Positions 1-48,126 of a stretch of DNA of 48,126 nt are shown piece by piece; positions within the stretch are counted from its first letter, which is position 1, and the number at the start of each line of letters is the position of its first letter. This DNA is from an uncultured Candidatus Finniella sp. GTDB taxonomy: Bacteria; Pseudomonadota; Alphaproteobacteria; Paracaedibacterales; VGCI01. Under the pieces are notes generated by a model. It was not told where the DNA came from and ran no database searches. It saw nothing but the letters and a program-made list of their open reading frames with translations. The position numbers and the translations under genes are program-made. Location of the stretch: assembly GCA_964424515.1 (NCBI GenBank), contig CAYRJJ010000003.1:1-48126 (forward strand), given 5' to 3'.

Positions 1-36
1 CGCTACACAATCAACTCTTACGCCTTCACTCCATAC

Positions 37-879
37 TTACGCAGCACGTCTATTTTTGTGTTTGATTAAACGAAGAGGAAGCGGATTAGGTTTTAAATAA
101 TATCCCTGTTTCTTAAGATCAGATATCACTGTTCTAGAGGGAATATATTTAATTATTTCATCTGTTTTGGAACTTTTGATAAAAGCTTCAATCGGTTTAT
201 TGACCGATCCTTCTTGCAAGCGAAAAATAGCATGAACACCCTTTTTATAAAATTCATGGAGCAGTAGGTAACTAAAATACCCCCGGTCAAAAACAACAAC
301 ATCATTCGGTTCTAGGATTTCCAAGTGTTTCAGAGCACATTTTCTCTCATTCATATGAGAGACAAAATCAAAATCATAAACTGTTTTACTCAAAACATCA
401 TAAAGACAGCTTAATAAACCTTGAGGATAATGTCGGCGTTCTTCGTTATAAACATGAAATCCAAATTTGATAAGTTCTCGGGGGATATTAACTCTCGAAC
501 CATCTGTTGCATAAACATGATGACCCATTCATAAAGGAAGAGAACGCTTTTTCTTCCAATTCTCTAACAGACATTGGTTAAGATCTCTAAAAATGTCTTC
601 AGGTATTTTTTGGCGACTTTCGCAAAAAGAAGAAGCTGTTACAGATTTCTTTTGAGGAAGCTTTATGTCTTTTTCTGCACAACTATCCCAAAATTCCGCT
701 AAGTTTATGGTAAGCCCCTGGCGGCGGTCACTTAAGATGATCTTAAAAATCATGATAATAACAATTTTACTATTCAATATCCTGCTTCGCCTTTGCCACA
801 AGGCATCGTAGCCTACACAGACCTGATCAATAATCTTTTTAACACTCGACCAATAATCAATAACAGCTTGTTCGCTCAT
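37..879 (-). pseudogene. IS4-family DDE transposase remnant (in-frame TGA at 529-531; C-terminal catalytic part missing)
   Basis: Track ORFs 529-879 and 37-528 lie in one frame, separated only by TGA. The downstream part has DDE-type motifs HHVYATDGSRVNIP and DVVVFDRGYFSY. No third (Glu) motif occurs before the stop, and 116+163 aa is short for this family. Confidence 0.65.
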
Positions 880-1303
880 ACGTTTATTACTCCATTTTCT
901 TATAAACCTAGGCGATTATAACATGCCTCCTCCACTAACCGAATGCCATTGTCCTTAACACCCCCCCTACACGCAGCTTACCTCGGCATATTCAAGAAAT
1001 TGCTTACCAAAAGGGTCCTCATCCCTTTCTTATCAGAATAAGTTTCTCAACTCACGCACGCTTGCAGACAGCTCACGATCAGATTTGTTGCAAAAAACCC
1101 TAATTGGATACGTAAAAAAGACAAAAATTCTTCAGGAAATTGGCTCTACACAATGGCTTGAGCAGGGTCTAGTTCGCTTTTGCACCGCGTCTGTAATTCA
1201 ACCCAATATCCGTCTTTCCGATGCGCAACCCCAATTAATTTGAGCCAGTTTAGTGCGATAAGAGCGCGCCGCAACAGCTACTCTACAAGTAACGCAAAAA
1301 ATT

Positions 1304-3898
1304 TTATGATTGAAGTTCTATAGAACAGTACTCGGTTAAACCAATTGAGATTAAAAATCGTTTTGTATATGGAACTAAAGCTATGTAAAGACGATTATCA
1401 CCATGTCCGTGAGGGTCATGAAACTTATATTTATGAACAACTTTTTTAACCTCGTCTCTGTAAATAACTTGGGCTTTATTTTTTCCTACCCTAGATTTTC
1501 CCGATATACATCCTAAATCATTAAAAGCTTTACAGGCATCAGAAACTGTAAATAAATTTATTTTCTGGCCGTTACGATTAAAAATAGCATCCACAAAATT
1601 AATAGTGTTTTTGTCTTTAACATGCCAAACTTTTTTGTCATTATCACAGTGATGGTGAAAACTGCATGCAGTGCTACTACGATTTTTTTCATCATCATCT
1701 ATAATTTTCTCAAACGAATGAGTAATACAAGTCGTACATTTCTTAACTTTTCCCTCTCGCTTTTCCCTCCGCTTATTTCTTGAGTTTTCTATCCACTCAA
1801 GAGTTTTTTCATTAAAAACATTTCCCGAAGATAAAGCCAGAGTTTTCCTGTTTTCAAACTCTTCATCCGAACTTGAGGATGAGCATCCTTCATCTTCATT
1901 TATTGTAATGTATGGGAACGTATACGTTGTTATGGCTGCCCCATCATCTTTATGGACATTTATTGGCTCTGCTTGTTCAATCTTTTGAGATGACAAAGGG
2001 GCGTAGTTTTCTTTAGTTTTTTGAATCTTGTTCTTTTTAGTTTTTTGAAGCTTCAAATGATCTAATTCTTGCAAAATCGCAACGGCATCTGCATGACCCT
2101 GATTAGAGGCCATCACAAGATATTTACGGGCCCGTTCAGGGTTTTTTTTCTTAATCCCTTCTCCTTCTAGCAACATTTGCGCGTAATAAAACTGACAACA
2201 GGCATTACCATTATCTGCCCCCAGCAAGAAATATTTCTGCGCATCAAATAAATTTACTCGTCCACCTTCCCCTTCTCTCGCCATTTGAGCATACTGGTGA
2301 GCTGCACAGCTATCCCCCTCATCCGCTAAAGCTTGGAAAGTTTCCCTAGCCTTTGGCAGGTCTCTATCTCCACCTTCTCCACTATAGAGCATGCGCGCAT
2401 ATTCATGCTTAAACAACTTATGACCTTTATTTGCAAGCATCCGATAACATTCACGGGCTTGTTCCGGATCCGCTGGTCCCCCAATGCCTTCCCTTATCAT
2501 TTTGGCATATTCTTGGGTAGAATTTTCATTGCCTTTTTTCGATGCCCTAAAATGAAATTCTCGTGACATTTCTAAATTCACAGGCGCTGAATCTTTACCC
2601 TGAAGTAAAAAAGCGTACTCTGATTCTGCTTTTGTATTGCCAGCTTCTGCGCTCTGTCTCATATACTCTCTTGCCTGTAGTAAGTCTTGAGAACCACCTT
2701 CTCCATTTTTTAACATACATGCTAAATGATATAGGATTTCAGGATTATTATTTTTAGACAAATTGGTTAATAGTTTTCGTGCTGTGATTTGATCCTTATC
2801 TCCCCCTTCCCCATTTCTAAGCATGAGGGCATACCTAAACATTGAGGGGTCATGATTTTTGTTCGCAGCTTTTTCCAAATATGAGCGCGACACTTCTAAA
2901 TTTTTCATACCTCCAGCACCTCTCATTACCATATCTGCATAATGGTATTGGCTCTCTTTATCACCATTCTCAGCAGATACAAAATAAGCGTACCTCAAAG
3001 TATCATCATGATGGCTCTTAAGCTGTGGAAAATTAGTCATTGCTTCTATGCATCCATTTTCCAGAGCAAACCTTAGCCAAACTGGCTCTTTGGTTATTTT
3101 AAACATACAAAGTCCAGCGGTTCCTATGTCTTTTTTGGTAATGGCAAGGAAAAAGAATGAAAATGACTTGAAAAACTCATGTGGTATAATATTATAACCA
3201 TTAGCCATGCGTAAAATATTTAAGTCCAATAAAGCGTCTGGATTGAATCTTAGAGTTGATCGATACTGGCACACTTCACAATTTTTGTTATTTAATAGTA
3301 CATCTAATTTAACTGGTTTTAAGTATTTATGGAACATCTTGCAAACCAAACAACTGCAAAAATTTTTTTCTTCCTTTAGCGGAATTTTCAGATAAGATAA
3401 TGCCTTTGACTTATGGTTTGAGTCTTCTATTATCCTGATTAATAATAAAGATGCCCTGTTGTTACCAGATTTTGCAAGAATATTTAGCTTAGTAACTGCT
3501 TCCTTTAAACTCTTTTTTTTAAATCCAGGTATTTCATAAAGCCTCATTATTGTCAAAGAGGCATCTAAATAATCTTTTGATTGGGACAAGAATCCTTCAG
3601 GTACTGGTTCGACCCTCTTTAAACAATCATCTTCCATGTCAACTAGATTGTTAGATTTAATGTAATGAAGGTAAGATTCCCCTACTGTGCCTCCCATTTC
3701 TCTAAGCCTTAAAAAGCCAGAAAACGCCTTTTGATATTGTCCCTGTTCAAAAGCGTCTATGTACTCTTGTAAAACTATTCGATTACCAGAATCTAAATTT
3801 TCTTTTTCAAAATCATCTGCACTAAGGACATTTGATGAGTAAATGGTTAAGAGTAGATAAAATACAAGTAATGAAATAAAATGTGTAAAGAATTTCAT
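1304..3898 (-). CDS. Secreted or membrane-anchored Sel1/SLR-repeat protein with a Cys/His-rich C-terminal domain
   Basis: N-terminal hydrophobic signal or anchor MKFFTHFISLLVFYLLLTIYSS. About 8 tandem Sel1-type units (e.g. YHYADMVMRGAGGMKNLEVSRSYLEKAANKNH, FRYALMLRNGEGGDKDQITARKLL, HQYAQMAREGEGGRVNLFDAQKYF) span roughly aa 300-620, followed by a Ser/acidic linker and a C-terminal domain. ATG at 3898. The gene is AT-rich. Confidence 0.85.
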   Translation of the reverse strand: MKFFTHFISLLVFYLLLTIYSSNVLSADDFEKENLDSGNRIVLQEYIDAFEQGQYQKAFSGFLRLREMGGTVGESYLHYIKSNNLVDMEDDCLKRVEPVPEGFLSQSKDYLDASLTIMRLYEIPGFKKKSLKEAVTKLNILAKSGNNRASLLLIRIIEDSNHKSKALSYLKIPLKEEKNFCSCLVCKMFHKYLKPVKLDVLLNNKNCEVCQYRSTLRFNPDALLDLNILRMANGYNIIPHEFFKSFSFFFLAITKKDIGTAGLCMFKITKEPVWLRFALENGCIEAMTNFPQLKSHHDDTLRYAYFVSAENGDKESQYHYADMVMRGAGGMKNLEVSRSYLEKAANKNHDPSMFRYALMLRNGEGGDKDQITARKLLTNLSKNNNPEILYHLACMLKNGEGGSQDLLQAREYMRQSAEAGNTKAESEYAFLLQGKDSAPVNLEMSREFHFRASKKGNENSTQEYAKMIREGIGGPADPEQARECYRMLANKGHKLFKHEYARMLYSGEGGDRDLPKARETFQALADEGDSCAAHQYAQMAREGEGGRVNLFDAQKYFLLGADNGNACCQFYYAQMLLEGEGIKKKNPERARKYLVMASNQGHADAVAILQELDHLKLQKTKKNKIQKTKENYAPLSSQKIEQAEPINVHKDDGAAITTYTFPYITINEDEGCSSSSSDEEFENRKTLALSSGNVFNEKTLEWIENSRNKRREKREGKVKKCTTCITHSFEKIIDDDEKNRSSTACSFHHHCDNDKKVWHVKDKNTINFVDAIFNRNGQKINLFTVSDACKAFNDLGCISGKSRVGKNKAQVIYRDEVKKVVHKYKFHDPHGHGDNRLYIALVPYTKRFLISIGLTEYCSIELQS

Positions 3899-4419
3899 AG
3901 GATCATCCCTAAAATTATTGACTACATACTAATTTAGCTTAATTATTTTATTTATTATAAACTATTCAAAAACCTTTATTTAAAATGATAAAAGGCGCTT
4001 TTGTTAGCAAATATTTACAAATCCTTGGCAATAGTAGTACCTGCAATAGAAAATAGCAAGTTTGAATGTCTATGGGCAATATTTGGTTATTTATTTAGAG
4101 ACCGTCCTCCTTGGGAGGACGACCTGTAAATTTCGACTCACTTTAAGTTATTTTATCAACTCTAATATTCCAAATAAAATCTGAGGAAAACTTACCGTCT
4201 TTATTGCTTCTTACATATTTAAACTTCATCGCCAGAATTTCCACCACCGCCTGCGGTTAGCCTTCGGCTTGTAAACCTCATCCATCTTTTCGGAGAGGTC
4301 TTCAATTTTTCCCCTCAAGCCCAAAAACCAGTTTTTTATGAATTCCTTATCGGGATACTCCTCCATAAGTTCAGCGAAAGTTTCCATGTGGACAGTTTGG
4401 CCGTGCTCGTTTTCATAAC

Positions 4420-6079
<1,660 letters not shown>

Positions 6080-6252
6080 TTGCTGGATCCTTCCTGAAAG
6101 CTATTAAATAGACGTAAAGAAATCATTTCTCATTCATAGATGCGGCAAAGCCTCTCCCCATCTCTTTGGAGTACTATAACATAATTTCTCTTGAAGATAT
6201 GCCTGGTTTATTTTCTTAGCTTAAAGCATCAATATTGATGCCCGCCTTATGA

Positions 6253-6540
6253 TTATGATGGTCTTTTGCCATTGACGGCTTCCTTCAACGCTCTGCCTGC
6301 GGTGAAAGCGGGAAAAAATTTATCCGGAATGGAGATGGCCTCCCCTGTGCGGGGATTACGCCCTGTCCGGGCACTTCTTTTAAAAAGTCTGAAAGAGCCG
6401 AAGCCCACAAGAGTGACGGATTCGCCGTTTTCAAGACTCTCCTGAATGACCTCGAATATGGCATCAACGGCTTTTGACGCATTTGCTTTTGGCATTGCCG
6501 CTTGTTCACAAACTGCATTGACTAGAATCTTCCTGTTCAT
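6253..6540 (-). CDS. hup: HU/IHF-family DNA-binding protein
   Basis: 95 aa. MNRKILVNAV...SVTLVGFGSFRLFKRSARTGRNPRTGEAISIP is the classic HU beta-arm motif. Confidence 0.9.
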   Translation of the reverse strand: MNRKILVNAVCEQAAMPKANASKAVDAIFEVIQESLENGESVTLVGFGSFRLFKRSARTGRNPRTGEAISIPDKFFPAFTAGRALKEAVNGKRPS

Positions 6541-6730
6541 AAAATTTTCCTTTCATCATTATGAGATGATTTTCTGGACCACACATCTTACTGGCATGTT
6601 AGACGCCTGTATTCAGTTTCAGTAGATTTATCCAGACTTCCCCCCATTTGTCGAGGCATTTTTATTTCTCTTCTCCTTTTGGCCGTCATCTTTTAAGTCC
6701 ATGCTTTTGACAAATTTTATACTCTGGCGC

Positions 6731-8944
6731 TCAAAGCTGCGGGTGAGCAGGCCCGGGCATGGAACTTACCCTTGCGCGCAGCCTTTCCTCCAGCATAGTC
6801 CACCGGGTTGTCGCCTTGTTGTTTCTGACGGCTATAGCTACGGCTTTTTTCTGGCCTACGAGTATAACGAGCTTTTTCCCTCTGGTCAGAGCAGTATAAA
6901 GCAGGTTTTTTTGAAGCATGGCATAATGCTGCGTCATAAGAGGAATGATAACGGCAGGGTATTCGGAACCCTGAGATTTATGAATGGTCATGGCATAGCT
7001 GAGGACAATCTCATCCAGCTCATTCACGTCATAGGAAACCTCCCTCCCCTCAAAGACAATGGTCATCTCGCCTTCTTCCCGGTCAATACGCTGGATAATG
7101 CCGATATCACCGTTATAGACTTCTTTTTGATAGTTGTTCTGGATTTGCATCACCTTGTCCCTTACGCTGAAGCTCCACCCGAACTTTTGCAGGCTATGAT
7201 CGCCCGGCGGGTTAAGAGCCTTTTGCAATTCCAGGTTGAGGGTTCTTGCTCCCGCCATTCCCCGCGCCATGGGAGAAAGGACCTGTATATCAGCGAGCGG
7301 ATCGAGACCGAGCTTACCGGGCAACCGGCGGGTTGCAAGATCAACGACAAGGCTGAGAGCTTCTTGCGGCTCGTTTGCTTCCAGAAAGAAGAAATCCGAC
7401 TTTGGACCATACCCCTGCAATTGAGGCAGGGCACCCCGGTTAATGGTATGAGCCACAGCAACAATGGCGCTGCTTGCGGCTTGACGAAAGATCTCTGTCA
7501 AATGAATACACGGCAACGCTTTTGAAGCAATGATGTCGCCAAGCGCTTGTCCGGGCCCAACGGATGGGAGCTGATCGGCGTCTCCTACCAGCAAAAGAGC
7601 GCTTCTGGAAGGAAGCGCCTTAAGAAGGGCATAGAAAAGGGGAACATCAAGCATGGAGGCTTCATCTATCACAACAAGGTCACAGATCACTGGATTCTGT
7701 TCGTTCCTGGCAAATCCCCCTGTCATCGGGTTTGTCTCCAGCAACCGGTGGATGGTTCGGGCTTCCAGTCCTGTCGTCTCCTCAAGCCGCTTTGCTGCTC
7801 TGCCGGTGGGCGCCGTCAGCAGGATATGGATATGTTTGGCTTTGAGGATTTTAAGAAGAGACCGTACAAGCGTCGTCTTTCCGACGCCCGGGCCCCCGGT
7901 AATGACCATGACTTTAGATTCCAGGGCTTTCTTCAACGCCTGTTTCTGGGTCATGGACAGGACAATCGCATGTTTTTGTTCAACCCAACTGGTTGCCTTG
8001 CCGGCATCAATAGATGGCCAAGGAAGAGGGCCCTGACTCAACGCCTGCAACCGCTCTGCAATACCCTTTTCAGATGCGTACAGGCTTCCGGAAAATATGC
8101 ACTCCGTTCTCTTGATTGCATCCTTAATGACTGTTCCCTGTTCAAGCTCCAGGGCAAGAGCTTGAGAAACAAGAGGGACTTCAACATCCAGCAGCTCCTG
8201 GCACGAGTTGAGGAGCGTTGGAACCGGCAAACCGCAATGGCCTTCATCCGTGGCTTTGCCAAGGGCGTAGGAAATCCCTGCCCGTACCCGCTGAAGGGAG
8301 GTCTTGTCCATGCCCAGGCTCATAGAGATTTTATCAGCGCTCACAAAACCAATTCCACGAATGTCCTGAGCAAGGCGGTAAGGGTTCTGGCGAATGAGAT
8401 CTATGGCATTGTCGCCATAAGTTTTGTATATCCTGACGGCACGCGCGGTGCTGATGCCATGGCTGTGCAAGAACAGCATGATATCGCGAATGGCTTTTTG
8501 AGCGGCCCAGCCTGATATAATTTTCTCCAGCCGTCCGGTTCCTATGCCAGCAATGGTTTTAAGGCGTTCCGGCTCGTCTTCAATAATGGTAAAGACCCCT
8601 TCCCCAAAGGCTTTGACGAGCCTTGAGGCATAAACAGGGCCAATGCCCCTGATCATTCCGGACCCAAGATATTTTTCTATTCCTTCAAGGGTTGTAGGGG
8701 GCATCGCTCTTAAGCTCAAGGCTTTAAATTGCTGCCCATATTGGCGGTCCTGGATCCAGAACCCGCCCGCCTCAATCCACTCGCCTGCCGTGACAACAGC
8801 ACAGACGCCTACAATAACGGCCAGATCCTTATGGCCCTTTACTTTTACCTTGAGGACGCAAAATCCTGTTTCCGGGTTATGAAACGTCACCCGTTCAATA
8901 AGACCCGAAAGGGTTTCCTGAGGTTCCTGGTGTTTAAGATTCAA
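6731..8944 (-). CDS. recD2: RecD2-like SF1 DNA helicase
   Basis: Typical RecD2 N-terminus LSGLIERVTFHNPETGFCVLKV, an HhH region, Walker A VITGGPGVGKTT, TAPTGRAAKRL, VIDEASMLD, and C-terminal YAMTIHKSQGSEY. The start is TTG at 8944, directly after the stop of the WGR gene. Confidence 0.9.
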   Translation of the reverse strand: MNLKHQEPQETLSGLIERVTFHNPETGFCVLKVKVKGHKDLAVIVGVCAVVTAGEWIEAGGFWIQDRQYGQQFKALSLRAMPPTTLEGIEKYLGSGMIRGIGPVYASRLVKAFGEGVFTIIEDEPERLKTIAGIGTGRLEKIISGWAAQKAIRDIMLFLHSHGISTARAVRIYKTYGDNAIDLIRQNPYRLAQDIRGIGFVSADKISMSLGMDKTSLQRVRAGISYALGKATDEGHCGLPVPTLLNSCQELLDVEVPLVSQALALELEQGTVIKDAIKRTECIFSGSLYASEKGIAERLQALSQGPLPWPSIDAGKATSWVEQKHAIVLSMTQKQALKKALESKVMVITGGPGVGKTTLVRSLLKILKAKHIHILLTAPTGRAAKRLEETTGLEARTIHRLLETNPMTGGFARNEQNPVICDLVVIDEASMLDVPLFYALLKALPSRSALLLVGDADQLPSVGPGQALGDIIASKALPCIHLTEIFRQAASSAIVAVAHTINRGALPQLQGYGPKSDFFFLEANEPQEALSLVVDLATRRLPGKLGLDPLADIQVLSPMARGMAGARTLNLELQKALNPPGDHSLQKFGWSFSVRDKVMQIQNNYQKEVYNGDIGIIQRIDREEGEMTIVFEGREVSYDVNELDEIVLSYAMTIHKSQGSEYPAVIIPLMTQHYAMLQKNLLYTALTRGKKLVILVGQKKAVAIAVRNNKATTRWTMLEERLRARVSSMPGPAHPQL

Positions 8945-8947
8945 TCA

Positions 8948-9298
8948 TTATCCTTTGAACTCCTTGCGCTCTTTCACCCATGAAAAGTGTTCCATAGTCT
9001 GTTTGTTGATCAGAGCCAGCATATCATCGTGTCCATCCACTGAAAGGATTTGGTAAGCACACCCGATTCTTTTTGGCGCTGTCAAGCGACGCTTAAGTTT
9101 TTGATCCATGAAGGCAAAAGCTTCTGTTTGGGTCTCAAAATGTTTCGCCTTGATGGTTCCGCCTCTTCCATAGCGTCCAAAAGCAATAAGGACGCGCCAG
9201 TATCCAAAGAGGTCTGTCCCCAACCGCACCTGGTATTCCCGGTCATGCCCCAGCTCAAGGCTGCAGGCTCTCAGCCTGATGATTAACAGATTATCCAT
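8948..9298 (-). CDS. WGR-domain protein
   Basis: REYQVRLGTDLFGYWRVLIAFGRYGRGGTIKAKHFETQTEAFAFMDQKLKRRL fits the WGR pattern (W..GR.G..G). It is tightly coupled to recD2. Confidence 0.75.
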   Translation of the reverse strand: MDNLLIIRLRACSLELGHDREYQVRLGTDLFGYWRVLIAFGRYGRGGTIKAKHFETQTEAFAFMDQKLKRRLTAPKRIGCAYQILSVDGHDDMLALINKQTMEHFSWVKERKEFKG

Positions 9299-9546
9299 GA
9301 CTTGAGGGCAAGCATAGGAAAAGGACCGGACCTGCGTCCAGCAGGCTCACTCATCAACTTTTGCGCCGGGGAAATACGGTTTAATGTCATCATCGACTTC
9401 CATATCAATCAGCATTTTTATCCATTTTTTCTCCTCCTGTGCTCTCTTCTTCTTTACGCTGCATACCTTTTATCTGTTTCCTTTACGCCCTGCAAAATGA
9501 CCTCATTTGTAAAGCTCCCCTTCTTCATAGAGGCCCTGCGGCGTCC

Positions 9547-10092
9547 TCATTCCTCCTCTCTGTCATGGGTGAGAATATGGGAATGGCTGATCCGGGCAGT
9601 ATAGGCCAGAGCGAGGGCCGAGACCAGAAATGTTAAATGGATGAGGATTTGCCACATGATGTGTTCTGTTTGCATGTGCTTGATGTTGATAAAAGTTTTG
9701 AGCAGGTGAATGGAAGAAATGCCTATAAGGGACATGGAAACTTTAATTTTGATGGTATTGGGATTGACCTGATTGAGCCACTCGGGAAGGTCAGCGTGGT
9801 TCTCAATACCGAGCCTTATTTTGGAAACAAAGGTTTCATAGCCGCCAATAATGACCATGACCAGCAAATTGGAAATCATGACCACATCAATCAAGTCGAG
9901 GACGACCAGCATGATATGGTTTTCATCGAGTGACTTAACTTCGCTGGCCAGGTTCCAGAGTTCTGCAAGGAACAGATAGACGTAGACGAACTGGGCGACG
10001 ATCAGGCCAAAATAGAGAGGAGATTGAAGCCAGCGGCTTGAGAAGATAATGGCTGAAAGATATTTTTCCGCTACGGATAGTTTCTTATTCAT
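9547..10092 (-). CDS. yqhA: YqhA/UPF0114-family inner-membrane protein
   Basis: SSRWLQSPLYFGLIVAQFVY plus several TM helices, and its length (181 aa) is typical of the family. Confidence 0.8.
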   Translation of the reverse strand: MNKKLSVAEKYLSAIIFSSRWLQSPLYFGLIVAQFVYVYLFLAELWNLASEVKSLDENHIMLVVLDLIDVVMISNLLVMVIIGGYETFVSKIRLGIENHADLPEWLNQVNPNTIKIKVSMSLIGISSIHLLKTFINIKHMQTEHIMWQILIHLTFLVSALALAYTARISHSHILTHDREEE

Positions 10093-10320
10093 TTTATGGC
10101 GCTTAAGCCCTTCTATTAACCTTTTTGTTAACCCATTTTTAACCTGTCCGCGTCTATAATATATTTAGATTCATTGCAGGAATTGTAAAGGCCTCTGTGA
10201 CGCGCATTGTGTGTCCTTGCAATGAATCACCTAAAAAATCTCCTCTATTTTTTATAACCCCCCCAACATTTTTTCGTAGGCTCGTTTTATTTTTCCTCTA
10301 CCCTTTTTCCTGGTAAAAAA

Positions 10321-10569
10321 TCATTGCGCCAGAAGTTTTTTGCCCTTTTCTTTCCAGAGAATTTTTTGTTCCCTGTCATTTTTCAAGAGGGGATAAATAT
10401 CAGCAAGCGCTCCGGTGAGTATGGCAACGTTGTCAAAGAGAGATTCATTTTTTTGCAAATCATCACCGAGAGTAAGGTCAAGAGGTTCGAGCAAGTTTGT
10501 TTTTTCGATGAGGCCCCCAAGCTGTATGAGCGTTCTTGTTCTGGATTTTCGTAAGCTCACGGCGCTCAT
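10321..10569 (-). CDS. Ti-type TraD-like relaxosome accessory protein
   Basis: RKSRTRTLIQLGGLIEKTNLL matches the basic-TR..I.LGG motif of small Ti/Rickettsia-type TraD proteins. The start is ambiguous. I prefer ATG 10569; ATG 10704 and TTG 10710 would overlap the upstream gene. Confidence 0.55.
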   Translation of the reverse strand: MSAVSLRKSRTRTLIQLGGLIEKTNLLEPLDLTLGDDLQKNESLFDNVAILTGALADIYPLLKNDREQKILWKEKGKKLLAQ

Positions 10570-10591
10570 CCCTGTTTTGTGTCGTATTTTT

Positions 10592-10891
10592 TTATGTAGT
10601 CTGATTTGTTGATGAGTTGACTGTCGTATCTTTTTTTGAAGCTGGTTTATTTTTGGCTCCAGAGAGAAATTTTTCACCGGCTTGTTGCCATGCCTCGATA
10701 TCATTTTCAAAAGCCTTGAAGACTTTTTGTGAGTTAAAAATCATGCCTGCCAGGGAACGAATATCGACGCTTTTTTTTGCCGTGTCCTTGACAAGCTTCG
10801 CAATGTTTTTTTCCTGTTTGTCTTCAAGCTGTTGCAGTTTCTGATTTAACTTTTCTATTTTTGCTTTAAGCTTTGCGGCTTTTTGATTCAT
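10592..10891 (-). CDS. Ti-type TraC-like coiled-coil accessory protein
   Basis: 99 aa with a coiled coil, KLKAKIEKLNQKLQQLEDKQEK. It is the first gene divergent from traA across the oriT-like region, matching Ti traC in size and position. Confidence 0.4.
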   Translation of the reverse strand: MNQKAAKLKAKIEKLNQKLQQLEDKQEKNIAKLVKDTAKKSVDIRSLAGMIFNSQKVFKAFENDIEAWQQAGEKFLSGAKNKPASKKDTTVNSSTNQTT

Positions 10892-10994
10892 GACCTTTTC
10901 CTTCCCTATTCAGGAGGATTCTCCCCCTGAGACCCCCGTAAAATTTGCATATCCAACCTATGATTAATATACAACACCAAAAATCAATAAGCAA

Positions 10995-11080
10995 CCGTTC
11001 ATTTCAAAATTTTGAAATGCGCGCTTACGTGTTGCTTCGCAACACCGCTTTGTCGCAAGCGACCTATCCTTTACATCAGG
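10995..11080. other. Candidate oriT (palindromes between divergent traC-like and traA genes)
   Basis: An 18-bp perfect palindrome ATTTCAAAATTTTGAAAT (11001-11018). Hairpins GTGTTGC-TTC-GCAACAC (11029-11045) and GTCGC-AA-GCGAC (11052-11063), followed by CTATCCTTTAC. Confidence 0.4.
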
Positions 11081-11104
11081 TTTGATCTTGTGTATTTTAG
11101 CGTC

Positions 11105-14100
11105 ATGGCGAACTATCATTTAACCGTGAAGATGATATCAAGAACTAGCGGTAAAAGCTGCGTAGCCGCTTTAGCTTACCGGACAGCTACGGAACTGCAA
11201 GATTTAAGAACAGGAGAGACATTCGATTATCGAAATAAAGGATTTGTTTCTCATGTTAGCATTTTAATACCTGAAGATGCGCCTCTATGGATTCAAGAGA
11301 TTTCAGAAGAATGCAAAACGTCCAGACAGACAGCTATACAAAAGATTTCCGATATTTTTGAAGCTGCCGAGAAAAGATCAGATTCAAGAGTTTACCGGGA
11401 AGTAGAATTTTCTCTGCCAACCGAATTAACAGATGCTCAAAATATCAAATGGGCAGAAGAATTTATCACAGAAGTTTGCGTCAAGAAGGGTATGGTTTCT
11501 ATTAGCAGCTTCCATATGGATTTTGATAAAACAACAGGGCAAGCCAAACCTCACTGTCATGCGCTTTTATCCACCAGAAATCTCACTGCAGAGGGCTTAA
11601 GTCCTGTTAAAAATTTGGAGTGGGATCGTGAATCCCTCGTTCATGAATTAAGAGAACAATGCGCGTCTTATCAAAATAAAGCTCTTAGGGAACACGGATT
11701 TGAAGCGCAAGTTTCTCATCTTTCCTACAAGGATCGGGATATAGAAATTGAAGGTGAGCCCAAATTAGGCAGCGCCATTCTGGACATGGCAAAGCGGGGG
11801 CTTAAGCTTGATAAACTGGATAACTTTAACGCCGTCAAATTACGCAACCAGTTCAGGATTTTGCGGAACCCTGAACTGGTTTTTTCGATCATTACATCCA
11901 GCCATTCAACGTTTACCCGGCACGATATCGCGCGTGTTCTGAACCGCTATATCGACGATGCGGCGCAGTTCCAAACCTTGCACGATCGTCTTTTGGGATC
12001 CCGGAATCTTGTTCCCCTGGGTGTTAAAGAGGGAACAGAGCAGGTTTATACGACGCAAGAGATGCTCAAGGTTGAGATGGGTTTGGTTAACCGGGCGGAG
12101 AGGTTATCCGCCCAACATACGCACAAGGTGAATTCTTCAGTTATTGATCAAATCATCGAACAGCATAACCGGAAGCTTTCTGAATACGGGGGATTAAGCG
12201 CTGACCAGGACAGGGCCATTCGTCATATGCTCTCCGGTGAGCAGATCGCTTGCGTGGTCGGATATGCCGGGGCTGGAAAAACAACGTCCCTGGAGGCCGC
12301 CAGAGAAGCCTGGGAAGCTTCAGGATATACGGTGGTTGGTCTTGCTCCTACTGGAAAAGCGGCCCGCAATATGGAGGATTGCGGCATTCGTTCTATGACG
12401 GTACACAAGTTTCTTTACGCTCAGGAGCAAGGCAGAGAGCAGATATCTCCGAAGTCCGTGATTGTGCTTGATGAGGCAGGCATGGTGGATAGCCGCCGTT
12501 TCGCCGACTTGTTGACGATCATTGACCAGGCCGGCGCTAAAATTGTCCCGATGGGAGATGGCAATCAGCTCCAGGCTGTCGAAGCAGGGCCCGCTTTCAG
12601 ATTACTGACAGAGCGTGTAAAGCCGGCTGTTCTGGAAACAGTCGTGCGCCAGAAAGAAGACTGGCAGAAAGACGCCACGCGCCTGTTTGGCTTGCAGCAA
12701 GCGGACAAAGCCCTGGCGCTTTACCTTGAGAAAGGCGCTTTCAGGATCGTTGCAGAACAAGCGACTTTTCCCCAAATGTCGGCTATTGCCGGCTCTTCGC
12801 CCGAATCCGGGAAAGCTATGGCAAGGCAAACGGTGGATCATTATTGTTTGGCGCGACAGATGTCAGGGCGCATCTGGAAAGAAATGGTTGCTGACTTTGA
12901 GAAAGAGCATGGCCGAGCCTTTGGCGGGCAGGGTGATTTCAAGCCGTTATCCCGTCATCAGGATTACGCGCTCTACAAATCCTGGGAAGATTCTCGATAC
13001 AAGGCTGCTGGTAAAATCGTTAGCCGGTTTGAGGATTATAAAAAAGAGCTTGAGTTTAGGGGCGTTGATATAAAGGCCCTGTCCTCACTTGTCGATAACC
13101 ATTATGTGGCTGAGGACAATAAACAAGCCACCGCGGCGTTAAAAGAAATCGACGGGGTATTGCGGCGGATGAGCTATTCCCATGTGGTTGATACCCGTCA
13201 GACGACAAGGGATGCTCTGGTAGACGCCTGGATGCGCGACAGAATAGCGATGCCGGAGCAATCCCATCTCATGCTGGCCTTTACCAGAAAAGACGCCCAA
13301 AGCCTGAATGAAGGCGCCCGTCATTTGATGCGGCAAGCGGGCGTCATCAAGGGACCCGACTTTACCTATGAGACCCACAGCATCGAAAAGGATGATTTTG
13401 GCAAGGATCTTATAACGAAGCAAGAACGTACCTTTGCTGTGGGCGACCGTCTTCTTTTTACCAGCAACAATACCGGTCTCGGGGTTAAAAACGGCTCCCT
13501 TGGAACCGTTATGTCTTTAAGTCAGGACAAGATCAGCGTTTTACTCGATGGGTCGGGCGCAAGAGACGTTTCTTTCGCCCCCAGGCTTTACCCTTACATT
13601 GACAATGGGTGGGCTACCAACATTCACAAGTCGCAAGGCATCACCGTTGATCATGTCAAGAAGCTGGCCTCTTATGAAGAATACCGGAATCTGGCTTATG
13701 TCGGCATGAGCCGGCATCGGGAAACCCTTGAGGTATTTGGGTCATCTCTTGACTTCTGGCGGCAAGAAAAGGTTATTGACCGTCTGTCTCGGGTTCAGGA
13801 AAAGCTTTCCGGTTATGATTACGTTACGGCTGAGAAACTGGAGGAACTTGTCAGGGACGACGCCCGGGCGTTGTGGCGCGAGCAAAAAGTTCAGGAGGTC
13901 AAAGATCTTTGGAACGCGGTTAAGGGAACAGCAAGAAGCGCCATTGATCAATGGCTGGATCGACCCAAAGATTCCATAAAAGTCGATCCGCTCGAGAGTT
14001 TTGAGCACAGTGAAGAAAGGCGTTCCGGGTCTTTGTTTAAGGAAACAGGAGAGCCAATCCGTCAGCCGGATCAATCCCGGGACACCGGGCCTGTCCTTTC

Positions 14101-15817
14101 CGATATCTCTTTATCTCAAACGCTGGATCAAGGGGAAACGTTCGAGAGCAAGCTGCAAGCGGTACAGGATAAAATCAACGCTTCTTATGAGGTGAGGACG
14201 GTCTCCCGGGAAAAGTTTCTGACTTTTGAGGAAGCGGAAGGCCAGCTTAAAGAGCGGATGGTTGAGTTGTCGACCGATGTGCTGGGCGCTCCCACCAGCC
14301 GAACGTCTCATCAATTACGGTTTGGCAGGAAGGGTTCCATCAGCGTGTTTACTGGCGGCCCCAAGGCCGGCCTATACGCTAACCATGAGGCCGGAGTGTA
14401 TGGCGGCCCCCTAAAGCTCATTGAAGACCAGCTGGGGCATGCCTCTGCCCTGGACTCCCTGAAGTGGGCGTCAGAGTGGCTTGGCGGCAATCCTGTAGCG
14501 CTCGAGCAAAGGGTGGTCAGAAAAGAGCCAGACGACAAGCAACCCTCTGTCTGGACGCCTGTTATACCTGTACCTAGTCACATCAAAACGCCTGATATTA
14601 AGACAGACGCTTATCTCAAGCCCATGCTAAAAGACGGCGCCAGGGAAACGGCCAGATATGCGTACAGGGACGAACAAGGCAACCTGAAAGGGTATGTGTT
14701 CCGAATTGAAAAAGCGGACGGCAGCAAGATCACCCCTCCCCTTGCCTGGTGTCAAAACGAGCGCGGGTTCAAAGCCTGGAAATGGCAAGGGTTTGAGAAA
14801 GAGAACAGAACGCCTTACGGGATTGAGAAGCTTGCCCAGTACCCTGGCAAGCCCGTTCTGGTGGTCGAAGGCGAGAAAACGGCGGATGCCGCTCAAAAGC
14901 TGTTGCCTGATTATCACGTGCTTACCTGGAGCGGAGGCGCCGGCAGCGTGGGCAAGACGAACTGGGACTGTCTGGCAGGTAAAGACGTGGTCATCTGGCC
15001 AGACAATGACGCCGGCGGCATCAAGGCGGCGCAAACGCTTGAAAAGATCGTGGCTTCAATCAACGCTGAAAAAGGCCTGCATGCTTCCGTCGGCATCGTC
15101 TCCCTTCCCGAAACGCTTCCCGAGAAGTGGGACCTTGCCGACAAGCTCCCGAAAGGCTGGACCCTTGGCACCGCCAGAGAACTTATCAGCGATGCGATTC
15201 CGCTCTTAGAAAAGATGAGCATCCCCGAACAAAAAAGTTCTGGAACAGTAAGCGCCTCAGAAGAATCAAAGGCCAACATCGAGAAAGCAGCTGATCAATT
15301 CATAGATTTGTGCGTACTTTATGAAAGCCTGACCTGGGATGACCCCAGAGATACGGAAACTCTAAGAAAAATTGAATCTGTCGCTGGAAAATATATGCAC
15401 AGTGAAGAATTCCGAAACAAAATTGAGTCTTGTGGTAATGAAAAGGTTGCCGAAAGGCTTCACGCCGAGATGGAGGAGCAACACCACCTTCTCAGACAAG
15501 ATCATGCTTTAGCCGTAACGAATGAAACCACTTTGTCGGCACAGGACATCGGGGATCATAAGGCGGTCAACAATATTGAGAAAGCAGCTGATCAATTCAT
15601 AGATTTGTGCGTACTTTATGAAAGCTTGAGCTGGGATGACCCCAGAGATACGGAAACTCTAAGAAAAATTGAATCTGTCGCTGGAAAATACATGCACAGT
15701 GAAGAATTCCGCCAAAGGATTGAATCATCCAAAAATGAAGCGGCCATTAATAGGCTCGAAATTGAAATAGAAGAACAAAAACAAAATATCTCCCAAAGTA
15801 TGTCCAGGGGAATTTAA
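11105..15817 (+). CDS. traA: TraA-type multidomain relaxase: MobA/MobL relaxase + RecD-like helicase + Toprim primase-like domain + duplicated C-terminal module
   Basis: The likely start is ATG 11105 (MANYHLTVKMISRTSGKS). His motif FHMDFDKTTGQAKPHCHALL. Helicase motifs VVGYAGAGKTT, APTGKAARNM and VLDEAGMV. Toprim-like VLVVEGEKTADA...VIWPDNDAGG. The track ORF begins at an upstream TTG (11012) inside the oriT-like region. Confidence 0.9.
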   Translation: MANYHLTVKMISRTSGKSCVAALAYRTATELQDLRTGETFDYRNKGFVSHVSILIPEDAPLWIQEISEECKTSRQTAIQKISDIFEAAEKRSDSRVYREVEFSLPTELTDAQNIKWAEEFITEVCVKKGMVSISSFHMDFDKTTGQAKPHCHALLSTRNLTAEGLSPVKNLEWDRESLVHELREQCASYQNKALREHGFEAQVSHLSYKDRDIEIEGEPKLGSAILDMAKRGLKLDKLDNFNAVKLRNQFRILRNPELVFSIITSSHSTFTRHDIARVLNRYIDDAAQFQTLHDRLLGSRNLVPLGVKEGTEQVYTTQEMLKVEMGLVNRAERLSAQHTHKVNSSVIDQIIEQHNRKLSEYGGLSADQDRAIRHMLSGEQIACVVGYAGAGKTTSLEAAREAWEASGYTVVGLAPTGKAARNMEDCGIRSMTVHKFLYAQEQGREQISPKSVIVLDEAGMVDSRRFADLLTIIDQAGAKIVPMGDGNQLQAVEAGPAFRLLTERVKPAVLETVVRQKEDWQKDATRLFGLQQADKALALYLEKGAFRIVAEQATFPQMSAIAGSSPESGKAMARQTVDHYCLARQMSGRIWKEMVADFEKEHGRAFGGQGDFKPLSRHQDYALYKSWEDSRYKAAGKIVSRFEDYKKELEFRGVDIKALSSLVDNHYVAEDNKQATAALKEIDGVLRRMSYSHVVDTRQTTRDALVDAWMRDRIAMPEQSHLMLAFTRKDAQSLNEGARHLMRQAGVIKGPDFTYETHSIEKDDFGKDLITKQERTFAVGDRLLFTSNNTGLGVKNGSLGTVMSLSQDKISVLLDGSGARDVSFAPRLYPYIDNGWATNIHKSQGITVDHVKKLASYEEYRNLAYVGMSRHRETLEVFGSSLDFWRQEKVIDRLSRVQEKLSGYDYVTAEKLEELVRDDARALWREQKVQEVKDLWNAVKGTARSAIDQWLDRPKDSIKVDPLESFEHSEERRSGSLFKETGEPIRQPDQSRDTGPVLSDISLSQTLDQGETFESKLQAVQDKINASYEVRTVSREKFLTFEEAEGQLKERMVELSTDVLGAPTSRTSHQLRFGRKGSISVFTGGPKAGLYANHEAGVYGGPLKLIEDQLGHASALDSLKWASEWLGGNPVALEQRVVRKEPDDKQPSVWTPVIPVPSHIKTPDIKTDAYLKPMLKDGARETARYAYRDEQGNLKGYVFRIEKADGSKITPPLAWCQNERGFKAWKWQGFEKENRTPYGIEKLAQYPGKPVLVVEGEKTADAAQKLLPDYHVLTWSGGAGSVGKTNWDCLAGKDVVIWPDNDAGGIKAAQTLEKIVASINAEKGLHASVGIVSLPETLPEKWDLADKLPKGWTLGTARELISDAIPLLEKMSIPEQKSSGTVSASEESKANIEKAADQFIDLCVLYESLTWDDPRDTETLRKIESVAGKYMHSEEFRNKIESCGNEKVAERLHAEMEEQHHLLRQDHALAVTNETTLSAQDIGDHKAVNNIEKAADQFIDLCVLYESLSWDDPRDTETLRKIESVAGKYMHSEEFRQRIESSKNEAAINRLEIEIEEQKQNISQSMSRGI
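15275..15414. repeat. Direct repeat copy 1 inside the traA 3' region
   Basis: About 140 bp with roughly 5 mismatches to 15572-15711, at an in-frame offset of 297 bp (99 aa). It encodes NIEKAADQFIDLCVLYESL.WDDPRDTETLRKIESVAGKYMHSEEFR. Confidence 0.9.
15572..15711. repeat. Direct repeat copy 2 inside the traA 3' region
   Basis: See copy 1. Confidence 0.9.
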
Positions 15818-15819
15818 TG

Positions 15820-16104
15820 TTAAGAACCAAGGCTAATGTGAAGATTCTTGCCAGTGGCTTTAGCGTATTCAGCAAGAGTTTTAACGCTAGGAAGCCTCCT
15901 GCCAGATTCAAGGCGAGCTATAACAGATTGGGTGGTTTCCATACGTTCAGCGATTTCTTCTTGAGTGAGGCCAGAATTTATTCTCGCTTGAATGAGTTCA
16001 AGGGAAATTTCATATTCGAGGTCTAAATCATGATAAGCTTTCCTAAAGTCAGCATCTTTCATCCACTGGCTTTTGATATCTTCAAACTTGATAGATTTTT
16101 TCAT
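15820..16104 (-). CDS. XRE-family HTH antitoxin (HigA-like)
   Basis: LIQARINSGLTQEEIAERMETTQSVIARLESG is an XRE HTH. It starts 2 nt after the upstream toxin's stop codon. Confidence 0.8.
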   Translation of the reverse strand: MKKSIKFEDIKSQWMKDADFRKAYHDLDLEYEISLELIQARINSGLTQEEIAERMETTQSVIARLESGRRLPSVKTLAEYAKATGKNLHISLGS

Positions 16105-16105
16105 C

Positions 16106-16423
16106 TCACATATCCTTCAATCGTTTTATGGCGCATTCTAAAGCAGATGCGGGAGTTTTTCGGGTCTTTTTTATAAATGCATGGAGCAAGCTAACTTTTC
16201 TCTCTGCCAGCGCTATATAGATAACCCTGGAAATTCCCTGGCGCCCTGTTAAACGAATCTCCATAAGCTTATTCCCCAAGCTTTTAACATGGGGTTCCCT
16301 CAAACCAAATGGGCCAACCTGCTCAATCAACTCCAGAAGGCGGGTAAGTTTTGCTCTCATATCTACCGGTAGAGCATTAATTTCAGGCACAGCCTTAGGA
16401 TGAACATCGATATTCCACTTCAT
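16106..16423 (-). CDS. RelE/ParE-superfamily toxin, HigB / phage Gp49-like
   Basis: 105 aa. LMEIRLTGRQGISRVIYIALAERKVSLLHAFIKKTRKTP is typical of this family. The toxin precedes the antitoxin, the HigBA gene order. Confidence 0.75.
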   Translation of the reverse strand: MKWNIDVHPKAVPEINALPVDMRAKLTRLLELIEQVGPFGLREPHVKSLGNKLMEIRLTGRQGISRVIYIALAERKVSLLHAFIKKTRKTPASALECAIKRLKDM

Positions 16424-16493
16424 TCCTTAATATAGCATTTTTGCGATAATTTTCAAGAGATAAGATACAGTTTCACAAAAATATTCATTTTTG

Positions 16494-18218
16494 CTATCTC
16501 CCCAAGGATTGTTCAAAACCTTCTGCAACTTTTGGTAGATTGTGGATTTGAAACCTAACTTTTGCAACAGGGTAAGATCCTGGCAACTTTAAATAAGCTT
16601 CCAGGTTCGGCAATTTCATCAGTTTATCAAAATGGATGGTCGGTTTTTCCTTGCGGTTATCGTTTAAAGATACGCCATCACGAATACGGTCCTGCCCATA
16701 AGAGATATTTTCAATAGCTTCCGATACCTCTTGAACGCCAAGCCACTTAGACATACGCTCCGCTATATCGGCGCCTTCAATTCTAAAAATAACCTTTGTG
16801 CTGCAAAGGTTAGCAATAGATTTGACAATGTTGTAGCCATAGATTTCGTCCAGCAAAGACATATCCTGCGCGCACAGGATAACGCACCCGCCTCTTTGTC
16901 TCACTTCAGCAAGCATAACCTGAAGAGTGGGAAGTTTTTTAATAGCTGGCAGCTCATCTATAACCACCCAAACGCGCCTTTCCAGGTCCCGGGAAAGACT
17001 ATTAATTGACTCGGTAGCGATACTTATCCACACGCTCAGTAAAGTGGCCATTTCCTCCCTATGTTCAGGAGGGGAAGACAAAAACAGCCATCCATCCCCC
17101 TGATCTTCTTTAACCCAGCTTCTGATCGAGAACGGGTTTTCCGTATCTGCAAATAATTCAATGCTATCTATGCTGCCTCGTAAGTGGGATCGGACACCCA
17201 TAACCGTTTCTTTACCGTCTGCATTGACGATTGCGGCAGCCCTGGTTCCATCATAAAACTTTTGAATGTCTTTTGCAGGTTTGTCAGTTGCAAATGCAAA
17301 GAAATTTTTATTCGTTAAATTCCCCTGTCCTTTTAACTTCTCTGCTGTCGCATCAAACAAAACTCGAGCATTCTTAACCCAATAGCTTGTTTCCCCATGG
17401 CTCTGAGCAGGAATCAATAAAGCGGCCATTGTTTTGAAATGAGCGGGATCCTGGCATTCTTCCCATACGTTCCATGATTCTGAACGAGAATCGCGGGGAT
17501 TGAGTATTTTATCTATTTCCGGTCGATAATATTTTTCAATAAATACCCCTGTCATATCCACTATAATAGCTCTCTGCTTGCGGCGTCGAATTTGTTGAAG
17601 CAGCTCGTGCAGACAGTTTGTCTTTCCTGAACCCGTCGTGCCAGAAATGAGGATATGTTGCGCTTCGCTATTTTTAACCAGGGGAACATTTGCCAGTTTA
17701 AGGTCAGAAGCTGCTTTAGAGCGGTACACCAACTTTGCGAGATCTCCTGCCGATACTTCTTGCGTTCCTGATAAAATCTTCTTTTCTTTTATTTTCGCTC
17801 CCCTCCATACCCACCCCAGACAAATGACCATAAAGAAAACAAGCATAAACCAGAGAGTCACAATCCCGTTTTTTATTAATTGATCGTTGATATCCTGTAT
17901 CAAGTTTTGGTGCCATTTATCATTGAGTATGTGAATGCTGTATACTAATTGCCTGGTTCCATCCTCATACGTATAATTTTGAGTCATTTTCCTGATTTGT
18001 TCTTTTCGGACTAATGGAATATTCGTTTTAAAATCCGCCCAGTAATAAGCCAGAGCGGCTGACCGCTCGTAAGGGGAATAGTCAAACCAACTTTTGGTCG
18101 CAAAGGCTAAAACCCCGACAATTAAAGTCGCAATAAATGTTACATTTAAAACTTGTTTGGTCATGGAGAGGTTATGCATTGTCACCTGACCGCCACCTAT
18201 AAACTTTTTAAACATCAT
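16494..18218 (-). CDS. traD: F-type coupling protein TraD
   Basis: Two N-terminal TM segments, Walker A ISGTTGSGKT, and VVIDELPAI. I moved the start to ATG 18218 (AAAGGA SD upstream). This gives the same TM-to-Walker A spacing as F TraD. Confidence 0.9.
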   Translation of the reverse strand: MMFKKFIGGGQVTMHNLSMTKQVLNVTFIATLIVGVLAFATKSWFDYSPYERSAALAYYWADFKTNIPLVRKEQIRKMTQNYTYEDGTRQLVYSIHILNDKWHQNLIQDINDQLIKNGIVTLWFMLVFFMVICLGWVWRGAKIKEKKILSGTQEVSAGDLAKLVYRSKAASDLKLANVPLVKNSEAQHILISGTTGSGKTNCLHELLQQIRRRKQRAIIVDMTGVFIEKYYRPEIDKILNPRDSRSESWNVWEECQDPAHFKTMAALLIPAQSHGETSYWVKNARVLFDATAEKLKGQGNLTNKNFFAFATDKPAKDIQKFYDGTRAAAIVNADGKETVMGVRSHLRGSIDSIELFADTENPFSIRSWVKEDQGDGWLFLSSPPEHREEMATLLSVWISIATESINSLSRDLERRVWVVIDELPAIKKLPTLQVMLAEVRQRGGCVILCAQDMSLLDEIYGYNIVKSIANLCSTKVIFRIEGADIAERMSKWLGVQEVSEAIENISYGQDRIRDGVSLNDNRKEKPTIHFDKLMKLPNLEAYLKLPGSYPVAKVRFQIHNLPKVAEGFEQSLGR

Positions 18219-18260
18219 TAAATTCCTTTCATGTTTCCTGGGTCTTATTAATTTAAGGCT

Positions 18261-18782
18261 ATGTTTCAATACAACTTTTGTGAGAAAATAAGAGATGAAA
18301 GGAATAAGCGGATGAATGAAATAACGACCCCCCCTTCCCCAGGTCGCATGCAGGTACTTCCAGAAAAGCGACCTAGATTCTACCGTAACCGTCTGGTTGT
18401 TTATCCTTTGCTCATTAGCGCCGGCGTGTTCATGTTGACAACCCATCCTTTTATTGCTTTGGTGGTCTATGTCCTTTCTAAAAAGATGATAACCAGCTTT
18501 CGGGGACAAAATTCTCCAATATTTTCTCCAGCAGACATGCTTGTACAAGAACACTCTGAGCTTTCGAACCAAATATCTCATCTCAACCTCACAGGCTCTG
18601 ATGATGTAAGCGTTCATAGTCATGAGTATGCAGTCGATCACTGCAACCCATTTGACCCCAATAGCCACGCAGCTTATTGTCCAGGCGGAATTTTCAGTCA
18701 AAGCTGGTCGGGTCATTCCATAAGTATGGACGACATACCTTATAGCTCCTCAAACTCCTTTCAAAACCATAATGATTACTAA
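18261..18782 (+). CDS. Hypothetical membrane protein in the traG-traD gap (opposite strand)
   Basis: 173-aa ATG ORF with a hydrophobic hairpin LVVYPLLISAGVFMLTTHPFIALVVYVLS. The alternative minus-strand reading (N-terminal extension of traD) is W/C/R/H-rich and looks noncoding. Confidence 0.35.
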   Translation: MFQYNFCEKIRDERNKRMNEITTPPSPGRMQVLPEKRPRFYRNRLVVYPLLISAGVFMLTTHPFIALVVYVLSKKMITSFRGQNSPIFSPADMLVQEHSELSNQISHLNLTGSDDVSVHSHEYAVDHCNPFDPNSHAAYCPGGIFSQSWSGHSISMDDIPYSSSNSFQNHNDY

Positions 18783-18790
18783 GATCTGCG

Positions 18791-21577
18791 TCATTTCCAT
18801 AACCCATCCCAAACCCTTTTGATGCCCCACTTCTTATTTTCCTGACTAAACTCCCTTTCTTGAGCTTTAAGGTTTGACTTCATCTCAGGTTGCTGGCCCT
18901 CAACGACTGATTGTGTTAAATCATTCATAAATCGTGTCGTTTCTTTTTTAGCTTCAACTTGTTTTTCTAAATTTTCTATCTCTTTGTTAAAGTTATATTT
19001 ATTTTTTTCTATAGCTATAGCAGGATTGCCTGAAGGCGGCTTTTTTATGGTGAGTTTTGCTGATTCATAATGTTGATTGATATCCCATTCAGATTTTAAG
19101 TCTGCGGGCGTCATGCCTGATTGACGCTTGTCTATATGATGAGAGACCTCCTGGCGATAGGCTTCGGGGTTCAAGCTTGCTTGCTGCGCAGCCTGGACTA
19201 TATTCCCTCCATATTTTTTATTCGCGTATTCTTGTAAAGATTCCTGGGTCAGATTGCTACTTGAAGACAGACCACGCTGACGTTGTATGGAAGCGCCCTG
19301 GCTGTACATTTGGGCTTCTTGCAAACTCGCAGAGGCTTGATTTCCAAAAGATTCACCCTTATTAAAGTTAAATTGCATCTGCTCCAGTTTGGCTTTGGTC
19401 AAACTATCACCTATCGTTCCTTTGTGGTCATCAACATGGTTTAAGACGTGACTGAGGTTAGCAGAAAAACGATTGGCTTCACTAATGGAAAGGTTTTGGC
19501 CCATCGAGTCGCTATCCTTTGCAGAAACTTGATATGCGCCTCCTAAACTTCCTTTAACGCCAGCTGTTACAGCGCCTAACACGCCGACAGCACCAGAACC
19601 CCCTGGCGCAATGGTCCCTGCTTTCGTCTTAAAATCGGCGCCTGCTTCAACACTCGCATTTAAAAACATATTCAAAGCTTTTTCGTTGCTTATGCCCTTA
19701 GCCTTGGCGTAACCCTCAACCTGATCAATCACCTCATCAATTGACTTCTTAACGCTTGTATTGCTGGATTCTCCAAAAGTTTGGTTCAGCCCTTGCGCGC
19801 TGGAAATATTCTTCATCAGGGAGAACAGTTCGTTGCTTCCCATCTGCACCTGTTCCGCCGCTGATTTACTATGAGCTATGGCAGAATTAAGAGACCTGTT
19901 GCTTTGGGCTTGCCACAAGGCGCTGACGCCGTCATTGGCAGCCATGTTCGTCCCCATATTGGTTAGATGCTGCTGGAACGTTGGGGTACGATCGAACGCG
20001 CCATCTTTTATCTGACCATAAGTCGTGGCCAGGGTACCGTCATCCATCCGGGAGCCAGAGTTGATGTTAGGAGAAAGCTGCTGCTGCGCCAGCTGAGTGT
20101 TGGCCACGGACTTGTGATGCAGCGTTTGCGAGTCAAACGACACGTTGCCGTCTACCACTTCCGTAGCGGCCTTGGCCGCGAACGACTCCCCGGGTTGCTT
20201 CATACTGCTCGAAAGCTGCGACATGGCATAACTGCCTCCCCCTGACAACAACGCAAAAGAAAGTGGAGGTATGGCCAGTTGCAATCCCATCACATACGCA
20301 TAGGCATGATAGGCCGTATCCGCCAGGCCGCTTTGGGTCATGAGGTTCAATCCTTCCCCGTATCCCATTAATTGCCCTGCGCTCGCTTTAGCCAGGTACA
20401 TATGCCCAATGGCGTTAATAAGCGCTGACAGGGGCGGCCACGTCGCAAGCCATAGCATGAACTTCCCAAACGCCGTAATGAGATGAATGCCCCCTGTCGT
20501 AAAGGTGAAAGGAGCAACGGCCGCAAAGAATATTAATCCCGCAATCATAAAAAAGGCATGCAATGTCGGAATCTGAGTGCCCGACAACGCAAGTTTGATC
20601 AAGGCGGACTCGTCCTGCTGGATCTGTCCCCGCTCCGCATTGAGATAGGACAATGCCGGATTGCGCGGCAACCCGAACTCCTCCCGCTTGTCCTGAAGCG
20701 CCGCCCGGTATGCATTGAGCATCAGTTCCTGCTGGATCACATTGGCGGCATCGCTGGAGCCTTTCGCCAGATAAGCCCACGCATCCCCAAAGTATTGCCG
20801 CAAGCGCTGCGTTTCATAAGCCCCGTCACTTGTTCCCCCAAACAACCGTCTGGCAAGGGACTGGAACCCCGCCTCAACTTCAAGCGGAATCACCTCCTTT
20901 ACCCTGGCCGCGCAGCGCCCGCAAAACATAAATTCAGAACGGCCGTCAGGATGACGCCAATACATCCCCAGCGCTTTGTGAGCATTGGCTTCTATAAACC
21001 CCAGCATGTCCTGGCTTTCCATAGCCGCTTTCTTGCCAGGCGCAATATTGGTAAAGATGTAAGGCCAGGCATAACACTGGCGGGTAAAGTCCTTGATGTT
21101 TTCCCGCATGACCGGATCCCGGATCGTCAAGGTGCGAGCCTCATACATCAGCCTTGCTCCAAACATCGGCCCCACTTGCGAGATCCTCTCCATATCGCTC
21201 GTGGTCATGAACTTTTCAACAATATCGGTCAGCGCATCGCTCATTTGCGTCGACAGACTTGCCGCAAACGCAATACCGAAGGGCACATTGGCCACTGAAG
21301 CCGCCCTGAAACTCGTATCCACATGATCAACAATGTTCACTTTCACCTTTGGACCCCAGAAAAAAGCCATGAGTACAAAAGTCGGCATGATCCATTTTTT
21401 AAACAGGAAAGCCATAGACGCCGCTGGAATAGCGCGGGCCGCCACAGTTAATAATGCGCCCCCCGTCACTAGAATGCTGAGCTTGTGAAAGTAGGCGCTA
21501 TTGGCCAGCATCGCCAGAGAGTTGAATGCTTTCCACAGCATTTCCCCGCCGCCATAACTGTATACGGTAAAATCCAT
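18791..21577 (-). CDS. traG: F-type TraG (mating-pair stabilisation / pilus assembly)
   Basis: 928 aa with a polytopic N-terminal TraG_N-like region and a long periplasmic C-terminus. Its size and its position after traH match F TraG. Confidence 0.85.
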   Translation of the reverse strand: MDFTVYSYGGGEMLWKAFNSLAMLANSAYFHKLSILVTGGALLTVAARAIPAASMAFLFKKWIMPTFVLMAFFWGPKVKVNIVDHVDTSFRAASVANVPFGIAFAASLSTQMSDALTDIVEKFMTTSDMERISQVGPMFGARLMYEARTLTIRDPVMRENIKDFTRQCYAWPYIFTNIAPGKKAAMESQDMLGFIEANAHKALGMYWRHPDGRSEFMFCGRCAARVKEVIPLEVEAGFQSLARRLFGGTSDGAYETQRLRQYFGDAWAYLAKGSSDAANVIQQELMLNAYRAALQDKREEFGLPRNPALSYLNAERGQIQQDESALIKLALSGTQIPTLHAFFMIAGLIFFAAVAPFTFTTGGIHLITAFGKFMLWLATWPPLSALINAIGHMYLAKASAGQLMGYGEGLNLMTQSGLADTAYHAYAYVMGLQLAIPPLSFALLSGGGSYAMSQLSSSMKQPGESFAAKAATEVVDGNVSFDSQTLHHKSVANTQLAQQQLSPNINSGSRMDDGTLATTYGQIKDGAFDRTPTFQQHLTNMGTNMAANDGVSALWQAQSNRSLNSAIAHSKSAAEQVQMGSNELFSLMKNISSAQGLNQTFGESSNTSVKKSIDEVIDQVEGYAKAKGISNEKALNMFLNASVEAGADFKTKAGTIAPGGSGAVGVLGAVTAGVKGSLGGAYQVSAKDSDSMGQNLSISEANRFSANLSHVLNHVDDHKGTIGDSLTKAKLEQMQFNFNKGESFGNQASASLQEAQMYSQGASIQRQRGLSSSSNLTQESLQEYANKKYGGNIVQAAQQASLNPEAYRQEVSHHIDKRQSGMTPADLKSEWDINQHYESAKLTIKKPPSGNPAIAIEKNKYNFNKEIENLEKQVEAKKETTRFMNDLTQSVVEGQQPEMKSNLKAQEREFSQENKKWGIKRVWDGLWK

Positions 21578-21588
21578 GGTTATTCTCC

Positions 21589-22950
21589 CTAACTGTTTTT
21601 CGCTACAATTGTTTGTTCTATGGCCTGGATGGTTTGGTTCAGCAGATGGATAGAGCCGTTGTTGGCTCCAATCAGAAGAGCCTGAACCCGTGACCGCGAA
21701 TCCTGAAGGCTTTTCTTGAACTGCTCTATGGCGGAATCTTCAAGCTGGATCTTTTGCAAGGCGTCAATGGCTTCCAGAACTTCGCTCATCACCCGGTCAA
21801 ACTGGGTGAGAATGATATTGGCCGCAATGAACTCAACGGCATCCTGCATCAGAAACGGCGTTCCCGCCGCTGCGCTGACCTGGATATACCGGTAAACCGG
21901 CAAGTTCACCGCATCATCCAGAAACCCGATCTCCTGCGCGCTAAACTCCCCGTTGGTCATATACTTGACCCGCAGGCCGGCAATCCTGTCGCTCACCTTT
22001 GACCTCATAGAACCATTTTCTCCTTTCTGATCATGGGGAATGGTAATTGGCGTCAGCTGAGGAGCAAGGCAGCGCTCCTTTTCATCACACGTGAGCTGAG
22101 AGGTCGTCCCTCCTTTCAGGTAAGCGGCGATAAATTCCTTCTGATCCGCTTTCGGTTCAATGATGCGCAACCGGAAGCCATCCCCGTCTTTACGGGATAT
22201 TACGGTTCCCGTAACGCTCATGATGAAAGACGCCAGCTCCTTGTTGCTTGAATAAGCAGGCATCTTCTTCATCACATGCCACACCAGGTTGTATTCTCCC
22301 TGCAGCAGATCCTTGTACTTTTGCTGAGACGCTTCCACGCCTGACTGGACCCTGGCGGGCTTGTCACAATGTTTTCTGCCTCCAAACCAGTCTTCACCTC
22401 CCTGACGCTGCTGGGCCATGCACAGTTCTTCACTGGCCGCCGTGCCTTTAGGCCACAAGCCCCCCACAATCTGCTGGCTGGCCTGGCAAGACGTCAGCAT
22501 CATATTGTTCATGTCCTGGATGTATTTGCGCAACTGAGCCAAAAGGTTCTCAATTTGAGGGGCCTGGGTCTTTAAGGCCAACTGAAGGGCGAAGGTGGGA
22601 ATGCCTGTACCCACCTGACGGAGCAACTGGGATAGCTGGTCGCCTTTTAAAAAGGAGAAAGACCCAAAATATAAATCCAGGCTGTTACACCCGACTCCCA
22701 GCCTGGGAAGGCTGATATTAACCGGTTGAACAAGCGTATTATTCTGCCGCATTGCATATCCGCCGCCAGTGTAATACCCGGAAGCCTGGTCTGAGAATGA
22801 TCCGGCGGACGTGCCGTTAACGCTTGCCCCCAGGCTCTCAAAAAATCGGTCAAGAGCCCCACTGGCTTGAGCAGGGCTTAAGGTTATCAAGACCATAAAC
22901 GTCATGACGACAAGCTTCAGCAGATTGTTTCCAGGGACGTTATTTTGCAT
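21589..22950 (-). CDS. traH: F-type TraH
   Basis: Signal peptide, then GGGYAMRQNNTLVQPVNISLPRLGVGCNSLDLYFGSFSF, the typical TraH N-terminal block. Confidence 0.9.
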   Translation of the reverse strand: MQNNVPGNNLLKLVVMTFMVLITLSPAQASGALDRFFESLGASVNGTSAGSFSDQASGYYTGGGYAMRQNNTLVQPVNISLPRLGVGCNSLDLYFGSFSFLKGDQLSQLLRQVGTGIPTFALQLALKTQAPQIENLLAQLRKYIQDMNNMMLTSCQASQQIVGGLWPKGTAASEELCMAQQRQGGEDWFGGRKHCDKPARVQSGVEASQQKYKDLLQGEYNLVWHVMKKMPAYSSNKELASFIMSVTGTVISRKDGDGFRLRIIEPKADQKEFIAAYLKGGTTSQLTCDEKERCLAPQLTPITIPHDQKGENGSMRSKVSDRIAGLRVKYMTNGEFSAQEIGFLDDAVNLPVYRYIQVSAAAGTPFLMQDAVEFIAANIILTQFDRVMSEVLEAIDALQKIQLEDSAIEQFKKSLQDSRSRVQALLIGANNGSIHLLNQTIQAIEQTIVAKNS

Positions 22951-23761
22951 GGGCTTGTTCCTTTAAAAACCGGATGATCACCTTAAAATTTTCTTTTAAT
23001 TCAGAAGGGCTGATCAGACCCCTTGCCAGAGGGATCGTTTGACCGGACCGGGGATTGACCAGCAATACCATGGGAAACACCCCTTCAGGATTCATCTGTC
23101 CTATGGTCCCATTGTCCCTAACCGCATCCGGAAATGCCTCAACAGGCTGCCCGTCTGGCGATATGGCTTTGATGGCAAAATGATATCGGTCTGCCAGCTG
23201 CCTGACCGCAGGGGCCATTTCGTGGCAGTAAGGACAATCCTTTCTGAACAGGAAAAAAAGCCCGTGGGTTTTCGCCAGAACAAAAATGTCTTCCTCAAGC
23301 TGTTTTTCCATCTTCTCCTGATAGATTTGCCGATGCCGGGAAGAGGGCCAATCCGCTTCGCGATAGTTCTCTCCTGAAAGAAGAGACGATACCATCCAGG
23401 TTTTCTCAAAATTGCTCGAGCGATTAACGATCCGGTTATACGCCTTCTGGAATGCCAGGACGTTTTCCAGGGTCGGATACAAAATAGCTCGGGCTTGCAG
23501 CTCCTCAAAATCCTTGCGCGCTTTCTCCATCTCCCGAGTGTGAACGTAGGAGCCTTGAGCATCACTTTTTGAAGCAGCGTTATTGTCAGGATGTAACGAT
23601 TGGCTTTTTTCGTCTGGTCTGTTTGCCGGTTTTGACCTCAAAGGAGGATCAATGTACCAGGACCACCCCGCATCCGGCGCTTCATACCAGGTCTTTGCTT
23701 GATTATGTTTGGCATAACCTTCAGCATTCATGATAAATAGGGAGATGCATACAAGCAGCAT
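22940..23761 (-). CDS. traF: F-type TraF-like thioredoxin-fold protein with a CPYC motif
   Basis: I moved the start to ATG 23761 (AGGA SD, 11 nt after the traN stop). Signal peptide MLLVCISLFIMNAEGYA. C-terminal LFFLFRKDCPYCHEMAPAV. Confidence 0.85.
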   Translation of the reverse strand: MLLVCISLFIMNAEGYAKHNQAKTWYEAPDAGWSWYIDPPLRSKPANRPDEKSQSLHPDNNAASKSDAQGSYVHTREMEKARKDFEELQARAILYPTLENVLAFQKAYNRIVNRSSNFEKTWMVSSLLSGENYREADWPSSRHRQIYQEKMEKQLEEDIFVLAKTHGLFFLFRKDCPYCHEMAPAVRQLADRYHFAIKAISPDGQPVEAFPDAVRDNGTIGQMNPEGVFPMVLLVNPRSGQTIPLARGLISPSELKENFKVIIRFLKEQAHAK

Positions 23762-23771
23762 GAGTAAATTC

Positions 23772-25643
23772 CTAGAATTGATCACGGGGGTGTCCTTGTA
23801 CCAAAGTCGTTTCTGAACCAGGGGCGCCCTTAGGGGCATCCTTTACCGCTTGAGACGAAGGCTTCAGAAGGCTCCCCTTGATTTCCATAGACTGCTTGAG
23901 GCCGGATACCAGCTTTTCAGCGCTGGGAGGCTTTGTTCGACCCATCACTTCCGAAAGAATTTCAGAGAAATTGATTTGAGAGAAATCAATCCTGGACAGT
24001 TGCTCAGCTGTTAGACCCTGGCACTCAGGATGCTCGGGAGACCCAAAACCAAGACCTAACTGTCTTTTCCCTTGCTCCTGAACGATTTTGGCAAGCTTCG
24101 TGCCGTAACAGCAAAAGGTGGTTTTCTTGCGAATGCAGACGCCAAGCTTTTTTTCAGCGCAGTATGTTCCCACCTGGATACACCGGTTTTTGCCTCGTAA
24201 TTCAGCAAGCTCCTTTTCAGTGGCATCACACGAAGCGAGCTTTAAAGAGACGCCCCATCCGTCGCCATTACCGCAACAGTCCTTAAAGCTGACGCAATGG
24301 CGCGTACACCGGCGGTCTGACCCCTTGAATATGCTTCCAAGGTTTTTTAAATCATCCCCCGCCTCTTTGAGAACAGACATATGGCTCATCACTTGAGCCA
24401 AATCAGAATTGGGTCCATAAGTTTGATCCGCGCAATCCCCGCTGAGACAAAACAGGTTCATCTTGCCGGATGACCGATACGTCCTCCCTGAAACCTTCCC
24501 GCCGGGACACCGGTAGGTCTGCTCCCATACCACACAGACATCCCTCACCTTTTCCTTGCAGGTGGAATGAACCTGATAACAGCCTTTGGCTCTTAGAGCC
24601 GCGCAATCATTTTTAGCCGGATAATGGCAGCGGTAGCGCTTCTTGCGCCGCCACCAGTCTCTTGAAACCGGATACCCGTTTACGATGCGCGTCTGCGGCC
24701 CCTCAACGACAATCACCTCCTCATAAGAGCACAAGCCCTGCTCGGCCCGCTCTTCCCAATGCCCGCAATTATCCCGTATATGCTCAACGACGTTTTCTTC
24801 ACCGGGTTTCAGGCTGATATCCACAAGAACATCATGCTTGTTGATCCAGAACCATCCGCCCCTGGCTGTAGTCACGGAGACGACGCCCGACTGGGATAAA
24901 GACGCCCACCAGGGCGGCGTATATCCTTCCCGGTAAGCCACGCTCTTGACCCGAGAGATCAATTCAGCGGGCAAGGGATTCCGCAACACTGTATGAGCTG
25001 CGTAAGCATAAGTATGAACGGTAGACCCATCCAGCTTTTGATCCGTGAGAACGTTGCGGGCAAGTCCGCCGGCCCATCCATGGGAATAAACATACAGCTC
25101 GCTTTTCCAGGGTTGAGGATCCGGAACTTCCACAATCCGGGTTTCCTCGCCTTCCTCAAGCGTCTCCTCCCCTGACTCCTCACAAACTTTTGTCTCTTCA
25201 GGAGTTGTCCGTGATTCCCTGACGGACTCAACCGTTTCCTCCAAAACTTTTCCAGGATCCTTTACAATCTCATTGCCCGACAAAATCAGTGGATCCGTGT
25301 GGGGATCGATCACGAACCGTTCTCCCTTGTCAAAATTCTCAGCGATAAGCCGGGAAGCTTCATCACTCTGAAAGGCCTTAGCGGACTGTTCACCAAGGTC
25401 ATGGGCTTTTATCCCGCTTTGGGGCAAGTCTGTGCCTGCGTAGCCCGTCACATTCTGAACGCTTCCCGGCTGAGGAAAAGGGATGCCTTGCGCGAGCGAC
25501 ATCCCCTGCCGGTGAGCGTCAGACATGGCTTGACCAGAAACCGTCATCGATACAATGACCAGCAAGAGGGTGAACCCGCAAGTCGCGCTCTTTGCAGCAA
25601 GCATCATGAAGGCAAACAGGAATGGCTTGGCAGGAAGGTTCAA
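23772..25643 (-). CDS. traN: F-type TraN (Cys-rich outer-membrane mating-pair stabilisation protein)
   Basis: Signal peptide and many Cys residues. The C-terminal block CCGNGDGWG...FCCYGTKLAKIVQEQGKRQLG is typical of TraN. ATGA overlap with trbC. Confidence 0.9.
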   Translation of the reverse strand: MNLPAKPFLFAFMMLAAKSATCGFTLLLVIVSMTVSGQAMSDAHRQGMSLAQGIPFPQPGSVQNVTGYAGTDLPQSGIKAHDLGEQSAKAFQSDEASRLIAENFDKGERFVIDPHTDPLILSGNEIVKDPGKVLEETVESVRESRTTPEETKVCEESGEETLEEGEETRIVEVPDPQPWKSELYVYSHGWAGGLARNVLTDQKLDGSTVHTYAYAAHTVLRNPLPAELISRVKSVAYREGYTPPWWASLSQSGVVSVTTARGGWFWINKHDVLVDISLKPGEENVVEHIRDNCGHWEERAEQGLCSYEEVIVVEGPQTRIVNGYPVSRDWWRRKKRYRCHYPAKNDCAALRAKGCYQVHSTCKEKVRDVCVVWEQTYRCPGGKVSGRTYRSSGKMNLFCLSGDCADQTYGPNSDLAQVMSHMSVLKEAGDDLKNLGSIFKGSDRRCTRHCVSFKDCCGNGDGWGVSLKLASCDATEKELAELRGKNRCIQVGTYCAEKKLGVCIRKKTTFCCYGTKLAKIVQEQGKRQLGLGFGSPEHPECQGLTAEQLSRIDFSQINFSEILSEVMGRTKPPSAEKLVSGLKQSMEIKGSLLKPSSQAVKDAPKGAPGSETTLVQGHPRDQF

Positions 25644-26422
25644 ACTTGTCCTCCCTGAAGCTTCCGAAAGAGATCCCTGGCCGCTTCCTGAAGGGCGCCA
25701 TTCACGCTTGAGCGCTCCAGAAAGGCCCCTAAAGTGACGTTGCCAATCATCTTGTCATGGGTATTTCCTTGCGAGAGGACAAAGGCCGGTACACGGGAGA
25801 TGTCAAACTTGTCGAACTTTTCGGGATCAATATCCACAACAATCCCTAATTCACGGATATAGTTTTGAGTCTCCTTAAAACTTCCTCCCATCAACCCCCG
25901 GAACAGCAGCCTAGCCCCAATCCGGTTAGCCTGATTCCACAATTCTTTAAGCGAGTCAGCGGGAACGCTTGCGGAAACAAAGACAAGAAGAGTGACGCCT
26001 GAAGATCTTCTTGACCGCTGGTGAACTTCCAGGCTTTCAAAAAGCGATGAAGGGCATTTTCCTGAAGGACGGGACGCGGATCCCTGTCCCTGGCATTTTT
26101 TCTGGCCCTCATGAATAAACGGCACATTTTTTAAGGGCACTTGCCCGGGTTTCTGGTTAATTGAAGCGGCCTGATCAAAATGCTTGCGAATCATTCCGGA
26201 AGCATATCCAGATTCCCGCAAACCCTTATTTGCAAGAGTATCGATGATCTTTGAGGCTTCATGATCCGCCGAGTCTTGTAAACCTTGCGCCTGCGTGATG
26301 AGATCATTTGCCTCATCACCCCGGGTTTCCGAAGCAAAAAGACACGGGAATCCCGGTAATATCGATGCCCATAACAGAAAGGCCATTCGCATATGCGCCA
26401 GCAAAAGGGGGACCCTGTTCAT
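25640..26422 (-). CDS. trbC: F-type TrbC
   Basis: Signal peptide. LLVFVSASVPADSLKEL...LLFRGLMGGSFKET...DIDPEKFDKFDISRVPAFVL. Confidence 0.85.
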   Translation of the reverse strand: MNRVPLLLAHMRMAFLLWASILPGFPCLFASETRGDEANDLITQAQGLQDSADHEASKIIDTLANKGLRESGYASGMIRKHFDQAASINQKPGQVPLKNVPFIHEGQKKCQGQGSASRPSGKCPSSLFESLEVHQRSRRSSGVTLLVFVSASVPADSLKELWNQANRIGARLLFRGLMGGSFKETQNYIRELGIVVDIDPEKFDKFDISRVPAFVLSQGNTHDKMIGNVTLGAFLERSSVNGALQEAARDLFRKLQGGQV

Positions 26423-26425
26423 CGA

Positions 26426-27049
26426 TTAGGCTCCTTTTCCGGAAGAACCATTTTTCAGCTTTGGTTCTTGAGCGCTTAAGGCGCACAATTGCGCAAACGA
26501 TATCGTCTTTCCTGGCGCTCTTTGAGAAAACCCTCTGTCCCAATACTCGAGAAAGGCGTCTGTTCCATCCCTGACGCTTGACGGCTTCTTGCGCCATACG
26601 ATTTGAAAGCCATAGTGGCGGGCAAAGGACTTCAGTTCCTGGCGTAATTCCCTGGCGAACTCCAGAGCGTCTTGCGTATCATTCAGAATCATATCCTGTT
26701 CCTGGTTATGGACGATTTCCCGAGTACTATTATGATAGGGGTCATCGCGATGAGAACCATCCTGATGGGAGTCATCTCCATGAAGTTCTTCCTGGCTGCA
26801 GACAAGGTCGCTGAGCTTGCCCCAGTACAACCGGCGCCAGTCAATAAAGATCAGTTTTTTTCCTGCTTTGCGATCTTTCTTGCAGACGGGATTTGGGTGT
26901 GTAAAGGTGCCAAACCCAACGGACTTCACCCGTTTCAGCTCCTTGTGAAAGGCGGGGCGAAAATAATGCTCGCCGTTCGCGCCTGGGGATGCATTCATGC
27001 TGCTCCCTAAAATAAAACTTGATGTCATCATAACGATATGTTTTCGCAT
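26426..27049 (-). CDS. Hypothetical exported protein embedded in the Mpf operon
   Basis: AGGAG SD 9 nt before ATG 27049. N-terminal signal-like MRKHIVMMTSSFILGSSMNA. His/Asp-rich stretch HGDDSHQDGSHRDDPYH. Its stop lies 3 nt before the trbC ATG. I recognise no family. Confidence 0.6.
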   Translation of the reverse strand: MRKHIVMMTSSFILGSSMNASPGANGEHYFRPAFHKELKRVKSVGFGTFTHPNPVCKKDRKAGKKLIFIDWRRLYWGKLSDLVCSQEELHGDDSHQDGSHRDDPYHNSTREIVHNQEQDMILNDTQDALEFARELRQELKSFARHYGFQIVWRKKPSSVRDGTDAFLEYWDRGFSQRAPGKTISFAQLCALSAQEPKLKNGSSGKGA

Positions 27050-27067
27050 TATATTTTTCTCCTGAAG

Positions 27068-28276
27068 CTACAATAAACAACAATCCCTGCGCCGCCACGC
27101 CAGGTACCCAAAATCAGAGCCGTTGTAAGGAAACTCCTTGCCCCCTTGCCAAAACAGTTCCGTATGACCCAACGGATAACAGTCATGGGCCGTGGGAAGG
27201 GGATAGGTCATCTGCAAGCGGTATTGGCTTTTCCTGATAACCGGCATGGGATATTTGGAACAAAGGCCCTCCTTGCCATATGTCCCCCACAGCAGGGCCT
27301 CGCGGTGCAGCTTGGCCATAAATCGGCCTGTGATGAGCAGACTGGCCTGGACGCCTCCTGAGTGATCATTCAGGGTCCCCGTAAAAGGGTAAAGTCCTCC
27401 CTGGCATCCAGAACACCAGAACAGCGTATCCAGAGGCAGGTTCAGGGAAGAGGCTAAACAATCACCGGCGCAAGCGGCCTGAGCGACCACGTTCCCGAAC
27501 AGAACGGATTCAGGGTTCAAAATGAAGGACTTCTGATCATCATTCCATAAAGGGTCAAGTTCCGTCAGGTAAGCCAGATCGATTGACATGGTTTCCAGGC
27601 ATACGAAGTCCGTGAGAACTTCCAGCCAGTACATGACCGGATAGACGTACCAGTGAACCTGATAAAAACTTTGATGGGTTCCGTCTTCAGGATTTTCTTC
27701 AACGTCCCCGCGATCATGAACGCCAGAACTGGCGACGGATATTCCTCCCATGTTGACCAGGCAATAAGGCGTGCGGGTCACATCCACCAGGCGCACCGGC
27801 TCCCAGAACCCGACGGGAATGCCCGGCATCGGCGCGTTCAAGGGCGGCTTCTTGCAAAAACAAACCGGTTCCCGGGAACCTTTAGGACTGGGCTTGCCCT
27901 TTACCACGTCTATGCCCATAATCGTGAGGGGAAAGACGCACTTCCAGCAAATGTCGGTGACCGGATTAACGAACTTTCCATGACAAACTCCCCCATAGAC
28001 GGATGATGTAAAAGAGCTTAAAAAAACGATTATGAAAGACCCCCTGATCCATAAAGACCCTTTGATCCACCTCGAGAACCCCATGGTGTCGCCCCTGGAT
28101 TTTATGACGGTGAGCATCGCTGTTGTGATCTTGCTCGCCATCATCTTGCGGTATTTTCCTAAAATCCCGGAGCCCAACTGGCGGTTCCGCTCTCCGATCG
28201 GCAAGTTGCCCTTCTTTGACGGGGTCGTTTTGTATGGCCTGGTCCTTCTACTCGCCTGCTTCGTTTTTAAATTCAT
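27068..28276 (-). CDS. traU: F-type TraU
   Basis: CHGKFVNPVTDICWKCVFPLTIMG is the hallmark motif. ATGA overlap with the traW stop. It has a basic N-terminal extension of about 60 aa if ATG 28276 is used. Confidence 0.9.
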   Translation of the reverse strand: MNLKTKQASRRTRPYKTTPSKKGNLPIGERNRQLGSGILGKYRKMMASKITTAMLTVIKSRGDTMGFSRWIKGSLWIRGSFIIVFLSSFTSSVYGGVCHGKFVNPVTDICWKCVFPLTIMGIDVVKGKPSPKGSREPVCFCKKPPLNAPMPGIPVGFWEPVRLVDVTRTPYCLVNMGGISVASSGVHDRGDVEENPEDGTHQSFYQVHWYVYPVMYWLEVLTDFVCLETMSIDLAYLTELDPLWNDDQKSFILNPESVLFGNVVAQAACAGDCLASSLNLPLDTLFWCSGCQGGLYPFTGTLNDHSGGVQASLLITGRFMAKLHREALLWGTYGKEGLCSKYPMPVIRKSQYRLQMTYPLPTAHDCYPLGHTELFWQGGKEFPYNGSDFGYLAWRRRDCCLL

Positions 28277-28890
28277 CGGGATATTCCTTCTGCCAAACTG
28301 AGTTCTTCAATCAGTAGCGCTTTGTCTTTCTGAGAGATCCGGGCTGGGACAGCCTTAATGCTGAACTTGTTCGACAGGATCGCTCCCTGATCAAAGTAGA
28401 AGATTCTTTTATGGGTTCTGGATAGTGGCAAGGGTTTGCCGCTGACCAGCACGATTTTGGCATCCTGTTTTAAGGCCCATTGCACCTGATCCTCATCTTC
28501 TCCCTGAATCAAAACAAGCGGCTTGCCAAAGGAATGATCGTCCAGCGGATTCACCTGCATTCCCTTGCGAGCGATAAAGTTTCCTTTATGGTCTTTAATA
28601 TCCCCGTCAATGATGATGGACGGATCATACTCCCTTGACTGGTAAGCTGTGGCCTTTACGATCCCGGAAACAGGCTGCGGGGATTCAACAGAGGCTTTGA
28701 CCCTTTCCTGAATTTCCCTTTGATGCCGGATCAGCTGGTTTGTCGATTCCAGGCTTTTCAGCCGGTCATAGATCATTTCCAGCAGGCTTTGTTCCCTGAT
28801 CTCAAACGTCGCTCCCGCCACGCCAAAATCCTTTGAGACAGCCGGAACAACAACAGATGCCGCCACAATAACGGAGAGTTTTTTAAACAT
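28273..28890 (-). CDS. traW: F-type TraW
   Basis: Signal peptide, then FGVAGATFEIREQSLLEMIYDRL. It sits between traC and traU as in F. Confidence 0.8.
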   Translation of the reverse strand: MFKKLSVIVAASVVVPAVSKDFGVAGATFEIREQSLLEMIYDRLKSLESTNQLIRHQREIQERVKASVESPQPVSGIVKATAYQSREYDPSIIIDGDIKDHKGNFIARKGMQVNPLDDHSFGKPLVLIQGEDEDQVQWALKQDAKIVLVSGKPLPLSRTHKRIFYFDQGAILSNKFSIKAVPARISQKDKALLIEELSLAEGISR

Positions 28891-31456
28891 GGACGCCCCT
28901 TTCCTGTTCCTGTTCTTGCGTCCGCCTCACGTGTTCAATGGCGTCCTCAATGGAATATCCCTGGTGAATGAGGCTTTCAATCGCCTGGTACTCTTGCGGG
29001 TTGGTGGAATAGAGAAGACGGCTGAACGAATCAACCCTCAAGCGCCCCACAATGCCATGAATCCCGGGCCCGAATATCGCCACTTCAGAATAATGGGGAG
29101 GCCTGGAATGAATGGAACGAAGCAGAGCCTCCTTGTATTCATCGGCGGCAAACGCCTGAAGCTGGGGATGGCTCTTTAAAGCGGTAATGACGTCATCTTC
29201 CTGTTTCAGGATGCACTTCCAGGAACTGCAGTTAAACGCTTCTGTGGCTCCGGGAGCTTCAGGCTTGAAATAGTCAGTCAAATGCTGGGTTGCGCAAATA
29301 ATCCCGCCTTTATATTTACGGGCGATACGGGAAGCTTCAGAGATGAAGGAGGCCGTGCCTTTTCCGCCAAGAAGCATCCAGGCTTCATCGATGATGATTA
29401 CAAAAGGCTTGTTGCGGTCTCCTTTGGCCATCTCCTGGTTGATCTGCATGATCAGCATCTGAACCACCACAGCCATGAGATTGGGGTGGCTCCTCAAGTT
29501 ATCGGTTTCAATAACGATTAAGTCCTCTTTTAAATTGCTGTTGGCCGGATCATTAAAAAAGTGTCCAAACGTGCCCCTGGACGTAAAGGCGCTCAGTTTT
29601 TCCCCCAGATCTTGCGCAACAGGATTTTTATGATCGATCAGAAATCCCTGAACCGTATCCACGCTGCTTTTTGTCTGGTATTTTTCAAAAGAGAACCGGA
29701 TCGCCTGATCCAGAAACGAGTTTTCCAGATCCGTTGTCCCTTGCCGGGGCGCAGACATGACCTGAAACACAGGACCAACCAGAGCCAGCATGTCCGAACG
29801 GGCCTCCGCCTCTTGCGGCGAATCTCCTGTGGGAATATGGGTAAAGGGGTTGAGACTGACCGGGTAGCGCACGTCAAACTCAATGTGCCGTCCTCCCAGA
29901 ATCTGGCACGTCTTTTTAAAGCTGCGACCCAGGTCCAGGACGACAGCTTTGCCCCCCACTCCCATAACGGTGGACATGAGTTCATTCAAAAAGAACGACT
30001 TTCCCGAACCCGTGGTTCCCGCAATAGCGACGTTATGGTTATGATCAACCTGGGTATTTTTACTGTCGGGCAATAACAGCCGGTCAAAGGGATTCCAGAA
30101 GAACAGCTGGCCTCTTCTTCCCGTCAGCGGCATTCCCGGCGCCGCCTGGCCCCGCCACTCCGCCAGAATCGGCAACAGGTTCTGAGCCTCTTTCGTGACC
30201 GTGATCTTGGCCTTGGAGAGCTTGAGCAAGTCCGTACCCATCCCGAACGGCTTCCTGAATAACAGGCCCTTTTTATATCCCAATGTCCAGGACATCGGCA
30301 GGGAAGCTAACAGAACCGTCAGGTGATCACACCGGGCCGGCTCGAATGTCCATCCGCCCCGGCCCCAAATGCGGCGCAACTGCTGCTCATGTTCCTGAAT
30401 CTTTTCAGGGGCGCTAAAGACCGAGTAGCTTAAGGACGACACAATCACCTGCCCGCCAGCTTGCAGCTCGGCCGCAACTTCAACGCTCTCCGCGTACTGT
30501 TCCTGGAGATCAGGAATGAACTTAGCCAGGTTACCCCGCAGGGATTTTTCCAGAGACTCGCGTTTGGCGTAAGCTTTACCCTTAGCTCTGGACTGGCTTG
30601 CGTTAACGAATAAACCGTAATGAATGAGATAAGGACAGCCAATGGCATGGCTTCTCTCCAAAGCATCCCCGATCATCCGGTCCATAAACCCCAATGCCCA
30701 CCTTCGAGGCCAGACTTTGGGGACATAACTGCGGCAAACCGTTTTTCCGTCATTGAGCAGCGTTTGCTCTTCCTGAATCCGCCAGGTACGCCTTGTACCG
30801 GTTAAGTTCCTGGAGAGAGAATCATGCTCTTGCCACTGGCCAGAATACGGGTAAACATCATCGTCGATATTCAGGATGCTTCCAACCTCACCAATGAAAC
30901 CGTCCGCGTCCAGGATGGTTGAGTACACGCCCAGAGTTTCCAGAAGCGCCCTCAGCTCTTTGCGGAACATCAAAATAGTGTCCTGTTCAACCAGACTAAC
31001 CTTATGACCTGGAACAGCGTATGAAACCAGCAGCCGGAAATCCCGTACAAGGTTGCCGTTTTCATCATCAAACGCCTTGCTCTTGAGAAGGTCGCCGCGC
31101 CGGGACGCCAGCTTCTGGAATATGGGAGATGAGCGGGACGCTTCCATCCTGGAATCACGCCAATTATCCAGATAGCCTCCAATACACGGGCTTGCGAATA
31201 AGAGGAACTGCAAGGATGTTCCTTCCGTCAAATGGCCATTCTGACGGAAGAACTCAGCGATTTGTTGCTGGTTATCCAGAGAAGACCCCACAATAGGAGT
31301 GGCCAGCAACACAAAACCCGTCGAATCCTGGTTGTAGAAAAGCTGCATCGCCGGATCGTAGCTCTCATAAGGCAAGACTTCATGCAGCCTTGGAAAAGCG
31401 GCAATATGGCGTTCCATGTATTCGCTCAAGTTTTTAGGGCATTTTGCGGCAAACAT
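28883..31456 (-). CDS. traC: F-type TraC ATPase (VirB4 class)
   Basis: 857 aa. Walker A IAGTTGSGKS and Walker B IIIDEAWML. Confidence 0.93.
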   Translation of the reverse strand: MFAAKCPKNLSEYMERHIAAFPRLHEVLPYESYDPAMQLFYNQDSTGFVLLATPIVGSSLDNQQQIAEFFRQNGHLTEGTSLQFLLFASPCIGGYLDNWRDSRMEASRSSPIFQKLASRRGDLLKSKAFDDENGNLVRDFRLLVSYAVPGHKVSLVEQDTILMFRKELRALLETLGVYSTILDADGFIGEVGSILNIDDDVYPYSGQWQEHDSLSRNLTGTRRTWRIQEEQTLLNDGKTVCRSYVPKVWPRRWALGFMDRMIGDALERSHAIGCPYLIHYGLFVNASQSRAKGKAYAKRESLEKSLRGNLAKFIPDLQEQYAESVEVAAELQAGGQVIVSSLSYSVFSAPEKIQEHEQQLRRIWGRGGWTFEPARCDHLTVLLASLPMSWTLGYKKGLLFRKPFGMGTDLLKLSKAKITVTKEAQNLLPILAEWRGQAAPGMPLTGRRGQLFFWNPFDRLLLPDSKNTQVDHNHNVAIAGTTGSGKSFFLNELMSTVMGVGGKAVVLDLGRSFKKTCQILGGRHIEFDVRYPVSLNPFTHIPTGDSPQEAEARSDMLALVGPVFQVMSAPRQGTTDLENSFLDQAIRFSFEKYQTKSSVDTVQGFLIDHKNPVAQDLGEKLSAFTSRGTFGHFFNDPANSNLKEDLIVIETDNLRSHPNLMAVVVQMLIMQINQEMAKGDRNKPFVIIIDEAWMLLGGKGTASFISEASRIARKYKGGIICATQHLTDYFKPEAPGATEAFNCSSWKCILKQEDDVITALKSHPQLQAFAADEYKEALLRSIHSRPPHYSEVAIFGPGIHGIVGRLRVDSFSRLLYSTNPQEYQAIESLIHQGYSIEDAIEHVRRTQEQEQERGVHV

Positions 31457-31459
31457 TTT

Positions 31460-31789
31460 CTAGCTCCCTGCGTTCTCATCAAGAGAAATAAGACGGCTTA
31501 ACTGATCGGGGCCGTAATAAACATAGACCTGATTGCCAGGTAATCTGCTGGCGCAGGCCTTCTTCGCCAGAGGGTCATCATCATGACCGGGGTCAATTTC
31601 CTGGCGGTCGATCATTTTGTTGATCCTTGAAATCGAAGCGCACCCGGCGCCTTCCCCCATGGGGCAGTCAAAGTGGCTCGAATAGGTCGAACCCGTGCAA
31701 CCAGAAAGAAGAAGGGAGGCAGCTAAAGAGCCAAGGGAAAAGATTATTTTTTGATCTCGCGAGTCAATAAGGGCACGATTGAGTTGCAT
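31460..31789 (-). CDS. traV: F-type TraV lipoprotein
   Basis: Lipobox LLLSGC followed by FDCPMGEGAGCASI. Confidence 0.85.
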   Translation of the reverse strand: MQLNRALIDSRDQKIIFSLGSLAASLLLSGCTGSTYSSHFDCPMGEGAGCASISRINKMIDRQEIDPGHDDDPLAKKACASRLPGNQVYVYYGPDQLSRLISLDENAGS

Positions 31790-33258
31790 TAGAATTCTCC
31801 TTGAGGGTCGGTGGGTTGAGCATCTGCGCGGGGTTGTTGAGATTCAGACGGCGCGTTCCCAAGCGTCACGCTGTCTTGCTCAAGCGGCGTCAAGTCCACG
31901 CCTCTCATCAGGACAGCGTCCAAAACCCTGCCACTGGCGACATAAGCGACGGGAGACATGGATTCAGCGCGCCTGATCGAAAATTCGGCCAGCTTATCCA
32001 TGGCGGAACCCACGCCTCCTCCCACAGCCCCTTTAAAGGCGTCGCCATTGGACAAAGCATTCGTTTGACCAAAAGGCGACACCGGAAAAGTCCCCGATGT
32101 GGCTTGCATCTTAAAGAAGTTTGAAGTCGCCGAAAGGAGTCCTGCTCCAAACGCTTCCCGGGCGATCTCACTTGACCGGTCAATGATTTTAGCCCGGATA
32201 CCCTGCACGCCGTCTTCTGACGCGATCCATCCTTCAACGGGCTTTTCGATGTTCCGGTTGCTTTTATCCCGCCATGAAAGGGTTTTTAAACGGCATAAGG
32301 CTCTTTCCGCAGAAGCCGACCCATAACAGGTCCCGATTAACACGGCATCCTTGACCTTGCCCTTTAAACCCCCTGGCAGATTCCCATTATCAACGATGCG
32401 CAACAGGATTGGCTGTGGGTCAGACGAAGAGTTCGTGCCCGTTGAAACGACTACCCCCATGGCTGTCACCACCTTGAAATACGTTCCTGCGGGAAGATAG
32501 GTATCGGGCGATTTGTTGGAGCTGTCAGAAACGCTTGCGCCTGAAAGGTGCAACAGCTTTCTCTTTTTCTTTTGTGACCCCTCTTTTGCGAAAACAGCTG
32601 CAGAAGCGCCTGCCGTCTCAGGCATTACTGACGGCGTGGCGCTGGAAGATACGCTATCCACGCTCCCGAGAGACGGGAAGCGTTGAGGTCCGGAGGAAGA
32701 CGAAGGGGATCCAGCAGAGTCACGTCCGGACGCTTCAGGCAAACCGGACAATTGACCCGCGACACCAGAGGATTCACCCATGGGCTTATCCTTCCTGGCT
32801 CTAGTCTCTAATACCTGCAATTCTTGTATGGCTTTAGACTTTACATCGGGACTCCCCTCAAAAGCCCCCATGAGCGTGTTGATCTTCTTTTCCAGAAAGA
32901 GGTTCTCTTCCCTGATTTTATCCACCTCCTCCCGGGAGGACCTGACAAGTTTTTCGATACGCGAAACCCAGATATCCCCATCCTTGACCCCGGACAAGGG
33001 CGTTGATAGATGAGCGATCGGCTGTTCAACGGGTTTCTCGGATTCTGGTTTGGAAGCCCCCGGGGACGGACTTTGCGTCAAATCAAACACCCCAAAAGCC
33101 CAGCACGCGCCTATAAGCGCCATTCCTGCGCCTGTTCCCAGGCGCAACAATTGTTTTTTACGTAAAATCTCAGGCGGTTCATCCCCCGATACCTTCAAGA
33201 CGTTCGCAACACCCTTCACGGATCTTGTGAACGCCGTTTTCTTTTCCTGCCAATTCAT
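31789..33258 (-). CDS. traB: F-type TraB (VirB10-like)
   Basis: N-terminal TM segment, a Ser/Pro-rich linker, and a conserved C-terminal domain (LRIVDNGNLPGG...GWIASEDGVQGIRAKIIDR). Confidence 0.88.
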   Translation of the reverse strand: MNWQEKKTAFTRSVKGVANVLKVSGDEPPEILRKKQLLRLGTGAGMALIGACWAFGVFDLTQSPSPGASKPESEKPVEQPIAHLSTPLSGVKDGDIWVSRIEKLVRSSREEVDKIREENLFLEKKINTLMGAFEGSPDVKSKAIQELQVLETRARKDKPMGESSGVAGQLSGLPEASGRDSAGSPSSSSGPQRFPSLGSVDSVSSSATPSVMPETAGASAAVFAKEGSQKKKRKLLHLSGASVSDSSNKSPDTYLPAGTYFKVVTAMGVVVSTGTNSSSDPQPILLRIVDNGNLPGGLKGKVKDAVLIGTCYGSASAERALCRLKTLSWRDKSNRNIEKPVEGWIASEDGVQGIRAKIIDRSSEIAREAFGAGLLSATSNFFKMQATSGTFPVSPFGQTNALSNGDAFKGAVGGGVGSAMDKLAEFSIRRAESMSPVAYVASGRVLDAVLMRGVDLTPLEQDSVTLGNAPSESQQPRADAQPTDPQGEF

Positions 33259-33362
33259 CGATCTTTTCCTTCAAAACCCCAAATCCGTCAAAACCTTAAG
33301 TTGCCCCGGGAACCCCGGACAGCCGCCAGCTTCTTGCAAAGCGGCTGTCCGTCACCTTTTCC

Positions 33363-33689
33363 TTATGACAAAACCTTAAAAAGAGCCTCGGATTTTGCAA
33401 GAGCGATTCCAATTCCCGTGAGAGCGCCAACGCCAATAATGGCCAGTCCCTGGCCAATATTGCCTTGCACAATCGAATAACCTCCGCCAAACAGGGTCCC
33501 TCCCCCAACCACAAGGCTGGCAACCTTGCCTAATACAAGATTGGTCGCTTTTTCAACCTGACCATCAAGGGTGGCCCAACACAGACCTGTGGTTAACAGC
33601 AAACCTGCTGATGCCCAGACGGCTACCTTCAAAAAAGCCTTCACACGATTTACAGACGCCTTTTGACTCATTTCTTTCTCCAGATTCAT
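33363..33689 (-). CDS. Candidate pilin precursor (small two-TM protein)
   Basis: AGGAG SD before ATG 33689. A long leader ends ...GLCWA. The predicted mature part of about 69 aa has two Gly/Ala/Ile-rich hydrophobic segments, an overall layout like F/TrbC-type propilins. Confidence 0.45.
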   Translation of the reverse strand: MNLEKEMSQKASVNRVKAFLKVAVWASAGLLLTTGLCWATLDGQVEKATNLVLGKVASLVVGGGTLFGGGYSIVQGNIGQGLAIIGVGALTGIGIALAKSEALFKVLS

Positions 33690-33704
33690 TTTTTTCTCCT
33701 GTCG

Positions 33705-34421
33705 TTAACGATGTTGAATGACGAATAACCGCGCTGTACTGTGGGGATCCAGCGCGGATCGGTCAAAAGCCGAAGCCAGATCCCCCTTTCCCCAAAACGC
33801 CCTGGGATCCAGGGTTTGCCGTTCAGCGCTCTCACTCCTGATGCTAAAAACGAGCGTCCTGAACTTATCGTTTTGATAGGCCTGCTCCAGAACAGCTTCC
33901 ACAGGCCCTTCTCCCCGGCTCACCTCATGGGCGCTAACGGCCATGAATCCATCCGGCAGTTTCCCTTTTATCAATTGCCCCAGAAGATCCGCCGGCGCAT
34001 CCCGGGGAGAAAGAGACGATAAGGAAGGGCTGGATGAAGAAGCGACGCTCGATTCCTCAAATCTCAACAAAATCGGCTCCACTTTTTTAGGAACCGGAAT
34101 CAGCCTTAAATCTTGCGCAGCCCCTCTCCTTGTAATGACAGTCACGTAAACCGGGATCTCCAGATCGTCCGGCGTTACAAACACATGGCCGCTTTTATGG
34201 TGCGTGATCAGATCCGGTTCCGCGGGGTAAGCGTAAACATCCTCAATCCCATCATTCTCGATTGATATTCGGGTCAATCCGGATTTGGAAATCTTGAATT
34301 CGATGACCCGGGAGGGGTCCAAACGCGTATGAGCCAGACATCCCGCAGCGCATAAAGCGCTCAATATCCCGGTCAGCGCTGCGTTCATTTTCTTGCCTGT
34401 CATAATTGGAGATAAATTCAT
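33705..34421 (-). CDS. traK: F-type TraK
   Basis: I moved the start to ATG 34421 (ATGA overlap with the traE stop). It has a signal peptide, and its size and position match TraK. Confidence 0.8.
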   Translation of the reverse strand: MNLSPIMTGKKMNAALTGILSALCAAGCLAHTRLDPSRVIEFKISKSGLTRISIENDGIEDVYAYPAEPDLITHHKSGHVFVTPDDLEIPVYVTVITRRGAAQDLRLIPVPKKVEPILLRFEESSVASSSSPSLSSLSPRDAPADLLGQLIKGKLPDGFMAVSAHEVSRGEGPVEAVLEQAYQNDKFRTLVFSIRSESAERQTLDPRAFWGKGDLASAFDRSALDPHSTARLFVIQHR

Positions 34422-34990
34422 TGTGGTTCTCCCTGTTTCCTTAATTCCGATACGCCTTCTAAAAGAATGACCCCGTGGCTTCTCACCGCCCACGACACCT
34501 GAAACGTCTTCGGGATAATAACGGGCGCCGTGTCGCCCCCAAACCAGGAGCTGTGCTCGCCGGTTACTTCAATCGTTCGAGTCGCCTGGTTGACTTTGAA
34601 AGAGTTGGGGTAGAAAGCCGTACTGATTTTATCCTCCTTGATTTTTTGAGCCTCCTTTTGGAGTTGTTCCTTTAAGGGGCCATAATTATTCAGTGAAATT
34701 TTAAGGATCTGGCTAATTTTCCAGTCAATGCTATCGGGGTTCGCGCACAAGATGACATTCAAAATCCCTGCCGCCCAATCGATCAAATACTCATTGGAGA
34801 ACTTGCTTCTCGTCACTTCCAAACGATGTTCATCCTGGTATTGGGGCATCAGTACCCAATGTTCTTCCGAACCCATTAACTTGAAGGCCAAACCCATATT
34901 GGTTACGGTTAATCCCGCGCAGCACCAGAGAGCCAGATCCCGTTGTTTTAAGGCTGACGCCAGGGTCGCTTTCGCGTAAACGAAGTTCAT
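34418..34990 (-). CDS. traE: F-type TraE
   Basis: I moved the start to ATG 34990 (ATGA overlap with the traL stop). 190 aa with an N-terminal TM segment, matching TraE in size and position. Confidence 0.8.
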   Translation of the reverse strand: MNFVYAKATLASALKQRDLALWCCAGLTVTNMGLAFKLMGSEEHWVLMPQYQDEHRLEVTRSKFSNEYLIDWAAGILNVILCANPDSIDWKISQILKISLNNYGPLKEQLQKEAQKIKEDKISTAFYPNSFKVNQATRTIEVTGEHSSWFGGDTAPVIIPKTFQVSWAVRSHGVILLEGVSELRKQGEPQ

Positions 34991-35289
34991 CCCCAAAATC
35001 TCCTTTTCCAGGAACACGGGACACAAGAGGAAACGCCAAACCGAAGGCCCAAACGCCAGTGCAGGAAAGAAATCAGAGAGAACCCGACAGCGATCTTCTT
35101 CAACTTCTTGACCACATACACCACGCTCGGAGCTAATAAAGCGAACAACGCTTTCCATGCCACGGATTCAAAAGAAAAGCATATCATCAGGCAGATAACG
35201 CCCAGCGCCCATTCATCCAGCGTGATCCCGACAATCCGCAATGGATCAGACATGTAGCTGTAAAGACGGTGTTCCTTGAAACCACTCAT
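34987..35289 (-). CDS. traL: F-type TraL
   Basis: LRIVGITLDEW, KKLKKI and the C-terminal P.SWKRRFW resemble F TraL (GLPLDE, KKLKKG, P.S.FRQW). Confidence 0.8.
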   Translation of the reverse strand: MSGFKEHRLYSYMSDPLRIVGITLDEWALGVICLMICFSFESVAWKALFALLAPSVVYVVKKLKKIAVGFSLISFLHWRLGLRFGVSSCVPCSWKRRFWG

Positions 35290-35744
35290 GGACGGTCTCC
35301 TTCCTCAATGTCTGAAATGGCCGCCTGTAAATTTCCCATGGCATGGAGCAGATAGTTCTCCCGGAATTTTAAAGAACCGGCTCTGTCCAGACGCAACGAC
35401 AAGATGTAAGACAGGGCTGTTCCCAAGTGCGCTGACAGCTTCCAGTCCTCAATCACATCGTCAATCTCCACATCAGGCGGCTGATTCAAGGGCACAGCGC
35501 ACATTGCCAGATCCCGCCTTAAGCTTTGCAACTCCCGGTCCAGATACCAGGCGGATTTTCTGAGGTCGTTCAGGGCCGATGTTTTACGGCCTGCCCGGGA
35601 TATATACTTCACGACGCATCCCAGATGATGACACAGACCAAATTCCTCAATCACCCGGATCGGCTCAATAGACCGGCCTGCAATGTAATGGGCTGGATAA
35701 AAAATAGCCTTGTTGTCCAAAGGCGCCTTCAGTCCTTCGCTCAT
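35286..35744 (-). CDS. DUF3310-like protein, translationally coupled to traL
   Basis: PAHYIAGRSIEPIRVIEEFGL..HLGCVVKYISRAGRKTSALNDLRKSAWYLDREL matches the DUF3310 pattern (HY..IEPI.VI..., KYI.RAG.K, DL.KA.YL), with a weaker second copy downstream. ATGA overlaps at both ends. Confidence 0.6.
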   Translation of the reverse strand: MSEGLKAPLDNKAIFYPAHYIAGRSIEPIRVIEEFGLCHHLGCVVKYISRAGRKTSALNDLRKSAWYLDRELQSLRRDLAMCAVPLNQPPDVEIDDVIEDWKLSAHLGTALSYILSLRLDRAGSLKFRENYLLHAMGNLQAAISDIEEGDRP

Positions 35745-36397
35745 CCCCTGTCTCCTTTTCCTGGAACCTTCTCTTTCCATGCCCGAATCAACGCAGACCT
35801 CACAGGCAAGACCCGCAGCGCCCTGTTCAACTCTTTGCTCGTCTCACTCTCCTCACAATGAGCGCTTTGTTCTCCCGCTAATATCGCCTGGCCCTTCCGG
35901 ATGGTCTCGTTATCCCGCTTCCTGGCCGATATCCGGCAGGGAGGAAGAGGCCAGCGGGTTTCAAACACGAGCCACCCCTGGTGCGCGCAATACTCAAGAC
36001 AAAAGGCCTGACGCATTTGCGCCACATCAACTTGACGATCCATCACAATCTCCTGTTTTGACCCGTAAATCCCCCGGTAAATCTCCAGAAGCCCGCATCC
36101 CTCCTCCAGAGCCTTCGTCCTTGCCCGGGATACATATTCCGGTTTGATTCCGGAACAGGACCGCTTCAGATGTTTGGGCGCATAATGCGTAAAAGACCAG
36201 TAGTCCTGACCGTATGCGGGACTATTCTCCACACGCTTGCGGTTTTCTACCCCTTCAATAAACCGCAGCAAGACCCCGTAATCATCAAACGCCCCGATCT
36301 TCCTGCTGTCTTTCCCGAACACCCTGATCACTCCGTCCTCCTGTTCCTTAAAAAAACAAAAAATGCATAACTCATATAATTTTGAACTTTTGAGCAT
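35741..36397 (-). CDS. Hypothetical protein, small-protein family copy A
   Basis: It shares VIRVFGKDSRKIGAFDDYGVLLRFIEG and AFCLEYCAHQGWLVFE with the ORFs at 36775-37269, 40015-40479 and 39648-40031. Confidence 0.6.
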   Translation of the reverse strand: MLKSSKLYELCIFCFFKEQEDGVIRVFGKDSRKIGAFDDYGVLLRFIEGVENRKRVENSPAYGQDYWSFTHYAPKHLKRSCSGIKPEYVSRARTKALEEGCGLLEIYRGIYGSKQEIVMDRQVDVAQMRQAFCLEYCAHQGWLVFETRWPLPPCRISARKRDNETIRKGQAILAGEQSAHCEESETSKELNRALRVLPVRSALIRAWKEKVPGKGDRG

Positions 36398-36774
36398 TTT
36401 TATAATTCATTTATTAACAAAAAACCAACTTTTTTTACAATTTACTCATGAAAAAATGTTTTTAACTTATTAAAAAAATATTATTTATTTTACGGTAAAA
36501 TTTTTGCATTAGTCATCTTTCCATGAAAGTCTTTCTTCTCCTGTATTTTTATATTAACAGAAACCATTGATGTGCGCTCAACCGCCATATTTATCTCCTG
36601 AAATGCGCTTTCATTTTTTATGGATGGACAATTTATAAAAATTTATAGATTGCCCATAATATTTTTTTTGTTCATATATTTTTTGCTTTCTCTTTTTTTA
36701 TATTTATTTCCCAAACGCTTCCTGAAATCAGACAGGCCCATCCTTTAAATCTGAAAGACGGAATCAAGGATTTT

Positions 36775-37269
36775 TCAATCTCCAACCCAATATTGCGAGA
36801 CGGGATCAGATAACCCACAGGCGTGTGTCTCATCCGCATAAGTCCCGGCAGTCATGCCGGATTCTTCACCACGCCCTCCGGTGAGAGATTCCAGAATCAC
36901 AAACCCGTGCGACGAGGCATAGTCGTAACACCACCCTCGCGCCAGGCTTTCCACATCCAGATCCGGTGTCACCGCATATTGACGAGCTGTGAGAATATCC
37001 CCGCAAAACACATCGATCAGATCCAGCTCTTCCTCAAATGCCTGCCGTTCCGTTGATGACAGACGGTCTTGCATCTTCTCCAGGACAGCGGCAAGACGCT
37101 TGTAAGGATGCCACACAAACCCCCACTTGCCGTCTTCTTCTCCTCTCCGCTTATACCCGGCATGGTAAAAAGAAAGCGTTTGCTCCAGGCGACAGAAATA
37201 ATCGCACAAAGCTTCAAAAGTCCCGAAACAACGACGAGACGGAATCACAGGACCTTGCATCCAGATCAT
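36775..37269 (-). CDS. Hypothetical protein, small-protein family copy B
   Basis: MIWMQGPVIPSRRCFGTFEALCDYF...FEEELDLIDVF...GWCYDYASSHGFVILE. ATGA overlap with the upstream rep-like gene. Confidence 0.65.
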   Translation of the reverse strand: MIWMQGPVIPSRRCFGTFEALCDYFCRLEQTLSFYHAGYKRRGEEDGKWGFVWHPYKRLAAVLEKMQDRLSSTERQAFEEELDLIDVFCGDILTARQYAVTPDLDVESLARGWCYDYASSHGFVILESLTGGRGEESGMTAGTYADETHACGLSDPVSQYWVGD

Positions 37270-38774
37270 TGTCCGCCTCCCCCTGCTAAAGCTGGTCTGC
37301 CCGCTATTCTGTCAAGGTTCATTCCGAAAAAAGGCGACCCATACGGTTTAGGGGATTCAACAAAGTGCCCTCTCCTCAAACTTTCTAAACCAGGTTGGCC
37401 GGTAGGTTCTGTAGTAGCTGCATCATCTCTTATCCAGCGTTCAAACCGTAAATCCCCTTCTTCCTGGACGATGTGAATACAGGAAATCCCCGCGGCAGAT
37501 AAAAACGCCGGCGTTAAACGTCCCGCCAGCCATTTGGCCTGGTAACGGCTCGCCGGTCTCAAAAACAGGGCGTTTAGCTCTTCCAAAAACGCCTCACAAC
37601 CGTTCAGCAAGTCCTGATACGCTTCTGATCCCCACGTCTTCAAACACCGCAAGCGGAAGTCCTGCAGGGCCACAGGCTCGCCGGAGGTTCGGATGCGCGC
37701 TTCAAGGTTTTTTGTCTCCTCCTGGTCCCTGATCAGTTCCTGCATCAGACGGGAGGGCGCACGCTCTGGATTCCGGTCTCCGATTCCGTACTGGCCCTCG
37801 AGGATTTTGCGGATGCTCTCGAACTTTAACGCCCATTCCAGGGTCGCTTTGAAAGAGGACTTGTTCTCTCCCATCAAAAACTTGCTGGAAGCGACCTTTT
37901 GACAAAAGTCTTTCCATTTATCCAGTCGCTGGTCGAATTTGTCCTTGAAGGCCTGTTTGAGAAAACCCGTCAGTTTGCCCGTCAGCTCAATTTGAGCCTT
38001 GCCTCCCTCGACAACGGCTGTCCATAATTCAATCATTTTTTGAACAATCTCATTGCCTGCATGTGATTTATCGTCAGATAAATCTTTTGGGGTATTCTTT
38101 GCTTCTTTAGATGATCGGCATTCCTTCCCGTTACGCAGCGGCTTGAGAGATGCTTCTTTCCCGTTACCGGAAGCTGAATCGGGATGAGCGCAGGAGTCCG
38201 AGTTGACCGGCGTGGCTCTGGTAGAAGAACGAGCGACAGAACCTTCCTGAGGGGCAGGATGGTTCTTAAAGCCGTCGGGGTGGTCAGGACAGGAAAGACT
38301 CGGATCCTGATCCGGATCGCGAGACTCGGCTTCGCTTTCCCGCCCGTCAGGGTTGCGCATAAAAAACATCTGGTTCACATGCCGGTCATAGAAGCTGGCG
38401 TACCGCTTGCCCTGGAACTTGTCGGGCGCCCGTTCATAAGCCGTGCGGCTCACATACCGCACCCCAATCCTGTCAAAAGATTTGGAAAACGACTTGCGGT
38501 CGCATCCCATCTCTTCCGTCCAGCTGTCTCCCGGTTTATAGAGACGGTGGCAACATGGCTCAACGAACTTGTAAAATCCGCCCGGCTTTTTAGAAAACCA
38601 GTATTCCAGAGCGCTGGCGATCAGTGTTGCCCGCATACATCCCGTTTGTTCATGGATGCGCCGGTCAAACTTGATAAAATACTTGCTGGCCCTGGATTTG
38701 TGGAGAGAGGAAACGCCAGTCCGTGTTGAGCGGCGCCTTGGCTGGAGCAAGGAGTGAAGGTGGACATGGGTCAT
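37266..38774 (-). CDS. Putative replication-initiation-like DNA-binding protein, paralog B
   Basis: A paralog of 41535-43346, sharing the N-terminal block FYKF(V/I)EP..HRLYK..DSWTE and the central block FLKQAFKDKF...KW..(F/Y)CQ..ASS(K/R)FLMGE.KSSF(K/R)ATL(E/D)WALKFE.I.KILEG.YGIGDRNP. The central block resembles DnaD/phage-replication C-terminal motifs. The function is inferred. Confidence 0.5.
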   Translation of the reverse strand: MTHVHLHSLLQPRRRSTRTGVSSLHKSRASKYFIKFDRRIHEQTGCMRATLIASALEYWFSKKPGGFYKFVEPCCHRLYKPGDSWTEEMGCDRKSFSKSFDRIGVRYVSRTAYERAPDKFQGKRYASFYDRHVNQMFFMRNPDGRESEAESRDPDQDPSLSCPDHPDGFKNHPAPQEGSVARSSTRATPVNSDSCAHPDSASGNGKEASLKPLRNGKECRSSKEAKNTPKDLSDDKSHAGNEIVQKMIELWTAVVEGGKAQIELTGKLTGFLKQAFKDKFDQRLDKWKDFCQKVASSKFLMGENKSSFKATLEWALKFESIRKILEGQYGIGDRNPERAPSRLMQELIRDQEETKNLEARIRTSGEPVALQDFRLRCLKTWGSEAYQDLLNGCEAFLEELNALFLRPASRYQAKWLAGRLTPAFLSAAGISCIHIVQEEGDLRFERWIRDDAATTEPTGQPGLESLRRGHFVESPKPYGSPFFGMNLDRIAGRPALAGGGGQ

Positions 38775-38991
38775 TTTGTTCGTATCCTTTCCTGTTAAAG
38801 AAGCAGGACAAGGGTTGCAAAACCGGCGCCTTTTATGACATGATCATCCCGGATGAGACGCTCCACGAATGCTGCGGTCGGTCTCTATAGCTCAAGTCGA
38901 GCGTCTCATCCACCAAACGCGAGGATGCGACAAAGCATGCCCGCAAGCGCTTTGAAAAAGACGCATCTCTTGCCTGACGGGTCATCAATTC

Positions 38992-39019
38992 AAAAAAAGC
39001 CGGAGTTTGATCCCTGGCC
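38992..39019 (-). terminator. Intrinsic-terminator-like hairpin + U7 after mini-ORF 1
   Basis: The minus strand reads GCCAGGGA-TCAAAC-TCCGGC followed by TTTTTTT, starting about 5 nt after the mini-ORF stop. Confidence 0.45.
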
Positions 39020-39023
39020 TATT

Positions 39024-39173
39024 TTAAGCGTTGATGGCCCGTAAACCTGACAAATTGTTAAATGAAATGAGATTTTCCAAATTCTTACGTGCGTCAATCC
39101 ATCTTTTATTGAAAAATTGTTCCCGCCGCTCTTGGATTCGTCGCTCGTCTTGCGCTATAGTGGGTTTAGCCAT
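39024..39173 (-). CDS. Mini-ORF 1 (49 aa, MAKPTIAQDERRIQERREQFFNKRW...)
   Basis: Perfect SD AGGAGG 7 nt before ATG 39173. The N-terminus and the leader are conserved with the mini-ORF at 40656-40784. Confidence 0.45.
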   Translation of the reverse strand: MAKPTIAQDERRIQERREQFFNKRWIDARKNLENLISFNNLSGLRAINA

Positions 39174-39647
39174 GAATAACCTCCTGTGTTAAGGTTGTGT
39201 GGTCAGCAAAATCTAAGCGGTTCGATGCGCTTTGTTTCTGCCGGTGGGATCTGGACAGCCTTGGCTGTTCCTGGATTCCACTGTTTCATTGAGGAAGAAA
39301 ACAGGCCAGTATTTACAACAGCTTTATTTTAATCCTTACCTCCCAATATAACCTGAAATTGCATAACCCACAAACAAAAAGATTGATTTTTTATAAAAAT
39401 TATTATAAATGATAGATTTTTTAGCCTCCGGCTTTGGTGCCCATGAGAGGCGCCTGTTTTTTAATCACGTCGTTAACCCGTTGTTAACCCTGGTAAGCCC
39501 CCCCTCATCCACAGATATATCCCCAAAAATTGTGGATAAGATCTTGCGCCCCCCAACCAGATGGCGCATACCAGCTCTGTTTTTTAAGGAAAATAGCCAA
39601 TCAGCGTGCCAGAAAAAGACAAGGTATGCTAGAGTGAAGTCATGATT

Positions 39648-40031
39648 CTACATGATGACAAAGGAGTTTTTATTACAGGCATGTTCAAGAGATTGCTTGT
39701 ACCGTCAACGCGTAACCAAGCGCCATTCTCTCCTCGGGTTCTGGACATCAAAGTCAGGCGCCTCCAGGCAACCGTCAAATATCTCTATGAGGTCAAGCTC
39801 GCCCTCATAAGCTTCCCGTTCACGTTGGCTAAATCCGATATCTTTCAGGCGTTCATGAAGCCTTTTCAGCTTTTTGTAAGGTCAATAGATAAAGTCCCGC
39901 CGACCATCAGGTCCGGGTCCTGCAGCAGGTAACGGCTTCAGATGTTCTACGCGCCGGAAGTGGTCACACACCTCCTCAAAGGTTTTGTATGTTCCAATGG
40001 ACTTATTTTTGGAATTAAACACCCAGATCAT
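39648..40031 (-). pseudogene. Decayed member of the small-protein family (copy C) with two in-frame TGA codons
   Basis: MIWVFNSKNKSIGTYKTFEEVCDHF...DFIY*PYKKLKRLHE...YEGELDLIEIF...REWRLVTR*. It is collinear with copy B. The stops are at 39882-39884 and 39705-39707. Confidence 0.6.
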
Positions 40032-40479
40032 CAGAACCCCCTGTCCCGGGCGATTCGGGTACGCTTTCATTGTTGAAGGTTTCTGTGATTGAATACTCGT
40101 GCGTCTTGCAGTAAGACTCACACCAGTTTCGCTGTAATTGCTGGATATTGACGTCGTCTGTCACCGGAATTTGCAAAGGGCGAGCCGGGTCACCCTGATA
40201 GAGTTCAATCAGGTCAAGCTCCTGGTCAAAAGCTTCTTTTTCTATTTGCGTGAGAGGAGGTTCTTTCATGCAAGAGTAGACAGTTCTGAGTTGTGCATGC
40301 TTATAATAGACAAACCGCCAATTAGACTCCTCCCCGTCCAGCACGCTGTCAAACGGGTAGGTACGGTAAATCAAAAACCGCAGCTTGCGGATTCTGGAGT
40401 GATGGATATAGTCAATTAGGCTTCCATAAGTTTCAAAAGAACCGATTCGAGACAAATTCTTGTCTAATAGATGTAACAT
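40015..40479 (-). CDS. Hypothetical protein, small-protein family copy D
   Basis: I moved the start to ATG 40479 (MLHLLDKNLSRIGSFETYGSLIDYI), which aligns with the starts of the paralogs. FDQELDLIELY and NWCESYCKTHEYSITE are conserved. Confidence 0.6.
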   Translation of the reverse strand: MLHLLDKNLSRIGSFETYGSLIDYIHHSRIRKLRFLIYRTYPFDSVLDGEESNWRFVYYKHAQLRTVYSCMKEPPLTQIEKEAFDQELDLIELYQGDPARPLQIPVTDDVNIQQLQRNWCESYCKTHEYSITETFNNESVPESPGTGGSDDLGV

Positions 40480-40627
40480 TTTGATTGAGTTCCTTTCACA
40501 AAGTGGCGAAAGGGCATGTTCCTGGAGCAACGACAAGGAGAGTTCTGGCTAGAATAAAGGCAATATGGCTTCTCCCATTGAAAGCAACAAGCAAAAGCCA
40601 TAAAGCAGCCTCACTAGCCAGCCCTGT

Positions 40628-40657
40628 AAAAAAGGCCAGGAAGCAAGCCCCGGCCTT
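40628..40657 (-). terminator. Intrinsic-terminator-like hairpin + U-run after mini-ORF 2
   Basis: The minus strand reads AAGGCCGGG-GCTTGCTT-CCTGGCCTT running into TTTTTT. The stem overlaps the TAA of the mini-ORF. Confidence 0.45.
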
Positions 40658-40784
40658 AGTTTATGTATGGTTTTGCGTTTGCGCCCAACAATGCAATAAC
40701 GGATGACCCATTAAAAAAATGGTGCCTGTCGTAAACATATGCTTGGAAAAGGTATTTAACTTGGGATATCGTGGCTTTAGCCAT
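40656..40784 (-). CDS. Mini-ORF 2 (42 aa, MAKATISQVKYLFQAYVYDRHHFFNG...)
   Basis: SD AGGAG before ATG 40784. It shares MAK.TI.Q and (Q/H)FFN with mini-ORF 1, and the conserved leader element CTGACCACA sits 25 nt upstream in both. Confidence 0.4.
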   Translation of the reverse strand: MAKATISQVKYLFQAYVYDRHHFFNGSSVIALLGANAKPYIN

Positions 40785-41070
40785 GATCAACTCCTATATC
40801 TAGTTGTTTGTGGTCAGAGGCGCATGAGTTCTGGCAGAACTTTTGCGTCTCGCTTAGTTGAGGAAGAAAAAAAGGTCGGGGTTTAAGAGACTTATTTTTT
40901 ATCCTCCCCTTCACCGTAGAGCAAAGCGCCAGATTAGGCAAGCGCAAAATCAATTTTTTAAATAAAACTAGAGGAATCCTATAATGTTTAAGAAAAAAAC
41001 TTATTAAAAACTCTATGGATTCCTGCAAAAAGAGCGTTAAACTACTATCACTTGACTGGAAAGTTGTGCA

Positions 41071-41523
41071 TTAAAGGCTTTGAAGGATTTTGCGAACGGC
41101 TTCCGCTTCTTCAATGCTCACCGTGCCGCAATTTTCTCCTTTTAGGTTATAACGGGCCGCACCTTCCTTAAGGCAATCCAGATACCCGTAACTTTCCTTG
41201 TAACGAGACAAGGCAGCCTTAATCACTAAATCCTGCGGGTAACTCTTCTTGATGGCATTGTTTTTATAGTCCGCCTTTAAGTCCCGCAAGAGTAGATGAT
41301 CAAGAGGAATATAATCGTCTGCGGCAAACAGGTGGGGGAAAGTCTCCTCAAGCCATTGTTCCGTCAACGCCAGTTTTTGTTCAAAAGTCAAGGGCTTGGA
41401 TTTGGCAGCCTTGCCCGCTTTCTTTGGCGAAACTTTTGGAGCGGGAAGTTTGCGGTTTCTCTGCTCCCGTTTCAGGAACTCTTGCCTTTGCGCCGCCCGC
41501 TCCGCTTCAAATCGATCCGTCAT
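41071..41523 (-). CDS. FinO/ProQ-domain RNA-binding protein
   Basis: LTEQWLEETFPHLF....PLDHLLLRDL...VIKAALSRYKESYGYLDCLKEGAARYNLKGENCGTVSIEEAE follows the ProQ/FinO domain pattern (L...FP..F, PL, AL..Y..S..YL, R.dL.G...G.V). I moved the start to ATG 41523 (GAGGA SD). Confidence 0.8.
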   Translation of the reverse strand: MTDRFEAERAAQRQEFLKREQRNRKLPAPKVSPKKAGKAAKSKPLTFEQKLALTEQWLEETFPHLFAADDYIPLDHLLLRDLKADYKNNAIKKSYPQDLVIKAALSRYKESYGYLDCLKEGAARYNLKGENCGTVSIEEAEAVRKILQSL

Positions 41524-41534
41524 ACCGTTCCTCT

Positions 41535-43346
41535 TCACCCCAAAGTTTGACAAGAGTTTCGCATTGCAAACATTCCCTGGGAGCGGTCACAAAAAGCCGA
41601 CACCAGAGATTGAATGCCTTGTTCCAAAGACATTTTTTGCTTAACATTCTCTGATTTTTGGGGGAAGTTTTCAACAAAAAGATCGACCGTATCACCTTCT
41701 TTCTGGCGGATAACGAGTCGGTTAACTCCTTTCCAGAGGCTTGCTGCAACTTGAAATATCTCCTGGCTTAAGCGCAAGCGGCACCACTCGACCGCAAGAG
41801 GATCTTTAAACGTCACAACAATTTTGCCGTCTTTGCCCATTGGGTCAACTTCGATAGCGCCAAGCCAACCTGGAAACTGGTGGGGAGGCAAAATTTGCCT
41901 TAGTTTCTCCCGCAATATTTGCGTTTCTGCGCTCACAGGCTCTACAGCTTTTGGTTGTTCACCTTCAAAAGCCTCCCCCTCTTCGGGTGACCTCCCTGTA
42001 AAAACCTTCATATCTTCAGTTATCTCAGGCAAAGGCAGGACGATAGGCGCCGCCGCATTTAAAGCGCCAGGAGCTTTAACGGCGACAGTTTTATGTTCAG
42101 GCGCCGGCGGCAGCTCCTCCCTTCTTTGGCTCTCGCCAAACCACTTGTCAAAAACAAGCTCGCCCTCTTTCTGGACAATGTTCACTCGCTTAAAAGGACT
42201 GTCGTCAAGTAACGCCTGTACCCACCAGGATGAAATTAATTTTGCCGTATATCTTGAGCTTGGACGAAGGATGAGCGTAGTTTCGTCTGACACCTCAATA
42301 ACGCAGGTTTTAAAGCACTCCCGGTAGTTACTCGCACCAAGTTTATTCAACCATTTGAGGCGAAATGCTTTCACGGACTGCGCTTCATCCGTTTCTTGTT
42401 GAATCTCTTCCGCTTCACGAGCTATATCTATTTTTGAATTGTTGAAGAATACCCCAGCCGCAGATACCGCCGATAAAGGATTCCTGTCCCCAATGCCGTA
42501 ATTTCCCTCAAGGATTTTCTGGATGATCTCAAATTTTAATGCCCAATCCAGGGTCGCGCGGAAGGATGATTTGATTTCTCCCATCAGGAATCGGCTGGAC
42601 GCAATGTCCTGACAATATTTTTTCCACTTTTCCAGGCAGTTATTAAACTTGTCTTTGAACGCCTGCTTTAAAAAAGCTATCCTTTTGCTGGTTAATTCAA
42701 TTTGGCCTTTTCCTTCTTCGACAAGGGCTGTCCAAAATTCAATCATTTTTTTAACAATCTCATCGCTTGCATGAGAGTTATCTTTAGATAACTCTTTTGA
42801 GGTATTCTTTGTTTCAATATATGAACGAACATTTTGCTCGGTGCCTACTGAACGAGAGGCTAAAGGTAAAGCCGTGCTTGAAGGGGAGGTTGAAGCCATT
42901 AAACAGGCGTTTTGTGGATGGTTGCTTCTGGAACAATCTGAAGGATTTGGTTCAGCTTGAACTTTGGCAAGAAACGCTTCAACAGCTTCGTGATTTCTGA
43001 TGAAGAACATTCTGTTTGTTAGACGGTCATAGTAGCTGGCGTATAACTTTCCCTCAAATTTGTCTTTTGATTGTTCAAAGCTCCAACGGGAGACATGTTT
43101 TTTGCCAATTAATTTGAAAGCCCTCCAAAATGAGGTACGGTGACAATCTAAAAGCTCTGTCCAACTGTCATCTTTTTTGTAAAGTCGATGTGAGTTAGGC
43201 TCAATAAATTTATAAAATCCGTCAGGCTGCCGACTAGAATAAAATTCTAGCCTATCGAAGATTAAAGTTGCGCGGTCACAGCCGATAATTCGTTTAATGC
43301 GTTGGTCATGCTTGATAAAATATGCTCGTTTCATGAGTAGCTCCAT
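41535..43346 (-). CDS. Putative replication-initiation-like DNA-binding protein, paralog A
   Basis: See paralog B. It also has two DnaA-N-like modules (AFRLKWLNKLGASNYRECF...LILRPSSRYTAKLISSWW and LREKLRQILPPHQFPGWLGAIEV...VVTFKDPLAVEWCRLRL). The function is inferred. Confidence 0.5.
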   Translation of the reverse strand: MELLMKRAYFIKHDQRIKRIIGCDRATLIFDRLEFYSSRQPDGFYKFIEPNSHRLYKKDDSWTELLDCHRTSFWRAFKLIGKKHVSRWSFEQSKDKFEGKLYASYYDRLTNRMFFIRNHEAVEAFLAKVQAEPNPSDCSRSNHPQNACLMASTSPSSTALPLASRSVGTEQNVRSYIETKNTSKELSKDNSHASDEIVKKMIEFWTALVEEGKGQIELTSKRIAFLKQAFKDKFNNCLEKWKKYCQDIASSRFLMGEIKSSFRATLDWALKFEIIQKILEGNYGIGDRNPLSAVSAAGVFFNNSKIDIAREAEEIQQETDEAQSVKAFRLKWLNKLGASNYRECFKTCVIEVSDETTLILRPSSRYTAKLISSWWVQALLDDSPFKRVNIVQKEGELVFDKWFGESQRREELPPAPEHKTVAVKAPGALNAAAPIVLPLPEITEDMKVFTGRSPEEGEAFEGEQPKAVEPVSAETQILREKLRQILPPHQFPGWLGAIEVDPMGKDGKIVVTFKDPLAVEWCRLRLSQEIFQVAASLWKGVNRLVIRQKEGDTVDLFVENFPQKSENVKQKMSLEQGIQSLVSAFCDRSQGMFAMRNSCQTLG

Positions 43347-43845
43347 TAATAAAATGTTCGCTACTAGGACAAAAAACTTGACAATAATCTATAGGCTGTG
43401 TAATATAAAAATACACAAACAGGATTAGTCATTAAATATTAAGTGCATCTGGGCAAGAAGACTAATATTTATATTTATGATCCTAGCGATGTTTTATAGA
43501 AAGGGGGGGAGTTTTCTCCCCCTTTCTATTTTAATTTTCGGAATAAATTGACTCGGTCATCTTTTGGCTCCATAAAATGAAATTCTTAATAGCGTATATT
43601 CATTCCAATTTTTACATTAGAGTAACTAATCCTTAACATGTCTTATTTTTCTATTGCAACCTTTTTTTTGCATTTTGTAAAAAATGATTGCATGTTGAAA
43701 AAATAGCATTTAACGTTAACTCAATGTATGGGGGTTTTTTTGATAGCTGTTTATTATGTTCGATGAACCCAATGAAAATTATTTTTCTATCGTACTTGAA
43801 TTTTTTAAATAGGATTGCCTGTGAACATATTGCAAAGGATTTTGT

Positions 43846-44835
43846 ATGAAATTTGACCGTATACAACTAACTCAACGAATAATGGCGGAACTTTCTAGAG
43901 AGCACCCATCAACGATAAATAGATTTATTGTAAGTAATGGGATAAAGCATATTGATACAGGAACTCAAAGAAATCTAAAATATTCTATTATAGAATCAAG
44001 AAAAGTTTTAAAGAAGTTTGTTGCAGACAAGCTGATACCAGAAAAAAGAATATGGGCATTTTATAATTTCAAGGGCGGAACCGGGAAAACCAGCCTTTGT
44101 TTCCAAGTTTCATCATTCTTGGCATTTTGTGGATATAATGTTTTGGTTGTTGATACTGATCCCCAAGGAAATTTAACTTCAGCATTAGGCTTTGATATTA
44201 CTGATAATTTTATGACTCTTTATGATGTAGTGATAAAAAACATTTCTCCTAGAGAAGCCATTAAGGAGGTGTTTCCTGGTTATAGTTGCATTCCCTCAAA
44301 TTTGTCTTGTTCAAGATTTGATATGGAATTATCTATGAAAGGAAGGCGAGAAGAACAATTTAAAATTAGGCTGGATTCAATAAGAAAAGATTATGATTTT
44401 ATTATCTTTGATACCAATCCAAACATAAGTCACATTATAAGAAATATTACAATTTTTTCTGATTTAATATGTGTTCCATGTGAAACCCAGCCATATAGTA
44501 TTAGCGCATTAAATGTTTTATTCGATGATATGTCCTCTTTTTTTGAAATGATGGATACTATTCCTCCACAAATGGTCGTCATACCAAATAAATACGAAGA
44601 TCGGTATGGGACAACAGCGGAAGCTATGACTGTTCTAAGGAAAGATTTTGGAAAATACCTAGTTCCAGATTTTGCTGTCAGGAAAGCAGAAGACTTTAAT
44701 ATTTCTGCAAAAGAAAGATTACCACTACCATGTATAGCAAGAAAAAATTCGATAGCACTTCAGGATATTATTGAACTTTCCCACTATTTATTAGAAAGTG
44801 TAGTTGCTAAACCCAATAATATGCAAGTCGCATAA
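43846..44835 (+). CDS. parA: ParA-family partition ATPase
   Basis: Deviant Walker A FYNFKGGTGKTS, VVDTDPQGN, and an N-terminal HTH-like extension. Confidence 0.9.
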   Translation: MKFDRIQLTQRIMAELSREHPSTINRFIVSNGIKHIDTGTQRNLKYSIIESRKVLKKFVADKLIPEKRIWAFYNFKGGTGKTSLCFQVSSFLAFCGYNVLVVDTDPQGNLTSALGFDITDNFMTLYDVVIKNISPREAIKEVFPGYSCIPSNLSCSRFDMELSMKGRREEQFKIRLDSIRKDYDFIIFDTNPNISHIIRNITIFSDLICVPCETQPYSISALNVLFDDMSSFFEMMDTIPPQMVVIPNKYEDRYGTTAEAMTVLRKDFGKYLVPDFAVRKAEDFNISAKERLPLPCIARKNSIALQDIIELSHYLLESVVAKPNNMQVA

Positions 44836-44848
44836 GGAGGAGAACTGT

Positions 44849-45667
44849 ATGGGGAAAGTTAGATATAAAGAGCCGAGCGATAATTTTAAGAGTTTGTACT
44901 CAAAAGAAAATAGCTCGAATCTCAGAGCCTCTGTAGGAAGAGAAGGGGCAGTTGGGGAATATTATTTTTTATCACTCAATAACCTTATTCCATATGAAAA
45001 GCAAGCAAGACAGATTTTTGATGAACAAGAAATACGCGAGCTAGCAGAAACAATATCTAATCATGGCATGCAGTCACCTCTCTTAGTAATACCATCATCT
45101 TCACAAATTGATAAGTTTGAGGTTGTATCGGGAGAGCGAAGACTACGAGCAGCTAAACTTATTGGCTTAGATAAAGTTCCTTGCATTATTATTAATTCCG
45201 AGAATGCCGAAGAAGTTGCACTAATTGAAAATATTCAAAGGTCCGATTTACATCCTGTTGAGCTTGGAGATAGCCTAAATTCTCTTTTAGCAAAGGCACA
45301 TTGGGGAGATGTGTCGAAGCTTGCCGAGAAAATTGGGAAAAGCCAACCCACAATTTCAAATTATCTATCTTATTCTAGGCTTCCTGAAGAAATTAAGAAA
45401 TACATAGTTGAGAACAATATCAGATCTAGAGAAATTCTTCGGAAGGTACTAAAGTGCGAAAATACAAAACAGATGGAAGATATACTTGGAATAAAAGGAA
45501 AAACTAGAATTCCTGCCTTAAGAAGCATACTAAGAATTAGTATGGATTCGGATAATGTTTTTGTACAAGATAAAAACATTATTAAAATTCCACAGAAACA
45601 GAGAGCTACTGTGATTTCTAAGCTCAAAGAACTCATTAATAAAATTGAAGATTTAAATTGTGTTTAG
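44849..45667 (+). CDS. parB: ParB-family partition protein
   Basis: AAGGAGG SD before ATG 44849. ParB N-domain FEVVSGERRLRAAKLIGLDKVPCII and HTH KLAEKIGKSQPTISNYLSY. Confidence 0.88.
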   Translation: MGKVRYKEPSDNFKSLYSKENSSNLRASVGREGAVGEYYFLSLNNLIPYEKQARQIFDEQEIRELAETISNHGMQSPLLVIPSSSQIDKFEVVSGERRLRAAKLIGLDKVPCIIINSENAEEVALIENIQRSDLHPVELGDSLNSLLAKAHWGDVSKLAEKIGKSQPTISNYLSYSRLPEEIKKYIVENNIRSREILRKVLKCENTKQMEDILGIKGKTRIPALRSILRISMDSDNVFVQDKNIIKIPQKQRATVISKLKELINKIEDLNCV

Positions 45668-45691
45668 TTTTTATAATTTCGTTGGCTTAAT

Positions 45692-45715
45692 AAATTATTG
45701 CGGCCGCAATAATTT
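45692..45715. repeat. 24-bp perfect palindrome AAATTATTGCGGCCGCAATAATTT downstream of parB (terminator and/or parS candidate)
   Basis: It is perfectly self-complementary and followed by a T-run, 25 nt after the parB stop. Confidence 0.6.
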
Positions 45716-46016
45716 TTATATCAACTCATTGCGAGTTTTGAGCTAAAAAGGGAAGCGTGAAGGTTCGTAAAACAAATTTTCAAAATATTTTGAGTTTTAT
45801 GATATAACGGTCAATTACCATCTGATAGCTTTTTTTATAGATGGAAAAATTATTATGGAGTGTTATGACCATATTTTACATTATTTTGAAAGTGCTATCC
45901 GCTTGCAGAAAGAAAAATATCCCGTTGTGGCATGCCTTAAAACCATGATTACAAGTTAACATGCCTGGAAAAAGTGATAAAAGGTTTTTAGTGATGACAA
46001 GCGAAGGTATTTACCA

Positions 46017-47159
46017 ATGACTACAGAAAATAAGCACGAAGCTCAACAACTCCTGCAGAGTCTCCACTCTTCTAATCAGGAAGAAGGGTATAGCGATCCC
46101 GCGCATACTTCTCAAAAAGAAGGATCGAAGTCAAAAAGCATCAGAATGACGAATCCCTGTATTGACAGCGTTTTTCAATACGGTTTCCTGGAACCTTTTA
46201 TTCTTAGCGACTTTCTTAATGCTGTCCTCAATTTTACAGGAGAAAATGCTATTGAAGAGATCATCTATCTGCCCCGTGATATGGGTTCTTCAGATCCCAT
46301 GTCTTCTTTTGCCTACCATTTTACAGTTGACATTCGTTGTCGGACGAAGAATAACCACCATTTTCTGATAGAAATGCAAAATGATTTTCGGGATGACTAC
46401 CATCTTAAATCCCTTGTAGAACATTCCCGTATGCTAAGCCGTCTGGATACCGATCAGACGTTGGAGGAGCAGACGCTTCGTGTTGACAAGAATAAGGGGG
46501 ATCTCAACAAGTTCTGGAAAAATGTTGAAGGCCTCTACACAATTGTGATTACGAACAAGGCGTTTCCTGCCGGTAAAATGAAAAGCAGTTATCCTGACGA
46601 GACAATGATGGAGCCTTTTCTGATCAACAATTATGAACTGCGCCATACTGAACAACTGGAACGTCGTTATGGAGATATACCTAACCAGATTGTCCTTTTA
46701 ATGCTGGATAATTTGAATAAGGAAGCTGAAGAATTATCCTCTCCTCTTGAGAGGTGGGCTTACCTGTTTAAGGATCCATCTCTCAAAAGTGGTGTAAGGA
46801 AGATCTCTGAAACAAAGGATATTTCGGATCCTGACCTTGTAGCTGGAGGGAACAGATCCATCAGGGCCTTTATTGATCGAGTCAATATAGAACATCTTCC
46901 CCAGGAGGTTCGGGAACGGTATATTCGGTCCCTTGTTTACTTTAATGACACCATCCTCGATATCAGGGAGAAAGGAAAAGCAGAAGGAAAAGTAGAGGGA
47001 AAAGCAGAAGGAAAAGTAGAGGGAAAAGCAGAAGAGAAAATAGAAGTAGCGAAGCGGATGATCAGGAGGAGTCAACCTTTTGAAGTAATATGTGAAGTGG
47101 CGGAATTAACATTGGAAGTTGTGAAAGAGTTGGCAGATGAGATTACGCGCGGTACATAG
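46017..47159 (+). CDS. Rpn/YhgA-like PD-(D/E)XK nuclease family protein, copy 2
   Basis: DSVFQYGF...FTVDIRCRTKNNHHFLIEMQNDF is the PDDEXK_2-type core. It has a 3 x 8-aa repeat (GKAEGKVE) at the same relative position as in copy 1, and a helical C-terminal tail. Confidence 0.75.
   Translation: MTTENKHEAQQLLQSLHSSNQEEGYSDPAHTSQKEGSKSKSIRMTNPCIDSVFQYGFLEPFILSDFLNAVLNFTGENAIEEIIYLPRDMGSSDPMSSFAYHFTVDIRCRTKNNHHFLIEMQNDFRDDYHLKSLVEHSRMLSRLDTDQTLEEQTLRVDKNKGDLNKFWKNVEGLYTIVITNKAFPAGKMKSSYPDETMMEPFLINNYELRHTEQLERRYGDIPNQIVLLMLDNLNKEAEELSSPLERWAYLFKDPSLKSGVRKISETKDISDPDLVAGGNRSIRAFIDRVNIEHLPQEVRERYIRSLVYFNDTILDIREKGKAEGKVEGKAEGKVEGKAEEKIEVAKRMIRRSQPFEVICEVAELTLEVVKELADEITRGT
46974..47045. repeat. 3 x 24-bp in-frame tandem repeat inside Rpn-like copy 2
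   Basis: ggaaaagcagaaggaaaagtagag occurs twice exactly, plus a diverged third unit. Confidence 0.9.
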
Positions 47160-47180
47160 CGTATTCAATGGCATCTCGAC

Positions 47181-47286
47181 GGCTTAAAACTGTATTCTTA
47201 ATCAATTTGTAGACGATATGTCTACTATCTGCATAAAAAACGATATTATATACATTTTAAAACAGGGATTTGCGGGTGTCCACTAA
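47181..47286. repeat. Right copy of the 106-bp inverted repeat (res-like, no adjacent recombinase)
   Basis: Its reverse complement matches 4420-4525 (96/106). It contains the perfect dyad GTAGAC-GATAT-GTCTAC (47209-47225). It begins 21 nt after the stop of Rpn-like copy 2. Confidence 0.85.
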
Positions 47287-47727
47287 ATTATAAGTTATGA
47301 GGCGTAAGCAGAGTCGGGGTCTCATGGTGTGGACATAAGCGGGAGTAGCCGTAACACAACAGCAAACACTTGATGCAATTTTTCTTCTGGATTTGAGGAC
47401 TTCTGCTGACCTCAATTACTTTAGATTTTTTTAGGGGGAAGAAAAAAATAATGGCGCGCCTCCTCATTAGGTGGCAAGATTTTCAGCCCGTGTAGATTTG
47501 GTAACATATCGCACGCAAGCTTGTGGCCCCGGTGGTGTATGCCAGTGGGCCTGGCCAGTGTTTGTAGCCTTGAAGGATACAGGAAAAAATGATTAGATAA
47601 TTTGTGAATAAGGAATAACAGAAAAAATAAAAACTAATGAACGGGCGAGAATATCATGCTTCTTGAAAGGTCGTTCCGAAATTAACTATTGTCATACGGA
47701 ACGAAAAATAGTGCAAACTAATCAAGA

Positions 47728-48051
47728 ATGACCATGGAAAACATTAGACTGACGCCATTTGAAATTGATGCTATTTGCAAGTCTTTCCAGACATATTTTG
47801 CGCCTGGAGATCACTTATGGCTCTTTGGTTCAAGGGTCAATCCGAAAGCTCGAGGCGGAGACATTGACCTGTACATTGAAACAACCATTCCCGATGTATC
47901 AGCTGCTGTTGATAACAATACAGCCTTTGTAATGGACCTTTATGATAAAATTGGCGAGCAGAAGATTGATGTTGTTCTCAATTTAGTGACTCGTGACTAT
48001 AAGTTAGCTATTTATGAAATTGCCAGGGAAGAGGGGGTACTACTTGTATGA
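47728..48051 (+). CDS. Minimal nucleotidyltransferase (MNT/MntA-type antitoxin-like)
   Basis: LWLFGSRVNPKARGGDIDLYIE is the GS...(D/E).D nucleotidyltransferase signature. 107 aa. Confidence 0.75.
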   Translation: MTMENIRLTPFEIDAICKSFQTYFAPGDHLWLFGSRVNPKARGGDIDLYIETTIPDVSAAVDNNTAFVMDLYDKIGEQKIDVVLNLVTRDYKLAIYEIAREEGVLLV

Positions 48052-48126
48052 ACAAAAAAACTATAAAGTCACTAATGCTTATCCGAAAAGTACCTGTGAA
48101 TTGAGTTCCCGCTATGGTATGCTCTT

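Follow-up and report, generated by a model that had tools for sequence, protein, structure and literature searches.

The closest described relatives of the locus analysed here come from plasmid antisense control and from transcription attenuation. In the FinOP fertility switch of the F plasmid, the antisense RNA FinP targets traJ, the activator of the tra operon. At the pyrBI leader and rph-pyrE of E. coli, a leader ORF ends at or crosses an intrinsic terminator, and the following ribosome prevents termination. In the pT181, pIP501 and pAMbeta1 systems, antisense RNA acts on the nascent RNA itself, changing its fold without the help of a ribosome or leader ORF, and no FinO-family protein is known to take part. 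In IncI2 plasmids, the antisense promoter lies within a leader ORF and the FinO-family protein PcnR participates (PMC8053102); the FinO, FopA and PcnR systems have been reviewed (PMC9977716). An A-G mismatch and a GAUUUU tail have been reported for the FinO ligands FinP and RepX (PMC12001967). As for FinO/ProQ proteins on alphaproteobacterial plasmids, a 2023 review names no RNA partner.

The locus under study lies on the minus strand of the window, the whole stretch of 48,126 nucleotides that was analysed, and appears related to the FinOP fertility switch of the F plasmid. Judged from its sequence, it is probably a convergent sense/antisense control module in which a FinO-aided antisense RNA gates a terminator by way of a leader ORF. 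The sequence-only reading had described two paralogous units, each composed of a leader, a mini-ORF and a terminator, and both were recovered on the minus strand with all of their listed features, including the SD sequences (AGGAG at 40791-40795 in unit 2, AGGAGG at 39180-39185 in unit 1), the mini-ORFs of 42 codons plus stop (unit 2, 40656-40784) and 49 codons plus stop (unit 1, 39024-39173), and the additional 42 nt of unit 1, which pairwise alignment places as an insertion relative to unit 2. The units share CTGACCACA (40809-40817 in unit 2, 39198-39206 in unit 1), followed in both by exactly 24 nt and the ATG, together with TTTTCTTCCTCAA, an AAAAAAT(C/T)(A/G)AT tract and a GGAGG-containing, A-rich block. 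Their likeness is beyond chance: direct blastn aligns the core at E=1.6e-6, and with an HMM trained exclusively on units from other contigs, unit 2 is matched at E=1e-122 and colinear segments of unit 1 at E=5.5e-9 and 7.4e-6.

The leaders are conserved in related elements, with 17 distinct unit copies found in metagenomes and Holosporales MAGs; three of them were retrieved by a pattern that demands the antisense promoter, which biases these three for that single feature. The nearest named relatives of the host plasmids come from Holosporales-type protist endosymbionts (Alphaproteobacteria). The typical gene order is Rep, FinO/ProQ, unit, small D-family genes, DUF3310 and TraE/K/B. In the present element, two diverged unit copies stand in tandem, unit 2 preceding a D-family gene (40015-40479, minus strand, 154 aa) and unit 1 preceding a second Rep paralogue, a RepB-type gene (37266-38774, minus strand) 46% identical to RepA (41535-43346). 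Downstream of the RepB-type gene follow D-family paralogues (36775-37269 and 35741-36397), DUF3310 and F-type transfer genes.

On the sense strand, the predicted promoter of unit 2 (40913-40967, minus strand) comprises an A/T-rich UP-like tract, a -35 element TTGCCT (40936-40941), a 17-nt spacer and a -10 element TACGGT (40913-40918), with a start predicted near 40906. That of unit 1 (39345-39373, minus strand) reads TTGTGG-17-TATATT and aligns with the promoter of the other units, where TTGnnT-17-TAnnnT occupies aligned positions in 15 of the 16 that include upstream sequence. The ensuing 5' UTR of unit 2 (40785-40906, minus strand, about 122 nt) contains SL1, the region complementary to the antisense RNA and the SD; the closing helix of SL1, pairing GAGGA (40902-40906) with UCCUC (40860-40864), is weakly supported, at a consensus of -2.99 kcal/mol.

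At the other end, the hairpins with U-runs expected 3' of each mini-ORF are present, at -16.3 kcal/mol in unit 2 and -12.2 kcal/mol in unit 1 (46-nt contexts), and the terminator scan listed neither of them. In unit 2 (40628-40655, minus strand), the GGCCGGGG/CCUGGCC stem, followed by U6, begins directly after the UAA stop, and in unit 1 (38992-39019, minus strand) the hairpin begins 4 nt after the stop, with U7 behind it. Of the 16 units that extend to the terminator, 14 show a gap of 0-5 nt between stop and terminator stem; in L093 the leader ORF runs through the hairpin, while in L088 the terminator core lies about 11 nt after the stop, outside the ribosome footprint. Segment 3 of unit 2 (AGGGCUGG, 40618-40625, minus strand) can pair with the 3' arm of the terminator when the 5' arm is masked, and blocking the stop codon and 9 nt brings out this alternative 2:3 hairpin in the predictions for 7 of 10 units of subfamily (i). 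Further downstream, a conserved leader (40480-40617, minus strand) ends in the hairpin CCCUUUCGCC/GUGAAAGG (40492-40514), which is predicted to sequester the SD of the next gene and is supported by conserved blocks and by a compensatory change from CGCC..GGUG to CUC..GAG in L085 and L098.

Facing the sense promoter, a candidate antisense promoter lies inside each mini-ORF on the plus strand. In unit 2 (40743-40772), it consists of TTGGAA (40743-40748), an 18-nt spacer and TATCGT (40767-40772), overlapping codons 5-14, and in unit 1 (39132-39161) of TTGGAT (39132-39137), an 18-nt spacer and TATAGT (39156-39161). All 14 units found without use of the pattern carry TTGGAA/TTGGAT-18-TATnnT, with hexamers and spacing fixed and spacer sequence variable. 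The promoter scan listed neither the sense nor the antisense promoter, both being weak matches to the sigma-70 consensus (8/12 for the antisense and 7/12 for the sense promoter of unit 2).

The RNA predicted to arise from this promoter appears to be the best-conserved element of each unit, a small structured antisense RNA encoded opposite the leader, whose first stem begins 7-8 nt after the -10 element. In unit 2 (40780-40859, plus strand, about 80 nt, with a putative 3' end), it is composed of SL-I' (40780-40814), a spacer (40815-40816), SL-II' (40817-40851) and the tail GCUUAGUU (40852-40859). SL-I' displays the anti-SD UCCU in its loop, its stem spans both the start codon and the CUGACCACA block, CTGACCACA forms the 3' arm of this first stem, and the predicted 5' end of the RNA overlaps the AUG. 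SL-II' is a GC-rich 14-bp stem, GC-rich at its base and variable and lineage-specific at its top. The corresponding RNA of unit 1 (39169-39240, plus strand, about 70 nt) is predicted to contain SL-I' with the anti-SD CCUCCU, a short second hairpin AAGCG..CGCUU and the tail UGUUUCUG, which the terminator scan flagged as terminator-like, reporting a plus-strand site at 39215-39232; the 42-nt insert of unit 1, forming a further hairpin (39242-39283), may lie beyond the end of the antisense RNA. The tail consensus is GCUUA(A/G)UU, with only GCUU conserved; since the sequence after SL-II' reads GCUUAAUU, or GCUUCUGG in L088, and offers a poor U-tract, the 3' end and a terminator function of SL-II' are uncertain.

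Covariation analysis of the homologous leaders, which the earlier reading had proposed, returned a strong signal on the antisense strand. The RNAalifold consensus reaches -36.1/-34.6 kcal/mol with 26 pairs in the antisense direction versus -10.7 kcal/mol with 10 pairs in the sense direction; 15 of the 26 antisense pairs show compensatory changes, and 96.1% of cells are paired, a level attained in 0 of 500 shuffles and compared with 32-50% in slid controls. For individual units, the antisense MFE is -31.3 kcal/mol in unit 2 (z=-4.5), against -19.7 on the sense strand, and the 122-nt region of unit 1 reaches -44.3 kcal/mol (z=-3.7). The CM (CM R1) scores 56-87 bits antisense, with unit 2 at 87 bits, versus 14-17 bits sense, and a CM trained without unit 1 matches it at 39169-39236 (plus strand) with 27.6 bits, at E=2e-4 over all loci and 2e-7 locally. 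Antisense transcripts across the leaders had been among the checks named in the earlier reading, and this proved to be the key idea.

These data bear on the alternative that the sense transcripts of about 280-350 nt, from promoter to terminator, are themselves functional sRNAs or dual-function RNAs whose terminator hairpins serve as the FinO ligands. Sense promoter and sense terminator are both conserved, and the A-rich 5' flanks of the sense terminators pair with the U-tail in the manner of ProQ-type ligands; moreover, the sense RNA is the target in the antisense model as well, and the FinO-like protein could bind it, as FinO binds traJ mRNA. However, the leader folds much worse on the sense strand in all 16 units compared, the antisense MFE being lower by a mean of 18 kcal/mol, and only 74% of helix cells pair there, because 91 of 407 cells are G.U pairs that become A.C on the sense strand. 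In addition, this account leaves the frozen promoter hexamers inside the ORF unexplained, and no trans target is evident, so that we regard it as unlikely. The sequence-only reading thus stands in treating the units as discrete regulatory modules, in preferring an RNA circuit and in allowing for an attenuator, which fits the anatomy, and gives way on the regulatory RNA itself, since the structured, covarying RNA is on the opposite strand.

The presumed protein partner is encoded where the earlier reading had placed it, directly upstream of unit 2. The FinO/ProQ-domain gene (41071-41523, minus strand, 150 aa from the ATG, with a basic N-terminal extension) starts 11 nt past the RepA stop codon, and its product matches PF04352 at E=5e-13 (49.3 bits, cut-off 27), NCBIfam ProQ/FinO models weakly, and, among PDB sequences, the ProQ NTD (5nb9, E=9e-6), Lpp1663, RocC and FinO (5nb9, 6s10, 7rgu and 1dvo). 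A FinO/ProQ gene adjoins the unit in 10 distinct loci among those with upstream context. The adjacency is not universal: a DUF1016 gene takes this place in L078, no gene of this family lies between the Rep fragment and the unit in L009, and FinO is absent for about 7 kb around the two Finniella unit copies, which are located in DNA of chromosomal appearance. The earlier reading had pointed to the sense terminators, yet the hairpin that most resembles known FinO ligands is SL-II' of the antisense RNA: its closing G-C pair is flanked by an invariant A (5') and G (3') in 16 of 16 units, and its tail is G-initiated.

As in the FinOP system, a cis-antisense RNA of about 80 nt is predicted from the leader of the first regulatory gene 5' of F-type traE/K/B, and a FinO-domain protein with a basic N-terminal extension is encoded on the same element; as in FinP, two stem-loops with a short spacer cover the RBS and start codon of the target, the apical region varies by lineage, and the 3' hairpin has an A-G mismatch flanking its closing G-C pair and a tail that starts with G. 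Unlike FinP, the RNA has no sequence or CM similarity to the known family: no Rfam match reached the gathering threshold and no FinP (RF00107) match was obtained even at E<=10 on 38700-41200, where the sole match was RF00043 on the sense strand (21 bits, E=1.4), at chance level. The tail, moreover, is not a clean U-run. The target also differs, being a short, unconserved leader ORF that ends at a terminator, whereas that of FinOP is traJ, and the D family shows no relationship to TraJ in either sequence or predicted fold. Additionally, the finO-like gene follows rep and directly precedes the unit instead of occupying the distal end of tra, two diverged copies stand in tandem on one element, and the nearest named relatives are Alphaproteobacteria (Holosporales endosymbionts) rather than Enterobacteriaceae.

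A second group of antisense systems suggests another output, namely CopA/Inc-type copy-number control, in which the antisense RNA would act on the leader ORF to govern Rep synthesis. In architecture, the units are reminiscent of R1 tap/CopA and IncI2 repR/AS RNA/PcnR, and a Rep-family gene lies directly downstream of unit 1 and of the units in L009 and L014. As in IncI1 (Inc/repY-repZ/FopA), IncI2 (AS RNA/repR-repA/PcnR) and IncFII (CopA/tap), the antisense RNA is complementary to the leader; its promoter lies within the leader ORF, as in IncI2; and translation of a short leader ORF is the proposed controlled step on a plasmid encoding a FinO-family protein, as in IncI1 and IncI2, one copy here preceding a Rep-family gene. 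The leader ORF of those systems, however, overlaps the rep start, providing translational coupling (with a pseudoknot in IncI1), whereas here it stops at an intrinsic terminator and the next start follows 130-250 nt further on (stop codon to ATG, 176 nt in unit 2 and 249 nt in unit 1), leaving no overlap-type coupling. The next gene, furthermore, is usually not rep, most units lying 3' of the parAB-linked Rep and 5' of D-family and tra genes, and copy-number control is accordingly improbable. The antisense mechanism would be the same in copy-number control and in the preferred model, the output alone differing.

It might also be supposed that the mini-ORFs encode functional small proteins, with MAKxTIxQ..FQ as a protein motif. 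An SD, an ATG and an open frame occur in all 17 units, the indels are multiples of three, the frame remains open to the terminator in every unit while the other two frames contain 30 and 42 stops, and gene callers annotate the ORF in L083 and L102. The peptide itself, however, shows no sign of purifying selection in the alignment: pN/pS is 1.33 past codon 14, variable sites are distributed over codon positions as 17/20/13, lengths range from 32 to 57 codons with unrelated C-termini, a 1-nt indel between L088 and L093 shifts the end of the ORF, and no Pfam or NCBIfam match was found. What had been read as a conserved peptide start, MAK(P/A)TI(A/S)Q, corresponds to the -10/+1 region of the predicted antisense promoter, and the fuller MAKxTIxQ..FQ motif coincides with that promoter. 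Each conserved residue within the hexamers uses a single codon, always ATA for Ile, TTC for Phe and CAA for Gln, although these make up only 19%, 35% and 48% of the element's codons for the respective residues. A small-protein function is thus very unlikely, and the mini-ORF, open to the terminator but unconserved as a peptide, therefore behaves as a leader ORF. Type I toxin-antitoxin addiction of the hok/sok kind, in which translation of a toxic peptide is blocked by the cis-antisense RNA, would suit a small ORF on a plasmid with an antisense RNA across its 5' UTR and SD, but is hardly credible for peptides that are polar or charged (highly so in unit 1) rather than hydrophobic and are unconstrained, in units always fixed 5' of the D/Rep-tra operon and never free-standing.

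The conserved promoters, the antisense covariation, the open but unconserved leader ORF, the adjacency of stop and terminator and the linkage to FinO together suggest the following course of events. Each unit would head an operon running into F-type transfer genes, its sense promoter yielding an mRNA whose 5' UTR (about 120 nt) and SD precede a leader ORF of 32-57 codons that ends against the intrinsic terminator. The promoter within the first 14 codons would produce, in the reverse direction, a two-stem-loop RNA of 70-80 nt that would base-pair to the sense leader and so keep the leader ORF from being translated, and the FinO-domain protein from the upstream gene probably binds and stabilises this RNA and speeds pairing. 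A ribosome translating the leader ORF would, on reaching the stop, occlude the 5' arm of the terminator and permit read-through to the D/Rep and transfer genes; with translation blocked, the terminator would form and keep the operon off.

Such translation-gated termination resembles the pyrBI and pyrE attenuators in that the leader ORF ends at or crosses the terminator hairpin, with putative coupling, and in that the stop lies within the ribosome footprint of the U-run terminator or past it, L088 being the exception. The proposed input is the antisense RNA, unlike that of the pyr attenuators, which is RNA polymerase movement set by the UTP level. In pT181, pIP501 and pAMbeta1, as proposed here, the antisense RNA sets whether an upstream intrinsic terminator forms. 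A second promoter may sit downstream of the terminator, ahead of the D gene, in which case attenuation would count for less. The final output of the circuit is deduced solely from gene order, because the D family has no recognisable function: none of its 20 homologues is named, no Pfam or NCBIfam match was found, and its AF2 model (pLDDT 81) has no PDB fold match.

In a broader and more tentative interpretation, the units might represent an undescribed RNA family that unites a FinO-partnered cis-antisense RNA with a translation-gated terminator (FinOP-type and pyr-type) and acts as a master switch for F-type conjugation and a second Rep gene in plasmids of Holosporales-like endosymbionts, the two probably non-cross-reacting copies in series forming a two-step lock; it is possible that this would be the first RNA partner of an alphaproteobacterial plasmid FinO-family protein. 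The locus offers a concrete, covariation-backed candidate for such a partner. For annotation, it illustrates how an embedded antisense promoter can pass for a conserved 'mini-protein' motif. A distinct wiring is suggested as well, with the antisense RNA gating a terminator via a leader ORF, and, if the model is true, FinOP-like fertility control would reach past the enterobacterial F-like plasmids to the mobile elements of protist endosymbionts.

The window is an F-type conjugative element, and its two modules of leader, mini-ORF and terminator (unit 1, leader 39174-39345; unit 2, leader 40785-40915) lie on the minus strand in the order Rep-like gene (RepA, 43346..41535), FinO/ProQ-domain gene (41523..41071), unit 2, D-family gene of 154 aa (40479..40015), degenerate D-family copy, unit 1 and second Rep paralogue (RepB-type, 38774..37266; 46% identity to the first). 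Beyond the second Rep, this strand carries two further D-family paralogues, DUF3310, traE, K, B, C and U, and then trbC and traN, F, H, G and D, while parAB and a MobA/TraI relaxase gene are located on the plus strand. The closest annotated relatives of Rep belong to plasmids of Ca. Paracaedimonas, Ca. Bealeia, Ca. Paracaedibacter and Ca. Bandiella, which are hosted by amoeba and ciliate endosymbionts; a blastn search of PLSDB plasmids with 36001-44000 returned zero matches. Both Rep-like paralogues (37266-38774 and 41535-43346) and their homologues (P0009-P0050) form one unnamed family, many members of which match DnaA_N (PF11638) at the C-terminus, with one type found beside parAB and a shorter one heading the tra region. 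The accessory genes comprise a Sel1-repeat protein gene (1304-3898) in a cargo region at 1-10100, two PD-(D/E)XK 'transposase' family genes (5069-6079 and 46017-47159), a resolvase, a RecD2-like helicase and a DDE transposase fragment, a mix typical for elements of intracellular bacteria. The D family has no Pfam or NCBIfam match, and its AF2 model (pLDDT 81) matched no PDB entry at E<=0.001. The degenerate copy, the fourth of the window (39629-40121, minus strand), retains an N-terminal 79-aa ORF that aligns with the family, and its remainder (…EREAYEGELDLIEIF…) is readable only over a stop or frameshift.

All features listed in the sequence-only reading were found where it had placed them, and the two units are diverged paralogues rather than a chance resemblance (blastn of unit 1 against unit 2, E=1.6e-6 for the core). 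An HMM built only from units of other contigs matched unit 2 at E=1e-122 and unit 1 in colinear pieces at E=5.5e-9 and 7.4e-6. Through Rep homologues, D-family homologues, two DNA patterns and then nhmmer, 17 distinct units were collected, mostly from metagenome contigs; three come from two MAGs, with two units in Ca. Finniella inopinata (Holosporales) and one in an unclassified alphaproteobacterium. The gene order that recurs has parA/B divergent from Rep, followed by FinO/ProQ, the unit, one to three D-family genes, DUF3310 and traE/K/B, sometimes with one small gene between FinO/ProQ and the unit; it is found in the window and in L008, L012, L020, L082, L083, L085, L094, L098 and L102. A second arrangement, of unit, RepB-type gene, D family, DUF3310 and traE, is seen for unit 1 of the window, L009 and L014. 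The linkage to FinO is broken in L078, where a DUF1016_N gene stands instead, in L009 and in both Finniella copies, which adjoin T6SS and housekeeping-type genes. These two copies (L088 1-800 and L093 1-650), with D-family copies in chromosomal-looking DNA, neighbour T6SS VasE/DotU, a Kup transporter, an APH kinase and AbiEii; neither Rep nor FinO was found within about 7 kb, and in each the terminator is separated from the D gene by an inserted palindromic repeat element (about 190 nt) that the two have in common. A conserved 104-aa ORF, apparently encoding a membrane protein, lies on the opposite strand just upstream of the unit in L009 (256-570), L012 (11178-11492) and L094 (3878-4192); the window lacks it.

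An alignment that starts immediately upstream of the GC-rich stem and reaches the start codon was folded in both orientations. On the antisense strand, the alignment fold consists of two stem-loops with 26 pairs (-36.1 kcal/mol for 13 sequences, -34.6 for 16), against 10 pairs and -10.7 kcal/mol on the sense strand. In the antisense helices, 96.1% of cells are standard pairs and compensatory changes occur in 15 pairs, a combination of pairing and covariation that none of 500 shuffles matched, and slid controls were only 32-50% paired. The G.U cells of the antisense strand (91/407) correspond to A.C on the sense strand, where these helices therefore pair in only 74% of cells. The sequence-only reading had proposed a sense-strand regulatory RNA, which these comparisons do not support. 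Single-sequence minimum free energies are lower for the antisense strand in 16/16 units, with a mean gap of 18 kcal/mol; the 80-nt RNA of unit 2 gives -31.3 kcal/mol (z=-4.5) antisense and -19.7 (z=-2.3) sense. A covariance model from 16 sequences, in which the effective number of independent sequences is small (about 3), scores 56-87 bits on the antisense strand versus 14-17 bits on the sense strand, and it recovers unit 1, which was outside the training set, at 39169-39236 on the plus strand (27.6 bits). The structured RNA is a predicted transcript of the antisense strand. The weak SL1 helix at the sense 5' end, with a consensus of only -3 kcal/mol and little covariation, is not relied on here.

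In unit 2, the predicted antisense RNA occupies 40780-40859 of the plus strand. Its first stem-loop, SL-I', pairs GCCAUGAU, the complement of the start-codon region, with GUUGUUUGUGG, the complement of the block CUGACCACA noted earlier, and its loop exposes an anti-SD UCCU. A spacer of 2-3 nt leads to the second stem-loop, SL-II', whose GC-rich base (GAGGCGCA/UGCGUCUC) is conserved, with A-U replaced by U-A in six sequences; its apical stem and loop vary by lineage. This anatomy explains each of the ordered blocks of the sequence-only reading. Cross-reaction between the two units seems unlikely, given the variability of the SL-II' top and how strongly the second hairpin of unit 1 differs. The RNA ends in a GCUUA(A/G)UU tail that has no clean U-run, so its 3' end is uncertain. 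Rfam searches at gathering and permissive thresholds gave nothing meaningful. A search of GTDB genomes with the alignment of the two Reps yielded only distant relatives of the Rep N-terminus, all lacking units, and exact 17-mer scans gave mostly chance matches, with L067 as the sole genuine unit. The covariance model added no members among the distant Rep loci (L015-L056) or two Ca. Paracaedimonas plasmids (L104, L105), which suggests that the RNA family is restricted to a single subclade. In two different elements, the same IS (382-aa DDE_Tnp_1 transposase; terminal sequence CAGTGCAATCGCCATGG) is inserted in the ACCACAACAACC segment of the unit (L012 11962-11985; L096 1455-1490), interrupting the predicted antisense RNA and the 5' UTR, which is reminiscent of F, where IS3 inserted in finO derepresses transfer.

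The shared start of the mini-ORFs, MAK(P/A)TI(A/S)Q, had been taken for a peptide motif; in an ungapped comparison of ORF nucleotides 1-54, it coincides with frozen codons and putative antisense promoter hexamers. The invariant columns are ATGG.TA, A13, ATA16-18 and TTCCAAG37-43, and those in between vary freely. Read on the other strand, they give a -35 TTGGAA (in unit 1, TTGGAT) and, after an invariable 18-nt spacer, a -10 TAT(A/C)(G/T/C)T, in which the conserved positions (TTG; T1, A2, T3, T6) are the most important ones in sigma-70 promoters. This candidate promoter is present in 14/14 units found without using its pattern, and the first stem begins 7-8 nt past its -10 hexamer, at the expected transcript start. 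ATA, TTC and CAA are the only codons used for the conserved Ile, Phe and Gln, while adjacent synonymous sites vary; as these codons make up 19%, 35% and 48% of those residues' codons in the element's own genes, their joint chance is 3% per independent lineage. A putative sense promoter (TTGnnT-17-TAnnnT) is also conserved and, with the A/T tract in front of it, accounts for the AAAAAAT block. Measured against the E. coli consensus, both sense and antisense promoters are weak. A promoter and terminator scan reported none of the four proposed promoters and neither sense terminator, and flagged one plus-strand terminator-like site within the antisense RNA of unit 1. Within the A/T tract upstream of unit 2, a promoter-like TTTAAA-17-TATAAT (40957-40985, plus strand; 10/12 consensus) leads into the finO-like gene from its 3' end.

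The mini-ORF itself appears to behave as a leader ORF. Every unit retains the SD and AUG, and the frame stays open for 32-57 codons, against 30 and 42 stops in the other two frames over the same stretches, and length changes within the closest subfamily are multiples of 12 nt. Past the codons that overlap the promoter, the peptide is unconstrained (pooled pN/pS 1.33; variable sites by codon position 17/20/13), the C-termini are unrelated across subfamilies, and the stop codon of one Finniella copy is shifted relative to the other by a 1-nt indel. The readings as a small functional protein and as a type I toxin were rejected, given the pN/pS, the codon freezing and the peptide composition.

In the ten units of subfamily-(i), the UAA stop stands directly before the terminator stem and is partly paired in it; the gap is 4-5 nt in four other units, the ORF of L093 passes through the hairpin, and L088 alone has its hairpin core about 11 nt from the stop. 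When the stop codon and 9 nt were masked to mimic ribosome cover, the terminator 3' arm was predicted to re-pair downstream in 7/10 subfamily-(i) units, with a near-repeat of the 5' arm as the alternative partner. Translation-coupled attenuators of the pyrBI/pyrE type have the same geometry. Terminator covariation in a MAFFT alignment is modest and the alignment partly wrong, and the per-sequence folds are the better evidence. Further downstream, the SD of the D gene is sequestered by a conserved hairpin with compensatory changes in L085 and L098; candidate hexamers for a second promoter between terminator and D gene were not consistently conserved. The 215-nt leader from the unit 1 terminator to the RepB-type start codon is not homologous to its unit 2 counterpart and contains a 16-nt inverted repeat (38851-38866/38896-38911; 94% complementary, 29-nt spacer). 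Over this terminator and leader, the unit model also matched the plus strand weakly (38886-39033; E about 1e-5 to 5e-4), possibly through a hairpin artefact or because of an inverted fragment.

The two FinO-specific ligands, FinP and RepX, carry an A-G mismatch under the closing pair and an unpaired tail (FinP GAUUUU), in contrast to ProQ ligands, which have paired A-U flanks or pyrimidine mismatches (Mamonska et al., PMC12001967). At the base of SL-II', the closing G-C pair has an invariant A as its 5' neighbour and an invariant G as its 3' neighbour, exactly the same mismatch, and the sense terminators of the units are of the ProQ-like ligand type. The protein encoded at 41523..41071 combines a FinO domain with a basic N-terminal extension, and we infer that it would bind the antisense RNA.

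From sequence comparison, the source of all the evidence here, the favoured reading is a FinOP-like switch that would be wired via the leader ORF. With the help of the FinO-like protein, the antisense RNA would block leader translation; with the leader untranslated, the unprotected terminator would form and the D/Rep-tra operon would be off, whereas translation of the leader would allow transcription to read through. The closest known systems are FinP/traJ/FinO, the IncI1 (Inc/repY/FopA) and IncI2 (AS RNA/repR/PcnR) controls and IncFII CopA/tap. Since the antisense RNA falls outside the Rfam FinP family, its target is not traJ, and the leader ORF, unlike those of the IncI1, IncI2 and IncFII controls, is not overlap-coupled to the next gene, the predicted circuit would represent a variant on a known type of control, built on a new RNA family.
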